Origin: Lentisphaeria bacterium UBA5247
Lineage (GTDB): Bacteria > Verrucomicrobiota > Lentisphaeria > Victivallales > Victivallaceae
Assembly (NCBI GenBank): GCA_002408885.1
Contig: DHTZ01000029.1
Coordinates: 2,041 to 66,040, forward strand
Direction: 5' to 3'
Length of the DNA stretch: 64,000 nt
Shown here: in pieces, positions 1-64,000 of the stretch
How the letters are laid out: each line of letters begins with the position of its first letter
Numbering within the stretch: the stretch's first letter is position 1
The notes under the pieces: model-generated
Seen by the model: only the letters and a program-made list of their open reading frames with translations
Database searches by the model: none
Told to the model about the DNA's origin: nothing
Position numbers and translations under genes: made by a program

Positions 1-2518
1 GGAGGGAACCCGGAACGTCATTCGCCGCCAGTTCCTCGCGGCTATGCTGAAGGGATATCCCTCATATCTGATGGATTTCAACACCAACTGGTTCCGGGAT
101 GCGGACATCGCCCGGACGGTTCAGGAGTGCAACCGTATCTTTGAGGTACTGACGGCGCACGGCAAGCTGAACCGGAAATCCCGGATTGCCTTGGTCAGCG
201 ATCAGGAAAGCCAGTTGTACGGCAATTATTTCGCCAATCCCACGCTGAACCGGCAAAACGCCTTGAACCGCAGCGGCCTTGATTATGATTTCTATGAGTT
301 GGAAGATTTTCTGGCGCCCGGCGTCGCCGATCAATACCGGCTGATCTTTTTCCTGAACCTGCGGGCGCTGGGGCAGGCGGAACGGCAGGGCATCGACGCG
401 CTGAAAAGCGGCAACCGGACACTGGTGTTTCTGCACGATCCGGGAGCGGTTGACCTGAACGGGCAGGGCGTTGACGATCCCGCCTTGATGAGCAAATTAA
501 CCGGAATCCAATTGACCGCCGCGGCGGATTTCCTGAAAGGACCGGTGAATTGGGACGGCGGCGGCTTGCAGAAGCTGGCGCCGACGGCGAAAGAGATTCC
601 GATGACGGAGGATTCAGGGACCGGCGAAACCAAACTCTGGCGGCAGGTATCGCTGTCCGACGCGGCGGTCGGGTATAAGACCGGCAACGTTTTGAGCCGT
701 TTTTATGGCGACGACCCCGCCGCGGTCATCCTGGCCCGCAATAACGACGGGAAAGCCGTCACGCTGTTCAAAAAATACCCGGCCTGGACCGCGGTGTTCA
801 ATACCTCCTGCTTACTGCCGGTCGAACTGACCCGGATGCTGGCTGAATACGCGGGCGTTCCGGCCGCCGACAACCGCCCGGATGTGGTGTTTGTTTCCGG
901 GGACGCGGTCGGAATTCATGCCGTCAGCGACGGCATCCGAACCGTCACGATGCCGAACCCGGGCCCGGTCGTGGAGGTGTTCACCCGAAAGATGGTATCG
1001 GCGAAGCAGACATTCGACTATGAGTTCAAATTCGGAGAAACCCGGCTGTTCGTGACCGGTGACCTGCTGACTGAACTGCAAAAACTGGAATCGGCGGAAC
1101 AGGTCGCCCTTGAGCGTTTTAAACAGGGTAATCCGGCGCCGGACACCGCGGGCGGATTTTATCACTGGCAGCGCATCAAGCGCCCTGAGGAATTTTTCGA
1201 ACAACGCAAGATCCCGCATGCCGACCGTTATGGTGACTTCCCGTTGCTGGTGAGCATCCCGCAGGCGTATCTGGTGGCGGATTCCTCGATTGGCAATCCG
1301 GCGGAGCTCCGGGAAATCGTCCGGGCTTTGCGCGAAGGCGCAGAACCGGAACGCAGCCGGAATTCGGCGACGTTCAACCGCCTGAACGAATCCTATCGCC
1401 TGCCACGGCAGTGGGAAGCGATGGCGACGGATCAGGCGTTCATTCACCTGCAGGAAATGGGGATCGGCAAGGGGCAGACTGCTTTTGTTGCTTTTTATCT
1501 GGTGCATCCGGAGAATAAAAAAGTCCATATTCTGTTTTCGCATACCGGTCCGGCCGAATTGTGGGTTAACAACCGACAATTGGAACTGCCAGAGGAGGGG
1601 GGCGAAACGGTATTGAATGGCACTGTTTCGCTGGTGGTGATGAAATTGGCGAATCCGAGCGGCGAGGAAGGTTTCAGCATCAAGTTTTACGAACCGGGCA
1701 CCGCGGGCGCACGAGGGACCACCCTGCCGAACAACCGTGCCGCCAAAGACCTGAAAATCCGCCTGGCGCCTCCGGGCTATACCATGGAAAAACAGGTGTC
1801 GGTGATCGAATTACCGGAACACTGGTCGGGCAATATCGCGTTTACGGATGGCGTCGGCGAAATGAAGAAAACCGGTTCGGCGGTGAACCAAACAAAGATC
1901 GATATTGACCCGGACGCCCGGTACAAGCTGAGCGCGTCGGTTCGCGGCAAAGGGGACGGCAATTGGTTTATCGGCTTTGTCCAGTATGACGCCGCCGGAC
2001 GGATGATCGGAACGAACGAGGTTCACTTTCTGCCGGATACCGACACCGAACTGGCAAAGCCCTGTTCGGAAAATGATCTGGTCGTGTATTTGAAAAATGC
2101 CGAAAAATGGCAGAAAATGCCGAACGGCTGCATCGCGTTCGAAACGGACCCCGCTCTGAAAGACCTGCCGAACCGCAACCTCAGCCGGAACGGCATTACA
2201 GACATTGTGCGGGATGGCGATTGCTGGGCGGTCACTCTGGCGGCTCCGGCGGGCAAAGCGTATCCGGCTGGAACCCCAGTGCGCCAGCATCGGGCATGGA
2301 CCCAGCAGAATTTTGTTCAGAGCGCGAAGATTCCGATCGACTGGAAGGACTTTTCCGGCGAGTGCGAAGGTTTTTCATCCGAGGCTCCGCAAAACAAGAA
2401 ATGGTGGCCGGGGGCGAAAACATTTTCCGTCATTCTGCTGCCGAATCTGAAAGAAGGCGACCGGATTCAGTTTAAAGACATCCGGCTGGAAAAAGAAGTC
2501 TGGCGGGGAAAACAGTAA
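1..2518 (+). CDS. large uncharacterised glycan-active-like protein, 5' end outside window
   Basis: The frame of the 44..2518 ORF stays open back to base 2, so the gene starts upstream. The segment IALVSDQESQLYG...YRLIFFLNL...NRTLVFLHDPG resembles a GH42-type trimerisation fold. The C-terminal ~200 aa look like a CBM4/9-type beta-sandwich. Function unproven. Confidence 0.55.
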   Translation, partial: EGTRNVIRRQFLAAMLKGYPSYLMDFNTNWFRDADIARTVQECNRIFEVLTAHGKLNRKSRIALVSDQESQLYGNYFANPTLNRQNALNRSGLDYDFYELEDFLAPGVADQYRLIFFLNLRALGQAERQGIDALKSGNRTLVFLHDPGAVDLNGQGVDDPALMSKLTGIQLTAAADFLKGPVNWDGGGLQKLAPTAKEIPMTEDSGTGETKLWRQVSLSDAAVGYKTGNVLSRFYGDDPAAVILARNNDGKAVTLFKKYPAWTAVFNTSCLLPVELTRMLAEYAGVPAADNRPDVVFVSGDAVGIHAVSDGIRTVTMPNPGPVVEVFTRKMVSAKQTFDYEFKFGETRLFVTGDLLTELQKLESAEQVALERFKQGNPAPDTAGGFYHWQRIKRPEEFFEQRKIPHADRYGDFPLLVSIPQAYLVADSSIGNPAELREIVRALREGAEPERSRNSATFNRLNESYRLPRQWEAMATDQAFIHLQEMGIGKGQTAFVAFYLVHPENKKVHILFSHTGPAELWVNNRQLELPEEGGETVLNGTVSLVVMKLANPSGEEGFSIKFYEPGTAGARGTTLPNNRAAKDLKIRLAPPGYTMEKQVSVIELPEHWSGNIAFTDGVGEMKKTGSAVNQTKIDIDPDARYKLSASVRGKGDGNWFIGFVQYDAAGRMIGTNEVHFLPDTDTELAKPCSENDLVVYLKNAEKWQKMPNGCIAFETDPALKDLPNRNLSRNGITDIVRDGDCWAVTLAAPAGKAYPAGTPVRQHRAWTQQNFVQSAKIPIDWKDFSGECEGFSSEAPQNKKWWPGAKTFSVILLPNLKEGDRIQFKDIRLEKEVWRGKQ

Positions 2519-2521
2519 CGG

Positions 2522-3133
2522 TTATAACTGTTCATCCATGTCGGGGGCGTTGTTTTCGGCGGCGCGCTTTCGGCGGCGGATAATGAAAAAGGCCAATGCT
2601 CCCGACAGGATGGCGCCGATAATGATGATCAATACCGATACGCCGCATTTATGCAGGATTTGTTCAACCGCCTGTCCGAAATAGTATCCGCCGGCGGTAA
2701 ACGAAAGCGACCAGACCAAAGCCCCGGTCAAGTTCAACGCCAGAAAACGCCCGTGCCGGACATGGCTCAACCCCAGAATGATCGGCGTGACATTGCGGAT
2801 GCCGTAGACGAACCGGAAGCCCAGAATCAGGAGCAGGTCGTATTTCCGCAACAGCCGGGCAACCCGTTTTTTCTTCCGTTCCAACCGCGGAAAGCGCGCA
2901 AAAATGGCGTTCCCTTTGTATTTACCGATACTGAACATCAATTGATCGCTCAGGCTGCTGCCGACAAACGCGCACAGCACAATACCGCCGAACGACATCT
3001 GCCCGCTGGCCGATAAAATCCCGGCGAGAATGACAATCGTTTCCCCTTCCAGAAACGTCCCCAGCAGGATGATCCAGTAACCATAATCCTGCAGCAGTTC
3101 CTGCCAGTCTACATTGTACAAAAAATCAATCAC
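2522..3133 (-). CDS. DedA/SNARE-associated family membrane protein
   Basis: 203 aa with typical DedA motifs (LGTFLEGETIVILAG, FRFVYGIRNVTPI) and several TM helices. Its end lies 3 nt from the convergent upstream gene. Confidence 0.85.
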   Translation of the reverse strand: MIDFLYNVDWQELLQDYGYWIILLGTFLEGETIVILAGILSASGQMSFGGIVLCAFVGSSLSDQLMFSIGKYKGNAIFARFPRLERKKKRVARLLRKYDLLLILGFRFVYGIRNVTPIILGLSHVRHGRFLALNLTGALVWSLSFTAGGYYFGQAVEQILHKCGVSVLIIIIGAILSGALAFFIIRRRKRAAENNAPDMDEQL

Positions 3134-3267
3134 AAATCGGACTCCTGCCCGCTCGTTTCGCTGATGAATATTGAAGAACTCGGGGGGCTTTCCTGATTTT
3201 ATTTCATATGCTTGAGTTCAATATAATGGTATTCCATCTGAATTCAACAACTTTTGAAAATATACAA

Positions 3268-3294
3268 CCCCCGGCGGAGAAAACCGGACGGGGG
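3268..3294 (-). terminator. rho-independent terminator after the Gfo/Idh/MocA gene
   Basis: CCCCCG...CGGGGG stem (3268-3273 / 3289-3294). On the minus strand it is followed by the T-rich tail TTGTATATTTTC. It sits 26 nt downstream of the stop at 3320. Confidence 0.55.
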
Positions 3295-3319
3295 CTTTGG
3301 CGTTCAGCCAAAAACGGCC

Positions 3320-4357
3320 TCACGAGTCGAGGCTGGTCCACTTGCGGTCGCCGCCGGCGCTTTTGACGATGGCTTCGACAAAGGCTACGCCGCGGAAACC
3401 GTCGGCGGCATTCGGGAAGTCCGGCACGAATTTTCTATCGCCGTCCACATGTGCCCAGACCGCTTCGGCAAACCGGGTATAAACGTTGGCAAATGCTTCC
3501 AGAAAGCCTTCCGGATAACCGGCAGGAGTACGCGAGGTGGCCGCAGGCACGGTTTCCTGATGGCGGCAGAATACCTGCAACGGCTGTCCGTCCCGTTTGA
3601 CGGTCAGGGAATCGGGAGAGGCCAGGCGCCACTCAAGGGTTCCGAGTGTACCGTCGATACGGAGAAACAGATCGTTTTCCCGTCGTACACCGGTCAGGAC
3701 GCCGCGCGCGCCGTTGGCGAATCGCGTCAGTATATTGTCGCCGGGGGACAGGATGCGCGATTCCGCAGCAAGCAGATCGGCGCAGACTTCGGTGATTGGA
3801 TGCCCGGTCACGTATTCGACAAGGTTCTCGGCGGCGCCGTCAAGCCGTCCCTGCGGGTATTCGACCGTGACGCTGGTGATTTCGCCGATTTCACCGTCTT
3901 GAATCATGGCGCGCGCCTGGCGGAGCATCGAATAACCGTTGTAATTGCAGGCGAGGGCGAAAATCAGACCGCTCTCGCGGACTTGATCCGCCAGCGCCCG
4001 GGCATCTTCCAGCGAAAGCGCCATCGGTTTTTCGCAAATCACGTGGAAGCCGGATTTCAAGGCTTTGGTCGCGATATCGTAATGAATGGCGTCGGGCGCC
4101 ACGATGGTGATACAGTCGATCCGTTCCTCCGGCGGAAGTTCGTTTTCGAACTCCATCATTTCGTCGTAGCTCCGGTAACAGCGGTATTCCGGCAGAAAGA
4201 GTTCGGAGCCTTGCGCCAGGGTTTTGTCCCGGTCGCGACTGAACGCCCCGCCGATCAAATCGATTTTACCGTCGAGCCGGGCTGCCGCGCGGTGCACGGC
4301 CCCGATGACCGAACCCGGACCACCGCCCGCCATTCCCATCTTGATCTTACGTTTCAT
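3320..4357 (-). CDS. Gfo/Idh/MocA family NAD(P)-dependent oxidoreductase
   Basis: 345 aa. N-terminal Rossmann motif MGMAGGGPGSVIGAVH, and EKP motif (VICEKPMA). A GGAGG RBS lies upstream of the ATG. Confidence 0.85.
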   Translation of the reverse strand: MKRKIKMGMAGGGPGSVIGAVHRAAARLDGKIDLIGGAFSRDRDKTLAQGSELFLPEYRCYRSYDEMMEFENELPPEERIDCITIVAPDAIHYDIATKALKSGFHVICEKPMALSLEDARALADQVRESGLIFALACNYNGYSMLRQARAMIQDGEIGEITSVTVEYPQGRLDGAAENLVEYVTGHPITEVCADLLAAESRILSPGDNILTRFANGARGVLTGVRRENDLFLRIDGTLGTLEWRLASPDSLTVKRDGQPLQVFCRHQETVPAATSRTPAGYPEGFLEAFANVYTRFAEAVWAHVDGDRKFVPDFPNAADGFRGVAFVEAIVKSAGGDRKWTSLDS

Positions 4358-4454
4358 AGAACCTCCATAATTTTATTCTTTTCACCTTTCAGTTTAAAAT
4401 AACACAGGATTTCCAAATACGCAAGCCCGCAGTACGGGAAAAAACGCCTTTCGA

Positions 4455-7400
4455 TCAGTGTTCTCCGCGCCCGCATCCCCAGGCGAAAAGGGCGATCAAC
4501 AGCAGAACCGCTGCCAGAACCGACCATTTCAGCCCGGATGATGAAAGGCTGGTCTGCTCGGCATTGGCCTTGGCTGCCTCGATTTTGAAGCCTTTGACTG
4601 GAGCGGATGTGCCTTGTTCGGGGGCGCTTTCGGTTTGCTGGGCTTTGGGTTGGGCGGATGCGCCGGGATTTTCCCTGGACTTCCGGGGATTGTTTCCGAA
4701 CGATTCCCCCAGTTGCCGCTGCAGTTCCCGCCGTTCGCGGACCTGATCGCCCAGTGTACGCGCGGCGGCTTTTTCCACGGCCACCTGAAATTTCATCTGC
4801 ATTTCCGGCGACAACACGCCGGGCATTGAAATCAGATCCACCACCACCTGGTTCAGCAGGGGATTGTTACAGGTATGGTCGCAGCACGCCATCCCCTGAC
4901 GGATCACACTTTGAGCATAACCGGCGGCCAGCGACTGCCGGGTGGCGAGGTCGGCCTGCCAGTAATCCTTGCGCACTGCTTCCAGCATCCGCCCGGTCAT
5001 GGACTGGTAGGCCCATTCGTTGTTGGCGGCGAAGAATTCTTTCATATTCAGGTCATAGCGGTCTTCAACGTAAATTTCGTAGAGGTTCCGCCAGTCCGTG
5101 GCGGAGAGATTGTCCGGCGTGACCGCCTGCCAGCCCCAGACGTTGTCGGTCATGCGGGCAAGGGTTTTGGCGCCGGAGTATTGTTCCTTCATCATGGCCT
5201 CGATCCACTCGCGGTTGTACAGGCGGGAATCGAGTTCCGCCCCCATGAAGCTTTTCAGCGACGTGATTTTCTCCGCGGAACGGCGGCGCTGGTCCACAAT
5301 GTATTCCTCCGGGGCTTTGCCGGTACTTTTGCGGACGGCCAGAGACAGGCCGCCGAAATACTGGAACATGTCGTCGATATCCGTCACTCCGTAGACATTG
5401 CTGGAACGCGAATGGAACATCGCCTCCACCTGCGTCAAACCGGAGTCGAGAGCCGCCCGGGCTTCGCCGATTTCGCCGTCGGCGTTGACCGAATAGCCCA
5501 TGCTTTTCAGGTAAACCGCCGCGAGTTCGCGGTCATCCGTCCAGACGCCGGAGGACCCCGCCAGCTTGTTCAGCCGGGTGCCGTAGGTAGAGGGGGCCGG
5601 GAAGAAGACCCGGCGTTCGCTTAAATCGGCGGCCTCGGCAGCGGAGTGTCCCTGGCGGCGGAGTTCGGCGGCGTTTGCCTCGGTATTGCGGCGGATGAAG
5701 TTTTCCGCGTCGGTCAGGCGCGACGCCTGGCGCTGCGCCCGGTCGAGCAGTTGGATCAGGTCGCCGAACTGGTCCCGGTACGCGCCCGAGGTCGTAATCA
5801 ATACATCGATGCGGGGACGGTTCAGCAACGCGCCGGGAACCGCGATCACGCCGTTTACGCGGTCGTCGGCATCGTATTGCAGGCGCATTCCCATCAGGGC
5901 GAGCGCCATCGCTTCGTTGACACCGTCGGTGCGGGTGGTTTCCCCGGCCCAGAGGATCAGCGCTACCTTGGAGGGATAGCGGTTGTTTTTTTCGAGTTCG
6001 CGGTTCAGAAGTTCCTGAGCCAGTTTCACGCCTTTTTCCATCGCTTCGCGGGTGGGGATTTTAGCGGGGTCGAATGAATAAAAATTGCGCCCGACCGGCA
6101 GGGAGTCCGGGTTGCGCAACGGATCGCCGGACGGCCCCGGTTCGATGAAACGCCCCGAAAAGGCGCGCAGGAGCGCGGTCATCTCATCCGTTCCGGCGTT
6201 GGCCAGATGCGGTCCGGCGGCGGCGCGGTCCGGCTCCGGAATTTGTTCCAGCATGGCGGCGATTTCGTCGCCGGAGGGCGATTCGCCAAATGAATGCAGG
6301 CCGAACGGGGCAGGGGCCTTGCGAGCGTCGGCGTAATGTTCGAGTTTATGCCGCCAGCCGGGCGTTTTGCGGTCCAACCCGAGTCGTTCGGCGAGCCCGT
6401 GCTCCTCCACATAACGGAACAGGGCGCTTTCGCGTTGTTCCCGGACGGCGGGATCGGCGGTCTGAAAATCGACGACTTTCTGGCGGAGCCCCAGCAGAAC
6501 CTGGTCTTCCGCCGGGATTTTCAGGAACGGTGCCAGATGGTCGATCATGACGGCGGAAGCACGGCGTTTGGCGATGATGCCTTCGCCGATGCCGTCGGAA
6601 ATATACGGATAGATTTCGGGAATGTCTCCGCGTACGATCAACGGGGCGCATTCGGCGCTCATCCCGAGCTGTTTGCCGGGGAGCCATTCGCTTGAGCCGT
6701 GCCGTCCGAGGTGAACCATCGCGTCCGCGTTAAACTCATGGCGGAGCCAGAGATACACGGCCAGATATTGATGCGGCGGCGCCAGCGTCGCCGAATGGAC
6801 CAGTTTGTGCGGATCGTCCAGCCAGCCGCGCATCGGTTCCGGCAGGATGACGAGATTGCCGCGGCGGAGCATCGGCAGGATAAAGTCGTTGCCGACGGAC
6901 ATGATGGTGGATTTGCCGGGAGGGCCCCATTCGTCCATGACGCTCCGGCGGAAACTTTCCGGGAGCTCGGCAAACCATTTCAGGTATTGATCGAAGGGAA
7001 GGCGGACGGCGTCCGCTTTTTCCAGAAAGGCGTCCAGCTCGCCCGGCGCCCAGGAACCGACGTTGCGGGCGTTCTGCAGAATCAGCGTGGTCATGGCGGT
7101 TTCGTCAAGCACCTCCAGCCCGCCGGTTGCGTATTGTTCGCGGGCGAGCGCCCGGGTGATGTTGCAGATACTGCGCGGCACGTTCAGGTAGCTTGCGCCG
7201 ATGGTCTGTTTGCCGCCGGAACCGTTGTAGACGAAAATGGCGATCTTCTTTTCGGAATTGTTTTTCCGGCGAAGCCCGATCCATTTCTTAAGCCGCCGGG
7301 CGGTAATATCGATCTGCGCCGGGAACGGTTCGCCGATCTGAACCGTCTTGCCGGACGCGTCGCTCCGGCTCCGGGCGCCGAACAGCAGGGACGGTTCGAT

Positions 7401-8357
7401 CATCCCCGAAATCTCCGGCGCGATAAAGCCGAACGCCACCGAAAAATCATTCATCCCGCGCACCGATGCTTCCCATTCCGGGGTGGTCTGGCGGTAGAGC
7501 CGGAGCGCGTTGAACACCGGCATGTCCAGTTTTTTCAAGGCCAGCCGGAGCGGCTCGCCCAGCCCGGATTTGAATTTGAACGACAGCGCCAGCAGCGCGT
7601 CCACCGTCTGCCTGCCGTCGGCATCCAGCAGGAGCTCGTTGATCACCCGGACTTCGTCGCCGTAAACGACGGCCACATTCACGCCCTGCCGTTCGAAGCC
7701 GTCGGTCAGATGGCGGAACAGCTCCATTTCGCTTTTGTTGATGCTTGCCGAATGGACGGCGAACGCCACCAAACCGTTTCCCGGACGGTAAAAACCGTTC
7801 TTCACTCCCCATTCACGGTAAGCCGAGATGGAGGGAAACACCTGTCCGCCCGCGGCCGGATGGGTGACGCCGAGATCGGGCAGGGTGACAGGCGGTTCAA
7901 ACGCAACGGACGGGTCCAGTTCGCGGTTGACGATCCAGTAAATCATGTTCTTGAAATTTTGCGGGCGGCGGTTGGCACGGTAGGCCTTGACCTCCGGCGG
8001 TTCCAGCGCCGGGATGTTCTTCGGCAGGCGGCGGGCGGAAAAGGCGTAAAGTTTCGTCCGGGAAAAATCGATTTTGTCCGAAACCAGCTCGCGCAATTCG
8101 ATGACCAGTGAGTTGATGATCAGGATATCGGCCTGCCGAGCGCGCTCGGTGATCTTGTCCATCGAATCGACCGGCGTACAGTAATATTCAAAGGTTATAT
8201 GGTCCGGCAACTGTAAATCGGCAAAGGCTTCCGCCGCCAGGTCGGTATCGTTGCCGCCGCCGAGGAAAACCACACGGGAACGTTCCGCCGCGGGCAGGGC
8301 TGACAGCAGAAAACAGCAGAGCAGAACCCAAATGCCCGGCAAATAACGCATGGTCAT
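4455..8357 (-). CDS. CobN/Mg-chelatase-family (HmuS-like) large chelatase/dechelatase subunit, exported and C-terminally anchored
   Basis: 1300 aa. CobN hallmark HLGRHGSSEWLPGKQ. N-terminal signal peptide MTMRYLPGIWVLLCCFLLSALPAAE. C-terminal hydrophobic helix WSVLAAVLLLIALFAWG. ATGA overlap with the upstream gene. Confidence 0.8.
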   Translation of the reverse strand: MTMRYLPGIWVLLCCFLLSALPAAERSRVVFLGGGNDTDLAAEAFADLQLPDHITFEYYCTPVDSMDKITERARQADILIINSLVIELRELVSDKIDFSRTKLYAFSARRLPKNIPALEPPEVKAYRANRRPQNFKNMIYWIVNRELDPSVAFEPPVTLPDLGVTHPAAGGQVFPSISAYREWGVKNGFYRPGNGLVAFAVHSASINKSEMELFRHLTDGFERQGVNVAVVYGDEVRVINELLLDADGRQTVDALLALSFKFKSGLGEPLRLALKKLDMPVFNALRLYRQTTPEWEASVRGMNDFSVAFGFIAPEISGMIEPSLLFGARSRSDASGKTVQIGEPFPAQIDITARRLKKWIGLRRKNNSEKKIAIFVYNGSGGKQTIGASYLNVPRSICNITRALAREQYATGGLEVLDETAMTTLILQNARNVGSWAPGELDAFLEKADAVRLPFDQYLKWFAELPESFRRSVMDEWGPPGKSTIMSVGNDFILPMLRRGNLVILPEPMRGWLDDPHKLVHSATLAPPHQYLAVYLWLRHEFNADAMVHLGRHGSSEWLPGKQLGMSAECAPLIVRGDIPEIYPYISDGIGEGIIAKRRASAVMIDHLAPFLKIPAEDQVLLGLRQKVVDFQTADPAVREQRESALFRYVEEHGLAERLGLDRKTPGWRHKLEHYADARKAPAPFGLHSFGESPSGDEIAAMLEQIPEPDRAAAGPHLANAGTDEMTALLRAFSGRFIEPGPSGDPLRNPDSLPVGRNFYSFDPAKIPTREAMEKGVKLAQELLNRELEKNNRYPSKVALILWAGETTRTDGVNEAMALALMGMRLQYDADDRVNGVIAVPGALLNRPRIDVLITTSGAYRDQFGDLIQLLDRAQRQASRLTDAENFIRRNTEANAAELRRQGHSAAEAADLSERRVFFPAPSTYGTRLNKLAGSSGVWTDDRELAAVYLKSMGYSVNADGEIGEARAALDSGLTQVEAMFHSRSSNVYGVTDIDDMFQYFGGLSLAVRKSTGKAPEEYIVDQRRRSAEKITSLKSFMGAELDSRLYNREWIEAMMKEQYSGAKTLARMTDNVWGWQAVTPDNLSATDWRNLYEIYVEDRYDLNMKEFFAANNEWAYQSMTGRMLEAVRKDYWQADLATRQSLAAGYAQSVIRQGMACCDHTCNNPLLNQVVVDLISMPGVLSPEMQMKFQVAVEKAAARTLGDQVRERRELQRQLGESFGNNPRKSRENPGASAQPKAQQTESAPEQGTSAPVKGFKIEAAKANAEQTSLSSSGLKWSVLAAVLLLIALFAWGCGRGEH

Positions 8358-8692
8358 TCCTCCGGTACGTAAATCATGGAACCGTCTTCCAGTTGATAGG
8401 CGGTTCCGAGGCGGACTCCTTTGCCGGCGGCTTCTTCGCGGGTCATGCGCATCGCCTGAATTTTGCGGCCTTTTTTCTCGATGATGACCATTTCGCCGTT
8501 CTCGTTCTTCTTGACGATGGTCATGGAGGAATCGCGGGAAAACAGTTCTTTCGCGTCAAACGTGGTCATCAGCGCCAGCAGCAGCGCCGCGATGAAAATG
8601 ACCGCCGTGTCGAATAGATTGGCCACGCCGTTCATCGGGTCGCCCGCGTCGGCGCTCTCGGAAATTTTACGGTAATCACGCATGAATTTCAT
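8354..8692 (-). CDS. small single-TM protein, ExbD/TolR-like topology (DUF2149-like)
   Basis: 112 aa with one TM helix carrying an Asp (NLFDTAVIFIAALLLAL), followed by a ~70-aa soluble domain. Overlaps both neighbouring genes. The family name is from memory and gene context. Confidence 0.6.
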   Translation of the reverse strand: MKFMRDYRKISESADAGDPMNGVANLFDTAVIFIAALLLALMTTFDAKELFSRDSSMTIVKKNENGEMVIIEKKGRKIQAMRMTREEAAGKGVRLGTAYQLEDGSMIYVPEE

Positions 8693-9227
8693 GATACATC
8701 TGCTCCGTCAGGAATTCCATGTTCCGGATGTCGTTTTCGACGAAACGGTAACGAATCGTGTAGATCAGAAACGAAAGGCAACTGACCAGCAGCCCCACCA
8801 CCGTCGTCGTATAAGCCACCACCAGTTCCGCGGTCATGACGGACACGTCGCCTTGTCCGAGGCTCGCCAGCGCGGTCCCCATCGGGACCAGCGTGCCGAT
8901 CAAGCCCAGCGCGGGGCCGATCCGGGTGACGATGCGGAATTTATCCAGGAAAGCCTGCCGGCGATGAATACTCTCGCGCAGGAAGTTCTGGATTTCATGC
9001 TCGGGGGCGTGGCGGCTCAACATTTCCGCCAGGGTTTTACGGTACGCTTCGACCGGCGCGCTGAACTCCGTATTCCGAAGCCGCCGCCGCCGGACCCAGT
9101 CGGCCAGCAGCTTGCCGCATTCGAAGAAAATCCACGCCGACAACCCGGTCAACAGCAACAACACCGGGTAAAGCACACAGCTTGAAAGCACAAATAAAAA
9201 AGTCTTGATTCCGGCAAACATATCCAT
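8676..9227 (-). CDS. MotA/TolQ/ExbB proton-channel family protein
   Basis: 183 aa with three TM segments. Signature GPALGLIGTLVPMGTAL is typical of ExbB/TolQ. Confidence 0.8.
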   Translation of the reverse strand: MDMFAGIKTFLFVLSSCVLYPVLLLLTGLSAWIFFECGKLLADWVRRRRLRNTEFSAPVEAYRKTLAEMLSRHAPEHEIQNFLRESIHRRQAFLDKFRIVTRIGPALGLIGTLVPMGTALASLGQGDVSVMTAELVVAYTTTVVGLLVSCLSFLIYTIRYRFVENDIRNMEFLTEQMYHEIHA

Positions 9228-9233
9228 ATCCGT

Positions 9234-9992
9234 CTAACGTCCTTTGCGTTTAAAAGTTTCCAGCAGAAATCCCGCCGCCGCCACGACAGCCGCCAGCAGG
9301 CAGACGGCGGCGATCTGCCACGTCAGCCTTGCCGTGCTCTCGGCAGCGCATGCCGTGGCATATAATTTCCCCACATCCTGAAGCTGGGGAGCCACCAGCA
9401 AAATGAGAATAAAGTACAGGGCGATAAAAATCATCATCTTACCCGTGAACCAAAGCGGCTGGAAGGAAAAAAGCCGTCCGATTCCCAACAGCCCGACCAG
9501 GAATAATATATTGAACAACAGGAAAAACGCGGGTACGGCGACCGGCAGCCACGCGGCGTATTCCGGAAGCAGCATCCGGGCGAACGCGCAGACCAGAAAA
9601 ACAGCCGAGGCGCAAACCGGACAGGGCACCGCCAACAGCAGCCAGCCGTTTGAATCGGCTTTGTCCGGCGTTTCGCCGGGGCGATGGCAAAGCAGGCGGA
9701 TACCCCAGACCAGCAAACCACCGCAAAGCAGAAGGTGCAGGGCGGTCCCCGTCTGCAGAAAACTGCTGGAATTCCCGGCGAACCCGAATAAATCGAATCT
9801 GGACAACAGCGCGAAGGCCAGAACGAACAGGAGCAGGTAAGCCCCCCAGGTGGCCGCCAGAAAGACCGTCCGTTTCACCGTGGAACGGTATATGGAAAAG
9901 AAATAATATTCCCCCACCGCGGTTTTAAAGGCAAAAACGCTTAGCGCCATTGCCAGCCCGGCGGCGATGCTGAGGGATTCCGCTAAATGCAT
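9234..9992 (-). CDS. polytopic inner-membrane protein (DUF2162-like by context)
   Basis: 252 aa, about 7 hydrophobic helices, first gene of the CobN operon. The family assignment is tentative. Confidence 0.5.
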   Translation of the reverse strand: MHLAESLSIAAGLAMALSVFAFKTAVGEYYFFSIYRSTVKRTVFLAATWGAYLLLFVLAFALLSRFDLFGFAGNSSSFLQTGTALHLLLCGGLLVWGIRLLCHRPGETPDKADSNGWLLLAVPCPVCASAVFLVCAFARMLLPEYAAWLPVAVPAFFLLFNILFLVGLLGIGRLFSFQPLWFTGKMMIFIALYFILILLVAPQLQDVGKLYATACAAESTARLTWQIAAVCLLAAVVAAAGFLLETFKRKGR

Positions 9993-10029
9993 ATCCGAAT
10001 TTCCTTATTACGTTTTTATGAAAAATAAT

Positions 10030-10057
10030 AATATAATACCGGAAAAATATTTGACAA
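10030..10057 (-). promoter_or_regulatory. candidate sigma70 promoter of the CobN-type operon
   Basis: On the minus strand: TTGTCA (10057-10052), 16-nt spacer, TATATT (10035-10030). An AAGGAAA RBS precedes the ATG at 9992. Confidence 0.35.
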
Positions 10058-10163
10058 CCGCAATATGGAATTTTCCCGGCAAATATAGTTTCAGGATGGC
10101 CGCCGGGAATTTGCATTTTGCGGTCGGCGCATTATGTTATAGCAGATTTGGAGATAATTTAGA

Positions 10164-12071
10164 ATGCGCATATTGAGATCCCTGGGAATTGCCGCGATGC
10201 TCCTGCTCCTTGCCGGATGCGGCGGGACCATTCATTTAAAAGAAGTCGGACGGAGCGGGCGCGAAGACAGTTTCGTCAAGGCCGCCAAAAATTTTGACGG
10301 TCTCTCCGATTTGTCGCTGAGCTACCTGAACGCCAATCTCCTGACCGGGGAATTCCGCAGTAACCCGGATACGGTCATCCGGGGACTGCACCAGCGTTTT
10401 TTAGCTTATCAGGAACGTGAAGTCCTGGAAATGCTGGCCGACATCTGTCATTATCTGGGCCGGAAAACGTCCGACGACGCCAAGGCGATCCGTTATTACA
10501 CCTCGTGCGCGCTCTATTCCTACCACTATCTGTTCGGCGAAAACCTTTACCCGGCGCGCGGCACATTCAGCAGCTCCGGCGAATTATTCTGCATCCGTTA
10601 TTACAATGCCTCGGTCACTCATATTTTTGAATTTCTGTCCGACCGGGGGATGCTCTGGCTGGAATCGTTCATGCTGCCGACGGTGATCGACGACAGCCCG
10701 GTTCATTTCGAAGTGCCGCTCTATGATCTGTCGTTTCCCCGCGATTATTACGATAAATTCACGGCGGCAAGCAATTACAGGGTCAGCGGAGCTTTGACTT
10801 ACAGCGGCCGTTTCGGCATCGGCGTGCCGATGGTCGGAGAACTGAAGTCCGGGCCGGACGTTAAGAATGATTTCCTGTCGGACGGCATGCCGACACCGCT
10901 GACGATCTTCCTGCGTTTCAAATTTCAGGATAAGCGTGTTTCGGCCACCTTTGAATTTTATGACACGTTTAAAACCGAAACCGTCCAGGTAAACGGCAAG
11001 GATATCCCGCTGGAGCTGGATTTCACGACTCCGTTGGCGTTTATGCTCAAAACGCCGGAGGTGCTGCCGGGGATTTTCGCCATGCTCAACCCGGACAAGA
11101 CGTCCCGGTACAACGGCATTTATATGTTGACGCCTTATTCGAAAGACCGTATTCCGGTTGTTTTCGTCCACGGCCTGATGTCCAATCCGCGTACCTGGGC
11201 GCAATTGCTCAATACGTTGCTCAGCACCGAGGCCATCCGCCAGAATTACCAGTTCATGATGTTCGGCTATTCGACCGGCAACCCGATTATTTATTCCGCG
11301 AAACAATTGAGAACGGAGTTGACCGGGTTCCATCAAAAGTTCAATCCCGGATCGGACAACCCGAATTTCAACCGGATGGTGGTGATCGGCCACAGCATGG
11401 GCGGATTGCTGACGAAAACATTGATTCAGGACAGCGGCGACTATCTGGCCGAACAGTTGCTCGACGACAAAAAGCGGAAAATATGGGATAACCTGACGGA
11501 AGAACAGCGGGCCTATTTCCAAAGCATGGCATACTTCAAAGCGCTGCCGTTTGTGCGGCGGGTCGTCTTTATGGCGGTACCGCACCAAGGTTCGGACCTG
11601 GCGACCAAATCGTTTGCCGGTTTTTTCGCTTCGCTGATCTCGCTGCCGAAAGACCTGATCAATGAAATCCATGCGATTTCCAAGTCTGCCTTGATCGATG
11701 CGGGACTGGTCAAGGAGGATGGACGGGTCCTCATCGTCACCGGCATCGGCAACCTGAACCCGAAAGATCCCTCGTTGAAAGCCTTGAATGCGTTGCCGTT
11801 CAAGGACGATGTCATTTTTCACTCCGTCATCGGCAACCGGAAAAAAGCCGATACGCCGGGCGGCGACGACGGCGTGGTATCGTACCTGAGCTCGCACCTC
11901 GATGGCGCCAAGAGCGAACTGGTGGTGAAATCCGGCCACAGTGTCCAGAGTACCGCCGCCGCCATTGACGAGATCCGGCGGATTCTGCTGCTGCACCTGT
12001 ACGAAAACGGATTGCTGCAGGGATACGGGTTCCAGCGCAAAGATTTGAAGGAAAAAAGTGGGCGAAATTAA
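10164..12071 (+). CDS. lipoprotein with C-terminal alpha/beta-hydrolase (lipase/esterase-like) domain
   Basis: 635 aa. Lipobox LLLLAGCGG. PVVFVHGLMSNPRTW and the nucleophile elbow GHSMGG. Confidence 0.75.
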   Translation: MRILRSLGIAAMLLLLAGCGGTIHLKEVGRSGREDSFVKAAKNFDGLSDLSLSYLNANLLTGEFRSNPDTVIRGLHQRFLAYQEREVLEMLADICHYLGRKTSDDAKAIRYYTSCALYSYHYLFGENLYPARGTFSSSGELFCIRYYNASVTHIFEFLSDRGMLWLESFMLPTVIDDSPVHFEVPLYDLSFPRDYYDKFTAASNYRVSGALTYSGRFGIGVPMVGELKSGPDVKNDFLSDGMPTPLTIFLRFKFQDKRVSATFEFYDTFKTETVQVNGKDIPLELDFTTPLAFMLKTPEVLPGIFAMLNPDKTSRYNGIYMLTPYSKDRIPVVFVHGLMSNPRTWAQLLNTLLSTEAIRQNYQFMMFGYSTGNPIIYSAKQLRTELTGFHQKFNPGSDNPNFNRMVVIGHSMGGLLTKTLIQDSGDYLAEQLLDDKKRKIWDNLTEEQRAYFQSMAYFKALPFVRRVVFMAVPHQGSDLATKSFAGFFASLISLPKDLINEIHAISKSALIDAGLVKEDGRVLIVTGIGNLNPKDPSLKALNALPFKDDVIFHSVIGNRKKADTPGGDDGVVSYLSSHLDGAKSELVVKSGHSVQSTAAAIDEIRRILLLHLYENGLLQGYGFQRKDLKEKSGRN

Positions 12072-13077
12072 AAAAGTATTGAAACTCCTGCTTCGGGGGC
12101 TTGGCTGGCTGTTTTATGCCGGAATGACGCTATGGTGTTTCGGCGCGGCCTGGTATTCGAATTTGCCGTGGCACTGGCTGCGGGTGACGTGCGCGGTGGT
12201 GGTGGTGGGGCTTTTGATCTGCGGCGTTCTGCTCCGGAAACGGAAGGGGCTGTGGGGGGCGGCGGGCATCATGGCGGCGGTCGCCGTATGGTTTATGCTG
12301 ATTCCGGCGACAAACGACCGACCGTGGCTGCCGTCATTCGCCCGCAATCCTTATGCGGTATTCAGCCCGGACGGTTCGGAAGTGACCATTCACGACATCC
12401 GCGATTTTGACTACCGTGCGGAACATGACTTCACTGTCCGTTACATCACCGGAACCTGCAAACTGGACGAACTGCGAAGCATGGATTACATTCAGGTCCA
12501 TTGGGACGGCATGGAGGCGATCGCGCACTCCATGCTTTCGTTCGGGTTTGCGGACGGGCGCCATCTGACCGTGTCGGTGGAAACCCGGCTGGCGGAGGGC
12601 GATGTACAGGGCGCGTTGCCCGGACTGTACAAATGTTTCGGGCTGTTGATGATTCTGGGGACGGAACGCGACCTGCTGGGGCTGCGGACCAACTACCGTC
12701 ACGAACAGGTGTATCTTTACCCGACCGGATGCAACCGCGAACAGGTGCGGACGGTTTTTCTGGACATCCTGCGGCGGGTTAACGAATTGCGGGAGGAGCC
12801 TCAATTCTATAACACCATCCGGCATAATTGTTTCACCTCCCTGATTCCGAGCCTGAAGCTGATCATGCCGCAGATGCGCCGGGATATTTCCATGCTTTTC
12901 AACGGGCTCACCGACAAACGGATTTACGAATACGAACTGGCAAAGGGAAAGTTCCACGACGGCTCGTATCAGGACTTCCGCCAGCTGCATTACGTCAATC
13001 CGAAGGTGGACCGTTTGCCCGAACTGCCGACGGCAAATGAGTACTCCGGATTGATCCGGCGTCCGCCCGGAAAATGA
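12058..13077 (+). CDS. DUF4105 (Lnb N-terminal periplasmic domain) membrane protein
   Basis: 339 aa with a GTG start and a 14-nt overlap with the upstream hydrolase. N-terminal TM helices, then a domain containing IRHNCFTSL, typical of DUF4105. Confidence 0.65.
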   Translation: MGEIKKVLKLLLRGLGWLFYAGMTLWCFGAAWYSNLPWHWLRVTCAVVVVGLLICGVLLRKRKGLWGAAGIMAAVAVWFMLIPATNDRPWLPSFARNPYAVFSPDGSEVTIHDIRDFDYRAEHDFTVRYITGTCKLDELRSMDYIQVHWDGMEAIAHSMLSFGFADGRHLTVSVETRLAEGDVQGALPGLYKCFGLLMILGTERDLLGLRTNYRHEQVYLYPTGCNREQVRTVFLDILRRVNELREEPQFYNTIRHNCFTSLIPSLKLIMPQMRRDISMLFNGLTDKRIYEYELAKGKFHDGSYQDFRQLHYVNPKVDRLPELPTANEYSGLIRRPPGK

Positions 13078-13235
13078 AATCCGCTTCCCGGTACGGTTAA
13101 AACCGAAGTTTTTCAGCGGGAGCCTATTGACAAACCGCTGATCTGCATCCATATTATGATGAAAGAAGATTCTGTCTATTAGGAAAACGCAAACGGAACC
13201 AGCGGTGGATGGTTCCCGGAAAGGGGGGTCCTGAA

Positions 13236-16025
13236 ATGGCCATGAATGATCATCAGACGATTCAACCGGGTGAATGGATCTGGCGGGAACGCTTTCTGAG
13301 CAACAGCGATTGTTTCATGTTTGCCCGGAAAACATTCACACTGGATGCGGTTCCCGGTGAGGCGAATCTGTGGATCGCCGCCAACTCCGTCTATCAGTTG
13401 TTCATCAACGGCAAGCTGATCGGGTTCGGGCCGGGCTACAAGGGCACGGAATATTCATTTGCCGATTCCTACAACGTGTCGTATTACCTGCAGCCCGCCG
13501 CCAACACGATTGAAGTCCTGGTTTACCACTGCGCTCTGCCGGATGAATACGATGTCAGGCCACGGGGGCTTTTCTGCCAGCTTGAAATCGATGGCAAATT
13601 TTATCTGGGGACCGACCGGTCCTGGCAAACCATGGAAGGATTCTGCTATCAGAACAGCCGCGCCCGCAGTACTCCGGATTCCTATTTCAATGAATACATC
13701 AACATGCGGATTCTGCCGTCCAACTGGGTCAGCGAAGAAAGCGAAGACAAACTGGCCGCCACCCACTGGTCGGAACCAACTCAAATCATTTCAACAACGG
13801 CCTACGGCGCGGCGGTTCAGCCGTCGCCCATTTCCGCCAATAGCTGCGACGAAAACGGGGAGTTTACCCCCGTCGCCTGGGGCAATATCAAGGAGCGCGA
13901 GGCATATACCTATTGCTCGTTCGGCCGGATTTTCGCCGGAAGCCCGGCGGTCTATGCGGCCAGGGCCTATGTCTATGCCGGAGAGGACTCCGAGGTTCCC
14001 ATCCGGATCATCTGCGATGACCGTCATGTTTTCTTCAACAATCACACCATGATCAGTTCCACTATTGACGCGGAACAGAGCCCGGCCGCCACTGAAACGG
14101 TCCTGCCGCTGCGCAAAGGCTGGAACTGCCTGCAGATGATTCAACAGGTCCGGGAAAATTCGATGGGATTCGCATTGGCTTTCCCGGCGGTTTCCGCCAA
14201 TAACCTGTCGCTTCATTCCCAGCCGAGTGAAAAGGGCGCGGCCGCCTGGGAAATGGTGGGCCCATTGAAAATGCCGCTTGAGGACGCCACCCCGTCAATC
14301 GATTACGCAAAGCTGGCACGGGATACATTCCAGCCGTCGCCGGATAATATCACGGACGCTTTTTCATGGCTCCATTGCTGCGAATTCCAGCCGTTAAAGC
14401 TCGAAGACGCTCCGGAAGACCTCGCAAGCGGACAGTTCCTGACCTTGAAACTGGACCAGCTCCGCATCGGCTTCCCCGTGCTGACCATGCATGGCGAAGA
14501 CGGCGACATCGTCGATGTGACGATCGGCAACCGGCTGAACGCCGCAGGGTTACCGATTCTCGACGACAAATCGCGCTGTACCCACACCTTGGAACTGCGC
14601 GCCCGCGACAACGCATTCATCAAATTTCTGCCGGTGGACTGCACCTATCTGCAGGTGGTTGTCCGCAAAGCCAAAAACAAAGTCCGGATCATCAACTGCG
14701 TGTTCAATGAAATTGTCCGGCCGCAGAAATTTGAAACGCAATTCACCTGTTCGGATGATGTTCTGAACGATATCTGGCAGGTCGGACAGGAAGTCATGCG
14801 CCGTAACGTCAATCAGACGTACCGTTTCGCCCACAGCGAGGATGAATCCATGTACATGCTGGATTCCTACGGCTTGTCGGCGAACATGATCTGCGCGTTC
14901 GGCGACTATCATTTTTCCGAACTCATGTTGCGTGTTTTTGCCCGGATTCAGTTTGAGAACGGCAATATTCCCGCCATGAGCTCCAGCGGGCGCTGCAAGA
15001 CTCAAATCAACCACATGGCGTTTTTCCCGATGTGGCTGGCCTATCATTACCGCACCAGCGGCAACGAACAACTGGTACGCGAACTGCTCCCGACCTTGGA
15101 TATGGCGGTTCAGTTCTTCGAATCGCTGGTGGATGACAAAGTCGGAATGATCGTCGACATCGACAAGAAGTTCCGCATTCATTGCGAAATAAACGATAAC
15201 GTGGAGGACTACTCCGGCTGTTCCACCGACGTCAATTCGCTGTATTGCCGCTTCCTGCTTTCCGCCGCCGAAATCTACCGGATTGCCGGGCAGGAGGACA
15301 AAGCAGACAAGTGCATGGAAGTGGCGAATCGGATCGTCCGGCTGCTCCACGCCTGTTGCTGGGTGCCGAGCGAAAAGGTTTTCTGCGATTCGTTTTGCGA
15401 GGGACATGAAGAAATCAGCTGCAATTCGTTCACGAATATGCTGGCGCTTTTCGCCGGGGTCAAGTCACCGGATGAATATCTGGATTACCTGAATTACTTT
15501 TTCATCAACGATCCGCCGTCGTCCGGGTATCCCGAACAGACCAAGAGCAGTTATTTCAATTTCCTGTTCACCTATACGATGTTCGCGCTCCGCCAGACGG
15601 ACTGGACATTGCGTTACCTGAAGGATTACTGGGCCAGCCGCATTGATTACAATGCCAAGGCATGGAAAGAAGCTCCCGACAGCGACAACCTTTCCGAAAT
15701 GACCATGTCCAAGGGAAATATGATCGGTCCGAACATCTTCCTGGTTCGCGAAGCCGCCGGAGTCCGCGCGGCGGAGCCAGGTTTCACGGCGATTTATTTC
15801 AACCCGCCTTTCCGGTCGCTGAAATGGGCCAATCTTTCCCTGCAGACCGTTAACGGTAAGCTCCTGGTAAAATGGCAGGTCGAAGCGGACGGCAGCCTGG
15901 ATGTGACGATCAACGCCAACTTCCCGCTCAAGGTTCTGTCGGAGTTTTCATCGGAGGTGATGGAGAAAACGACGTTCCGCATCAGCGAAAACATTACTTT
16001 GCTGGACCCGGAAAGTAAAAAATAA
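13236..16025 (+). CDS. GH78-like (alpha-L-rhamnosidase-type) glycoside hydrolase, cytoplasmic
   Basis: The N-terminal WIWRERF...FARKTFTLD...ANLWIAANSVYQLFINGKLIGFGPG matches the rhamnosidase N-domain pattern, followed by a six-hairpin-like C-terminal half. Start moved to the ATG at 13236, which follows an AAGGGGGG RBS. Confidence 0.6.
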   Translation: MAMNDHQTIQPGEWIWRERFLSNSDCFMFARKTFTLDAVPGEANLWIAANSVYQLFINGKLIGFGPGYKGTEYSFADSYNVSYYLQPAANTIEVLVYHCALPDEYDVRPRGLFCQLEIDGKFYLGTDRSWQTMEGFCYQNSRARSTPDSYFNEYINMRILPSNWVSEESEDKLAATHWSEPTQIISTTAYGAAVQPSPISANSCDENGEFTPVAWGNIKEREAYTYCSFGRIFAGSPAVYAARAYVYAGEDSEVPIRIICDDRHVFFNNHTMISSTIDAEQSPAATETVLPLRKGWNCLQMIQQVRENSMGFALAFPAVSANNLSLHSQPSEKGAAAWEMVGPLKMPLEDATPSIDYAKLARDTFQPSPDNITDAFSWLHCCEFQPLKLEDAPEDLASGQFLTLKLDQLRIGFPVLTMHGEDGDIVDVTIGNRLNAAGLPILDDKSRCTHTLELRARDNAFIKFLPVDCTYLQVVVRKAKNKVRIINCVFNEIVRPQKFETQFTCSDDVLNDIWQVGQEVMRRNVNQTYRFAHSEDESMYMLDSYGLSANMICAFGDYHFSELMLRVFARIQFENGNIPAMSSSGRCKTQINHMAFFPMWLAYHYRTSGNEQLVRELLPTLDMAVQFFESLVDDKVGMIVDIDKKFRIHCEINDNVEDYSGCSTDVNSLYCRFLLSAAEIYRIAGQEDKADKCMEVANRIVRLLHACCWVPSEKVFCDSFCEGHEEISCNSFTNMLALFAGVKSPDEYLDYLNYFFINDPPSSGYPEQTKSSYFNFLFTYTMFALRQTDWTLRYLKDYWASRIDYNAKAWKEAPDSDNLSEMTMSKGNMIGPNIFLVREAAGVRAAEPGFTAIYFNPPFRSLKWANLSLQTVNGKLLVKWQVEADGSLDVTINANFPLKVLSEFSSEVMEKTTFRISENITLLDPESKK

Positions 16026-16152
16026 CCCTGCCAAGCGAACAGGTTTTAAGCGCCATGTCTGTTTTGCACACAATAAAAACAGTTTTGTGCATTTCCGAAA
16101 CTGCAACCTTCATTTATATTATACACAATGCAGTTTAAATGGAGGTTGCAGT

Positions 16153-17442
16153 ATGTCGAAATATGGTCATGGAAATAGTGCCTGGTGGCAGGAAGCGCGT
16201 TTCGGGATGTTCATTCACTGGGGACTGTACGCGATGCCGGCCCGCCACGAATGGATTCGGAACTATGAAAAAATAACGGTTGAGGATTATCAGAAATATT
16301 TTGATCACTTCGACCCGGATAGGTACGACCCCGCCGAATGGGCCCGGACTGCCCGCGAAGCCGGCATGAAGTATGTCGTTTTCACCGCCAAGCACCACGA
16401 CGGCTTCTGCATGTGGGACAGCAAACATACGGACTACAAAGTCACCCATACGCCCTGCGGCAAAGACCTGTTGCGGCAGTTGCTGGACGCGTTTCGCGCG
16501 GAAGGCATCCGTACCGGGGTGTACTATTCGCTGATCGACTGGCATCACCCGGAATTTCTCGTGGACGACCTGCATCCGTTGCGCGACGTTGAAGAAGAAA
16601 ATGAAAAAAACAAACAGCGCAACATGAGAAAATATGCCGAATACATGCGCAATCAGGTGACGGAACTCCTGACGGAATACGGGCAGATCGATATCATCTG
16701 GTTTGATTTTTCTTATCCACATCTCAAACGCGGCAAAGGGCGCGAGGACTGGGAATCGGAAAAACTGGTACGCCTGGTCCGCGAATTGCAGCCGGAGATC
16801 CTGATTGACGACCGCCTCGATTTACCGGAAGCCGGAGACTTCTGTTCGCCGGAACAACACGTGCCCAGCGGCGGCATCCGTGACGAACAGGGACAGCTCG
16901 TTTTGTGGGAGGGCTGCCAGACATTCTCCGGTTCGTGGGGCTACCACCGCGACGAAAGCAGTTGGAAAAGCAACAAAATGCTGATTGAAATGCTGATTCA
17001 ACATGTCAGCCGCGGCGGCAATTTATTGATGAACGTGGGACCGACGGCGCGGGGCTATCTGGACCACCGCGCGGTTTCCGCCTTGCAGGGATACGCCCGT
17101 TGGATGAAGTACCATAGCCGTTCGATTTACGGTTGTACGCTGGCTTCGGAAGAATTCACGGAACCGGAAAACTGCCGTTACACCTACAACCCTGAAACCA
17201 ACCGGCTGTACTTGCACCTGCTGGTCTGGCCGTTCAAATTCATTCACCTGCCGAATTTGGGCGGCAAAGTTGAATATGTGCAATTATTGACCGACGGCAG
17301 CGAGATCTTTTTCCGGGATTCTTCGACTTCGGTTCATATGAACGAACAGGCGCCGGAGAACGCAGTTTCCCTGGACTTGCCGCCGGTTCAGCCGAACACC
17401 GAAATACCGGTCATTGAGATTTTCCTGAAAAACAACCGATGA
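16153..17442 (+). CDS. alpha-L-fucosidase (GH29)
   Basis: WWQEARFGMFIHWGLYA and HHDGFCMWDS motifs. A GGAGG RBS lies 7 nt before the ATG at 16153. The longer 16087 start runs through AT-rich non-coding sequence. Confidence 0.85.
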   Translation: MSKYGHGNSAWWQEARFGMFIHWGLYAMPARHEWIRNYEKITVEDYQKYFDHFDPDRYDPAEWARTAREAGMKYVVFTAKHHDGFCMWDSKHTDYKVTHTPCGKDLLRQLLDAFRAEGIRTGVYYSLIDWHHPEFLVDDLHPLRDVEEENEKNKQRNMRKYAEYMRNQVTELLTEYGQIDIIWFDFSYPHLKRGKGREDWESEKLVRLVRELQPEILIDDRLDLPEAGDFCSPEQHVPSGGIRDEQGQLVLWEGCQTFSGSWGYHRDESSWKSNKMLIEMLIQHVSRGGNLLMNVGPTARGYLDHRAVSALQGYARWMKYHSRSIYGCTLASEEFTEPENCRYTYNPETNRLYLHLLVWPFKFIHLPNLGGKVEYVQLLTDGSEIFFRDSSTSVHMNEQAPENAVSLDLPPVQPNTEIPVIEIFLKNNR

Positions 17443-18230
17443 AATTCAACCGTAAAAAACTATTGAAATCACTTGCCGGTACCGCTTGTGCGGTTCCGGC
17501 ATTTTTCATGTTTCTGCCCGGCTGCGTGGCGGACCGGATCATTTTTCAGCCGCCGTCCGGGACATCGCCGTCGGTGCCGCTGGTCCGGCTGGAAGTGGAG
17601 CCGGGAACGGCCATCACCCTTCGTTACCTGCCGCCGCCTTCCGAGGAAGCGCCGGTCATCCTGTACAGCCACGGCAATGCCGAGGATCTGTCATATATGG
17701 AAGATTACCTGCAGGAATTCCGGCGGCGCGGTTACGGCGTAGCCGCCTACGATTACGAGGGCTACGGTACGAGCGATGGTAAACCCTCGGAAAAAAGCAC
17801 TTACCGCGATATCGACCGGGTATACCGTTTCCTGACGGATGAAGCGGGGATTTCACCGGAACGGATCGTGATTTACGGAACTTCGGTCGGCGGCGGGCCG
17901 TCCTGCTATCTGGCGGAAAAGTCGCCCGCGGCGGCGCTGGTTCTGGAAGCGCCTTTCACCAGTGCGTTTGCGGTGGTGAAGATGGGATGGCTGCCGGGGG
18001 ACCGCTTCCGGAACCTGCGGCGGATTGGCAATATCCGGATACCGGTACTGATCATCCACGGAGACCGGGATTCCATTGTGCCGTTCGCCCATGGTGAGGC
18101 ACTTTATGAAAAGGCTAATGAACCGAAACGGTTTTACCGGGTGGACGGGGCAGGGCACAACAATATCCGCCTGGCGGCGGGCGAACGCTACTGGCGGGAA
18201 CTGGCCGGTTATCTTTCGGAGAAGCGGTAG
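17439..18230 (+). CDS. alpha/beta hydrolase (membrane-anchored or lipoprotein)
   Basis: 263 aa. ATGA overlap with the fucosidase gene. HGNAED, GTSVGGG (GxSxG), HGDRDSIVP and GAGHNN catalytic-triad pattern. Confidence 0.8.
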   Translation: MKFNRKKLLKSLAGTACAVPAFFMFLPGCVADRIIFQPPSGTSPSVPLVRLEVEPGTAITLRYLPPPSEEAPVILYSHGNAEDLSYMEDYLQEFRRRGYGVAAYDYEGYGTSDGKPSEKSTYRDIDRVYRFLTDEAGISPERIVIYGTSVGGGPSCYLAEKSPAAALVLEAPFTSAFAVVKMGWLPGDRFRNLRRIGNIRIPVLIIHGDRDSIVPFAHGEALYEKANEPKRFYRVDGAGHNNIRLAAGERYWRELAGYLSEKR

Positions 18231-18901
18231 CCGACTCCGCGGACTGTTTCAATGAGATTATTGTGCGGGCCGAGTTTCTTGCGCAGGCCGACGATCTGAA
18301 CGTCGATGGCGCGCTCGGTGACCGGATAATCGTCGCCTTTCACCCGATTAACGATTTGACTGCGGGAGTAAATCCGTCCGGGGCTGCGGGCAAAGAGCAG
18401 CAGGACTTCGAATTCGCTGTAGGTCATGGTCACGGGCTGGCCGTCGATCAGCACTTCGCGGCGTTCGACGTCGATGGCGATCGGGCCGCGTCGAATCATG
18501 GCGCCGCCGGGGTTGCCGGACTGTTCGCTGCGCCGCAGGGCGGACTTGATGCGCGCCGTCAGGACCTGCAGGTTAAAGGGCTTGGTCACATAGTCGTCGG
18601 CGCCTGCTTCGAGCCCGGCCACGATGTCGGTGTCGGTGCTTTTGGCGGTCAGCATGATGATGGGAATGTGAGCGGTGTCTTCCCGCGACTTCAAGTTCCG
18701 GCAGACCGTGATTCCGTCCATTTCGGGAAGCATCAGGTCCAGCAGGATAATCGCCGGGCGTTCCGTGTACGCCATGTCGAATCCGGTTTTGCCGTCTTCG
18801 GCGGACACGATCGGTCCGAATCCGGTTTTTTTCAGGTTATACTGCAATACGCTCTGAATATCCTCGTCGTCTTCGATAATCAGGATCTTTTTGTTGTTCA
18901 T
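18209..18901 (-). CDS. OmpR/PhoB-family response regulator
   Basis: Receiver domain (ILIIEDDEDI, LLDLMLPEMDG, KP) plus a winged-helix output (VRGVGYRF). AAGGA RBS 5 nt before the second ATG (18901). No histidine kinase gene is adjacent. Confidence 0.85.
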   Translation of the reverse strand: MNNKKILIIEDDEDIQSVLQYNLKKTGFGPIVSAEDGKTGFDMAYTERPAIILLDLMLPEMDGITVCRNLKSREDTAHIPIIMLTAKSTDTDIVAGLEAGADDYVTKPFNLQVLTARIKSALRRSEQSGNPGGAMIRRGPIAIDVERREVLIDGQPVTMTYSEFEVLLLFARSPGRIYSRSQIVNRVKGDDYPVTERAIDVQIVGLRKKLGPHNNLIETVRGVGYRFSER

Positions 18902-19002
18902 AAACATCCTTCGTTTTATGCGATACTATAATATGGAGGCTTCCGCCCGGATTTCAATAGGAGGATTGTTTGAATTTGGTTAGATTGTGCTGTAAATAAA
19001 AA

Positions 19003-19029
19003 GCCGCCCGGTCGGATTGACCGGACGGC
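19003..19029 (-). terminator. rho-independent terminator after uxaC
   Basis: GCCGCCCGGTC / GACCGGACGGC stem (10 of 11 bp) with a 5-nt loop. The minus-strand tail is CTTTTTATTT. Confidence 0.6.
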
Positions 19030-19053
19030 ATCGAATGACGGCTTCTGATGGGA

Positions 19054-20421
19054 TCAGAGATTGTAGAACTCCTTGGTGTTCCGGTAGCACATGCCGGCGA
19101 CGAGTTTTTCGATGACTTCATAGGGAGCCTGTCCGCGCTCGACATGTTCGCCCAGCACGCTGCAAAGCACCCGGCGGAACATTTCGAACCGGGAACCGTA
19201 GCTGAGCAGTTTGCGGGAGTCGGAAACCATCCCGGCGAAATTGGCAAAGGTATCGACGGAGCCGATGTATTCGAGCTGGCGGCGCATTCCCACCGGCGTG
19301 TCAAGCAGCCACCAGGCGGAGCCGAGACGGACTTTTTCGCCGAAGGCGCGGGCCATCGTGGCCAGCATGGACTGATGCGCCGGATCAAGGCAGTACAGGA
19401 CGACTTTCAGCCGGTTGTCGAAACGGTTCAGGAACGGAATCAGCGGGCGCATCTGGTCCTGCATGGAGTTGCAGATGTCGCCGCCGACGTCCGGACCAAG
19501 CGATTTGAACAGGGAATCGCGCACGTCGCGCACGGCGCCGAGGTGCAGTTGCGTCACCCAGCCTTTTTTGGCGTTGAATTCGCAGACTTCACCAAGGAAG
19601 CAGCTCATATAAGTGTCGATTTCCTCCGCGGAGAGGGGTTCGCTCCGCAGGGCTTTGCGGAAAACCGCGTCGGCGTCGCGCTTGGAAGCCGTACCGGACA
19701 CCATGACTTCAAGCCCGTGGTCGGTGGCCACGCAGCCGTTTTCCGCGAAGAAGTCGTGGGAAAGGGACATGGCCTGAAGCAGGTCATCAAGCGATTCGAT
19801 CTTCATATTGAACCGTTCGGCGACTTTTTCCACGTAATCGCGCCAGCCGGGATTGCCGATTTTCATGGCTTTGTCCGGGCGCCAGGTGGGACGGATCAGG
19901 GTTTTGCCGGAGACTTTGGCCACCGTGCGGTGATCCCGCAGGGAATCAATGGGATCGTCGGTGGAACACATCACTTCGACGCCGATTTTCTCGAGCAGGG
20001 CCAGCGGCTTGCTTTCGGGTTTCGCCAGGACTGCGTTGGCTTCCGTCCAGATGGCGGCGCCGGTGTCGGGACCGATCAGTTTGGTGATGCCGAGATAGCG
20101 TCTCAGGTCAAGATGAACCCATTCATAAACCGGATTGCCGGCGATTTCAGGAAATACGGACGCGAGTTTCAGCCATTTTTCTTCGTTCGAACGGTCTCCG
20201 GTGATGTATTCCTCGGGCACGCCGCGCTTGCGCAGCATTTCCCATACATAATGGTCGGTGGCGGCGAACAACTGCCAGACGTCGGCGTAATTGTCGTTGG
20301 CGGCGATCTCTTTGACATTGGCGTGGTTGTGGGCGTCGACGATCGGCAGATGACGGACGGCTCCATAGAGACGCTGCCCGGCGGCATTGTCAATCAGGTA
20401 CTTTTCTCCTAGAAAACTCAT
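19054..20421 (-). CDS. uxaC: glucuronate isomerase
   Basis: 455 aa. N-terminal pattern ...LPIVDAHNH... and overall UxaC-like length and motifs. Confidence 0.9.
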   Translation of the reverse strand: MSFLGEKYLIDNAAGQRLYGAVRHLPIVDAHNHANVKEIAANDNYADVWQLFAATDHYVWEMLRKRGVPEEYITGDRSNEEKWLKLASVFPEIAGNPVYEWVHLDLRRYLGITKLIGPDTGAAIWTEANAVLAKPESKPLALLEKIGVEVMCSTDDPIDSLRDHRTVAKVSGKTLIRPTWRPDKAMKIGNPGWRDYVEKVAERFNMKIESLDDLLQAMSLSHDFFAENGCVATDHGLEVMVSGTASKRDADAVFRKALRSEPLSAEEIDTYMSCFLGEVCEFNAKKGWVTQLHLGAVRDVRDSLFKSLGPDVGGDICNSMQDQMRPLIPFLNRFDNRLKVVLYCLDPAHQSMLATMARAFGEKVRLGSAWWLLDTPVGMRRQLEYIGSVDTFANFAGMVSDSRKLLSYGSRFEMFRRVLCSVLGEHVERGQAPYEVIEKLVAGMCYRNTKEFYNL

Positions 20422-20535
20422 TTTTCTTCCTCAATGGTATTCGTTTTGGTTAAAATAAGTCCAATATAATATAGTATTGTTTTCTGACAAGAAAAGTATT
20501 TTTCAGAAAAAAAATTCGAAAGATGCCCGCGACCC

Positions 20536-21639
20536 TTACAGTTTATGACGGGCGATCGTATACTGTTCCAGCTTGTCGGGAAGCATGTCGAATCCCATCC
20601 CGGGCCCTTCGGGCATGGTCAGGAAACAGCCGTCTTCCAGGCGATAGCGGTCACGGACGATGTCGTCCGCCATATACATGCGGGCGAAACTGCAATCCGA
20701 GGGGAGGGAACAGTTGGGCAGCGAGGCCGCGGTCAGACGGGCGGCCTCGGCCACGCCGGTGCCAACGCGGCTGCCGATCCAGTTCGGCATCCCGTGAGCC
20801 TGGCAAAGATCATGAATCCGGCGGGTATGGCAGAGCCCGCCGACCCGGCAGACTTTGATGTTCACGATATCCGCGGCCTGCAGGGCTATGGCGCAAAGGG
20901 TGTCGTGGTAGGTATGCAGGCTTTCATCCAGGCAGACCGGCGTCTTGAGGTGTTTGCGGAGCTGGGCGTGATAATAAATATCGTGTTCATTCAGCGGCTG
21001 TTCGATCATCAGGAGGTTGAACCGGTCCCATTTGGCAAGATGGGCGAAGTCGTCAATGGAATAAGCGTTGTTCGCATCGGCCATCAGGGTGATGGCCGGG
21101 AATTCCTCGCGGATCGCCTGAAGATAGGCGAAGTCATGGCCGGGACACACCTTGATTTTGATCCGGCGCATGCCGAGCTTGAGTTGTTCGCGGACGGCTT
21201 CAATGGCTTTTGCCGGGGAGCTTTTGATGCCGATGCTCGGACCGGCTTCCACTCGTTCGCGGGTGCCGCCGAGCAGTTTGTAACAGGGTTTGTTCTGGAG
21301 TTTACCCAACAGGTCCCAATAGGCGGCTTCCAGCCCGGCTTTGGCGAACTGGTTACCCCGGAATTGTTCAAATGCCTGGTTCAACTCCTCCGCCGAATGC
21401 CAATCGCTGCTCTGAACCAGCGGCCCGAGTACGCGGGAAGCGATGTCGATGACCGAGCCGACCGTTTCATGCGCATAAAACGGCACCGCGTCCACCGCCG
21501 CTTCGCCCCAGCCGGAAATCCCGTTGCTGCGGCATTCGAAGATAACACCTTCTTTTTCAATAATTTCGCCCACACTGATCCGGAAGGGCGTTTTCAACGG
21601 AATCTTGAATACATACGCATAAACGGCATCGATTTTCAT
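20536..21639 (-). CDS. enolase-superfamily enzyme, o-succinylbenzoate synthase / N-acylamino-acid racemase subgroup
   Basis: 367 aa. KxK (RIKIKV), metal ligands MADAN / IEQP / LDES, and second Lys in NIKVCRVGG. Confidence 0.75.
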   Translation of the reverse strand: MKIDAVYAYVFKIPLKTPFRISVGEIIEKEGVIFECRSNGISGWGEAAVDAVPFYAHETVGSVIDIASRVLGPLVQSSDWHSAEELNQAFEQFRGNQFAKAGLEAAYWDLLGKLQNKPCYKLLGGTRERVEAGPSIGIKSSPAKAIEAVREQLKLGMRRIKIKVCPGHDFAYLQAIREEFPAITLMADANNAYSIDDFAHLAKWDRFNLLMIEQPLNEHDIYYHAQLRKHLKTPVCLDESLHTYHDTLCAIALQAADIVNIKVCRVGGLCHTRRIHDLCQAHGMPNWIGSRVGTGVAEAARLTAASLPNCSLPSDCSFARMYMADDIVRDRYRLEDGCFLTMPEGPGMGFDMLPDKLEQYTIARHKL

Positions 21640-21772
21640 GATAAAACATCTCCTGTTTCACCGTCAATTTACCATGAGAATGGATGGAATACAAATCCGT
21701 TTTTATCTGTCCCCTGTTGTTTTTCGGTGAATTCGGATTATATTACGGTTTTTGAACAAAACATAGGCCCAT

Positions 21773-23581
21773 ATGACACCCGGACAACTGATTCCTATCA
21801 TGAAACAGGAGGGGACGGCGATTTGCCGTCTGCCCGGCGGCGATCCGCCCCGCTGGGGGCTGTTCCGTGCCCCCGGCGAAGTCATCACGGCTCGGCGCCC
21901 GGCGGAAGTCCCGACAGCTGTCGAACGGCTGGAACAGGCATTGGCCGCCGGTTATGCCGTCGCCGGTTTTCTGGCTTACGAGGCGGCCCCGGCGTTTGAC
22001 CGGCATTTCCGGGTGATTGCACCGCCAGATGCCGAACCGTCCGTCTGCTTTGCGATATACCGGCAAGCTCCGGCAATCATCGAACTTCCTCTTGTGAATG
22101 ACTTTAAGCCGGATATCAATTTCACGCCGGAACTTACCCGCGCGGCCTATACCCAAGCATTGACTGCCATCCGCGACCGGCTTATTGCGGGGGATATCTA
22201 TCAGGCGAATTTCACGTTCCGCTGCCATTGCGCGGCAAGTCCGGAAGAACCGGAACGTCTGTTCCTGAGCTTATGTTCGCGGCATCCGGTGCCTTATGCC
22301 GCTTTTTTGAATTTCGGAGACCGAAAGATTCTGTCTCTTTCGCCGGAGTTGTTTCTGGAACGCAACCGTGAATACATCGTCAGTTCCCCCATGAAAGGAA
22401 CCGTAAAACGGGAGCCGGACGCCGACCGCGATGCGCAAGCCGCCTGTTTTCTCGCCAACGATGAGAAGAACCGCGCCGAAAACCTGATGATCACCGATAT
22501 GGTGCGCAACGACCTCGGCCGTATCTGCCGTCCGGGTTCCGTCCGGGTCGATCCGCTTTTTCAGGTCAAGACCTACCGTACGGTGCATCAGATGATTTCG
22601 ACGGTCCACGGAGAATTGGCGGATGGCGTTTCATTGAAAGACATTCTGGGCGCGACCTTTCCCGCCGCATCCATTACCGGGGCCCCGAAAATTCGCGCGA
22701 TGGAGGTCATTGCCGAAAACGAACACAGTCCACGCGGCGTTTACTGCGGCGCGGTCGGCTGTTTTTTGTCCGCTTCTTCGTTCTGCCTGAATGTCCCCAT
22801 CCGAACGCTGACCTGGACTCCGGCGGAAACCCGGCTGGGGATCGGCGGCGGCATCGTCCTGGATTCCGAACCGGAAAGCGAATGGCGGGAAGCGCTGTTG
22901 AAAAGCCGGTTCGTGCATTTCACCATGCCGGAATTTCAGGTGTTTGAAACGATTGGTTGGGAAGCGGGGCGCGGCTATCTTTTCCCGGAAGAACATCTGG
23001 CGCGGATGCGGAAAAGCCAGTACTATTTCGGCCGTCCGTGGCGCGAAAAAGAAATACGTGACGCGCTGGCCGTCGCCGAAAAGGAATTGCACGCCCAACC
23101 GCAGTTGCCCGGCCACCGCGGCGTCCGGCTGACGCTGACGCACGACGGAGCCGGCCACGGTGAAATCACTCCTCCGCGCCCCCCCTGGCGACCGGAAGGC
23201 GTCCGGCTGAAACTGGCGGCCATTCAGGTTGATTCCGGTGATTTGTTTTTGTATCACAAAACGACCTTCCGGGAAATTTTTGACCGGGAATACCGCAAGG
23301 CGCTTCAGGAAGGCTTCGACGAAGTGCTCTTCTGCAATGAAAAGGGATTTTTGACCGAAGGTGCGATCAGTTCCCTGTTCATCCGGCGGGACGGACAATG
23401 GCTGACGCCGCGCCTGTCGAACGGCCTCCTGCCGGGCGTCTGGCGGCAGGCCCAGCTCCGGTTGCTGGAGGCATCGGAGGCGGACCTTCGCCCGGAAGAC
23501 CTCGAAGCCGCACAGGAAATCCGGATCGGCAATTCCGTCCGCGGCGGCGGACAGGTTGGGCCATATCCGACTGAAATCTGA
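21773..23581 (+). CDS. pabB: bifunctional aminodeoxychorismate synthase component I / aminodeoxychorismate lyase (PabB-PabC fusion)
   Basis: The N-terminal ~390 aa form a chorismate-binding domain (GDIYQANFT, FPAASITGAPK). The C-terminal ~200 aa form a class-IV aminotransferase fold (EVLFCNEKGFLTEGAISSLF). Confidence 0.8.
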   Translation: MTPGQLIPIMKQEGTAICRLPGGDPPRWGLFRAPGEVITARRPAEVPTAVERLEQALAAGYAVAGFLAYEAAPAFDRHFRVIAPPDAEPSVCFAIYRQAPAIIELPLVNDFKPDINFTPELTRAAYTQALTAIRDRLIAGDIYQANFTFRCHCAASPEEPERLFLSLCSRHPVPYAAFLNFGDRKILSLSPELFLERNREYIVSSPMKGTVKREPDADRDAQAACFLANDEKNRAENLMITDMVRNDLGRICRPGSVRVDPLFQVKTYRTVHQMISTVHGELADGVSLKDILGATFPAASITGAPKIRAMEVIAENEHSPRGVYCGAVGCFLSASSFCLNVPIRTLTWTPAETRLGIGGGIVLDSEPESEWREALLKSRFVHFTMPEFQVFETIGWEAGRGYLFPEEHLARMRKSQYYFGRPWREKEIRDALAVAEKELHAQPQLPGHRGVRLTLTHDGAGHGEITPPRPPWRPEGVRLKLAAIQVDSGDLFLYHKTTFREIFDREYRKALQEGFDEVLFCNEKGFLTEGAISSLFIRRDGQWLTPRLSNGLLPGVWRQAQLRLLEASEADLRPEDLEAAQEIRIGNSVRGGGQVGPYPTEI

Positions 23582-23672
23582 TTCCAGAAATTTTTTTTGA
23601 TACTTGAATTTCAATATTCCCGCGTTACACTATCCGAAATAGCAGAAATAATAGTCATAAAGGATTGAGGCG

Positions 23673-26600
23673 ATGAAAATTGAGTTCAGAATTGACTGGG
23701 GCTACCAGTTTTTGTATTCGCGGAGGCACTATCACCCGTTTTACCGCTGGGACGGACAATTGAAATGCGACGGCGGCGAAATTCAGGAAATCTACCAGCT
23801 TGATTACCCGGTGATCTGGTTCGGCCCGGGGCACTGTCCACATGAACGGAAACTCGAACGCCCCGAATGGCAAAGCACGACCCGGCGCGGGTTGTCCGGT
23901 ATCCGGGTGGTGGCGGAGGCGGATGAGAATGCTGTTTTTACGCTGACGACCATGTCCGGCACCTTTGAATTCACCGCGAAGCAGATTCTCAAGGACGGAC
24001 GGATCGTGTTTCATGTCGGGTCGAAATATTCGCATTGCCATGTGATCGTGACCCGATCGCGTTACTTGTGGTTCCGTCCGGCCCCGAAACCCGGACAGCA
24101 GGCGTGGGAGGCGGATGATCTTTCCGGCGTTCCGGTCCGGGACTGGGCCCGGATGCGTACCGCGTGGCTGGCCCCCGGTGAAAGCGTCGAGTTCAACGCC
24201 GATTTCGAGCGGAACGGCGAAGCGGTCTTTCATCTGGTCGGGATGGCGGCCCCCGCCTACACGCCCGGCAATGAACAGCCGATTCACGGTAATTTCAAGA
24301 TGGAGCTTCATTGCGACGGCGAACCGGTTTCGGAGTTCGCCCATTATTTCCGCGAACACGATGTTTACATGCAGATGCTGGAGGACGCCTGGACCCGCTT
24401 CCGGGTTCAAAAAGGGGCGCATCGGCTGACGCTGACGAACAAGCATGAAAAATACCATCTTCTGCTCAGCCGGTTGACGCTGGAAATGAGCGCCGTGCAC
24501 CATCTGCAGCTTTCATTGCCGCCGTGGGCGCTGGCCGGTGAAAAACTGATTGGGCGCATTTACGCCGAAAGCCCCGATACCGTCGAAGTCAAATGGCCCG
24601 GCGGCGGCGAAACCTGCGAATTGGCGCCGGGTTGGAACGATTTCCGTTTCACGCTGTACAATTCGGGAACCAACGTCCCCATAACCGCCGGCAACTCCCG
24701 GGACGTGATCCCGGCGGTATACGCGCTGGCGGACGAAACACCCGAAGTCACGGTGGGTTACGACATGACCACCATCCCGCACGACGATAACGGTTTCATG
24801 GATTGGCTGCTGGATTACACCTGGCGGACCCGCCTCGGCAATCTGGTGGTGTTCCGTTCGTTCCTGAAGGACGGGGAGAATAACCGCATCGGCGCCGATC
24901 CCGCCCTCCTGGCACGTTGGGGCAAATTCTGCCGGGAACACCATATTTACGTGGAAGCGGCCACCGATTACGAAGACGGCGCGCTGGTGAAAGCCGCCGC
25001 CGACCGGATGCACAGCGCCGGACGGCATGAATATCCCGGCGCGGTCTATGCCCGCGATCCCGCCGCTCCGTGGGCTTCGCCGGACATGAAAACCGCCGCC
25101 GAAAACTATCTGAACTACCTGAAAATCGAAATCGACAAAGCGCATCAGGCGTGTCGCCGCGCCGCCTTTGGCGACGCATCCGGTGGACACCGTTACTGTT
25201 ATCTGGCCGGGGCCGATTTCCTCCGTACCGAAACGATGGTGCCGCATACGCAGCATTTGTGTTCGCAGGCACGCCCCGCGGCGGAAGCGCTCGGCGACGG
25301 CGAATGGGGCGTACACATCGCCATCCACCATGCGGTGCAGCCATATTTTGAAAACCACCTCGGAATCTATTTTCTGTCCATCTTCCAGCCCTGGATGATG
25401 GGCGCGTCGATGATCTACGAGGAGGACAGCTTGTTCATCATGTTCAAGGAAGAACGCATGGCGTGGGACGACCTCCTGACCAAAGGCAAACGCGACATGA
25501 CCCGTGAATTTTACCGCTTCGTCAAAACCCACCCGCGCCGGGGCAGGGCGGAGCGCCGGATCGCATTTTTGGAAGGACGCTACGCCGCGCCGTTCAACGG
25601 GTTTATCTGCGACAGCGAACAGGACCCGCATTATTCGGTGTGGGGGCTTTTCGGCAACGACGATCCGGCATGGGGTCACGGACAGCCCGAGAAATGCCGC
25701 CAGCTCCTGGATGTGCTGATGCCCGGCGCCTGTACGCATCCGCTGCGCCAGCGCTATGACCGCCGCCGCTTCTTCTTTTCCGGCACGCCGTACGGCGATT
25801 TCGACGAAGTGCCGGTGGAGGCGGAAAGCGGTTATTTCCACCGCTACGCCCTGTTACTGAACCTTGGCTGGAACACCATGATCGCAGAAGACCACGCCAA
25901 ACTCAAGGAGTATGTGAAAAACGGCGGTACGCTGTTCACCGGCATCCCGCAGTTCAGTACTCATGTGAAGCGCGACTTCCTGCGCGATTGGCAGGACCTC
26001 TCGCTGTGGAACGGCGGCGATTTAAGCGAATTGTGCGGCGTGAAAGTGCTCGGACCGGGCGCGGAATACAGTGGACAATGGAATGCCGCCGACCGGAAAC
26101 GCTTCCCGGAAGTCGAGTTGTCCGCCTGTCCCAGCGACTCCATCGCCGAGGACGGCCCGTGCCGCCTGGCGGAGATCGAACTGAACGGCGCCGAAGTGGT
26201 CGCCTGGGATGCTTCGACGGCTCAGCCGCTGGTGGTCCGCTTCAAACTCGGCAAGGGAGTGGTGTATCTCCTGACCGCCTGGGCGTATCCCGGCCACGAG
26301 CAGCTCCAGCAGACGGCGGCTTCCTGGATCGCTCGCCTGGCGTCCGACAGCCGCGGCGACTGCCATGTCAAAGACCCTTCGCGCGAAGTTTTCTGGAACG
26401 TCTGGCCGGAAACGGAACACTACAGCCGGATGATGCTGTTGAATACCGACTGGACCGCGCGCGCCAATGCCAAATGCGTTCGCGTCGTGACCCCGGCGGT
26501 TGAGTTTGACACCGAAGTGAAGGAGCGTACGCCGCTGATCCTGACGGTACTGCCGTTTGCGGTCATCAAGCCGTCCGCCGAAATACACGTGGAGATCGCC

Positions 26601-26750
26601 GACGCCAACGCCGCGTCCGCGGAACTGAAACTGCACGGGACGGGGCAGCAGACCATGCAGGTATATTACTGCGATGGACGGACCGAAAAGCGCGAACTGG
26701 ATTTCAGCCGCGACACGGTCCTGAAAATGACTTTGACCAAGGAACAGTAA
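23673..26750 (+). CDS. uncharacterised 1025-aa cytoplasmic protein, GH-like architecture
   Basis: Long ORF with coding-like codon usage and an AAGGA-type RBS. No signal peptide. The C-terminal part has a GH42M-like segment (EYVKNGGTLFTGIPQFS). Function unknown. Confidence 0.5.
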   Translation: MKIEFRIDWGYQFLYSRRHYHPFYRWDGQLKCDGGEIQEIYQLDYPVIWFGPGHCPHERKLERPEWQSTTRRGLSGIRVVAEADENAVFTLTTMSGTFEFTAKQILKDGRIVFHVGSKYSHCHVIVTRSRYLWFRPAPKPGQQAWEADDLSGVPVRDWARMRTAWLAPGESVEFNADFERNGEAVFHLVGMAAPAYTPGNEQPIHGNFKMELHCDGEPVSEFAHYFREHDVYMQMLEDAWTRFRVQKGAHRLTLTNKHEKYHLLLSRLTLEMSAVHHLQLSLPPWALAGEKLIGRIYAESPDTVEVKWPGGGETCELAPGWNDFRFTLYNSGTNVPITAGNSRDVIPAVYALADETPEVTVGYDMTTIPHDDNGFMDWLLDYTWRTRLGNLVVFRSFLKDGENNRIGADPALLARWGKFCREHHIYVEAATDYEDGALVKAAADRMHSAGRHEYPGAVYARDPAAPWASPDMKTAAENYLNYLKIEIDKAHQACRRAAFGDASGGHRYCYLAGADFLRTETMVPHTQHLCSQARPAAEALGDGEWGVHIAIHHAVQPYFENHLGIYFLSIFQPWMMGASMIYEEDSLFIMFKEERMAWDDLLTKGKRDMTREFYRFVKTHPRRGRAERRIAFLEGRYAAPFNGFICDSEQDPHYSVWGLFGNDDPAWGHGQPEKCRQLLDVLMPGACTHPLRQRYDRRRFFFSGTPYGDFDEVPVEAESGYFHRYALLLNLGWNTMIAEDHAKLKEYVKNGGTLFTGIPQFSTHVKRDFLRDWQDLSLWNGGDLSELCGVKVLGPGAEYSGQWNAADRKRFPEVELSACPSDSIAEDGPCRLAEIELNGAEVVAWDASTAQPLVVRFKLGKGVVYLLTAWAYPGHEQLQQTAASWIARLASDSRGDCHVKDPSREVFWNVWPETEHYSRMMLLNTDWTARANAKCVRVVTPAVEFDTEVKERTPLILTVLPFAVIKPSAEIHVEIADANAASAELKLHGTGQQTMQVYYCDGRTEKRELDFSRDTVLKMTLTKEQ

Positions 26751-26751
26751 T

Positions 26752-27624
26752 CTACAGGTGGTGCCGTTTCCGGTATTGAAGCGGCGAGATGCCGCATCTC
26801 TGCCGGAAAAAACGGGACATGGCATAGACGCTGCTGAATCTGCATTGATCGGCAATCTGCGTGATATTGAGCGTGGAGTGCAGCAGCAGGTGTTGAATCA
26901 GGTGAACCCGGTTCGTGCGGATGATTTCCGCCGGAGTGACATTGACCGACTGCCGGAAAACCGCCCGCAGGTAACTCGGCGACACGCCGAGGCGCCGGGC
27001 CATCTGTTCAAACGTCATGCCGTAAGACTGCTGCGTCATCAGAAGCCGGCAGATCTGGCGGACGTAATCCTGTCCGCCGCCCGACGCCAGGTGAAAAATC
27101 CCGGCCTCCACCGGTTCGCTGCGGCGCAATGAATCCAAAAGCAGGCTGATGTGGCAGGCGCACGCGATGCCTGAATTCACCGTATCCTGTTCAATGGCTT
27201 TGAAATAACTGGCGCAGACATTTTGCAGGTGGTCTTCGCTTTCCCCGGAGAGGTTCATCATCCGGTTGCGGAAAACGTCGAACCAGTGCGGCACGACTGC
27301 GTGAAAACGGATCAGGAGCCATTCCGCCTCCTGTCCGTAATACGAGATCCGCATATGCGCCTGGCTTGGAAACACCAGCATGGCATTGTTTTCCCGGAAC
27401 AGGTAAGTGATGCCGTCCACCATCAGGCAACCTTGGCCGGAGAGGCAGAGCCAGAGCACGAATTCCTGGTGAATGCTCGATTGGTGGGGCGGGCTCCGCT
27501 CCGGTTCATAACGGCGGAATATGTGAAAACGCTCCAGCATGACGGGTTCCACCGGCAGGCTCTGGTCCATGGACTGTTTGACTTCATCGGAGAAGTCGTG
27601 ATTTGGCGGCAGTTTCAATTTCAT
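26752..27624 (-). CDS. AraC-family transcriptional regulator
   Basis: 290 aa. Cupin-like N-terminal domain plus a C-terminal double HTH (TFEQMARRLGVSPSYLRAVF...IADQCRFSSVYAMSRFFRQ). Confidence 0.85.
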   Translation of the reverse strand: MKLKLPPNHDFSDEVKQSMDQSLPVEPVMLERFHIFRRYEPERSPPHQSSIHQEFVLWLCLSGQGCLMVDGITYLFRENNAMLVFPSQAHMRISYYGQEAEWLLIRFHAVVPHWFDVFRNRMMNLSGESEDHLQNVCASYFKAIEQDTVNSGIACACHISLLLDSLRRSEPVEAGIFHLASGGGQDYVRQICRLLMTQQSYGMTFEQMARRLGVSPSYLRAVFRQSVNVTPAEIIRTNRVHLIQHLLLHSTLNITQIADQCRFSSVYAMSRFFRQRCGISPLQYRKRHHL

Positions 27625-27699
27625 AACGGAACTTTAACCGCTGAATACGGTCCTTTCAAGCCAAAAAAGTCGGTTTTGTTAAAAATATAAAGATTTTTG

Positions 27700-27731
27700 C
27701 CATTTTCTTTTCCGGGCTGTTGCAGTATAAT
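27700..27731 (+). promoter_or_regulatory. candidate promoter of the pseudopilin operon
   Basis: Perfect TATAAT at 27726-27731, 38 nt upstream of the ATG at 27770. The -35 is weak (TTTTCT). A GGAGG RBS follows. Confidence 0.3.
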
Positions 27732-27769
27732 AGTAACAGTCATAAAGAAACAAGTGGAGGAATTTTTTT

Positions 27770-28516
27770 ATGTTTATAAAACGATACAGGCGTCGGGCAT
27801 GGAGAATTTTCACCTTGATTGAACTCCTTGTCGTGATCGCGATCATCGCGATTCTCGCCGCCATGCTGCTGCCGGCACTAAGCAAGGCACGGGACAAAGC
27901 ACGAGCCATCACCTGCGTCGGCAACCTCAAGCAGAACGGCCAACTGCTGATGCTCTACCAGCAGGATCACGGCATGTATTTTGCCAACCACAACGCAACC
28001 ACCGACAATATTACCAACGGCGCGCTGCCGGACCGTGGCTGGATCTGGACCCGATTTCTGATCGAAGGCGGCTACGCGAAGCCTTATCTGCCGATTTTCC
28101 GCTGTCCGGTCAGTTCCGCCGAAACGAATGTTTCCGAAACCATGTTTTACAGTTACGGGGCCTTTTACTCGAATCTTCACGGTACGCCGTCTCAATTTGC
28201 CTTTAACCTGAAACACGAGGGCATTCAAAAGGCGGGATATTCCAAAACCGTGCTGATGGCCGACAGCGGCACGGTTCCTGCTGGCTCCTCTTATTCAAAA
28301 CTATTGACTTCCAACGCATCCGGTACCGCTTATTCCCGAATTTATGGAGTTCACGCGGGCAGGGCCAACCTGCTGTTGCTGGACGGTCATGTGAGCGGGG
28401 CGGCGCAGGCGGAAATCAAGCAGGACTATTACGCGCTCCATTTCAATAACGGAGTTCAGGTATTCAATTATTTCTGCGTCGGGCCTTTCGGCTCAACCAT
28501 GATGTCGAATCTATAA
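27770..28516 (+). CDS. prepilin-type N-terminal cleavage/methylation protein, DUF1559 (H-X9-DG) family
   Basis: [24 protein letters not shown] pseudopilin leader. C-terminal [12 protein letters not shown] fits the H-X9-DG pattern exactly. Confidence 0.85.
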
Positions 28517-28540
28517 TCCAAACAAAGGGAAAAGAGACCA

Positions 28541-29434
28541 ATGTATCGGAAGATGATATGGTTATTCGCATGTTGCCTGGGGCTGGCGCTGCAAGCCGCC
28601 GACCCCGGCATCGAGCCGCGCCGAAAAATCCGGCAGGCGATCGAAAACCCGGCGACCGCGCAAACCGCGGCCGAAACAGCCTTGACGGATGCCGACCCCG
28701 CCATTCGGCTCTACGGCTTGTACCACTACACCCGGATTCATGGCGAAAAAGCCCTGCCGAAATTGTTCGCCATGTCGATGGACAAAGACCCGTCCGTCAT
28801 CAATTTCCTGACGATGTTCGCAGCCTCGGCGCAAGACCGGGAAGCAGGGCAGGCGCTGCTGCTCGAAATCATGAATAAAAATCCGAATCACACCTTGCGC
28901 CGGATGGCCGCGCGCTATGCCTCCACGTTCAAATTCCACAAAGTCACCAAACGGCGGAAATTCGATCCCCAGTGGGATTATGAACTGCGCCCTGTTCAGA
29001 CAATCGATCTGCCGTTGACCGGCTGGCGCTTTACAACGGACCCGCTGGTCAACGGTCATGAAAACGGATTTTACGAAATCAGTTTCGATGACTCGGCATG
29101 GAAACTGTTGAAAATCGGCGGCTGGAACAAACAGGGATTTCCGGATTATACCGGCATCGCCTGGTACCGGATCACCTTTACCCTGCCGGAGAAAATCGAC
29201 AGCAAAGCGGTGGAGCTCTATTTCCGGGGCGTGGACGAATGCGCCTGGGTCTGGCTGAACGGTGTTTACTGCGGACAGCATGACGAGGGCGCGGCGGGCT
29301 GGAACCGTCCTTTTTATCTGGACGTGACCGAGGAGATCAAATGGAACGCCGCAAACACGCTCGTCGTCCGGGTGGACAACAGCACGATGGACGGCGGCAT
29401 CTGGAAACCGGTCAGCATTGAAATTTTAAAATAG
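28541..29434 (+). CDS. secreted HEAT-repeat protein with GH2-N-type (galactose-binding-like) domain and no catalytic domain
   Basis: Signal peptide MYRKMIWLFACCLGLALQA. The C-terminal WYRITFTLPEK...VELYFRGVDECAWVWLNGVYCGQHDEG matches the GH2 sugar-binding domain pattern. Confidence 0.55.
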   Translation: MYRKMIWLFACCLGLALQAADPGIEPRRKIRQAIENPATAQTAAETALTDADPAIRLYGLYHYTRIHGEKALPKLFAMSMDKDPSVINFLTMFAASAQDREAGQALLLEIMNKNPNHTLRRMAARYASTFKFHKVTKRRKFDPQWDYELRPVQTIDLPLTGWRFTTDPLVNGHENGFYEISFDDSAWKLLKIGGWNKQGFPDYTGIAWYRITFTLPEKIDSKAVELYFRGVDECAWVWLNGVYCGQHDEGAAGWNRPFYLDVTEEIKWNAANTLVVRVDNSTMDGGIWKPVSIEILK

Positions 29435-29445
29435 GTTTGTGATTT

Positions 29446-31932
29446 ATGAAAAAGATTACGCTGTTTCTGAGCATTGCGGTATTGTGCTTCTGCATGGTTG
29501 CGGAAGAAGCCGCCTTTACGATGGATTTCAGCTACCGGAAAGGTTTTATCCGACTGGAAGAAAACCCTTTATTGCACATAAACATCAATAATCCCGGCAG
29601 ACAGGATGTTTCGGCTGAACTCACGCTGGCATATGCCGGTTTGAACGGCCTGAACCCCTTGAAGCTCAAGCTGACGCCGGGGCGCAATCTGGTAAAAGCC
29701 CGGTTGGAAACCCGTTTCAAACCGGGTTCTTATCCGCTGAAAGCCGTATTGAGCAGCGCCGCCGGGCAGCTTGCCGCTGCGGAAACCACGATCACCATTA
29801 CCGCGGAACAGGGGGATATCCTGCCGGTCATGATGTGGGGCGGCGGCAATTTGTCCGAACTCAAGCGGCTGGGTTTCACCCACTATCTGGTAATGGTCAA
29901 CATTCTGCTTGCGCGCAATCAAACCGCGGATGCCATCACCAACATCGACCGTGCGCTGTCCGAGAATATTTATTGTTTCGACCGTTTTTCCCTCGCGACG
30001 GAAAAGGAATTTCTGGAGAAATTCCAGCGCCGCGACCGCAACGGCAAACCCTACGAACGCCCGAATCTCGACGCTTCCAATCCGGAGGCCATCGAATGGA
30101 CCAGAAAACGGGCGGCGCGGGTCGGCGAGTTCCTGGCGGAGCATCCGGGGTTTGACGGCGCGCTGATCAACAGCGAAGTGCGTGACGGCACCCAGCCTTC
30201 GTTTACCGGTTTTGAAGAAGCGGAATTCCGCAAAGCGACCGGCGGCGCCGAAGTCCCGTCGCAGGTAAAGGGCTCGAACGGCGTGCCTTATTTCGGGCTG
30301 CCCGGTTTTCCCTCCTCGCGCATTGTACCGGACAATGATCCGCTGCTGGTTTATTACCAATGGTTCTGGAAGACGGGCGACGGCTGGAACCCGCTTCAGG
30401 GCATCCTCAGCGACACTTACCATGAATCGATCAAACGCCCCTTTCTGACCTTTTTCGACCCGGCGGTCCGGGTTCCCCCCGTCTGGGGAAGCGGTGGCAA
30501 AGTCGACGCCATCAACCACTGGACTTACACCAACCCGGACCCGCTGCGCATGGGGCTGGCCGCCGATGAAATGATCGCGATGGCCGACGGCGCCCCCGGG
30601 CAGAAGATCATGAAAATGACTCAGTTATTCTGGTACCGCGACCGTTCCGCGCCGGTTGCCATGAAGGTGGAAAACCCGCCGTCCTGGATTCAGGAGGAGC
30701 CGGACGCCAAATACATCACCATCTCTCCCGATCATCTGAAAATTGCCTTCTGGAACAAAATCGCCCGGCGGCTCGACGCGATTCTGTATCACGGTTCGCC
30801 CTCGCTGCTCAGCAAGTCAAAAAATGCCTACCGCTATACCAATCCGCATACCAAAGAAGCGTTGGCGGAGCTTTCCGCTTCGGTGATCAAACCACTGGGG
30901 CCGACGTTGAAACGGATTCCCGAACGGCAGGCGGACGTGGCGATTCTGCAGAGCTTTACCAATGCCATCTTTACCCAGAACAATCACAGTTACGGTTCCG
31001 CCCACGCCTTTACGTCGGATTTGCACATGGCGTTGCAGTGGAATCATTTTCAACCGGCTATCATTTACGACGAACACATTCTCCGGGGTGATCTCGCCAA
31101 ATACAAGGTCCTGTTCCTGCCGGGGGCCGAAGTATTGACTCAATCCGTGTTCGAGGCGATATTGGAATTTCAGCGCGGAGGCGGCATTGTTGTGGCGGAC
31201 GAGAAAATCGTTCCGGGAATTCTGCCGGATATCAGCATCAAATCGGTTCGCCGCTATACCGTCGCCGAACCCAGCAAAAAAGTATTTCAGAAGCTCGGAC
31301 AGCAGATCAAGCAAAAACTGGCGCCGTATTATCAATCGGATTTCGAGGCTTCCAATCAGGACCTGGTTGTGCGTACGCGCCGTTACAAAACAGCCGATTA
31401 TCTGTTCGTCCTGAACGACAAGCGGGCGTATGGCGATTACGTGGGTCAATACCGTCGTGTTCTGGAAAACGGCGTGCCGAATGCCGGAACCGTCACCCTG
31501 CGACGCAAAGCCGGGGCGATTTACGACCTTGTCAAACATCAGGCAGTCGATTTCCAAGCATTGCCGGACCGCTGTGAAATCCCGGTATCGCTGGATGCCG
31601 GCGGCGGCATGATCCTGCTTGTCCTCGATGAACCGTTGGCGAAAATCGAATTGAACGCCCCCGGCACCGCAAAGCCCGGAGAACCGTTTAGCGCCGACAT
31701 CCGGATTACCACGGCAGACGGCAATGCGCCGGACGCCCTGATTCCCGTGGAGGCAACGCTGTTGAACACTCAACATGAACCGGTTGCCGGAAGCGGCTGG
31801 CATTGCGCCGCCGATGGGCGCGTGACGGTATCCTTTACGCCGTCCCTGAACGACGCCGCCGGGGAATGGCGATTGAATGTCAGGGACCTGGCCTCCGGCA
31901 ATACCGCTTCGGCGCTGATTCAGGTGAAGTGA
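29446..31932 (+). CDS. secreted 828-aa protein, GH42-architecture-like, paralog of 49784..52201
   Basis: Signal peptide present. Shares long blocks with the 815-aa ORF on the other strand: YYQWFWKTGDGWNPL vs YYKWFWTGGDGWAPL, and DLVVRTRRYKTADYLFVLNDKR vs DLVVRVRSYKEADYLFVINDKR. Confidence 0.5.
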   Translation: MKKITLFLSIAVLCFCMVAEEAAFTMDFSYRKGFIRLEENPLLHININNPGRQDVSAELTLAYAGLNGLNPLKLKLTPGRNLVKARLETRFKPGSYPLKAVLSSAAGQLAAAETTITITAEQGDILPVMMWGGGNLSELKRLGFTHYLVMVNILLARNQTADAITNIDRALSENIYCFDRFSLATEKEFLEKFQRRDRNGKPYERPNLDASNPEAIEWTRKRAARVGEFLAEHPGFDGALINSEVRDGTQPSFTGFEEAEFRKATGGAEVPSQVKGSNGVPYFGLPGFPSSRIVPDNDPLLVYYQWFWKTGDGWNPLQGILSDTYHESIKRPFLTFFDPAVRVPPVWGSGGKVDAINHWTYTNPDPLRMGLAADEMIAMADGAPGQKIMKMTQLFWYRDRSAPVAMKVENPPSWIQEEPDAKYITISPDHLKIAFWNKIARRLDAILYHGSPSLLSKSKNAYRYTNPHTKEALAELSASVIKPLGPTLKRIPERQADVAILQSFTNAIFTQNNHSYGSAHAFTSDLHMALQWNHFQPAIIYDEHILRGDLAKYKVLFLPGAEVLTQSVFEAILEFQRGGGIVVADEKIVPGILPDISIKSVRRYTVAEPSKKVFQKLGQQIKQKLAPYYQSDFEASNQDLVVRTRRYKTADYLFVLNDKRAYGDYVGQYRRVLENGVPNAGTVTLRRKAGAIYDLVKHQAVDFQALPDRCEIPVSLDAGGGMILLVLDEPLAKIELNAPGTAKPGEPFSADIRITTADGNAPDALIPVEATLLNTQHEPVAGSGWHCAADGRVTVSFTPSLNDAAGEWRLNVRDLASGNTASALIQVK

Positions 31933-31938
31933 CGCCGG

Positions 31939-32379
31939 TTATTTCGGGCGGACGGCCCGCAGGAATTCCTCCGCGCGGGTCTTGTTTCCTTCCGGGAACA
32001 GGAAATCGTACAGGTTGGCCATATGGCGGTTTTGGGTTACACTGAAGCCGAGAGCATCCAGTCGGATTTGAAAGCCTTCCCACGAATCAAAGAATTCAAG
32101 GTCGCCATTGGCAAGGTTTAATATGAATTGTGAATTGCCAAAGCCGTAAATATATGGATAATCGGCCCGGATTTCGAGGTATCCCGGACCGATGATTATG
32201 TTATTTTGCGGATCGACAATAACCATTTCATTGGGTGCATGCAAACGCCAGACATAACCGTGCGGCAATCGTATCCGGGTGTTTTCCAGGTATCGCCAAT
32301 AGACGAATGCCGTCAATACCGCGCAAAACAACACGATTAAAAACAACCATATATATTTCCCGGGATTCACAAACATCAC
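31939..32379 (-). CDS. small N-terminally anchored protein, last gene of the MoxR/VWA operon
   Basis: 146 aa. TM helix YIWLFLIVLFCAVLTAFVYW. 4-nt overlap with the upstream VWA gene. Confidence 0.5.
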   Translation of the reverse strand: MMFVNPGKYIWLFLIVLFCAVLTAFVYWRYLENTRIRLPHGYVWRLHAPNEMVIVDPQNNIIIGPGYLEIRADYPYIYGFGNSQFILNLANGDLEFFDSWEGFQIRLDALGFSVTQNRHMANLYDFLFPEGNKTRAEEFLRAVRPK

Positions 32380-33407
32380 GGCAGGCGCAGTTTGACGGTG
32401 TTGTTCAGGAGAAATCCCAGCAGCAGCAGCGCCAGCGCGATTCCGGCCAATACCGGGGCATACTCTTTGTAATCAATGAATTTCGGCTGTTCGATTCCCG
32501 TCTTTTCCATCTGGTTGATCTCCTCCATGACCTGCGCCAGTCCTTTGGCGTCATAGGCACGGTAGAATTGCCCGCCGGTAGCGGCGGCAATCTCCCGGAG
32601 AAGCGGTTCGTCATAGCTGTCCGGCACCGGCACCAGTTCGGTGCCGAACGGCGTCGACACCGGTACGATCGCCTGACTGCTGCCGATCCCCACCGTATAA
32701 ATGACGATGCCGGTTTCCTTGGCGACTTCCGCCGCCTGGCGCGGCGTAATCCGCGCATCGACGTTGTTCGCGCCGTCCGTAAACAGCACAATCACCCGCC
32801 GCTTGGAATTGCTGTCCTCAAGCCTGCTGACGCTGGAGGCAATCGGGCCGGCAATGCCGGTGGCGTCGCCGATCATGCCCGGCTGGAGTTTTTCAAGGTG
32901 TTGAACCAGCCATGCATGGTCCAGCGTCGGGGGGCTGATATTGTAGGGCAGTTGCGCGAAACCGGTCAGGCCGATACGGTCGGTCGGTCGCTTTTCCACG
33001 AATTTGATCAATTCCTGTTTGGCGGTTTCGAGGCGGTTCCTTAATTTGCCGCTGTTCAACGCCTGCTGGAACTGCGCTTTGGTGGCGATGTCCTGCGGCA
33101 GATCGATCGCCTGCATACTGCCGGAAAGGTCGATCGCCAGCATGATGTCAATCCCCTGCGCCTTGATCACCACCTGTTCGATTCCGATCCGGGGGCGGGC
33201 GGCGGCGGCGATCAGCAGGATCGCGCCGAGCACCATCAACCAGACCGGCAGGGTCATACCTCCGCCACGGTTCAGGCGGCTCGCCTCCGCCATCGGCTGG
33301 AGCGTGGAAATGCGGATGGACGGCTGCTTCTGGAAAAACATCAGGTACCAGACCAGCAACGCCAGCGGAAGAAGTAACAATAAAAGCCAGGGATATTCAA
33401 AAGTCAT
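32376..33407 (-). CDS. VWA-domain membrane protein (BatA-like)
   Basis: 343 aa. N- and C-terminal TM helices. MIDAS motif IMLAIDLSGSM. Confidence 0.8.
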   Translation of the reverse strand: MTFEYPWLLLLLLPLALLVWYLMFFQKQPSIRISTLQPMAEASRLNRGGGMTLPVWLMVLGAILLIAAAARPRIGIEQVVIKAQGIDIMLAIDLSGSMQAIDLPQDIATKAQFQQALNSGKLRNRLETAKQELIKFVEKRPTDRIGLTGFAQLPYNISPPTLDHAWLVQHLEKLQPGMIGDATGIAGPIASSVSRLEDSNSKRRVIVLFTDGANNVDARITPRQAAEVAKETGIVIYTVGIGSSQAIVPVSTPFGTELVPVPDSYDEPLLREIAAATGGQFYRAYDAKGLAQVMEEINQMEKTGIEQPKFIDYKEYAPVLAGIALALLLLGFLLNNTVKLRLP

Positions 33408-34372
33408 TTGCGGCCTCCCGGTTCATCGACGGGTTTGGTTTCATGGACAAGGGTTTCAGCCTTTTCAATGGCGGAATTCAACATTTGTTCATCCGGCGGC
33501 ATTTTGGCAAACTTGACCAGGTCCGCCGAGGTCATGAATTCGGACAGGAACGGGCGCTGCCGTTCGGGAAGGGGACCGTCGCCGCGGCTGAGTTCGGCCA
33601 TGAATTCAGGCGTGGTCTGGCGGGCTGCATGCAGACGGAAACGTTTTTCCAGATACACCCGGACGATGTCGGTCAGGCGCACCAGCCCGGTTTCCAGATT
33701 CAATTTGCCGCCGCGCAAATCATGATGCAGCACCGCGATATCCTGCAGGGCCTGCGTCCACGGCGGTATCACATGGGCGCGTTTGCGGCGCTTCAGCAAA
33801 ACGATCACCAAGGCGACAATCACCACGACCAGCGCAATGATGCCGTACAGAAACCAGCGCTCCCGTGAAGTCAATGACGGCGGTTCAACCGCTCCGGCAA
33901 CTTGCAGGTCCGGCGTGGCGACCGAAATTTCATTCACCTGACAGGAAGGAATCGTCTGGCTGACCGCCGCGTCCTTCCGGTGAACCTGATCGAAATCGAC
34001 CACCATTTTGCCGCCGCCGAGGATTCCGGTACGGTATGTTTTGAATTCAAACTCCACCTGCCACTCGCACCAGCCCCAGCGATAATGGGAAACCCGGATC
34101 GCCGGTTCGCCGATCTGCAACAACCCCTGAACCGGTTCAACCGCGGCGGAAACGATTTTGCGTCCCCACGGAACCCGGTAAGTGGAAGCGGCTTTGACGG
34201 TTCCGCCGAGCGCGACCGCGGACGGTTCCAGCGTCGGAGCGGAAAGGCTTTCCACCGGGTTCACACGTACCTGGCGCCAGGTGTACCAGCCCGCGGCGGC
34301 GGTCAGCACGATCAGGCCGATCACAGTCAGCAGGACAATCAGAATGATTTTTTTGATCAAAGGCCAGCTCAT
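33404..34372 (-). CDS. two-TM protein with DUF4381-like C-terminal domain
   Basis: 322 aa: TM, ~130-aa beta-rich region, TM, then an RRKR segment and a helical domain ending ...DLVKFAKMPP, as in DUF4381 proteins of Bat-type operons. Confidence 0.5.
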   Translation of the reverse strand: MSWPLIKKIILIVLLTVIGLIVLTAAAGWYTWRQVRVNPVESLSAPTLEPSAVALGGTVKAASTYRVPWGRKIVSAAVEPVQGLLQIGEPAIRVSHYRWGWCEWQVEFEFKTYRTGILGGGKMVVDFDQVHRKDAAVSQTIPSCQVNEISVATPDLQVAGAVEPPSLTSRERWFLYGIIALVVVIVALVIVLLKRRKRAHVIPPWTQALQDIAVLHHDLRGGKLNLETGLVRLTDIVRVYLEKRFRLHAARQTTPEFMAELSRGDGPLPERQRPFLSEFMTSADLVKFAKMPPDEQMLNSAIEKAETLVHETKPVDEPGGRK

Positions 34373-35244
34373 GCGGTCCTCCGTTTCCGGCGTTTGCCGA
34401 AGAATTTCATCAGGGATTTCACATAGTCGTCGCCGCAGCGGATATCCACAAGGTCAACCCGGGCGCGGTCGCAGCTTTTCTTCATGGCGTCGTGAAACGC
34501 CACCGATTTTTCGCTGAAACGCTTCTGACCTGCCTTGCTCAGGCTCACGATGCCGCCGCTCTCGGCGTCTTCCAGCACCACACCGGCAAGGGGGCGCCAC
34601 CGGACTTCCAACGGATCGAGAATCCGGATGGCGACCAGGTCGTGGCGACGGTTCACGATTCGCATGGATTTTTCGATATCGTCTTTGGCGATCAGGTCGC
34701 TGATCAGAAAGACCACGCTGCGTTTGTTCAGGACTTGCAGGGTTTCTTTCAGCGCGGCGTTGATATCGGTCCCGTTGCGGCCGGGCTTGAACGCCACCAG
34801 TTCGCGGATCAGCCGCAAAACATGCGAACGCCCGGAGCGCGGCGGCAGGTAGAGTTCCGTGGAATCGGAAAACATCAGCAAACCCACCCGGTCGTTGTTG
34901 CGGATGGCGCTGAACGCCAGCAGCGAAGCGATTTCAATGGCGTTCTGCCGTTTGGACTTGTCGCCGCTGCCGAACGCCCCCGAAGCGGAGACGTCCACCA
35001 CCAGCATCACGGTGAGCTCGCGTTCCTCCACGAATTTCTTGATATACGGCATCCCCATGCGCGCGGTGACGTTCCAGTCGATATCGCGGGCGTCATCCTC
35101 GGGCGTGTATTCACGGACTTCGTCGAATTCGATGCCGCGCCCCTTGAACATACTGTGGTAGGCGCCGCCGATCAATTCATCGACGATCCGGTTGGTGCGT
35201 ATCTCAATTTTTCGCACTTGTTTGATCAGTTCTGATGGCAGCAT
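34369..35244 (-). CDS. DUF58 domain protein (VWA-like, MoxR partner)
   Basis: 291 aa. FKGRGIEFDEVREYTPEDDARDIDW and LVVDVSASGAFGS motifs. Confidence 0.8.
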   Translation of the reverse strand: MLPSELIKQVRKIEIRTNRIVDELIGGAYHSMFKGRGIEFDEVREYTPEDDARDIDWNVTARMGMPYIKKFVEERELTVMLVVDVSASGAFGSGDKSKRQNAIEIASLLAFSAIRNNDRVGLLMFSDSTELYLPPRSGRSHVLRLIRELVAFKPGRNGTDINAALKETLQVLNKRSVVFLISDLIAKDDIEKSMRIVNRRHDLVAIRILDPLEVRWRPLAGVVLEDAESGGIVSLSKAGQKRFSEKSVAFHDAMKKSCDRARVDLVDIRCGDDYVKSLMKFFGKRRKRRTA

Positions 35245-35255
35245 GAGGAGCCTCC

Positions 35256-36278
35256 TTACGGTGTATGGAGCTCGTCCAGAATCATTTTGACAACCGCGTC
35301 GGAATCCATGTTTTCCGCCTCGGCCTCGTAGGAGATCATGACGCGGTGGCGGAGCACGTCCGGCGCGACATCCTTCACGTCCTGCGGGACCACATAGCCG
35401 CGCCCGGCCATGAACGCATATCCCTTGACCGCCAGAGCCAGCGAGATTGCCGCGCGCGGCGACGCGCCGACATCGATCAGGTTGGCCAGTTGGCCGAGCT
35501 TGGCATTGGACTGGCGGGCGGAAAGCTCCGCGTGCCGGGCAGGGCGGGTGGCGATGACGATATCGAGGATGTAATCGATGATTTTCTCATCCACATAAAC
35601 CTTGTCGAGCCATTTGCGGGCTTCGAGAATATTGTCGAGCGAGGTCACAGCCAGTGAATCGAGCTTGATCTCCGGATGCGCCATGCGGTCGATGATCATG
35701 CGTTCTTCGTCGCGCTTCGGGTAATCGATTTTGAGCTTGAACATGAAACGGTCCACCTGAGCTTCCGGCAGCGGATAGGTCCCTTCCTGTTCGATCGGGT
35801 TCTGGGTGGCCATGACCAGGAACGGATGCGGCATGGGATGGGTTTTGCCGGCGATGGTGGTCTGGCGTTCCTGCATGGCTTCCAGGAGAGCGCTCTGAAC
35901 CTTGGCGGGAGCGCGGTTGATTTCATCCGCAAGTACGACGTTGGCGAAAACCGGGCCGAGCTTGGTGGTGAATTCATGGGTGTCGGCATTATAAATCCGG
36001 GTGCCGATCACGTCCGCCGGAAGCAGGTCCGGCGTGAATTGGATACGGGAAAACGAACCTGAGATACTTTGGGCAAGCGTTTTAACGGCAAGCGTTTTCG
36101 CCAGCCCCGGGACGCCCTCGACCAATACGTGTCCGTCCGCGATCAAGGACAATATCAGGCGGTCCACCAGATATTGCTGCCCGACGACGGTCCGGCCGAT
36201 TTCAGTACGCAGCGGCCCGATGAATACGGATACTTCACGAATTTTGTTTTGCAGTTCCTGAATGTCTTGTTGTTGCAT
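35256..36278 (-). CDS. MoxR-family AAA+ ATPase
   Basis: 340 aa. Walker A VEGVPGLAKT, Walker B LADEINRA, and MoxR-type C-terminal region. Confidence 0.9.
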   Translation of the reverse strand: MQQQDIQELQNKIREVSVFIGPLRTEIGRTVVGQQYLVDRLILSLIADGHVLVEGVPGLAKTLAVKTLAQSISGSFSRIQFTPDLLPADVIGTRIYNADTHEFTTKLGPVFANVVLADEINRAPAKVQSALLEAMQERQTTIAGKTHPMPHPFLVMATQNPIEQEGTYPLPEAQVDRFMFKLKIDYPKRDEERMIIDRMAHPEIKLDSLAVTSLDNILEARKWLDKVYVDEKIIDYILDIVIATRPARHAELSARQSNAKLGQLANLIDVGASPRAAISLALAVKGYAFMAGRGYVVPQDVKDVAPDVLRHRVMISYEAEAENMDSDAVVKMILDELHTP

Positions 36279-36371
36279 AGTTACCTCTCTGTACTTTTCG
36301 TGTTATGCTGATTATAGACCCCCCTCTATCATAAAAGTTCAGTAAATTTGTGAATTGAATACAAATTTTTT

Positions 36372-36400
36372 TTGCAAACCCCCGCTCCACGATGTATACT
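36372..36400 (+). promoter_or_regulatory. candidate sigma70 promoter of the CPBP/ABC operon
   Basis: TTGCAA (36372-36377), 17-nt spacer, TATACT (36395-36400). This argues against the 36392 start codon. Confidence 0.4.
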
Positions 36401-36436
36401 GTAGCAAATATTGTTCGAAATACAATCCTGAGAATC

Positions 36437-37180
36437 ATGGAAAAAATCAATTTTGATATCGAAACCCGCTATCTGCCATATGCGGAAAATCTCAAGCGTG
36501 CTTTTTACGGCGGCGCCGGGGCGTTCCTCTTCTTTTTCGTGGCGCTGCCGCCCGCCGTGGTGATCCTGCTTCCGGGGCTGGCCGCGACTCCCTGGTTCGT
36601 GGCGGCCGTAAGTCTTTTTTCCCAATTGGGGCTGGGAGTGTCCACGCTTGCGTTTCTGTCCGGCGGCCGGAATCCGGCGGCCATGCTTGAGCTTAACGGC
36701 TGGAAAAATGAATACCTGAAAACCGGCGCCATGTGGGGCATCGTGATGCTCCTGATCGTCGCAGGCATACAAGGCTCGTTTGTACAGGTCGGGGAATGGT
36801 TCGGATTCGACATGAAGACGCCGGGCGCGATTGAACAGTTGATTCTCCGCATGGGGTGGGGCGGCGTCATATGGCTGGCGATCACCGCCATACTGGTGGC
36901 TCCGGTGGTGGAGGAAATCTTTTTCCGCCGGGTCATGTTCGGTTTCCTGGCAAACTGGTGTTCCTGGAAACCGGCGATGGTCATCACGTCGCTCGGGTTC
37001 GCCCTGATCCACGCCGATTTCAGGCAGCTGCCGGGGCTGTTTGTGCTGGGGATGGGGTTTCAATTGATCTGCCTGCGTTCCGGCTCGCTTTATCCGGCAA
37101 TCATCATGCACGCGGTTAACAATTTCATCGCCATGACGCTGTTGATCCTGGCGAAATATTTTCAGATCGGAGGCTTATGA
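36437..37180 (+). CDS. CPBP-family (CAAX/Abi) intramembrane glutamic endopeptidase
   Basis: Motifs VVEEIFFRRVMFG and IMHAVNNF. Multiple TM helices. Confidence 0.8.
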   Translation: MEKINFDIETRYLPYAENLKRAFYGGAGAFLFFFVALPPAVVILLPGLAATPWFVAAVSLFSQLGLGVSTLAFLSGGRNPAAMLELNGWKNEYLKTGAMWGIVMLLIVAGIQGSFVQVGEWFGFDMKTPGAIEQLILRMGWGGVIWLAITAILVAPVVEEIFFRRVMFGFLANWCSWKPAMVITSLGFALIHADFRQLPGLFVLGMGFQLICLRSGSLYPAIIMHAVNNFIAMTLLILAKYFQIGGL

Positions 37181-37620
37181 AACTGAGCAATACCTTGATG
37201 TCGCTGACGGTTTTCGCCATCCTGGCCCTGGGGCTCGGAGCCCGGTATTTTTTCGGCGAAGAGACCAACTGGAATCCGTTCAAAACCGAAATTAACGCGG
37301 CGGAACTGTTCAAGCCGCTGGCCGAGTTCATCGACCAGAGACGGCAGGAAAGCGGCAAATACCCGTCGGGACGGGATGTGAAAGATGTAGCCCGCATCAA
37401 AATCCCGTACATCATGGTTTATTATTCGATTCGTCCGGACGACTATCAAATCGCGTTCCGGGACAGCGAATACGCATGGATTTACGATTCGGCGTCGGAT
37501 ACGGTTTTCCGGCTGACGGATGATATTTCACAAACCGCATGGTACGATTATTCCGAGCAACTGCTGCTGAGCGAAAAAGAATTGAAACAACACGAAAACA
37601 CTGAGTATTACCGGCTATGA
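37177..37620 (+). CDS. small N-terminally anchored hypothetical protein
   Basis: 147 aa. ATGA overlaps with both neighbouring genes. TM helix LMSLTVFAILALGLGA. Confidence 0.5.
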   Translation: MKLSNTLMSLTVFAILALGLGARYFFGEETNWNPFKTEINAAELFKPLAEFIDQRRQESGKYPSGRDVKDVARIKIPYIMVYYSIRPDDYQIAFRDSEYAWIYDSASDTVFRLTDDISQTAWYDYSEQLLLSEKELKQHENTEYYRL

Positions 37621-38414
37621 ACAACCAGAATTGGGCGATTGAGCTCGAAAACGTCAATGTCCGTCTTGACGGCAACCATATCCTGAAAAATCTTTCCTGG
37701 AAAATCCCGCAGGGCGAACACAACTTCATCCTCGGCGCCAACGGCGCGGGCAAAACCACACTGGTCAAAACCATGATGGGATTCGTCTGGCCGCTGTTCG
37801 GCGCCACCGTCCGGGTGATGGGGCATACCTACGGACAGACCAATTTGATCGAACTGCGCCGCGATATCGCCTGGGTATCGCCGTTCATGCAGCAATACAC
37901 CGCCACCGGCGACTGGACGGCGCTTGACATTGTGCTGACCGGAATCGACGGTACGCTGGGGCTTTTCCGCAAAGTGAGCGAGGAAGAACGCGAACACGCC
38001 CTGAACGCCATGCGCGCGCTCTACTGCGGACACATCGCCAAACGGCGGATTCCGCTGCTTTCATCCGGCGAACAGATCAAGGTGCTGATCTGCCGGGCGC
38101 TGATGACGCGCCCCCGCCTGATGATCATGGACGAAGCCTGTGTGCATCTGGACATGAAGGGCAGGGAATATCTGCTGGATACTATTGCACAGTTCGCCGC
38201 CGCGCCGGACGCGCCCACCATTATTTTCATCACCCAGCGGATCGAAGACATTCTGCCGGTGTTCACCAAAGGGATCATCCTGAAACACGGAGAGATTATC
38301 GGCTGCGGCGCCCGCGAAAAATTGATCACCGAAGAAAACCTGAAAGAAGCCTTTGAAATGGATATCCGGCTCCAACAGAGCCGTTCCGGGCGCTTCTGGC
38401 CGGTGATCGACTGA
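37617..38414 (+). CDS. orphan ABC-type ATPase (ModF/YlmA-like), no permease gene adjacent
   Basis: Walker A GANGAGKTT, signature LSSGEQ, Walker B LMIMDEA. The expected H-loop position reads ITQRIED, with no His. Confidence 0.85.
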   Translation: MNNQNWAIELENVNVRLDGNHILKNLSWKIPQGEHNFILGANGAGKTTLVKTMMGFVWPLFGATVRVMGHTYGQTNLIELRRDIAWVSPFMQQYTATGDWTALDIVLTGIDGTLGLFRKVSEEEREHALNAMRALYCGHIAKRRIPLLSSGEQIKVLICRALMTRPRLMIMDEACVHLDMKGREYLLDTIAQFAAAPDAPTIIFITQRIEDILPVFTKGIILKHGEIIGCGAREKLITEENLKEAFEMDIRLQQSRSGRFWPVID

Positions 38415-38417
38415 GAA

Positions 38418-39218
38418 TCAAAGTCCGTGGCGCTTCGCTTCCTGCCAGAGTGTTTCCATCTGATCAAGCGAAGCGTCGTCCAATGATATATCCTGCTCCG
38501 CCAGCTTGTTTTCCAGATAGCGGAACCGGCGGGAAAATTTGCGGATGGTCTTTTGCAGCAGGTCTTCCGAAGTACCCTGTTTGCGGAAGCGCACCAGATT
38601 CACCGCGGCGAAAATCAGATCACCAAGTTCTTCGTTGATTTCCTCGTCATTGCCGCCGGCCATGGCCTCCTTCAATTCCTGAAGTTCCTCGGTGATCTTA
38701 TCGACAATCTGTTTCGGGCTTTCCCAGTCGAATCCGTAACGGGCGACTTTGCGCTGGAGTTTCTCCGCCTGAAGCAGTCCGGACAAGCTGCGGGGAATAC
38801 CGTCCAGCACCGATTTGCGGTCGCTGCGGCCTTCCTGTTTTTTGACCGCTTCCCAGATTTCGATGACATCGTCGGAGGTCCCGGCGTCGGCGTCGGCGAA
38901 TACGTGGGGGTGGCGGCGGATCATTTTGGCATTGATCTCCCGCATGGCGTCGCCAAACGCGAAATCGCCGCGTTCTTCGGCGATGACGGCGAAAAACGCC
39001 AGATTCATCATCACATCACCGAGCTCCTCGCGCATGTGGGCGGGATCACCCTCGTCCACGGCGTCCAGCAGTTCGGCGGTTTCTTCCGCGAGGGTGTTTT
39101 TCAACGATTCGTAAGTCTGTTTGCGGTCCCAGGGGCAGCCCTCCGGCGAACGGAGCGCTCGTAAAATATCGACCAGTCCTTCAGCGGTGGCCGGATAAAA
39201 ATGCTTTTCTGCTTTCAT
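38418..39218 (-). CDS. mazG: nucleoside triphosphate pyrophosphohydrolase MazG
   Basis: 266 aa. Tandem MazG domains with EExxE/ELGD motifs (ETAELLDAV...EELGDVMMNL, and EELGDLIFA). Confidence 0.85.
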   Translation of the reverse strand: MKAEKHFYPATAEGLVDILRALRSPEGCPWDRKQTYESLKNTLAEETAELLDAVDEGDPAHMREELGDVMMNLAFFAVIAEERGDFAFGDAMREINAKMIRRHPHVFADADAGTSDDVIEIWEAVKKQEGRSDRKSVLDGIPRSLSGLLQAEKLQRKVARYGFDWESPKQIVDKITEELQELKEAMAGGNDEEINEELGDLIFAAVNLVRFRKQGTSEDLLQKTIRKFSRRFRYLENKLAEQDISLDDASLDQMETLWQEAKRHGL

Positions 39219-39238
39219 CGGAATTTATCTTTCGTTTT

Positions 39239-39760
39239 TTAACGTTCCAATACATCTCGTATGCTTACGGCGCTGACTTTCCAGCGGCCGTCGACTTTGA
39301 CGAAGTTACAACGCAGGTCACGCACGCCGCCCTCGTGTTCACCGTTGTTCAACACGCCGCGCACCGAGGCGACGAAATCCGCCACCGCGGTTTCACCGCC
39401 GGGAGCCACTTCAATATACAAATCCTTGATCGTCGGGGTGATACTTCTGAACATGGTGCGAATCCGCATGGAGTGGTTGGTGATGCCCTCCGAATCCAGG
39501 TAGCCGTTGTCGATGTAACCGCCCAGGCTGATTCCGCAGGGAGAGGTGAAATATTTGGGCAACGCCTTGGAATTAATGAGATTGCTGGTGGTGCCGTCGC
39601 TGTCGCGTTTGGTGATGTTCTCGGTCACTTCGGATAAAATCCGGCGGATGCCGGTTTCGTCATCTTCTCGTTTCATCCAGAAATGCCAGGCAACCGCCGC
39701 TGCCGCCATCAATAAAATCAAGAGTAAAATGCCTTGCCGGATCGCTTTCCCAGTTACCAT
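39239..39760 (-). CDS. membrane-anchored NTF2/SnoaL-like fold protein
   Basis: Start set at MVTGKAIRQGILLLILLMAAAAVAW. The longer 39886 start would lie inside lepB. The C-terminal ...CNFVKVDGRWKVSAVSI is typical of NTF2-like domains. Confidence 0.5.
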   Translation of the reverse strand: MVTGKAIRQGILLLILLMAAAAVAWHFWMKREDDETGIRRILSEVTENITKRDSDGTTSNLINSKALPKYFTSPCGISLGGYIDNGYLDSEGITNHSMRIRTMFRSITPTIKDLYIEVAPGGETAVADFVASVRGVLNNGEHEGGVRDLRCNFVKVDGRWKVSAVSIRDVLER

Positions 39761-40296
39761 GTCGGTGCTCCTATGATACGCCGGCGCAGAACCTGCCCGA
39801 ACCGGTGCTGCTGAATCGGCTGCGAACGGTTGTCGCCTACCACATAATAGTAGCCGGCTTCGACCTTGCGCGGGGGAAGATTCCATTTGGAGGGCAGCTT
39901 CAGGTAGGGTTCGGGCAGTTCCTGTCCGTCGATGTATAATTTGCCGTTACGGAATTCAATGGTTTCACCGGGCAGGGCGACCACCCGTTTCAAGTACATG
40001 ACGCGGTCGTCGTAGCGGATGACCACGACATCGCCGCGCTGCGGTTCCCTGCCGGAAAATTTAAAACGGTTGACCAGGTTGACGCCGAGGCTTTTGTAGG
40101 TCGGCTCCATGCTGCCGCCGCTGATCAGCACCGGACGGAAAAAAACGCCGAAAAAGACCAGGCAGGCCACGGCCAGCACGGCCAGCCGGATCAGGTAAAT
40201 CGGGGTTATCCGCGGAGCAAAAAATTCTCTGGCGGAACCGGGGATAAATATGATTTTCAATTTATGTAAAAAAGTGCCGGAACTCTGTTTTTTCAT
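39754..40296 (-). CDS. lepB: signal peptidase I
   Basis: S26 motifs SGGSMEPT, KRVVALPGE and GDNRSQ. Confidence 0.85.
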   Translation of the reverse strand: MKKQSSGTFLHKLKIIFIPGSAREFFAPRITPIYLIRLAVLAVACLVFFGVFFRPVLISGGSMEPTYKSLGVNLVNRFKFSGREPQRGDVVVIRYDDRVMYLKRVVALPGETIEFRNGKLYIDGQELPEPYLKLPSKWNLPPRKVEAGYYYVVGDNRSQPIQQHRFGQVLRRRIIGAPTW

Positions 40297-40371
40297 CGTT
40301 TTCCCGTTTTATCATGGCAATTGAATATATTGGTGAATTTTGTAAAATACAAATCAAATCCGCTTTTGAGA

Positions 40372-40400
40372 TTGACATTTTGTCGGATTTGCTGTATCTT
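40372..40400 (+). promoter_or_regulatory. candidate promoter of the DUF308 gene
   Basis: TTGACA (40372-40377), 17-nt spacer, TATCTT (40395-40400). Flanked by the 8-bp inverted repeat CAAATCCG / CGGATTTG (40355-40362 / 40384-40391). Confidence 0.35.
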
Positions 40401-40428
40401 TGCTCATCGCTAACAAGAAGGAGATGAT

Positions 40429-41028
40429 ATGGAAAAGAATAAAATCGCCATCGTCGGACTGAACTTCATGTGCGGTTTGACCCGCTCGACGATGATTGTC
40501 AGAGGGATTCTCTTTATCCTTCTCGGACTGGCCATGCTGATCTGTCCGCTGGGACTTGTCCGCATTATCGTTCAGGTCACCGGGGCATTGCTGATCTTCA
40601 ACGGCATCGGAGCGTTGTTCGCGCCTCCGCATTTTTCGCCGGTACTGCGCTGGGGATATCCGATCATAACCATCCTGCTGGGGCTGTTTGCACTGATCCT
40701 GCCGGGTGAGACTCAATGGATGTTCCTGATGTTCATTGCGGCATGGTTCCTGCTCAGCGGAGGCATTCAGCTGGCCATGCTTTTCCTGCCCGGCGACAAT
40801 GGACCTGCCAAGGCGCTGTCCGGATTGTCCGCGGTCATCAATATCCTGCTCGGGGTTATTTTCGCCTCGCATCCGTTCACCGGGCTGGTCGCCTTTCTCT
40901 GGCTCTTTGCCTCTTTCCTGATTGCGGGAGGGATTTTCACCATTGTATTGGGCTGCTGCATGCCGCAGTTGACCGCGAGCGTCTGCGGCTGCCGCAACGA
41001 CGGCGACGAAAATCAATCGCAGGACTGA
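40429..41028 (+). CDS. HdeD/DUF308-family membrane protein
   Basis: 199 aa, six hydrophobic helices with the repeated GxxxIxxG pattern typical of DUF308. Confidence 0.65.
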   Translation: MEKNKIAIVGLNFMCGLTRSTMIVRGILFILLGLAMLICPLGLVRIIVQVTGALLIFNGIGALFAPPHFSPVLRWGYPIITILLGLFALILPGETQWMFLMFIAAWFLLSGGIQLAMLFLPGDNGPAKALSGLSAVINILLGVIFASHPFTGLVAFLWLFASFLIAGGIFTIVLGCCMPQLTASVCGCRNDGDENQSQD

Positions 41029-42272
41029 ACCTCGTCAAACGCTCGCAACGCTTCCGGAAACGGAGTCAGCACCCGCCGCAGCACCCCTTGGCAATAGGAA
41101 ATGCACATGCCGTAATTGGTGACCGGGATTCCGGCGGCGTTCGCCTGCTGAATTCGCGAAAGCACCGCCCGGCGGTTCAGCATGCAGCCGCCGCACAGAA
41201 TCACCAATGAGTAACTGTTCAGGTCGTCCGGGTAGTTGCAGCCCGCGAAAACTTCAATGTCCAGATCGTCGCGCCCGGTATAGCGGCGCAGCCAGCGCGG
41301 GATTTTAACCCTGCCGATATCGTCTTCCGTTTCATGATGGGTACAGGCTTCGGCGATCAGCACTTTGCCGCCGTGTCTCTTTAAATTCTCGATGGCGGCG
41401 GCCCCCGCGGCCATCGCCGCCATGTCGCCTTTCAGCCGGGCAAACAGGATTGAAAACGTTGTACAGGGCATATCGTCCGGCGTCTCGCGCACCATCAGGT
41501 CCACCACCTGCGAATCGCAGATCGCCAGCGCGGCCGGAGTTTTGAGGTTGTCCAATGCCTGACGGTAACGGCCTTCTTTGACCATGATGGCGATATTGTC
41601 ATGGTCCAAAGCATCGCGCAAAGTCTGCACCTGCGGCAGGATCAGGCGTCCTTTCGGAGCTTGCAAGTCGATGGGAATCAACAGGACCACCGCGTCGCCC
41701 GGCGCGACAAGGTCCGCCACCAACGGCGGCGGGACCAGAAAATCATCGGGACAGAATTCGATCAGCGCCTGCTTGTATTCGTTGAGAAAACGGTCCCGCG
41801 CCGCCGGATCGCTGCTGGAAACGGCAATGACGGCGCCGCCGTTGGTTTCCGTTTTGACGGCATCCCGGAATTCCGGCGAAAGGGGAGCGAGGTCGCATTT
41901 ATTGACAATGGTGATCAGGGGGATTTTGCGCGAAAGCGCTTCCTGAACGACTCGTTTTTCGGTATCGCCCCACTGTCCGGCTTCCGTCACCAGAGTGATG
42001 ATATCCGCCTGGCCGAAGACTTTGTAGGTTTTGCGAAGCCGTTCCGTTCCCAGTTCGCTGACATCGTCCAGTCCGGCGGTGTCCAGAAATACCACCGGGC
42101 CGAGCGGCAGAAGCTCCATCGGCTTGCTGACCACGTCGGTTGTCGTACCGGCGATGGGGGAGGTGATGGCGGCCGGTTGACCGGAGATGAGGTTCAACAA
42201 ACTTGATTTGCCGACGTTGGTCCGTCCGAAAATTCCGATATGAAGCCGTAGTGACTTGGGGGCCTGTTCCAT
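41013..42272 (-). CDS. hydF: [FeFe]-hydrogenase H-cluster maturation GTPase HydF
   Basis: G1 GRTNVGKSS, G-domain, and C-terminal cluster motif CTH...x46...LCGGC. Start set at MEQAPKS. The upstream extension is AT-rich non-coding sequence. Confidence 0.8.
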   Translation of the reverse strand: MEQAPKSLRLHIGIFGRTNVGKSSLLNLISGQPAAITSPIAGTTTDVVSKPMELLPLGPVVFLDTAGLDDVSELGTERLRKTYKVFGQADIITLVTEAGQWGDTEKRVVQEALSRKIPLITIVNKCDLAPLSPEFRDAVKTETNGGAVIAVSSSDPAARDRFLNEYKQALIEFCPDDFLVPPPLVADLVAPGDAVVLLIPIDLQAPKGRLILPQVQTLRDALDHDNIAIMVKEGRYRQALDNLKTPAALAICDSQVVDLMVRETPDDMPCTTFSILFARLKGDMAAMAAGAAAIENLKRHGGKVLIAEACTHHETEDDIGRVKIPRWLRRYTGRDDLDIEVFAGCNYPDDLNSYSLVILCGGCMLNRRAVLSRIQQANAAGIPVTNYGMCISYCQGVLRRVLTPFPEALRAFDEVQSCD

Positions 42273-42355
42273 TCCGCACCTCGTATAAATCGTTAATTTT
42301 ATATTAATATAATCGGATTTCGATGAAATAAAAGCCGTTATTTGCAATTACCCTC

Positions 42356-42383
42356 TTTAAAAAGGCTTCATTTCATGTTATAA
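42356..42383 (+). promoter_or_regulatory. candidate extended -10 promoter of the clpS-clpA operon
   Basis: TGTTATAAT (42375-42383) with TTTAAA 16 nt upstream. This implies a ~160-nt leader before the ATG at 42550. Confidence 0.45.
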
Positions 42384-42549
42384 TATACGAAGAAAACGCC
42401 ATGTGCGAGTTTTTTCAATAATAACATCCGGGATGCGGAATTGTTCTTTTCGCCCCGCTCTGTCCGGTGCGCTGAATTGCGTGCCGTTTATATTTATTGA
42501 AAACCCGCGCATACGTAAAAAAATGAATCATTAAATGGTTGGAGTTGAC

Positions 42550-42867
42550 ATGGCACTGTTAAGTGACAATGAGATAAAAGAGGTGATCCGGCAGACCGCA
42601 AGCATGGAAATCCGGGAATCGCGCCGGCAAGTTCCATACTGGCTGATGCGCGGACTGTGCGTTATCATCGGCGCGGCGTTCTGGCTGCTTTGTTTGTTGC
42701 TGTTACTGGGGAGCAATCCGGTCTGGATTGTGTTCCTGTTGTTGGGGACCTGCTGGCTGGAGGCGGCGGTGATTTTTCATCTGGTCTGGCGGCGTTATGC
42801 CGAAGCCACCATCTGGAAGAAGCACGCCATGGCGGCCGAAACTTCAGGAAGCGGGGATGACGCATGA
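42550..42867 (+). CDS. small two-TM membrane protein coupled to clpS
   Basis: GGAG RBS 6 nt before the ATG at 42550. Stop overlaps the clpS start (ATGA). Hydrophobic segments LCVIIGAAFWLLCLLLLLG and VWIVFLLLGTCWLEAAVIF. Confidence 0.5.
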   Translation: MALLSDNEIKEVIRQTASMEIRESRRQVPYWLMRGLCVIIGAAFWLLCLLLLLGSNPVWIVFLLLGTCWLEAAVIFHLVWRRYAEATIWKKHAMAAETSGSGDDA

Positions 42868-43166
42868 CCCGGATTCAGGAAAAAACCAAAAGCAAAACAT
42901 CGTCCAGAATCAGTGAGCCGCCGTGGTACAAAGTCGTTATGTTAAATGATGATGTGACGACGATGGAATTTGTGGTGGTGGTTCTGATGCAGGTATTTCA
43001 CCGGTCGTTCGAAGACGCCCGGAAGTTGATGATGGACATTCATCAGAAAGGCAGCGCGGTTTGCGGGGTTTACCCGCACAGCGTGGCCGAAACCAAAGTT
43101 GAACAGGTTGTGCTGATGGCGGCGGCGAATGCTTTTCCGCTGCAATGCCGGATGGAGGAGGAATAA
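42864..43166 (+). CDS. clpS: ATP-dependent Clp protease adaptor ClpS
   Basis: 100 aa. YKVVMLNDDVTTMEFVVVVLMQVF is the conserved ClpS core. Confidence 0.9.
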   Translation: MTRIQEKTKSKTSSRISEPPWYKVVMLNDDVTTMEFVVVVLMQVFHRSFEDARKLMMDIHQKGSAVCGVYPHSVAETKVEQVVLMAAANAFPLQCRMEEE

Positions 43167-43169
43167 ACG

Positions 43170-45467
43170 ATGTCGGATGATAGAAATACACCCCAGCCGT
43201 CCGAAGGTTTGAGGACCGCCCTGAGCCAGTCCGTCGAATTTGCCCGGGAGTTTCCGCATGACATGATTCTTCCGGAGCACCTGTTGGCGGCCTTGTGCAA
43301 TGACGGCAAAATCGGCAGGCTTTTCGACAGCCTCGGCGCCGATCTTTATGAAATGCGCAATGTGTTGTGGAAGTTTCTGGACGAACGGCTTGAGAAAGTC
43401 AACGTTCAGGTAATGCCGATGGAATCGACCGCCTTGAAGCGCATGCTCAGCCGGGCGCTTCAGCGTGCTGTGACGGAACAACGAAGCATTGTCGGTGTGG
43501 TTGATGTCCTGATGAGCTTTTTTGACGAGGAGAAATCATTCGCCAACTATTTGCTGCTGAAAGAAGAAGTGAACCGGGAACGGGTCGAGGAAGAAATCAG
43601 CCTTGACGATTTTTACCTGGACGAAGACGGCGACGACGACAGCATGTTTGAGGACGAAGACGGCGACAGCGGGGAATCCCGGCGGAAAGCAGAAAAAGGC
43701 CCGTTCCGCCATACGCGTAAATACGCCGTGAACCTGACCGAGCTCGCCCGTGACGGCAAAATCGATCCGATCATCGGGCGCAAACAGGAACTCGAGCGCA
43801 CCATGCAGGTCCTGTGCCGCCGCAAAAAAAACAATCCGGTACTGGTCGGAGAAGCCGGCGTCGGCAAGACCGCCATTGTGGAAGGACTGGCGCTTGAAAT
43901 CGCCAACGACCAGACCCCGGAACGGCTCCGCAACTACGAGATATGGGCGCTGGACATGGGAGCCATGGTGGCGGGTACCAAATTCCGCGGCGAATTCGAA
44001 GAACGCTTGAAAAAGGTGATCGACGAATTAAGCAAAGTGGAAAACAGTATTCTGTTTGTGGATGAACTCCATGTCGTTGTAGGTGCGGGTTCGGTGAGCA
44101 GCGGTTCGCTGGATGCGTCGAATATCCTGAAACCGGCCCTGGCCAGCGGCGCCATCAAATGTATCGGCGTAACCACTTACGACGATTATAAAAATCATAT
44201 TCTGAAAGATAAGGCGTTCAGTCGCCGTTTTCAGAAGATCGACGTACCGGAACCGTCCCAGGCGGAAGCCATTGAAATTCTGAAAGGATTGAAGCCTTAT
44301 TATGAGAAATTTTACGACGTGACCTTTGCCGAGGACGCTCTTGAACAGGCCGTGATGCTTTCGTGCCGCCACCTGAATGACCGCTTCCTGCCGGACAAGG
44401 CGATTGACGTCATGGATGAAGCCGGGGCGCGCAATGCCCTGCTGGATGCCCGAAAGGTTCCGGTCATCAAGGTGGAAGCCGTGGAAGACGTGGTCGCCTC
44501 CATGGCCAATATTCCCCCTGCGCGGGTCACCGCCAGCGACAATACCAAGCTCCGCAATCTTGAAACGGAGTTGAAATCCGTTATCTATGGACAGGACGAA
44601 GCCGTGAGCGGCGTAACGTCCGCGGTAAAGATATCCCGCGCGGGAATCGGCAGCCCGCTGAAGCCGGTCGGTTCATTCCTGTTCTGCGGCCCCACCGGGT
44701 GCGGCAAAACGGAACTGGCGCGCCAACTGGCGGACAAGATGGGTATCCAGTTCATCCGTTTCGATATGAGCGAGTATTCCGAGAAACACACCGTTTCCAA
44801 ACTGATCGGCAGCCCGCCCGGCTACGTCGGGTTCGAGCAATCCGGGCTGCTGACCGAAGCGCTGCTCCGGACGCCGCATTGTGTGCTGCTGCTGGACGAA
44901 ATCGAAAAGGCGCATTCGGATATCTACAACATCCTGCTCCAGATTTTCGACTACGGCACGCTGACCGATAACAACGGCCGCAAGGCGGATTTCCGCAATG
45001 CCATCGTGATCATGACCAGCAATGTCGGCGCGCGCCAGCTTGACGCGCCGGTAATCGGCTTCGGCGACGAAGTCCGCCCGGAAACCTCTACCCGCAAGGA
45101 AGTGGAAAAATATTTCAGCCCGGAATTCCGAAACCGGCTGGACGGCATCATTTTCTTCAATCGCCTGTCCCGCGAACTGATGCGCCGGATTGTGCGGAAA
45201 TTCATCGTCCGACTGCAGGAAAGCCTGTTGGAACGCGGCGTAAAAATCACCTTGACCGAAAAAGCCATTGACTGGTTCGCCGAAAAAGGGTTTGACCCGA
45301 AAATGGGCGCGCGTCCGCTGGAACGGCTGATCCGCTCGTCGCTTCAGGAAAAATTGGCCGATGAAATTCTGTTCGGCAAATTGGAGCAGGGGGGCGGTGT
45401 TCGGGTCGATATCACCCGCGGCGAAATCAGCCTGTCCGTCCGGGCCGCTCAGGAAAAGACGAAATAA
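43170..45467 (+). CDS. clpA: ATP-dependent Clp protease ATP-binding subunit ClpA
   Basis: 765 aa. Clp N-domain plus two AAA+ modules (GEAGVGKTA; GPTGCGKTE). Confidence 0.9.
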
Positions 45468-45640
45468 AGACCGCTGGAAACCACCGCGAGAAGTAGAATT
45501 ATGGTGATGATCCGGCCTCGGAAAATTCGCGGCTGGGGGTCGCGCAACGTATAACCGGAGATCCGGTTAAAGCTTTCCGTGCGGGCATATCCGATCAGGG
45601 CGTCGGCATTTTTGCGGCGCTTTTTTTTTGCCGCCGCCAT
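45449..45640 (-). CDS. 63-aa tail-anchored basic protein
   Basis: Its ATG overlaps the stop of the upstream gene (TGATG). N-terminal KKKRRK and C-terminal helix [19 protein letters not shown]. Its 3' end overlaps clpA by 19 nt. Confidence 0.4.
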   Translation of the reverse strand: MAAAKKKRRKNADALIGYARTESFNRISGYTLRDPQPRIFRGRIITIILLLAVVSSGLYFVFS

Positions 45641-46317
45641 CAGACTCCGCCCATGGTCATGATAATGGTGGTCCCGATGATCAAGGCCGCCAGGATGATG
45701 CCGAAAAAGACCGGCAACGCCAATCCCAGCCCCAGCCGCAACAATTGCAGAAAACTCAACGAGGCGATTTCATGGACGACCGACGTATTGCCGTTTTTTT
45801 CCGACGCTCCCTGACTCAGCAGTTTGCGGACGGTGGCGGCGTGGCGGATGATGACCAATCGAGCCTGTTCCAGATTGCGGTTGTGAGAGGTGAATTTTTC
45901 CGGTTCCTGATTAACCGCGTTAAAACTCTCCGGCAGTTCGCTCAGTTCCTGAAAGAACTGGTCGAATACCAATTGCAGTTTTTCCGCTTCGCCCACGGTC
46001 TGGCGGCAGTCGGTGAGTTCGGCTTCCAGCAACGCCGAAAATTCGGCAAGGCGCAATAATTGCTCGCGGCGAACTCTGGCGTATTCTTCAAAATGCTTCC
46101 GCTCGACCGTAAACGACGGCTTCTCCGGCGAAACGGCCGGACCGGCGGCGTATTCCGATACGGCCGGAGCCGGAACCGACCGGGTTTCCAGTTCGCCGGC
46201 AATGGCCTGTTCCTGATGCGATTTCAGGCGTTCTCCGGAGTAGATCAATTTATCACTGATATAGTTGTTACGTCTTTTCATGATTTTTAATATATCATGG
46301 GGATACGGACTTGTCAA
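45640..46317 (-). CDS. coiled-coil protein with C-terminal TM helices
   Basis: 225 aa. 4-nt overlap with ygiQ. No recognisable family. Confidence 0.5.
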   Translation of the reverse strand: MTSPYPHDILKIMKRRNNYISDKLIYSGERLKSHQEQAIAGELETRSVPAPAVSEYAAGPAVSPEKPSFTVERKHFEEYARVRREQLLRLAEFSALLEAELTDCRQTVGEAEKLQLVFDQFFQELSELPESFNAVNQEPEKFTSHNRNLEQARLVIIRHAATVRKLLSQGASEKNGNTSVVHEIASLSFLQLLRLGLGLALPVFFGIILAALIIGTTIIMTMGGV

Positions 46318-48050
46318 TTACGGCCGGCATTTCTTTTTCGATCAAATGGCCGCGAACGCTTCTTTTTCAACACCTGAATCTGCGGACGGCGCTCCGCCAG
46401 CCCGCAGTTCACCGTAATCGGTTCGCCGTCCGGCGTTTTGCCGCTGTAATACATGGCGGCCCCCATGGTCATGGGCAGGGGGATATAGTCCTGAACCTGT
46501 TGCGGACTCCAGTTGCGGCGGTTCAGGAAGTCGTCAACCGTTTTCATTTCGCGCTCGGTGCAACCGGGGAAGTTGGAAATAAACAGCGGGATCAGATACT
46601 GTTCCTTCCCGGCACGCTTGCTTTCTTCTTCAAAAAATTCCATGAATTTATAGAAATCTTCCGCCGGATTCTTGCGCATCAGCTCAAGTACGCGCGGGTG
46701 CAGATGCTCCGGGGCTACTTTCATATGCCCGGAGACGTGGTGACGGATCAGTTCCCGCATCAATTTCGGCTGTTTCACCGCCAGGTCCAAGCGGATGCCG
46801 GAGTTGATATAAAGGTATTTCACGCCCGGCACGGAGCGAACTTTGCGCAACAGTTCCGTCAGGCTTTCGCCGTCTGCCACATAGTTGGGGCAGGGCCTCG
46901 GAACCATGCAGGAGGATCGTCCGCATTTGGCGCAGGCGTCGGGATTCTTCACATAACTGCCGTAAATATTTCCGGCAGGGCCGCCGATGTCTGTAATTGT
47001 ACCTTTGAAATCACGGCTGGCGATCAGTTTATCCACGTCCTTCAGGACGGATTCATGACTGCGCGAGGTAACGGCACGCCCCTGGTGCGATACCAAACCG
47101 CAGAATGAACAGCCGCCGGGGCATCCGCGGACCGCCGGAATCGAGGCGCTGATGGCGTCGAACGCCGGAATCCGCCCTTTGTGAGACGGATGGGGCAATC
47201 GGCTGAACGGCAGCTCATGGACCCGGTCCAGTTCTTCGGTCGTCAACGGGGTCGGCGGCGGTTCGATCACCAGAATCCGATCACCGTAGCGCTGGTACAG
47301 CCCATGACCGGCGTAGGGATTCATTTCGCGCTCGACAAGGATGGTTTCAGCCATCAGGGCATCGCGGTCCTTCTGCATCGTGTCCCAATCGGGAAGTTCC
47401 ACATAGCCGGAGAAGTCCCAGCTTTCCGCTTCTTTTTTGCCGAGGAATACCGTTGAACCGCGGAGTTTCCGGAACGGTTTATTTTCGCGCAGGCAAACGG
47501 CGACCTCGGCGATGGTTCTTTCGCCCTGTCCGTACATGCCGAGTTCGGCTCTGCTGTCCACCAGCACGCCGGGGCGGATTTTATCCTGCCAATAATCGTA
47601 ATGCGCCACCCGGCGCAGACTGGATTCCATGCCGCCGTTCAAGATCGGAAGCCCCGGGAACGCCTGTCGCGCCAGTTGCGAATAAACGATCAGGGCGTGA
47701 GGAGGGCGTTTACCGGGCGCGCCGTCTTCCGAATAGGCGTCATCGCGCCGGAGCCGCCGCCCGGCGGTATAGAGGTTGACCATCGAATCCATGTTGCCGG
47801 ATGAAATGGCGCAGGCAAAAACCGGTCGGCCCAATATCTGAAGCGATTTCGCATCGCGCCAGTCCGGCTGGGCGATAATGCCGCAGCGGAACCCCTCCGC
47901 CATCAGCAGGCGACCGATCAGGGAAATGCCGTAAGACGGATGATCAACGTAACAGTCACCGGTAATCAGAAGGATGTCCAATTGATCCCAGCCGAGTTTG
48001 TCCATTTCGCGCCGGGACATCGGCATGAATTCGGGGTAATAAGGTGTCAT
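46314..48050 (-). CDS. ygiQ: YgiQ-family (UPF0313) radical SAM protein
   Basis: N-terminal LDILLITGDCYVDHPSYGISLIGRLL and CxxxCxxC cluster motif (GCPGGCSFC). Confidence 0.85.
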   Translation of the reverse strand: MTPYYPEFMPMSRREMDKLGWDQLDILLITGDCYVDHPSYGISLIGRLLMAEGFRCGIIAQPDWRDAKSLQILGRPVFACAISSGNMDSMVNLYTAGRRLRRDDAYSEDGAPGKRPPHALIVYSQLARQAFPGLPILNGGMESSLRRVAHYDYWQDKIRPGVLVDSRAELGMYGQGERTIAEVAVCLRENKPFRKLRGSTVFLGKKEAESWDFSGYVELPDWDTMQKDRDALMAETILVEREMNPYAGHGLYQRYGDRILVIEPPPTPLTTEELDRVHELPFSRLPHPSHKGRIPAFDAISASIPAVRGCPGGCSFCGLVSHQGRAVTSRSHESVLKDVDKLIASRDFKGTITDIGGPAGNIYGSYVKNPDACAKCGRSSCMVPRPCPNYVADGESLTELLRKVRSVPGVKYLYINSGIRLDLAVKQPKLMRELIRHHVSGHMKVAPEHLHPRVLELMRKNPAEDFYKFMEFFEEESKRAGKEQYLIPLFISNFPGCTEREMKTVDDFLNRRNWSPQQVQDYIPLPMTMGAAMYYSGKTPDGEPITVNCGLAERRPQIQVLKKKRSRPFDRKRNAGRN

Positions 48051-48053
48051 GGA

Positions 48054-48587
48054 TTATTGGCGCGGCGGAAGCATGCCGCTCTCTGTGATTTTAGCCACAT
48101 TGGTAAAGGCGTCGGAACCGAGGAAATGAAACGGTATCCTGAGCTTGGCATTGTCCTTCGTGGAATAGTTGTATTCCAGAGTCAGGTCAATAGTCCTGCC
48201 TTTCTCAATCCGGGGAGCATCGATACGAAACAGCAGGGAATACCAGGTATCGGGTTCCGTCTTGTCAATTTTCCAGTTGGACGCATCGAATTCGCCGGTA
48301 CCGACACGCAACGCGACACAAGGATAAGTATTCAAGCTGTCTTCCAGGGAGAAATCATAAATGCTGAGCGTCCGGCCCGGGTCCAACCGGCAGACCACCA
48401 CCGCATAGCCCGGCTGAGTGTACTGGGAGGGGAAGGCGAATTTATCTTCTTTGAGTATTTTGACCTGCGAAGTGGAGATTTCCGCACAGCCAATGCGCCC
48501 GAACGGGAACCGCCAGACCGCGCCGAAAAGGCTGCCGCCGATCAATAACGCCGCAATCAGGATTGCAAACCTGTATCTGTTCATCAT
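48054..48587 (-). CDS. secreted or anchored hypothetical protein
   Basis: 177 aa. Signal-anchor FAILIAALLIGGSLFGAV. Stop lies 3 nt before the ygiQ start. Confidence 0.5.
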   Translation of the reverse strand: MMNRYRFAILIAALLIGGSLFGAVWRFPFGRIGCAEISTSQVKILKEDKFAFPSQYTQPGYAVVVCRLDPGRTLSIYDFSLEDSLNTYPCVALRVGTGEFDASNWKIDKTEPDTWYSLLFRIDAPRIEKGRTIDLTLEYNYSTKDNAKLRIPFHFLGSDAFTNVAKITESGMLPPRQ

Positions 48588-48692
48588 CGTTTATCTTTTC
48601 CTGCAATTACAATTTCATGTTGTATTATACCCCGCAATGGATGCAAAAGCAAGTACAAAACGATTTTTTGTCATCATCAAGACCGATGATTT

Positions 48693-48956
48693 TCAATTGA
48701 TTACACCCAGTTCCTTCAGGTGTTTTTCAAACCGGGCAGGGCGGAAAACTTCTCCGGGGATCCATTTGCCGTTGTATTCGAGGGTAGGTACCACCCAATC
48801 GCCGCCGCCGTTGACGTCGATGATTTTCTGCAGGATTTCCGGCGATTGCTCCTCGACTTCACGGTAATCGAACGGAATCCGGTGTTCTTCCAGCCAATGG
48901 ATCGCCGCCCGGCAATGCGGGCACATATTCAAAGAGAACAGTTGCAATTTCTTCAT
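48693..48956 (-). CDS. glutaredoxin/NrdH-like small thioredoxin-fold protein
   Basis: 87 aa with a CPHC active-site motif near the N-terminus. Confidence 0.75.
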   Translation of the reverse strand: MKKLQLFSLNMCPHCRAAIHWLEEHRIPFDYREVEEQSPEILQKIIDVNGGGDWVVPTLEYNGKWIPGEVFRPARFEKHLKELGVIN

Positions 48957-49082
48957 AAGGACCTCCCGTTTCCAAATAATGTAAATGCCGTTTGACGGAA
49001 TTCAACTATTTTTCATTTTTTCTTTGTAATCCGTTCCATCGACGATTATGGTATATTCCCAAGCCGAGGAATCAATCGATAA

Positions 49083-49766
49083 ATGAAAATCAATCATCCC
49101 GTTACCGTTGTTCTGACATTTGACGACGCCTGTAAAAGTCATTTGGAAAATGTGGCGCCCCTGCTGAAACAATATGGTTTCGGCGCGACTTTTTTCATCT
49201 GCCGTTTCAAGGATGAATGGCGGGCGAAACATGAAAAACACCTGCTGAACGCCGCCGAAATCCGGCAGCTCGCCGATATGGGATTCGAAATCGGCAACCA
49301 TACCTGGAACCATCCCGGCCTGCAACAACTTTCCGCCACCGAATGTGAAACGGAAATCGCTCGCCTGGATCAATTTCTGAACGACGCCGAGGTGCCGCCT
49401 CCGGTCAGTTTCGCTTATCCGGGCGGGCCGTATGCGGAAAATGCCGCGCCATCGCTGGCAACGCGATTTCCGGGGGCAAGGACCACGGAACAACGCCCGT
49501 GGCGCCCGGATGCCGATGACCCGATGCGCATTCCCGCGATTCCGATTCAGGGGGACGATGAACAACTTTTTTTCCGGGCCGTGGAACAAGCCGGGCCCGG
49601 AAATGTGGTGGTATTGGTTTTTCATGGCGTGCCGGACCCGGTTCATGAGCGGGTCAGTACTCCGCCCGCGCTGTTCGCCGGGTATCTTCAATATCTGCAC
49701 CGGAATCACTACCGGGTGGCAAGCATGAAAGAGATTCTGCGGGAAAACGGTTTAACCGGGAAATAA
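49083..49766 (+). CDS. polysaccharide deacetylase (CE4) family protein
   Basis: TFDDA, HTWNHP and related NodB-homology motifs. Confidence 0.8.
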   Translation: MKINHPVTVVLTFDDACKSHLENVAPLLKQYGFGATFFICRFKDEWRAKHEKHLLNAAEIRQLADMGFEIGNHTWNHPGLQQLSATECETEIARLDQFLNDAEVPPPVSFAYPGGPYAENAAPSLATRFPGARTTEQRPWRPDADDPMRIPAIPIQGDDEQLFFRAVEQAGPGNVVVLVFHGVPDPVHERVSTPPALFAGYLQYLHRNHYRVASMKEILRENGLTGK

Positions 49767-49783
49767 CGCGGTATTCGTCCGCC

Positions 49784-52201
49784 TCACTCCGTGGTTTTCC
49801 CCTGACGTGCGATGGCGGTCTTGCCGGAAGCGATCTCCCGAACCAGCAGTTTCAACTCTCCGGCGGGTTCATTTTCCGCCAAATGAAACTCCATGACCAG
49901 AACGCCGTCCACGGCACAGTGGTATCCGCTGCCGTCCAGCACGGAATCATCCTGTCCCCGCAGGGAAACATCGACCGGCAACAAGGCTTCGATCGGTTTG
50001 CCCGCTTCATTCAACACACGGATTTCGGCTTTGACGGTTTTACCGTTAACCGACAGCGCCGCCGTCACCTGATTGATCCGATCGGGCAACAGCATGATCA
50101 ATTGCCCGCCGGTGGTCTCAAACGAACAGCCGACGCCGGAACCGTTTTTCATGCTGGTGACAATCAGTTCTTCCCCGTTGACAAGGTCATAACCGTAATT
50201 CATATTGCGCCCGACATAAATATTACCGGCATTCGGTTCGCCCCGTTCCTGGACATATCCCCAGTAGCCGACGTATTCGCCGGCACGCCGCTTGTCGTTG
50301 ATGACAAACAGATAATCCGCTTCCTTGTAGGAGCGCACCCGGACCACAAGGTCCTGATTGGAGGAGGACGCATACGGTTTGAAATGCGGTTCAAGCGCTT
50401 TGCCGAGGTCGGCGCCGAGTCGCTGGAATGCCGCCTTGTCCGCCGCCGAATTGCCGGTACGAGCCCGCGAACGGATCATCAGGTCCGGCACAATCCCCGG
50501 GACCAGATATTCATCAGCAACCACGATTCCCGCGCGGTTCTGAAACTTTTTCACTTCTTCGAAAATATCCTTTTCCAGAATTTCGCAGGCGGGCATCACC
50601 AGAATCTTCGCGTCATTCAACGCGCCCCGCCGTATCTGGTCTTCATAAACCAGCGCCGTCTGGAAGTTCCCCCACTGCAATGCGAGGTACAGATCGGCCA
50701 GCCATTCCCGGTGATCATCCGCCAGAATCGCCGACGCGGCACTGTGCAGAACCAGCACTTCCGGCACACGCCCGGGAAGCCGTTTCAGGACAGGGCCCAG
50801 CGGGAAAATCACTTTATTCAACAGGTACTCCAGAGTGGCGGTGCTGTCGCGGTCGGTATAATACGATTTCCCGGCAAGGCCGTGTCCATTGTAACCCAAT
50901 CCGTCGACCTGGCGGGAAATAACCGCCCAGAACGATTCCCGCAGGCAATCCGGAGAAACGGACAGAAATTCCGCCTGCGGCTGCTGTTCTAGCCAGAACG
51001 GTTTAACCGGAGTGGCAAGGGGACCGGGAGCGGCTTTGGCGCGCTCCCAATAAAGAGAGAGATCCGGGAGAACCGCCGAACGGCTCCGATCACCGGCGGC
51101 GGCGATCAGACGGTCCGTTTCGTAGGCGGCGGCCAGCGGCTCATTCAAGAAAGAGATTTTCCGACTGAGGTACCGGAAATCTTTTCCATCCTGTGCGAAA
51201 TCGGCAAACGGAGGAATATTGGACGATATTTCATTGATGACGAAAAACGCCGGACGGGTCCCCTTGACAAAAGCTTCGGCGAGCGCTTTATTCAGCGGCG
51301 CCCAGCCGTCGCCTCCGGTCCAGAACCATTTATAATAGATCCAGATGGGATCTTTTTCCGGCAGGATGCGGCTTCCGGGAAAATCTTTCAACAACTGATA
51401 ATTCGGGGAAATCCGCGAAGTCACGGCGGCCGGGATATTAATGCCTGCCGCTTTTTTGAACGCCGCCGGTTCATACGCGCCAAACGACGGATTGGTATCC
51501 GCCTGGGCATCGGGGTTCAGGCTTACCCCGGACAACAACGGATAAGAACCAAACTGCTGAATGGCTTTTTCGGCGGACTGAAGCGAGAGTTTCAATACCT
51601 GCGGGTCGGAAGCGTCCACGGCCAGGGGCGAGTACGGCTTTTGATTACGGTTCAGGCGGGGGTACTGTTCTGCCAATTTCAACGTGTCATCGAAAATCCC
51701 GACCAGATACAGCCGGTTTTCCAGAAGCCGGTTCAGGAAATCAGGCGTCAACACCGATTCGTTCAGATTTACGGATACATGGGTAAACCCCGATTTTTTC
51801 AATTCGGCAGGGTCCCCCGAACCGGTCAGAATCACCGGAAATTCAGGTTCTCTGGCGGAAACGATATCCACGTTCACTTCACAGGAGGCGAGTTCTCCGG
51901 CGGCAGATCGCAGAACCACTTTGACCGGGTAACGGCCCGGACGGAGATTCGCTTCGAAAGGAATCGAGACAGGAGGCTCCGTTCCGGCTTTGACCGCGGG
52001 CAATTTGCCGGATTTCTCAATACCGCCGATATTGGAGACTGCTTGAATATCCTGAAGCGGAACGGTGGTTTTTATCTGTATTTTAAGGGCGGGCGCTTTT
52101 TCCAGGCGGTTGAATACGGTTCGGCCCGCCGGGGCGATTTCTGTCTGCGCATAACCGGCGATGACGAGCAGCGATACGGCAAAAATAAGGATTGACTTCA
52201 T
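49784..52201 (-). CDS. secreted ~805-aa protein, paralog of 29446..31932
   Basis: Start set at MKSILIFAVSLLVIAGYA (signal peptide). Collinear similarity to the 828-aa protein along its whole length. Confidence 0.5.
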   Translation of the reverse strand: MKSILIFAVSLLVIAGYAQTEIAPAGRTVFNRLEKAPALKIQIKTTVPLQDIQAVSNIGGIEKSGKLPAVKAGTEPPVSIPFEANLRPGRYPVKVVLRSAAGELASCEVNVDIVSAREPEFPVILTGSGDPAELKKSGFTHVSVNLNESVLTPDFLNRLLENRLYLVGIFDDTLKLAEQYPRLNRNQKPYSPLAVDASDPQVLKLSLQSAEKAIQQFGSYPLLSGVSLNPDAQADTNPSFGAYEPAAFKKAAGINIPAAVTSRISPNYQLLKDFPGSRILPEKDPIWIYYKWFWTGGDGWAPLNKALAEAFVKGTRPAFFVINEISSNIPPFADFAQDGKDFRYLSRKISFLNEPLAAAYETDRLIAAAGDRSRSAVLPDLSLYWERAKAAPGPLATPVKPFWLEQQPQAEFLSVSPDCLRESFWAVISRQVDGLGYNGHGLAGKSYYTDRDSTATLEYLLNKVIFPLGPVLKRLPGRVPEVLVLHSAASAILADDHREWLADLYLALQWGNFQTALVYEDQIRRGALNDAKILVMPACEILEKDIFEEVKKFQNRAGIVVADEYLVPGIVPDLMIRSRARTGNSAADKAAFQRLGADLGKALEPHFKPYASSSNQDLVVRVRSYKEADYLFVINDKRRAGEYVGYWGYVQERGEPNAGNIYVGRNMNYGYDLVNGEELIVTSMKNGSGVGCSFETTGGQLIMLLPDRINQVTAALSVNGKTVKAEIRVLNEAGKPIEALLPVDVSLRGQDDSVLDGSGYHCAVDGVLVMEFHLAENEPAGELKLLVREIASGKTAIARQGKTTE

Positions 52202-52286
52202 TGTTTCCAGTTCCGGGGTTTTTAATTCCATGAATCATGGCATAAGATATCCCGGTGAACAAACGATTTCAACCCGGAAAGCGCGA

Positions 52287-52889
52287 TTATCGGGAAATGA
52301 GCAAACGCCGCAACCGCGGAATATGGTTGCGGAGCGGTTCGCTCTGATAATTGGTGCCGCGCTGGATATCGACGTCGTCCTTACGCTTGAAGAACGCGTC
52401 CAGAATACGCAAATCATTTTCCAACAGGTCGTTGATGGACTCGTGCCGGTCAATGACAATGATCAGCCGGGGCCGATCGCGCAGTTTGCCGCGGGTGCAG
52501 TTGTTGCAGAAACCTTCTTCGTCCAGAAAGAATTCCAGCTTGGTGAATTTGCCGAGCGCCGAGACTTGTTCACGGTCATGCTTCAGGTGGGAAATCGGCC
52601 ACATGCTGCTGCGGATCACCGTCTGGGGACGCTTGTGTATCGTGTCTTTGCCGCAAACGGTACAGTGGTAGGTGATCGAATCCGGCAATTGCTCCACCAT
52701 TTCGGCCACCGCCGCTTTTTCCTGTATCGGAACCTGTCTGGCACCCAGTTCTTTCAACATGGCTTCAATCAACCGGCCATTGGGAGGAACTGAATAATGG
52801 ACATCCTGACGCGCCTGGCCGAAGCCGACGCCGATGTACCCGAATAGGATAAGATTGGACAGGAAAAAGAGAAATAACGGCTTGTTCAT
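52287..52889 (-). CDS. secreted hypothetical protein with two CxxC pairs
   Basis: Start set at MNKPLFLFFLSNLILFGYIG. CTVCGKD and CNNCTRG suggest a zinc-ribbon-like site. Confidence 0.45.
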   Translation of the reverse strand: MNKPLFLFFLSNLILFGYIGVGFGQARQDVHYSVPPNGRLIEAMLKELGARQVPIQEKAAVAEMVEQLPDSITYHCTVCGKDTIHKRPQTVIRSSMWPISHLKHDREQVSALGKFTKLEFFLDEEGFCNNCTRGKLRDRPRLIIVIDRHESINDLLENDLRILDAFFKRKDDVDIQRGTNYQSEPLRNHIPRLRRLLISR

Positions 52890-53048
52890 GGTTCCTTGCT
52901 GCTTTCGTGTTTCTGCGGTATACAAGTGGCTATTTATATATTATAGCAAAAAAAATACAAAAAGTCTACAGCAAATCAGAAAAAAACACGGATTTCCCGT
53001 CAGCATAACTCTCGAATTGAAAAAATCGTGAAAATTCTTCTTCCGAGC

Positions 53049-53076
53049 TTGAAAATGACGCGGTCCCTGATATATT
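53049..53076 (+). promoter_or_regulatory. candidate rpsD promoter
   Basis: TTGAAA (53049-53054), 16-nt spacer, TATATT (53071-53076). This implies a ~90-nt leader. Confidence 0.4.
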
Positions 53077-53171
53077 AATTTTCTGTTTTTATCGGAATGG
53101 CGGCAGGCCCCATATAGTGGCTTGACACCTGTCGTCATATGAAATCAACCCTTCAAGAAAGGAGTAAAGGG

Positions 53172-53783
53172 ATGGCAACTGCAAGTCGAGCAAAACACAA
53201 ATTGTGCCGCCGTATCGGACAGTGTATTTGGAACAACCCCAAGTGCCCGAGCGTAAAACGCCCCTATCCGTCCGGCCCCCACGGCAAAACCGGCCGTAAG
53301 AAAAAACTTTCCACCTATGGCGAATTGCTGATGGAAAAACAGAAGCTCCGTATGCATTACGGCGTTTCTGAAGAACAGCTCCGCGTAATCTACAAGCGCG
53401 CCCAGAAAGGTATCGGCAAGACCGACGAACGCCTGGCCCGTTTCCTGGAACAACGCCTGGATGCAATCCTGTTCCGTTCCGGCTTCGCCGCGTCCATTTT
53501 CGCTGCCAAGCAATATATCAGTCACGGTCACGTGCTGGTAAACGGACAGAAAGTGAACCGTTCTTCCTACATGGTCAAGGAAGGTTTTGAAGTCACCATC
53601 AATGCCGAAAAGTCTCCGAATGTAGCGGAGAGCGCCAAAGGCAATGTCGGCAACGTTACTGTGCCGGCCTATCTCCAGGTCGACAGCGAAGCCTTGAAAA
53701 TCACTCTGGTGCGTGCACCGGAACTCGGTGAAATTCCCGTCGACGCTAAAATCATCAGCGTTATCGAGTATTACGCCCGTTAA
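53172..53783 (+). CDS. rpsD: 30S ribosomal protein S4
   Basis: AAAGGAG RBS then ATG at 53172. MATASRAKHKLCRRIG...YGELLMEKQKLRMHYG and S4 RNA-binding domain motifs. Confidence 0.92.
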   Translation: MATASRAKHKLCRRIGQCIWNNPKCPSVKRPYPSGPHGKTGRKKKLSTYGELLMEKQKLRMHYGVSEEQLRVIYKRAQKGIGKTDERLARFLEQRLDAILFRSGFAASIFAAKQYISHGHVLVNGQKVNRSSYMVKEGFEVTINAEKSPNVAESAKGNVGNVTVPAYLQVDSEALKITLVRAPELGEIPVDAKIISVIEYYAR

Positions 53784-53805
53784 TTTCCGATTGCCGGAAT
53801 TTGTA

Positions 53806-53842
53806 GCGTGGAAGTGTTCGACATTTCCACGCTTTTTTATTT
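53806..53842 (+). terminator. rho-independent terminator after rpsD
   Basis: Perfect 8-bp stem GCGTGGAA / TTCCACGC, 11-nt loop, followed by TTTTTTATTT. Confidence 0.8.
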
Positions 53843-53904
53843 CAGCGGTTTTCATTTGCCGCTTTCCGCATTATATTACCAGACACACGGAAGGAAGACG
53901 CCCA

Positions 53905-55194
53905 ATGAAGCATGTCAAAGAAACCATTGTTTTACTGAACTTCGGCTGCGAAGACATTCAGAAAATCGCCCGCGCCATCCGCGACAAACATATTTACACC
54001 ATGGTCATGCCTTATACCGTGCCGACAGCCCGGCTGCTGGAAGAAAAACCGGTCGGGTTGATCATCTGTGCGGACCGTTCCGCGGCGAAACCGGCGGCCG
54101 CACTGACGGCGTTCACCGGGCTGGGAATTCCGGTGTTGTTCGCGGGGGCCGCGGCGGAAATGGGGGGCAAACCGGGTGTTGCAGTTTCCGACATCGACGC
54201 CATGTGCGGATTCTGCCAGGAATGCGGCTGTACCGGCAGTTGGCGGATGGATGCGTTTATCGATGAAACGATTGAAGACATCCGCAATCGGGTGGGCAAC
54301 GAAAAAGTCGTCCTCGGCCTGAGCGGCGGCGTTGATTCCTCCGTGGTGGCCGCTCTGATTCATAAAGCGATCGGGGACCAGTTGACCTGTGTGTTCGTCA
54401 ACCACGGGCTGTTGCGTAAAAATGAAGCGGAGCTGGTTCAGGAAATCTTTGCCCGCAATTTTAAAATGAACCTGAAATACGTTGATGCCTCGGACCGTTT
54501 CCTGAACAAATTGGAGGGTGTAAGCGACCCCGAACGGAAACGCAAGATCATCGGCCATGAATTTATTGAAGTATTTACCGAAGCCGCGGCGGAAGTCCAT
54601 GCGCCCTTCCTGGGGCAGGGGACGATTTACCCGGACATCGTGGAAAGCATCCCGCTGGACGGCAATCCGAACGGGGTCATCAAAAGCCATCACAACGTCG
54701 GCGGCCTGCCGGAAGACATGCACTTCAAACTGGTTGAACCGGTGGAAATGCTTTTCAAAGACGAAGTCCGCGTGGTCGGACGCTTGCTCGGCCTGCCGTC
54801 CGAACTGATTGACCGCCACCCGTTCCCGGGGCCGTCCCTCGGCGTGCGCCACCTCGGCGCCATCGACCGCGCCACCCTCGGAATCCTCCGCGAAGCCGAC
54901 GCCATCGTGACGGATGAACTGATTAAATCCGGCTGGTATCAAAAGACCTGGCAGACGTTTGCCGTTTTCCTGCCGGTCAAGGCGGTCGGTATCAAACATG
55001 AAATGCGAACCTATTCCTATGCCATCGCCATCCGTTCGGTGAATTCCGTGGACGCCGTCACCGCCGAAGTGGTCCGGCTCCCCTGGGAACTGCTGGAAAC
55101 CATGGCGAACCGCATCATAAAAGAGGTGGATGGCGTCAGCCGCGTCGTTTACGACATCACCGCCAAACCGCCCGGCACCATTGAATGGGAATGA
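53905..55194 (+). CDS. guaA: GMP synthase with truncated, Cys-less N-terminal amidotransferase remnant
   Basis: GGAAGGAAG RBS. ATP-PPase motif LGLSGGVDSS, and C-terminal ...KPPGTIEWE. 429 aa versus about 513-525 aa for canonical GuaA. Confidence 0.85.
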   Translation: MKHVKETIVLLNFGCEDIQKIARAIRDKHIYTMVMPYTVPTARLLEEKPVGLIICADRSAAKPAAALTAFTGLGIPVLFAGAAAEMGGKPGVAVSDIDAMCGFCQECGCTGSWRMDAFIDETIEDIRNRVGNEKVVLGLSGGVDSSVVAALIHKAIGDQLTCVFVNHGLLRKNEAELVQEIFARNFKMNLKYVDASDRFLNKLEGVSDPERKRKIIGHEFIEVFTEAAAEVHAPFLGQGTIYPDIVESIPLDGNPNGVIKSHHNVGGLPEDMHFKLVEPVEMLFKDEVRVVGRLLGLPSELIDRHPFPGPSLGVRHLGAIDRATLGILREADAIVTDELIKSGWYQKTWQTFAVFLPVKAVGIKHEMRTYSYAIAIRSVNSVDAVTAEVVRLPWELLETMANRIIKEVDGVSRVVYDITAKPPGTIEWE

Positions 55195-55204
55195 GGAGCG
55201 GCGA

Positions 55205-55768
55205 ATGAAAATCGTTTCCGGCACGGCACGTGGAATCGAACTGCTGGCGCCTCCGGGGCTGGAGGTGCGCCCGACTTCGGTGCGCGCCCGTTGCGCCCTG
55301 ATGGATAGCCTGCGCGATTTTGCGGGGCGGCGGGTGGCGGACCTTTGCGCCGGTTCCGGCGGGATCGGGCTGGAAGCCGCCAGCCGCGGCGCCGCCGCGG
55401 CGCTGTTTGTGGAAGTGAACCGACGGCATTGCCGTTTTCTTGAAGACAATATCGCCAAAGTCCGCAAGGCGGGCGCGGAATTCGAATCCCATGTCATTTG
55501 CGGCAGCATCCTGGATTGCCATAGTTATTCGCGATACTTGAGCGCGCCCGACTTGATTTTCGCCGATCCGCCTTATGCGGAATCCGCGGAATTGTGGCGC
55601 TCTCTGTGCGCTTCGACCGAATTTCAGGAATGGGCGCAACATGCGAAAATCGTCTGGGAACTGCCGGATACGCCGGGTTCCGCCGGGCTGTTCCTGAGTT
55701 GCCCGTTGCCGGGCCGCGAGGGCAGGGTGCGCCGACTTGGACCGGCTTCATTTTTCATGGTGGACTGA
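55205..55768 (+). CDS. rsmD: 16S rRNA (guanine966-N2)-methyltransferase RsmD-like
   Basis: MKIVSGTARG...LEVRPTSVRAR...DLCAGSGGIGLEA...FADPPY motifs. Confidence 0.8.
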   Translation: MKIVSGTARGIELLAPPGLEVRPTSVRARCALMDSLRDFAGRRVADLCAGSGGIGLEAASRGAAAALFVEVNRRHCRFLEDNIAKVRKAGAEFESHVICGSILDCHSYSRYLSAPDLIFADPPYAESAELWRSLCASTEFQEWAQHAKIVWELPDTPGSAGLFLSCPLPGREGRVRRLGPASFFMVD

Positions 55769-55771
55769 ACG

Positions 55772-56770
55772 ATGATCAACGTGCGGAAAAACTTCTGGAA
55801 CTGGAAATTACGCCGTGATGACGTACTCGGAAACTGGTTCGACCACTATCCGGAATATCTCTCCGCCGCCAAAGTCAAGCAGAATCCGCAACGGACGGTG
55901 TTTACCGTCGACGACCGCTATTATGTCAAGCTGTTCACGCCGCACAAGCTGGACGACAAACTGCGGGAACTGCTGTTTCCCCGCGCCGAACGCGAATTCA
56001 CTACCGGCCTGGAACTGGAAAAGGCCGGAATCCCGGTGATCGAATACCTGGGCTGGGGACGGAGATTCACCACCGGCATGCTGGTCAGTACCGCCGAACC
56101 CGACGCCCGGACATTGTGGCAGTGCCGCCCCGGCATTACGCAGGAGCTGCTGGCGAAGCTGGCCGATTTAACCCGAATGCTGGTCGAACGGAATTATTTT
56201 CACCCGGACTACCATGCCGGAAATCTTCTGGTATGCGGGCAGGGCTTGAAACTGGTCGATGTTTACGGAATCGTGAAAATCGACCAGTACGGGGATGAAC
56301 AAAACTATCGGATGTGCCGGATGATTCTGGGCTTGAAAGAATTTTTAAACAACACCCAGGCTGTTGAATTCATGATTCGATCCGGGCTTGCCGAAAATCC
56401 TGTTCAGGCAATGGAAAGCTGGAATGAATACCTGGTGCGGGACGGAATCCATTTAAAAAAGGACTGGGAAAAGCGTTCGCGCCAAATCCGCAACTACTAC
56501 GGCAAATTCGTCCTGGCAAAAGAAAATACCGTATACCGGAAAATGCCCGATGAATCCGCCGCCGACCTTGATGGCGCCGAAATCAAAGAATATCCACCGG
56601 AAGAAGCGATGGCGCTCTGGCTTGATTCATTTCGGCTGGAACTTGCCGGGTTGCCCTGCCGCAAACCACTGGCCCTGAAAGATGGGTCCATTCTTTATTG
56701 GGAACAAAATGCCTGCCCTGAGTGGAATGAGGAAACTCAGGACCGGGCATGGCGCATGGAACTTTCGTAA
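55772..56770 (+). CDS. Kdo/WaaP/RIO-like lipopolysaccharide-kinase-family protein
   Basis: 332 aa. YYVKLF and the catalytic-loop-like YFHPDYHAGNLLV. Confidence 0.6.
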   Translation: MINVRKNFWNWKLRRDDVLGNWFDHYPEYLSAAKVKQNPQRTVFTVDDRYYVKLFTPHKLDDKLRELLFPRAEREFTTGLELEKAGIPVIEYLGWGRRFTTGMLVSTAEPDARTLWQCRPGITQELLAKLADLTRMLVERNYFHPDYHAGNLLVCGQGLKLVDVYGIVKIDQYGDEQNYRMCRMILGLKEFLNNTQAVEFMIRSGLAENPVQAMESWNEYLVRDGIHLKKDWEKRSRQIRNYYGKFVLAKENTVYRKMPDESAADLDGAEIKEYPPEEAMALWLDSFRLELAGLPCRKPLALKDGSILYWEQNACPEWNEETQDRAWRMELS

Positions 56771-56825
56771 GAACTCCCTCTGTCACTTCAGATGGAAAAA
56801 TGACAGGACTATTTGTATTTGCATC

Positions 56826-56853
56826 TTGAAAAATTTCCTTTTCGCTATATAAT
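56826..56853 (+). promoter_or_regulatory. sigma70 promoter of the SDR/FAD/XRE/OYE operon
   Basis: TTGAAA (56826-56831), 16-nt spacer, perfect TATAAT (56848-56853). Confidence 0.55.
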
Positions 56854-56878
56854 ATAAAGTAATATAGCAAAAAGGAAA
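56834..56878. promoter_or_regulatory. 17-bp inverted repeat (candidate operator) overlapping the -10 box and RBS
   Basis: TTTCCTTTTCGCTATAT (56834-56850), 11-nt spacer, ATATAGCAAAAAGGAAA (56862-56878). 16 of 17 positions are complementary. Confidence 0.5.
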
Positions 56879-56883
56879 TATTC

Positions 56884-57654
56884 ATGAAAAAAGTAGCATT
56901 GATTACAGGCGGAACGCGCGGCATCGGGCTGGGGATTTCTGAAAAATTTGCGGAAAACGGTTATGACCTTGCCGTCTGTGCCTCCAGCCCCGCGGAAAAA
57001 TATCGGGATACGATCGAAGCTCTGAAAAAATACGGCGGCCGGGTGATGTACTGCCAATGCGATATCTCAGACCGTGCTTCCCGCGAAGCCATGCTCGAAC
57101 AGATTTCGACAGAGTATCCGGTCATCCATGTTCTGATCAACAATGCCGGAGTCGCGCCGAAAATCCGTGCCGATATTCTGGATGCTTCGGAAGAAAGTTT
57201 CGCCGAATTGCTGAAAATCAACCTCCAAGGCCCCTATTTCCTGACTCAGGCGGTGGCAAAGCGAATGATCGAAGCCGGAAAAACCGACCCTGAATTCGAA
57301 GCCGTCATCATCAATATCGGCTCGATTTCCGCCACGGTTGCATCAGTCAGCCGCGGCGAATACTGCATTTCCAAAGCCGGAGTCGCCATGAGCAGTCGAT
57401 TATGGGCGGTGCGGCTGGCGGAATACGGCATTCCGGTTTATGAGCTTCGCCCCGGCGTCATCCGTACCGATATGACCAGCGCGGTAACGGAAAAATACGA
57501 CCGTCTGATCCATGACGGTTTGTGTTTGCAGAAACGCTGGGGGATGCCGGAAGACATCGGCAAGGCGGCGCTGATGCTGGCGCAGGGGGCGCTGGCTTAT
57601 TCGACCGGACAGGTTATCAACATCGACGGCGGAATGGAAATTTCGCGGCTCTGA
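56884..57654 (+). CDS. short-chain dehydrogenase/reductase (3-oxoacyl-ACP reductase-like)
   Basis: TGGTRGIG, NNAG and YxxxK (YCISK) motifs. Confidence 0.85.
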   Translation: MKKVALITGGTRGIGLGISEKFAENGYDLAVCASSPAEKYRDTIEALKKYGGRVMYCQCDISDRASREAMLEQISTEYPVIHVLINNAGVAPKIRADILDASEESFAELLKINLQGPYFLTQAVAKRMIEAGKTDPEFEAVIINIGSISATVASVSRGEYCISKAGVAMSSRLWAVRLAEYGIPVYELRPGVIRTDMTSAVTEKYDRLIHDGLCLQKRWGMPEDIGKAALMLAQGALAYSTGQVINIDGGMEISRL

Positions 57655-57672
57655 ACAACGGACAGGAGTTCT

Positions 57673-59556
57673 ATGAATTACAGCGTACACACCTTGATTC
57701 TGGGCAGCGGCGCCGCCGGTTTGAACACCGCGTTGCAGTTGAAGTCGCTCGGCGTTGACGACATCCTGATTTTGACCGAAGGGCTGGATCAGGGAACTTC
57801 CATCAACACCGGCAGCGACAAACAAACCTATTACAAACTCGGCATGTACGGCAATACGCCGGACTCTCCGGTCCAATTGGCCGGGACGCTGTTCAACGGC
57901 GGCTGTGTGCATGGCGATATCGCGTTGGCGGAAGCGGCGCTGTCCGTGCGCGGTTTTTACAATCTGGTCAATCTGGGGGTGCCTTTCCCGCACGACCGCC
58001 ACGGTCAATACATCGGATACAAGACGGACCATGACCCATTCTGCCGCGCCACCTCCTGCGGCCCCTATACCTCGCGCGAAATGTGCCTGAAACTGATCGA
58101 CGCCGTAAAACGCGCCGATATCCCGATCATGGAACAGCGGACTGCGGTATCGCTCCTGACCGTCAAAGACCGCGCCGCCGGCGCCATCACCCTGAACGAA
58201 AACGGCGAGTTCGAAGTTTTCCGTGCGGAAAACGTGGTATTCGCCGTCGGCGGGCCGGGCGGGCTGTACAAAGAATCGGTTTACCCGGCGGTCCATACCG
58301 GCGCGATCGGGCTGGCATTGAAGGCCGGGGCGCTGGCGCGGAACCTGCCGGAATCGCAATTCGGACTCAGTTCCGTCAAATTCCGCTGGAATGTCTCCGG
58401 CACTTACATGCAGGTGTTGCCTCGGGTCATATCCACCGCCGCGGACGGCGTCAGCGACGAACGGGAATTCCTGCCGGAACACTATGCGGGGGCAGGGGAG
58501 ATGAACTCCATGCTGTTCCTGAAAGGCTACCAGTGGCCGTTCGACACCACCAAGATCCCGAATGGCTCCTCCATGATCGACATTCTGGTATACATCGAAA
58601 CCGTGATCCGCAAACGCCGGGTGTTCCTGGATTACCGCGCCAACTGCGCCGGTTTTTCGTTTGACGCTCTCAGCCGGGAAGCATACGAATATCTGGAAAA
58701 ATCCAATGCATTATTCGGCACTCCGTTGGAACGCCTGGCGAAAATGAACCGTCCGGCTATCGATTTATATGCGGACCACGGTATTGATTTAAGTAAGGAG
58801 CCACTGGAAGTCGCGGTCTGCGCGCAGCATAACAACGGCGGGCTGGCGGCGAACGACTGGTGGGAATCGGAAAATATCAAACATCTGTTTCCGGTCGGAG
58901 AGGTAAACGGTTCTCACGGCGTCACCCGTCCGGGCGGTTCGGCATTGAATGCGGGGCAGGCGGGGGCGTTCCGCGCCGCCGAATACATCGCCGCGCGTTA
59001 CCGGGAATATTCGCTGGATGAAACCTTGTTCGAGCAAGCGGCGACAAACGAACTGGCGTTCCTGAATCAATACCTGACTCGAAACCGGAACTCCAACGAC
59101 TGGCAAGCCGAGCGGCTGGAATTTCAAGCCAGGATGACGGCGCACGGTGCCCAAATCCGAGGCGAAAACGTCTGTACCGCCGCCTGGTCGCAATACACGC
59201 GTCTGTTGGAGCAGGGAACTCAATGGCGCGGTCCGAACGGCAAAGCCGAAGCCCTGCGTAACCTGCAATTATGCCTGGCGCACGCGGTTTATCTGGAAGC
59301 GATTGCCGCTTCGATCCGGCAGGGGGTCGGTTCCCGCGGTTCAGCACTGGAATTGTATCCTGACGGCGTAGAACTCCCCGGTATCGGCTGGCGTTACCGA
59401 ATGGAAAACCGCGAATTCCGTTCGCAGGTACAAATGACCCGTTTCGATAACGGCGAAGTAAAAAATTACTGGGAACCGTGCCGCCCCTTGCCCGAATGCA
59501 ACGGTTGGTTCGAAAATATCTGGAACGATTACCGGGAGCAGAAAATATATGAATGA
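57673..59556 (+). CDS. FAD-dependent oxidoreductase (FAD_binding_2; fumarate reductase / aspartate oxidase / ketosteroid dehydrogenase-like)
   Basis: 627 aa with an N-terminal dinucleotide-binding motif LILGSGAAGLNTA. GGLAANDWWESENIKHLFPVGEV is typical of the family's C-terminal FAD contact. Confidence 0.75.
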   Translation: MNYSVHTLILGSGAAGLNTALQLKSLGVDDILILTEGLDQGTSINTGSDKQTYYKLGMYGNTPDSPVQLAGTLFNGGCVHGDIALAEAALSVRGFYNLVNLGVPFPHDRHGQYIGYKTDHDPFCRATSCGPYTSREMCLKLIDAVKRADIPIMEQRTAVSLLTVKDRAAGAITLNENGEFEVFRAENVVFAVGGPGGLYKESVYPAVHTGAIGLALKAGALARNLPESQFGLSSVKFRWNVSGTYMQVLPRVISTAADGVSDEREFLPEHYAGAGEMNSMLFLKGYQWPFDTTKIPNGSSMIDILVYIETVIRKRRVFLDYRANCAGFSFDALSREAYEYLEKSNALFGTPLERLAKMNRPAIDLYADHGIDLSKEPLEVAVCAQHNNGGLAANDWWESENIKHLFPVGEVNGSHGVTRPGGSALNAGQAGAFRAAEYIAARYREYSLDETLFEQAATNELAFLNQYLTRNRNSNDWQAERLEFQARMTAHGAQIRGENVCTAAWSQYTRLLEQGTQWRGPNGKAEALRNLQLCLAHAVYLEAIAASIRQGVGSRGSALELYPDGVELPGIGWRYRMENREFRSQVQMTRFDNGEVKNYWEPCRPLPECNGWFENIWNDYREQKIYE

Positions 59557-60088
59557 AGCGGCAGAACCCATGTATGATTTTTCCATTTTGCGTGATATCC
59601 GCAAGCATGAAAACCTCAGCATTGCGGATTTGACCGAACGCAGCGGTGTTTCGGCGGCGGTCATCTCGAAGCTGGAACGCAACCAGATCACGGCAGGGCT
59701 GGAAACGCTAGGCAAATTGGCGAGGGCGTTCGGCATCAGCGCCGCCGATCTGATCAAAGCCGCGGAGAATCGCCACGCCCGGCTGGCCGAAGCGACGGAA
59801 CGAGACGCCGACGGATTTCATTTCCATGAAATATCGTATTCCAATATGAAAGGACTGCTGGGGACGGCTCCGGCCGGGACCGTTCTCGAGCGCCCCCATC
59901 TGCACCGGAGCGGCTCGGAAATGTGCTGGGTGCTGAAAGGAAGGGTGGTATTCAGCCTGCCGGAAGGGGATTATGATTTATCCGCCGGTCAATCCATCAT
60001 GTTCGATGCCCTGCATCGGCATCGTTACCGGGTGCTCCAAGACTGCGAATTGTTTATCGTCCACCTGAAAGAAGGGTTCAAACTGTAA
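59549..60088 (+). CDS. XRE-family HTH transcriptional regulator with C-terminal cupin domain
   Basis: HTH LSIADLTERSGVSAAVISKLERNQ. Cupin HLHRSGSEMCWVLKGRV...HRHRY. 8-nt overlap with the upstream gene. Confidence 0.8.
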   Translation: MNEAAEPMYDFSILRDIRKHENLSIADLTERSGVSAAVISKLERNQITAGLETLGKLARAFGISAADLIKAAENRHARLAEATERDADGFHFHEISYSNMKGLLGTAPAGTVLERPHLHRSGSEMCWVLKGRVVFSLPEGDYDLSAGQSIMFDALHRHRYRVLQDCELFIVHLKEGFKL

Positions 60089-60103
60089 AGAAAGAGGAAA
60101 GTC

Positions 60104-61534
60104 ATGAACGAATATCCTAAAATTTCGACATTGAAAACGCCCGAGGCGTTTGCCGCACATCTGGACAGCCTTGGCTTGCCTCACTGGTTCGAACCCGAAA
60201 TGAAAGCCGGAGCGGATTCCGCACTGGCCCGACCAGTTCAACTGAACGGACGCAGTGTCGGCAACCGCTGGGCTATTCTGCCGATGGAAGGCTGGGACTG
60301 CCTGCCGGACGGCTCGCCAAGTGAGTTGACGGAACGCCGCTGGCTGCGCTTCGGAGAGAGCGGAGCCAAAATGATCTTCGGTTGCGAGGCCGCCGCCGTC
60401 ATGCTTTCCGGCAAAAGCAACACCAGGCAAATGATGATTACCACCGAAACGGCGGAAAACCTCGGTAAACTGCGGCGGAAAATGGTTGACCGTCATGCCG
60501 GAAAATTCGGTACGGCGGATGATCTTTATGTCGGGCTGCAATTGACTCATTCCGGACGCTATTCCCATCCGGACGACGACAAAATATTGAAATCAGTCAC
60601 CGCGTACGCCCATCCGCTTCTGGACCGTAAATTCGGCAATTCAGCCGCCAATGTCGTTTCTGACGGTGAGCTTGATGAAATTGTCGCCACCTTTATCGCC
60701 GCCGCCCGGCTGGCCCGCGACGCCGGATTCCATTTTGTGGACATCAAGCATGCGCACGGTTATCTGGGTCATGAACTGCTCAGCGCGATTGAGCGCCCCG
60801 GCAAATATGGCGGTTCATTTGAAAACCGCACCCGCTTCTTCCGGGAAATCACGCAGGGAATCCGTTCGGAAGTGCCCGGTATCGACATTTCCCTGCGTTT
60901 CAGCATCTTTGACATGATTCCATTCGAAAAAGGGCCGGATCGGGCAGGGCGGCCCATGCAGTGGGACGGTCCCTACCCGTATGCCTTCGGCGGTGACGGC
61001 AGCGGAGCCGGATACGACCTGACGGAGCCGCTTGAGTTCCTGCGTCTGGCTCATTCATTGGGAGTAAAATTCATCTGCGCGACCGTCGGCAGTCCGTATT
61101 ACAATCCGCATATTCAACGCCCGGCTTATTATCCGGTCAGCGACGGCTATCTGCCGCCCGAAGACCCCTTAACCGGAGCGTTCCGCCAGATCAAAGTCGT
61201 CGCTGAAATGAAGAAATTGATTCCGGAAATGAACATCATCGGTTCCGGTTATACCTGTCTGCAGGAATGGCTGCCGAATGTGGCCGAATATGTGACCGGA
61301 CACGGCATGGCGGATTTTGTCGGTATCGGACGGATGGTGCTGTCTTACCCGGACATTTGCGCGGATCAACTGCAGGGCAGGGGGCTGGATAAACGGAAAA
61401 TCTGCCGGACCTTCGGAGATTGTACCACGGCTCCGCGCAACGGCCTGGTCTCCGGTTGTTATCCGCTGGACCATTATTACCGGGAACTTGAATCCGCCGA
61501 GAAATTAAAAGATCTGAAAAAACGCCTTTCCTGA
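60104..61534 (+). CDS. Old-Yellow-Enzyme-family NADH:flavin oxidoreductase (ene-reductase-like)
   Basis: 476 aa. LQLTHSGRY, DIKHAHGYLGHELLS and GGSFENRTRF motifs. Confidence 0.8.
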   Translation: MNEYPKISTLKTPEAFAAHLDSLGLPHWFEPEMKAGADSALARPVQLNGRSVGNRWAILPMEGWDCLPDGSPSELTERRWLRFGESGAKMIFGCEAAAVMLSGKSNTRQMMITTETAENLGKLRRKMVDRHAGKFGTADDLYVGLQLTHSGRYSHPDDDKILKSVTAYAHPLLDRKFGNSAANVVSDGELDEIVATFIAAARLARDAGFHFVDIKHAHGYLGHELLSAIERPGKYGGSFENRTRFFREITQGIRSEVPGIDISLRFSIFDMIPFEKGPDRAGRPMQWDGPYPYAFGGDGSGAGYDLTEPLEFLRLAHSLGVKFICATVGSPYYNPHIQRPAYYPVSDGYLPPEDPLTGAFRQIKVVAEMKKLIPEMNIIGSGYTCLQEWLPNVAEYVTGHGMADFVGIGRMVLSYPDICADQLQGRGLDKRKICRTFGDCTTAPRNGLVSGCYPLDHYYRELESAEKLKDLKKRLS

Positions 61535-61544
61535 ACAAAAAAAA

Positions 61545-61590
61545 GTGGCGGCGATCATTATTTCCGGGGTGAAATAACGACCGCCGCCAC
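61545..61590 (-). terminator. long hairpin terminator between convergent genes
   Basis: 20-nt arms GTGGCGGCGATCATTATTTC / GAAATAACGACCGCCGCCAC (18 of 20 paired). The A8 run at 61537-61544 gives a U8 tail on the minus strand, downstream of the SIMPL gene. Confidence 0.7.
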
Positions 61591-61605
61591 CAACAAGGGG
61601 CCGAT

Positions 61606-62346
61606 TTATTCGAGTAAATATTCTAGCGTCACCACGACTTTTATGCTCTTTTCCAAACTTTCAGTGTCATAGACACCACCATATGATGTTTCAGTGGAGT
61701 AGGGGGAGGTGATCTGAATGATTCCCTGCTTGGCTTCCAGCAGGCGGCCGATATTGCCGCCGCTGTTTTCGGCGAGAACCTTGGCACGTTCCAATCCATT
61801 CGTCGTGGCTTTGCGCAAAAGCACCAGTTTATACCGGTCCAGGTTGAAAATGAAATATTCCGGCGCTCCGGTCGTCATATCCACACCGTCGCTCAATAAG
61901 ACATCCAGACTGCGATATTTACCGGAAACCAGCTCTACCTGTTTAGTAATCACTTCGATCATACGATTGCCGGCTATATGCAGAAATTCATCCGTTTCGG
62001 CACCTTTATCATTCTTCTTATAGACGTTTTCGTGATTAATACCGCCCAGATTGATTTCTTCTTCTTTGAATCCCATATGCAGCAGCTTGGCGACGATTTT
62101 ATCTTTTGACAACTGCAAGGCGTTGTACATCTCTTCCAGATTCGCGCCACGCGCCCGTACATATATATAGAACTTGGCGATGTCGCTGCTGACCACCTGT
62201 TCGGCATATCCTTTGACGGCAAGGTTTTTCTCTTTCCGGATCTTGATGAAAAATTTCGACAGCATACCCGAAGACACAACCACGGCTCCGGCGATAATTA
62301 TTGCGGCGGCGATCTGTGCGCCATATTTAATACTTTTTTCTTGCAT
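61606..62346 (-). CDS. SIMPL-domain (DUF541) envelope protein
   Basis: Start set at MQEKSIKYGAQIAAAIIIAG (TM anchor). The AVKGYAEQVVSSDIAKFYIYV... pattern is SIMPL-like. GC is visibly lower than in upstream genes. Confidence 0.65.
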   Translation of the reverse strand: MQEKSIKYGAQIAAAIIIAGAVVVSSGMLSKFFIKIRKEKNLAVKGYAEQVVSSDIAKFYIYVRARGANLEEMYNALQLSKDKIVAKLLHMGFKEEEINLGGINHENVYKKNDKGAETDEFLHIAGNRMIEVITKQVELVSGKYRSLDVLLSDGVDMTTGAPEYFIFNLDRYKLVLLRKATTNGLERAKVLAENSGGNIGRLLEAKQGIIQITSPYSTETSYGGVYDTESLEKSIKVVVTLEYLLE

Positions 62347-62461
62347 AGTTCTATCCTGATTAAAAAATGATATCCTGAATGCAAACACAATTCGGGACTG
62401 TGTTTTTTGTTCATACCTAATTATACCGCCATCCTACAGGGATATCAATCGCATATTCATT

Positions 62462-62489
62462 ACGTCGCATAATGTATCTTATGTTAAGT
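62462..62489 (+). other. dif: XerCD dif-like recombination site
   Basis: ACGTCGCATAA TGTATC TTATGTTAAGT versus E. coli dif GGTGCGCATAA TGTATA TTATGTTAAAT. Matches: 7/11 (XerC arm), 5/6 (centre), 10/11 (XerD arm). Confidence 0.6.
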
Positions 62490-62506
62490 TTCATGTATGG
62501 CGAAAT

Positions 62507-62563
62507 GCCGTGCCTTGCAATCGTAAGCGCCTTGAAAGAAGTTGCTTACGATTGCCGCACGGC
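62507..62563. repeat. strong 19-bp hairpin inside the spacer between the dif-like sites
   Basis: 62507-62513 pairs with 62557-62563 (7 bp) and 62517-62528 pairs with 62544-62555 (12 bp). 15-nt loop. Its left arm can alternatively pair with 62588-62602 (14 of 15). Confidence 0.6.
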
Positions 62564-62610
62564 TTCGCTGTTAATAAGTTGTTTACCATTGCAACGCACG
62601 GCAACATGAA

Positions 62611-62638
62611 ACTTATACATAATATCCGTTGATGCGAC
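62611..62638 (-). repeat. inverted, degenerate dif-like partner site
   Basis: The reverse complement is GTCGCATCAACGGATATTATGTATAAGT. It shares GTCGCAT and TTATGT..AAGT(TTCATGT) with the 62462-62496 copy, but the centre differs. Confidence 0.5.
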
Positions 62639-62660
62639 ATCCAAGACGATCCGCAGAAGC

Positions 62661-62703
62661 AAAAATAAAGCCACCGGACACCTTACAAGGGTTATCCGGT
62701 GGC
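62661..62703 (-). terminator. rho-independent terminator downstream of the secretin-like gene
   Basis: GCCACCGGA / TCCGGTGGC 9-bp stem (62670-62678 / 62695-62703). The minus-strand tail is CTTTATTTTTG. Confidence 0.65.
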
Positions 62704-62756
62704 TTTCCGTCAATCGATGCCGGAGATGCCTCATATCGATCATTTTCGTAAAATGC

Positions 62757-62807
62757 CATAACCGACCGTTCGGCGGTGCGGTAGCTCCGGCGTGCCGGTC
62801 GGTTATG
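62757..62807. repeat. GC-rich perfect 12-bp inverted repeat straddling the secretin stop codon
   Basis: CATAACCGACCG (62757-62768) and CGGTCGGTTATG (62796-62807) flank a 27-nt GC-rich loop. Confidence 0.5.
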
Positions 62808-63672
62808 AATTTTCCTGAATTTCCGGAGGCTTCTCCGAAATTTTGCCGTTTTCCCTCGAATCAGCCTTATTTGAAGGATAGGAGGCTTTCACCGAACCGT
62901 CTATCTTATACACTTTACCCCATACCTGCAAAACCACCTTACCGCGGTCTGCTCCGAATTTGAGTGTATCCTCCTGTTTGTCAACATGCTGGAACCTATT
63001 CAGCTCGCCAAGCAGATAAATCTTGTTGGTCTGCATGTCCACGTCAGTTTTAAATACCGTCTGAGACGTGACAGGAGAATATTCAACATAGCTTTTCACA
63101 TCCGAAAACGTTATCTCAAGCGTCAAATTTGTCCCGATACTGGACTCCAGTAAAGAAGCATTCACCACCAGCCCGGTATCGATATAATCAAACCCGGTCG
63201 TCGTAACAGTCCCCTGCTCCGAAATGGTTTTTTTCGGAATCGGCACACGTTCCCCATCATGCCATTTTGCCGTGTAACCGTCCCGGATCACAAACATAGG
63301 ACTGGCGTATAAGTCCGCATAACTGCTGTTGTTCAGGAATTCAAAAAACCCATCCAGCCTTAAATTCTCGACCGAGATTTTATTGCTGGAAATGTCATAG
63401 CTGATTGATCCGCTTGATTTAGTGGTCAAACCACCCTCAAGCAACATATCTTTCCGCAAAGAAACGAAATAAAGCTGGACAATCCATGATCTGGACTCTT
63501 GCGCATCCAGATAATCAAGCATTTCCGATACACGACGCAATACCGACTCGTGATCCGTCACCACAGCAACGCTGTTCCGGGTGATCGACACCCTGCCATC
63601 GACTGAAAGCATCGATTTCAAAATCGTATCCAACCGTTCGCCGTCATGTCCCAAAACACGCCGGACCAACAC
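62803..63672 (-). CDS. secretin-domain protein (phage pIV / GspD-like), body lacking its own signal peptide
   Basis: ASPMFVIRDGYTAKWHDGERVPIP...GFDYIDTGLVVNASLL...LTLEITFSDV...FKTDVDMQTNKIYLLGEL is collinear with the secretin C-domain of f1 pIV. The open frame extends 11 codons upstream to a TAA at 63706-63708. Confidence 0.55.
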   Translation of the reverse strand: MLVRRVLGHDGERLDTILKSMLSVDGRVSITRNSVAVVTDHESVLRRVSEMLDYLDAQESRSWIVQLYFVSLRKDMLLEGGLTTKSSGSISYDISSNKISVENLRLDGFFEFLNNSSYADLYASPMFVIRDGYTAKWHDGERVPIPKKTISEQGTVTTTGFDYIDTGLVVNASLLESSIGTNLTLEITFSDVKSYVEYSPVTSQTVFKTDVDMQTNKIYLLGELNRFQHVDKQEDTLKFGADRGKVVLQVWGKVYKIDGSVKASYPSNKADSRENGKISEKPPEIQENS

Positions 63673-63793
63673 TCCACGATCTTCCGGACGCAGAACACGA
63701 TTCTTTTAAAACCCATGCCATAGCCCAAAGCGCAGAACCAAATATAACCCAATGCCACATAGCTCGAACAAAAAATATAAACTCAGGACTCAT
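63644..63793 (-). pseudogene. 49-codon ORF encoding a signal-peptide-like leader, probably the frameshifted 5' end of the secretin gene
   Basis: MSPEFIFFVRAMWHWVIFGSALWAMAWVLK..., with an AMA-type cleavage motif. Removing one base from the T4A4 run (63704-63711) joins it in frame to ...NRVLRPEDRGVLVRRVL of the secretin ORF. Confidence 0.45.
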
Positions 63794-64000
63794 TACATCA
63801 CCTGCACCAGTAAAATCGTTTTCATGATATTATCATGCGGAGCTTGCAAATACTCTTTCAAGCTCAAATGATACAGATTCGAATACACTGTCGGACTACC
63901 CCCGACGCCATCCAGCGAATTGATGATTTTCAGGTACAGACCCACACTCATGGACTGCTTACCTGAAAACACGCTGGAAAGGTTCTGTCGCGATAACTGT
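63793..64000 (-). CDS. 3' end of an uncharacterised gene (start outside the window)
   Basis: The frame is open from the window edge to the TAA at 63795-63793 (...KIINSLDGVGGSPTVYSNLYHLSLKEYLQAPHDNIMKTILLVQVM*). The stop overlaps the next ATG (TAATG). Confidence 0.4.
   Translation of the reverse strand, partial: QLSRQNLSSVFSGKQSMSVGLYLKIINSLDGVGGSPTVYSNLYHLSLKEYLQAPHDNIMKTILLVQVM

Follow-up and report, generated by a model that had tools for sequence, protein, structure and literature searches.

A four-gene operon of Lentisphaeria bacterium UBA5247 raises the question of what a chelatase-family protein of the CobN type does when it appears to reside in the cell envelope, encoded beside a proton-channel-type subunit and without AAA+ partners. 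We analyzed the operon within a 64,000-nt stretch of contig DHTZ01000029.1 (the window), whose gene content was defined by 52 greedy ORF calls scanned with Pfam and with our own TBDT, TonB, CbiK, CbiZ and NikR HMMs. The ORF list contained four tightly packed genes on the minus strand (4455–9992), encoding in order a polytopic DUF2162 membrane protein (252 aa; 9234–9992; Pfam 2e-27), a MotA/TolQ/ExbB-family proton-channel subunit (183 aa; 8676–9227; PF01618, 1.4e-12), a DUF2149 protein (112 aa; 8354–8692; PF09919, 9e-29) and a CobN/ChlH/HmuS-superfamily protein (1300 aa; 4455–8357; Pfam CobN-Mg_chel, 1e-283). The first two genes are separated by 6 nt, the second and third overlap by 17 nt, and the third and fourth by 4 nt. 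This agrees exactly with the original prediction, whose quoted peptides were all present and whose family assignments were borne out. The public gene call (P0001, 1298 aa) starts the CobN-like protein at its second Met, in which case the last junction becomes a 2-nt gap. The same gene order was found again in every Lentisphaerae relative examined, so the arrangement is not a product of chance.

We searched the 52 ORF calls of the 64-kb window for partners of known chelatases and transporters. Pfam revealed no cob/cbi genes, ChlI/ChlD or CobS/CobT among them, and Pfam together with our own HMMs revealed no TonB-dependent receptor or TonB. AAA+ genes were limited to a MoxR/VWA Bat-type operon (32376–36278) and ClpA. 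In the Rfam scan of the whole window, no family reached its gathering score, the cobalamin riboswitch included, and nothing relevant appeared in 9900–10400 at E ≤ 1. The original prediction had reported no AAA+ chelatase partners or B12 genes at the locus, and neither a riboswitch nor a nearby TonB-dependent receptor gene; these scans agree with it.

The CobN-like protein gave a full-length superfamily match to PF02514 (E = 1.3e-283, 944 bits). A Kyte-Doolittle scan detected two hydrophobic segments only, at aa 3–25 and aa 1271–1298. Hydropathy and alignment assigned the first to an N-terminal signal-like segment (aa 1–25, MTMRYLPGIWVLLCCFLLSALPAAE; 8283–8357, minus strand) and the second to a C-terminal membrane anchor (4464–4547, minus strand) that follows a conserved SSSG-x-W motif. 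Both the signal-like N-terminus and the anchor were common to all relatives, and HmuS and BtuS have been described as periplasm-facing and membrane-anchored (PMC10100974, PMC6460266). Sequence and literature together thus indicate a protein that is exported and anchored in the envelope, the location that had been proposed for it.

Alignment with HmuS located the putative active site. His553 (6699–6701) corresponded to HmuS His538, a catalytic residue, Glu592 (6582–6584) to Glu577, and Asp995-Asp996 (5370–5375) to Asp1208-His1209, all on the minus strand. His553 and Glu592 were invariant in the 64 CobN-like proteins, and the catalytic dyads were kept in all 64 relatives aligned. The Asp995-Asp996 region reads IDD in the window protein, SDD in CobN, LDH in HmuS and VSH in ChlH, so that its Asp-Asp pair is that of bona fide CobN. 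Similarly, the catalytic core (aa 520–620) scored closest to CobN (101 and 97 bits, vs 79 for HmuS), and in the core tree the window-type core grouped with CobN, apart from HmuS and ChlH, in 154 of 200 bootstraps.

These data bear on whether the protein is a haem de-chelatase that supplies iron, as HmuS was experimentally shown to be (PMC12583661; cryo-EM structure 9d26). Among solved structures, HmuS gave the highest full-length score (438 bits, with CobN at 376 and ChlH at 361; 10/10 matches were superfamily members), and the operon encodes homologues of HmuU and HmuV. The published family marks of HmuS are a Met-rich insertion, Met79/His254, His538/Glu577, Asp1208/His1209, and HmuY and HmuR in the operon (Nath et al. 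2025). However, the insertion was absent from the window protein, which has 57 residues (relatives, 55–110) where HmuS has about 280 between the aligned blocks (648–929), and His1209 was replaced by Asp. The site-1 haem ligands Met79 and His254 aligned, in an N-terminal alignment of lower confidence, to Leu84 and Phe260, and at that same confidence the second position was never His in the 64 relatives. Neither HmuY nor HmuR was found in the window or in the 14 Lentisphaerae loci. We consider haem de-chelation highly improbable, and the label "HmuS-type" in the original prediction does not hold.

Two assignments of the protein were rejected. An HmuS orthologue was excluded by the missing Met-rich insertion, the missing Met79/His254, the His1209-to-Asp replacement and the CobN-like core. 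Bona fide CobN was disfavored by the equivalog scores (under the cut-off of all nine NCBIfam models; best 816 bits vs a cut-off of 1619), by the signal-like N-terminus and TM anchor, and by a window with no cob genes, CobS/T or riboswitch.

We then surveyed 80 genomic loci seeded with DUF2149. A CobN-like gene was present in 74 of them; of the other six, five stop at a contig edge shortly past the trio, and the flank of L070 ends directly after a BtuF-CbiZ gene. The MotA-like, DUF2149 and CobN-like genes occurred together in all 14 Lentisphaerae loci. The small genes are therefore co-conserved with CobN homologues, as the proposed module implied. By sequence, the window protein fell within the BtuS-like group, in a clade of Lentisphaerae proteins, and the Lentisphaerae and B12-type clades were sisters in 193 of 200 bootstraps. 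In the CobN-domain phylogeny that had been suggested as a check, the core grouped with CobN and not with HmuS, and the clade stood beside the B12-type BtuS-like proteins.

The nearest outside relatives lie downstream of a cobalamin riboswitch, and their loci also encode CbiK, a TonB-dependent receptor and a fusion of BtuF with CbiZ. Corrinoid or cobalt salvage of the BtuS type would be suggested for the window by a sister clade with 38–41% identity and an unchanged gene order, which carries the riboswitch with CbiZ, CbiK and BtuF-like genes, and by the CobN-like Asp-Asp active site. However, Rfam scans of the window and of 10 Lentisphaerae loci detected no cobalamin riboswitch, and our own nhmmer model of the riboswitch had no match across the Lentisphaerae loci. 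Beside the module, receptor, BtuF-CbiZ, CbiK, CbiZ, BtuF and BtuB genes were found in 0/14 Lentisphaerae loci, and a predicted NikR-type palindrome occupies the place of the riboswitch. We regard corrinoid salvage as quite improbable here.

This palindrome, TTATTAC-N13-ATAATAA (10005–10031, no strand assigned), precedes the start codon of DUF2162 by 13 nt and has one mismatch to the Lentisphaerae consensus TTATTAC-N13-GTAATAA, its second half-site being degenerate (ATAATAA for GTAATAA). It overlaps the −10 element and the 3′ part of a sigma-70-like promoter (10028–10057, minus strand; −35 TTGTCA, −10 TATATT/TATTAT) recognized by consensus match only (10/12 positions). With up to 2 mismatches, the palindrome was found 10–20 nt ahead of the module's first gene, on its upstream side, in 13/14 Lentisphaerae loci, compared with a background of 11 matches in 1.13 Mb and a chance expectation of 0.09 per window. 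Its architecture of 7-nt half-sites and a 13-nt spacer fits the published NikR box, GTGTTAC-N13/14-GTAACAC (PMC545781), and it looks like a NikR-type operator. Our NikR HMM detected no nikR gene in the 64-kb window, and neither a nickel enzyme nor any further gene linked to nickel turned up in the Pfam scan of its ORF calls. In three Lentisphaerae lineages (L004, L005/6 and L012), nikR adjoins the module, and the encoded proteins retain the H-x-H-x5-C nickel-site motif. Additionally, an Elusimicrobiota locus (L073) has the order nikR, nikM/cbiM, a small two-TM gene, DUF2162, MotA, DUF2149, CobN-like, a receptor and a BtuFCD-type ABC transporter.

Because the conserved operator is NikR-like and nikR and nikM neighbor the module in relatives, we read it as nickel-scavenging. 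The predicted operator, NikR-like and not Fur-like, and these neighbors also speak against haem. Operator and neighbors together are the most informative feature; the original prediction overlooked it and pointed to haem and iron, where the palindrome and the nikR/nikM neighbors point to nickel. By analogy, the division of the sister clades between riboswitch and NikR is the pattern that parts cobalt from nickel transporters, as among the members of NiCoT and Cbi/NikMNQO (PMC7689651, PMC2667541).

To the DUF2162 protein we assign a candidate role in metal translocation. The family is rare (212 clusters only among 1.84 billion representatives). Its AF2 model was all-helical (pLDDT 91.5) and gave no fold match in the PDB and no structural relative among known transporters, and no relationship to HmuT of the Bacteroides hmu locus L090 was detectable. 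Across 111 sequences with a mean identity of 30%, P123, C124 and P125 were invariant and C127 was conserved in at least 90%. In the model, this P123-C124-P125-V126-C127 motif (9612–9626, minus strand) is placed between helices 111–121 and 125–141, at an intramembrane helix break. Should DUF2162 be the metal-translocating subunit, the Cys motif is the likely translocation site.

The invariant Cys motif would also suit import of free Ni(II), or of Ni and Co, in which no tetrapyrrole takes part, the CobN-like protein serves only to bind metal in the periplasm or to hand it to a DUF2162 channel, and the stator energizes transport. Transporters of Co and Ni ions typically show such a riboswitch/NikR split (PMC7689651, PMC2667541), CbiK-using Desulfobacterota have been noted without any known cobalt transporter (PMC545781), and a bare four-gene module exists without a receptor, lying directly behind a cobalamin riboswitch in four sister-clade loci (L040, L041, L058 and L060). 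Nevertheless, 1300 aa with a fully conserved chelatase active site is excessive for binding ions. The B12-type relatives carry BtuB-like receptors, BtuF-CbiZ and CbiK, and L073 has a FecCD/BtuFCD-type chelate importer; these neighbors indicate chelated substrates. We view ion import as unlikely.

Next to DUF2162, the MotA-like protein showed weak NCBIfam matches to ExbB, PomA and MotA, and it and DUF2149 aligned with clear homology to HmuU and HmuV of L090, described as a MotA/TolQ/ExbB protein and a DUF2149 protein, respectively (PMC11681262). This bears out the link to hmuYRSTUV, with its MotA/TolQ/ExbB member, that the original prediction had drawn. The DUF2149 model (AF2, pLDDT 64) shows a single TM helix and, after it, a small domain rich in beta structure. 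Asp28 within the helix (8609–8611, minus strand; invariant in A1 and A2) is a candidate proton-binding residue, comparable to the Asp of ExbD/TolR. However, DUF2149 gave no ExbD Pfam match, hhalign against ExbD from related loci returned a probability of 0.3%, and a Foldseek search with the pLDDT-64 model, whose low quality limits the test, did not match ExbD/TolR. On sequence evidence, DUF2149 appears to share with ExbD the layout only, namely one TM helix and the invariant Asp28. Of the "ExbB/ExbD-like trio" in the original prediction, the MotA-like protein retains its family membership, DUF2149 keeps a likeness of layout, and DUF2162 has no ExbBD counterpart.

Published models have HmuU/V energize the receptor HmuR through TonB (PMC10100974, PMC12583661). 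By extension, the pair here could replace ExbB/ExbD for an unlinked receptor, acting through a TonB encoded elsewhere, with the CobN-like protein receiving no mechanical input; this is compatible with nickel as the metal and denies only the coupling of stator and chelatase. A receptor gene adjoins the module in 52/59 non-Lentisphaerae loci, and HmuT/U/V are dispensable for HmuS activity in vitro (PMC12583661), which means that the chemistry of HmuS needs no stator. On the other hand, several B12-type loci (L001, L027, L054, L069 and L088) carry a canonical ExbB-ExbD-TonB set beside the MotA-like/DUF2149 pair, which would make a second energizer for the same receptor redundant there. Furthermore, DUF2149 lacks similarity to the TonB-contacting ExbD domain, and the pair stays with the CobN-like protein and DUF2162 in 14/14 receptor-less Lentisphaerae loci, whose flanks contained no TonB or TonB-dependent receptor. 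We judge the substitution distinctly unlikely, and the receptor-less loci make a proton channel standing in for AAA+ partners somewhat more attractive than the HmuR-energizing view.

Taken together, we favor, at a probability of roughly 55%, an operon that is a NikR-repressed, nickel-acquiring member of the BtuS/HmuS-type envelope metal-extraction modules. The analysis itself shows the gene structure, synteny, family membership, topology and conserved residues, the operator-like site and, in relatives, the neighboring regulator and transporter genes; from these we infer NikR binding, nickel as the metal, the nature of the chelate, the direction of de-chelation, the role of DUF2162 and proton-motive-force coupling. 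With ample nickel, NikR would sit on the palindrome over the −10 element and transcription start and keep the operon off; under nickel limitation, all four proteins would be made. The CobN-like protein would be exported, stay anchored in the inner membrane through its C-terminal helix, and strip nickel in the periplasm from a chelate, most plausibly a tetrapyrrole-type ligand, through His553/Glu592 and Asp995/Asp996, by analogy with HmuS taking Fe(II) from haem. The freed Ni(II) would pass to DUF2162, where the intramembrane Pro-Cys-Pro-x-Cys at the helix break is the likely translocation site. ATP-driven AAA+ partners cannot work in the periplasm, and in their place the MotA/ExbB-like protein and DUF2149, through Asp28, may power extraction or transport with the proton gradient.

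To our knowledge, nickel-tetrapyrrole scavenging is known from no organism. Only tentatively do we suggest that the operon encodes a nickel equivalent of the haem de-chelatase, the first of its kind, NikR-controlled, periplasmic and stripping nickel tetrapyrroles, with DUF2162 as a new CPxC-type metal channel. If so, its substrates could include coenzyme F430, or products of F430 breakdown, released by methanogens in fermentative communities, and a proton-powered MotA/ExbB-type stator would drive the enzyme mechanically by docking on its conserved C-terminal SSSG-TM anchor, an ion-driven motor thereby replacing the AAA+ ATPase of class-I chelatases.

Compared with known systems, the operon shares elements with several. 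As in NikR-regulated nickel uptake systems (NikABCDE, Nik(MN)QO, NiCoT and the TonB-dependent uptake under NikR control in H. pylori), a predicted NikR operator lies over the promoter here, with nikR adjoining the module in relatives and nikM in the locus L073; however, these systems are not known to contain a CobN-family protein, DUF2162 or DUF2149. As with the ExbB-ExbD, TolQ-TolR and MotA-MotB stators, a MotA_ExbB member is paired here with a single-TM protein bearing an invariant helix Asp, whose gene follows and overlaps its own, whereas DUF2149 has no detectable kinship with ExbD/TolR and a TonB/TolA partner gene is absent here. Bona fide CobN (PDB 9uk9, 7c6o) has the same Pfam family, the most similar catalytic core and the Asp-Asp motif, but it is cytoplasmic, ATP/AAA+-dependent with CobS/CobT and encoded in cob operons, while the window protein is predicted to be exported and anchored.

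The hmuYRSTUV locus also combines an exported, anchored CobN-superfamily protein having a His/Glu catalytic dyad with MotA/ExbB-family and DUF2149 genes, and neither locus has AAA+ partners. It differs, as had been anticipated, in its order (S-T-U-V vs DUF2162-U-V-S here) and in having HmuY and HmuR, both seen in L090; it also differs in HmuT, which has no detectable similarity to DUF2162 with its PCPxC motif, in the Met-rich insertion, Met79/His254 site and His1209 of HmuS, and in regulation, the signal here being NikR-like. Closest are the B12-regulated BtuS-type loci of Desulfobacterota (L001–L003, L023–L088), with the same DUF2162-MotA-DUF2149-CobN-like order in one operon, N-terminal signal, C-terminal SSSG-TM anchor and Asp-Asp active site. 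They add a riboswitch, usually a BtuB-like receptor, BtuF-CbiZ and CbiK, and sometimes ExbB-ExbD-TonB, whereas the Lentisphaerae clade has none of these and carries a predicted NikR-type operator. Periplasmic CobN-like proteins of the BtuS/HmuS type, to which this architecture belongs, were already known from the BtuS family (Rodionov 2003, as cited in PMC6460266) and from HmuS (PMC12583661).

The four minus-strand genes of the module and their junctions (a 6-nt gap, a 17-nt overlap and a 4-nt overlap) were reproduced exactly as originally predicted by the ORF list and translations, and Pfam matched each named family in the expected gene: DUF2162 (9234-9992, E = 2e-27), MotA_ExbB (8676-9227, E = 1.4e-12), DUF2149 (8354-8692, E = 9e-29) and CobN-Mg_chel (4455-8357, E = 1e-283). 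Pfam on all 52 ORF calls and custom HMMs detected no cob/cbi gene, CobS/T, ChlI/D, TonB or TonB-dependent receptor in the window, and an Rfam scan yielded no family there, cobalamin riboswitches included; the claimed absence of AAA+ chelatase partners, B12 genes, a riboswitch and a TonB receptor thus holds in this stretch, which belongs to a Lentisphaerae/Victivallales bacterium of a fermentation metagenome. The CobN-like protein fell under the NCBIfam cut-off of every CobN/BchH equivalog (top score 816 bits vs 1619). Its only hydrophobic segments are aa 3-25 and aa 1271-1298, and its signal-like N-terminus and conserved C-terminus (SSSG-x-W followed by a TM segment) were common to all of its relatives. 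The topology predicted from these features fits the periplasm-facing, membrane-anchored arrangement published for HmuS and BtuS (PMC10100974, PMC6460266).

The 382-aa plus-strand ORF at 3254-4402 is spurious (Arg/Gly-rich, no family), and the true gene, antisense to it at 3320-4357 (minus), encodes a 345-aa GFO/IDH/MocA NAD-binding oxidoreductase; it follows the CobN-like gene on that gene's strand after 97 nt and has its own promoter-like site at 4398-4370. This oxidoreductase, considered as a supplier of reductant on the model of HmuS, which depends on NADH, was not counted as part of the module, since only near-identical contigs share it and all other loci lack it. The operon at 32376-36278 (minus; BatA/VWA, an unknown gene, DUF58/VWA and MoxR (AAA_3)) encodes AAA+ and VWA proteins of the same broad kind as ChlI/ChlD, and was rejected as a hidden AAA+ partner, being 22 kb away and a typical BatA/MoxR cluster. 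At 62001-64000, near a secretin-domain ORF (62803-63672), G+C falls to 0.454 and the GC skew is -0.17.

The CobN-like protein was compared with the haem system of Bacteroidota. The original prediction had described an hmu locus combining a CobN-family HmuS with a MotA/TolQ/ExbB member, and this proved correct: the hmuS gene of P. gingivalis and B. thetaiotaomicron is CobN-family, hmuU MotA/TolQ/ExbB and hmuV DUF2149 (PMC11681262, PMC10434189). HmuS is an experimentally established membrane-bound haem de-chelatase (PMC12583661). The Bacteroides hmu locus used for comparison was L090, a frameshifted assembly with usable HmuU and HmuV; it replaced the first Bacteroides HmuS contig (L089), which stops inside hmuS. 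HmuU and HmuV were plainly homologous to the MotA-like and DUF2149 proteins of the window, whereas the HmuT region, compared as fragments only, had no similarity to DUF2162 and lacked its Cys motif. Alignments to solved structures and a 64-sequence alignment revealed that the HmuS dyad His538/Glu577 is kept in the window protein as His553/Glu592, whereas the Met-rich insertion of HmuS (about 280 aa) is absent, with 57 aa in that region, the haem ligands Met79/His254 are replaced by Leu84/Phe260, and Asp1208-His1209 by Asp995-Asp996. Asp-Asp is the state of bona fide CobN ('SDD'), in contrast to HmuS ('LDH') and ChlH ('VSH'). Against the solved structures, HmuS scored highest over the full length (438 bits vs 376 and 361 for CobN and ChlH), and CobN over aa 520-620 (101 and 97 bits vs 79 for HmuS and 74 for ChlH). 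In a rough NJ tree (234 core columns, 200 bootstraps), indicative only given its short alignment with reference fragments, the Lentisphaerae clade was monophyletic (200/200), was sister to the riboswitch-controlled clade (193/200), and formed with it a pair on the CobN side of the {HmuS, ChlH} split (154/200). Judged by sequence, the CobN-like protein is not an HmuS orthologue; it belongs to the wider, already named BtuS group, so the kind of system is known. Haem iron supply by this module, for which the full-length score speaks and against which the missing haem ligands count, is the least probable reading that we considered.

Relatives at 38-41% identity (Desulfobacterota, Deferrisoma and a metagenome) kept the order DUF2162 - MotA-like - DUF2149 - CobN-like and had extra genes for a TonB-dependent receptor, a Peripla_BP_2+CbiZ fusion and CbiK, and all of their loci stood behind Rfam-confirmed cobalamin riboswitches. 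Scanning one genome for each GTDB species with DUF2149 as seed yielded 550 stretches, the best 80 of which were annotated with custom HMMs; a separate DUF2149 homologue search reached close relatives only, with no Bacteroidota or archaeal members, and is therefore not family-wide. Among the best 80 of 550, a MotA-like gene preceded DUF2149 in 80/80 loci and a CobN-like gene was present in 74/80, bearing out the co-conservation of the MotA-like and DUF2149 genes with CobN homologues. Five of the other six loci are cut off by the contig end shortly after the trio, and the fetched flank of the sixth (L070) ends right after its BtuF-CbiZ gene. Riboswitch-like elements lay upstream of the operon in 43 of 59 Desulfobacterota-type genome loci (46 loci including the riboswitch-clade members L001-L003), and Rfam re-confirmed six riboswitch loci, among them the bare four-gene modules L040, L041, L058 and L060. 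The module was present in all 14 Lentisphaerae loci, in which no receptor, BtuF-CbiZ, CbiK or riboswitch was detected.

Peripla_BP_2 (BtuF-like)+CbiZ fusions occur with B12-type modules (L001:7959-10004, L002:14310-16313), and on a metagenome contig (L003:10001-15868, protein P0080) the CobN-like protein and the fusion form one polypeptide of 1955 aa. Such fusions suggest periplasmic corrinoid processing in the B12-type loci; for the window module, corrinoid or cobalt salvage is very improbable. Two Desulfobacter/Desulfospira loci (L031:3-14521, L045:2-14291) carry a tandem double module, CobN-DUF2162-MotA-DUF2149 followed by receptor-DUF2162-MotA-DUF2149-CobN. Five Sphingobacteriia loci (L034, L047, L051, L068, L080) have the order receptor - MotA-like - DUF2149 - CobN-like, which differs from hmuYRSTUV; DUF2162 was not detectable in them, and no cobalamin riboswitch was found in the three scanned with Rfam (L034, L047, L080).

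At the position held by the riboswitch in the sister clade, the Lentisphaerae carry a palindrome with the consensus TTATTAC-N13-GTAATAA. Of 14 Lentisphaerae loci with upstream sequence, 13 have it 10-20 nt ahead of the first gene of the module; the background was only 11 sites with at most two mismatches in 1.13 Mb from loci outside the Lentisphaerae. The window copy (10005-10031) has one mismatch, is the only such site beside a gene start in the 64 kb (chance expectation 0.09), and overlaps the -10 hexamer of the one good promoter-like sequence ahead of the operon. In architecture it matches the NikR boxes of the literature (GTGTTAC-N13/14-GTAACAC, variant GTaTTAC; Rodionov 2004, PMC545781), from which we infer NikR binding. 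Three separate lineages of Lentisphaerae (L004, L005/6, L012) have a nikR gene (RHH_1 + NikR_C) next to the module, and inspection showed that the H-x-H-x5-C nickel-site motif is kept in the encoded NikR proteins. Tblastn with nikR found none in the window, where no nickel-dependent enzyme or hyp/ure/lar gene was detected either; the window encodes HydF, an [FeFe]-hydrogenase maturation GTPase (41013-42347, minus).

An Elusimicrobiota MAG (L073:2722-15969) has the order nikR - cbiM/nikM - 88-aa two-TM gene - DUF2162 - MotA-like - DUF2149 - CobN-like, followed by a TonB-dependent receptor and a BtuFCD-type ABC transporter (Peripla_BP_2 - FecCD - ABC ATPase - Gate-domain protein). Its cbiM/nikM product (PF01891, 9e-50) begins with MHISEG, and an AATAATT-N13-AATTATT inverted repeat overlaps the nikR promoter. 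This order places the module inside a nickel locus that also encodes an ABC importer of the chelate type; NikM, sought in all loci, was found only in this one. The NikR-box-like palindrome of the Lentisphaerae modules, often in two copies, also precedes a conserved prepilin-type gene (N_methyl + DUF1559/SBP_bac_10) adjoining the module in several Lentisphaerae (L004:13803-14682, L006:7358-8321, L010:14220-15113, L012:14257-15153, L020:14145-15068). Its products carry the motifs NGGGYGYN and HFRH..DGH and may be a co-regulated envelope component replacing the missing TonB-dependent receptor. The only prepilin-type paralogue in the window (27770-28516) has no box.

DUF2162 is rare: clustering at 50% identity gave 212 clusters from 1.84 billion representatives. 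In an alignment of 111 matches from that search (averaging 30% identity), Gly12, Lys23 and Pro123-Cys124-Pro125 were invariant, and His86, Trp96 and Cys127 at least 90% conserved. The AF2 model was confident and all-helical (pLDDT 91.5, pTM 0.82), with two helices separated by a break at the PCPxC motif; Foldseek returned no significant PDB relative for it, and no second Pfam family appeared even at E<=10. CPx motifs are a feature of metal-transporting P1B ATPases, which the Cys-Pro-x-Cys at a putative intramembrane helix break recalls. Import of the free ion by such a protein, with no tetrapyrrole involved, is possible but unlikely.

DUF2149 combines one TM helix, in which Asp28 is invariant, with a small C-terminal domain rich in beta structure. 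It showed no profile similarity to canonical ExbD from related loci (hhalign probability 0.3%), and Foldseek gave no fold match for its low-confidence model (pLDDT 64). The MotA-like/DUF2149 stator might serve an unlinked receptor, a reading compatible with nickel acquisition and distinctly unlikely: five riboswitch loci (L001, L027, L054, L069, L088) encode canonical ExbB-ExbD-TonB alongside this pair, and so two different stator-type pairs each, which speaks against the MotA-like/DUF2149 pair being no more than an energiser of the receptor.

We favour nickel acquisition by the following route, at a probability of about 0.55. With nickel in sufficient supply, NikR would keep the operon repressed; once nickel is limiting, the CobN-like enzyme, exported and anchored, would take Ni(II) out of a chelate in the periplasm and pass it to DUF2162 for translocation, with the stator supplying proton-motive energy. 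Exported CobN-like proteins with HmuU/V-type partners and riboswitch-controlled hmu-like operons are already known (PMC10100974, PMC6460266). In the literature searched we found no link of this module to NikR or nickel, no receptor-less Lentisphaerae form, no DUF2162 as a distinct Cys-motif subunit unrelated to HmuT, and no account of the CobN-like active-site state of this protein. If true, the nickel reading would add an acquisition route sharing no component with NikABCDE, NikMNQO or NiCoT, and biological de-chelation, so far shown only for haem iron, would extend to another metal and probably, by way of the sister clade, to cobalt as a third. The nickel reading would also contradict the published claim that haem transport can be diagnosed from proteins of the HmuT/HmuV type (PMC10100974). 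DUF2162 gains a testable role and a confident structural model, and the receptor-less Lentisphaerae version, as the minimal natural form, offers a clean system for learning what an HmuU/V-type stator powers and what takes the place of the AAA+ motor outside the cytoplasm. Control by B12 riboswitch or by NikR is the pattern that separates cobalt from nickel members of NiCoT and Cbi/NikMNQO (PMC7689651, PMC2667541), and the same split is seen for this module, with one clade behind B12 riboswitches and its sister clade behind predicted NikR sites.
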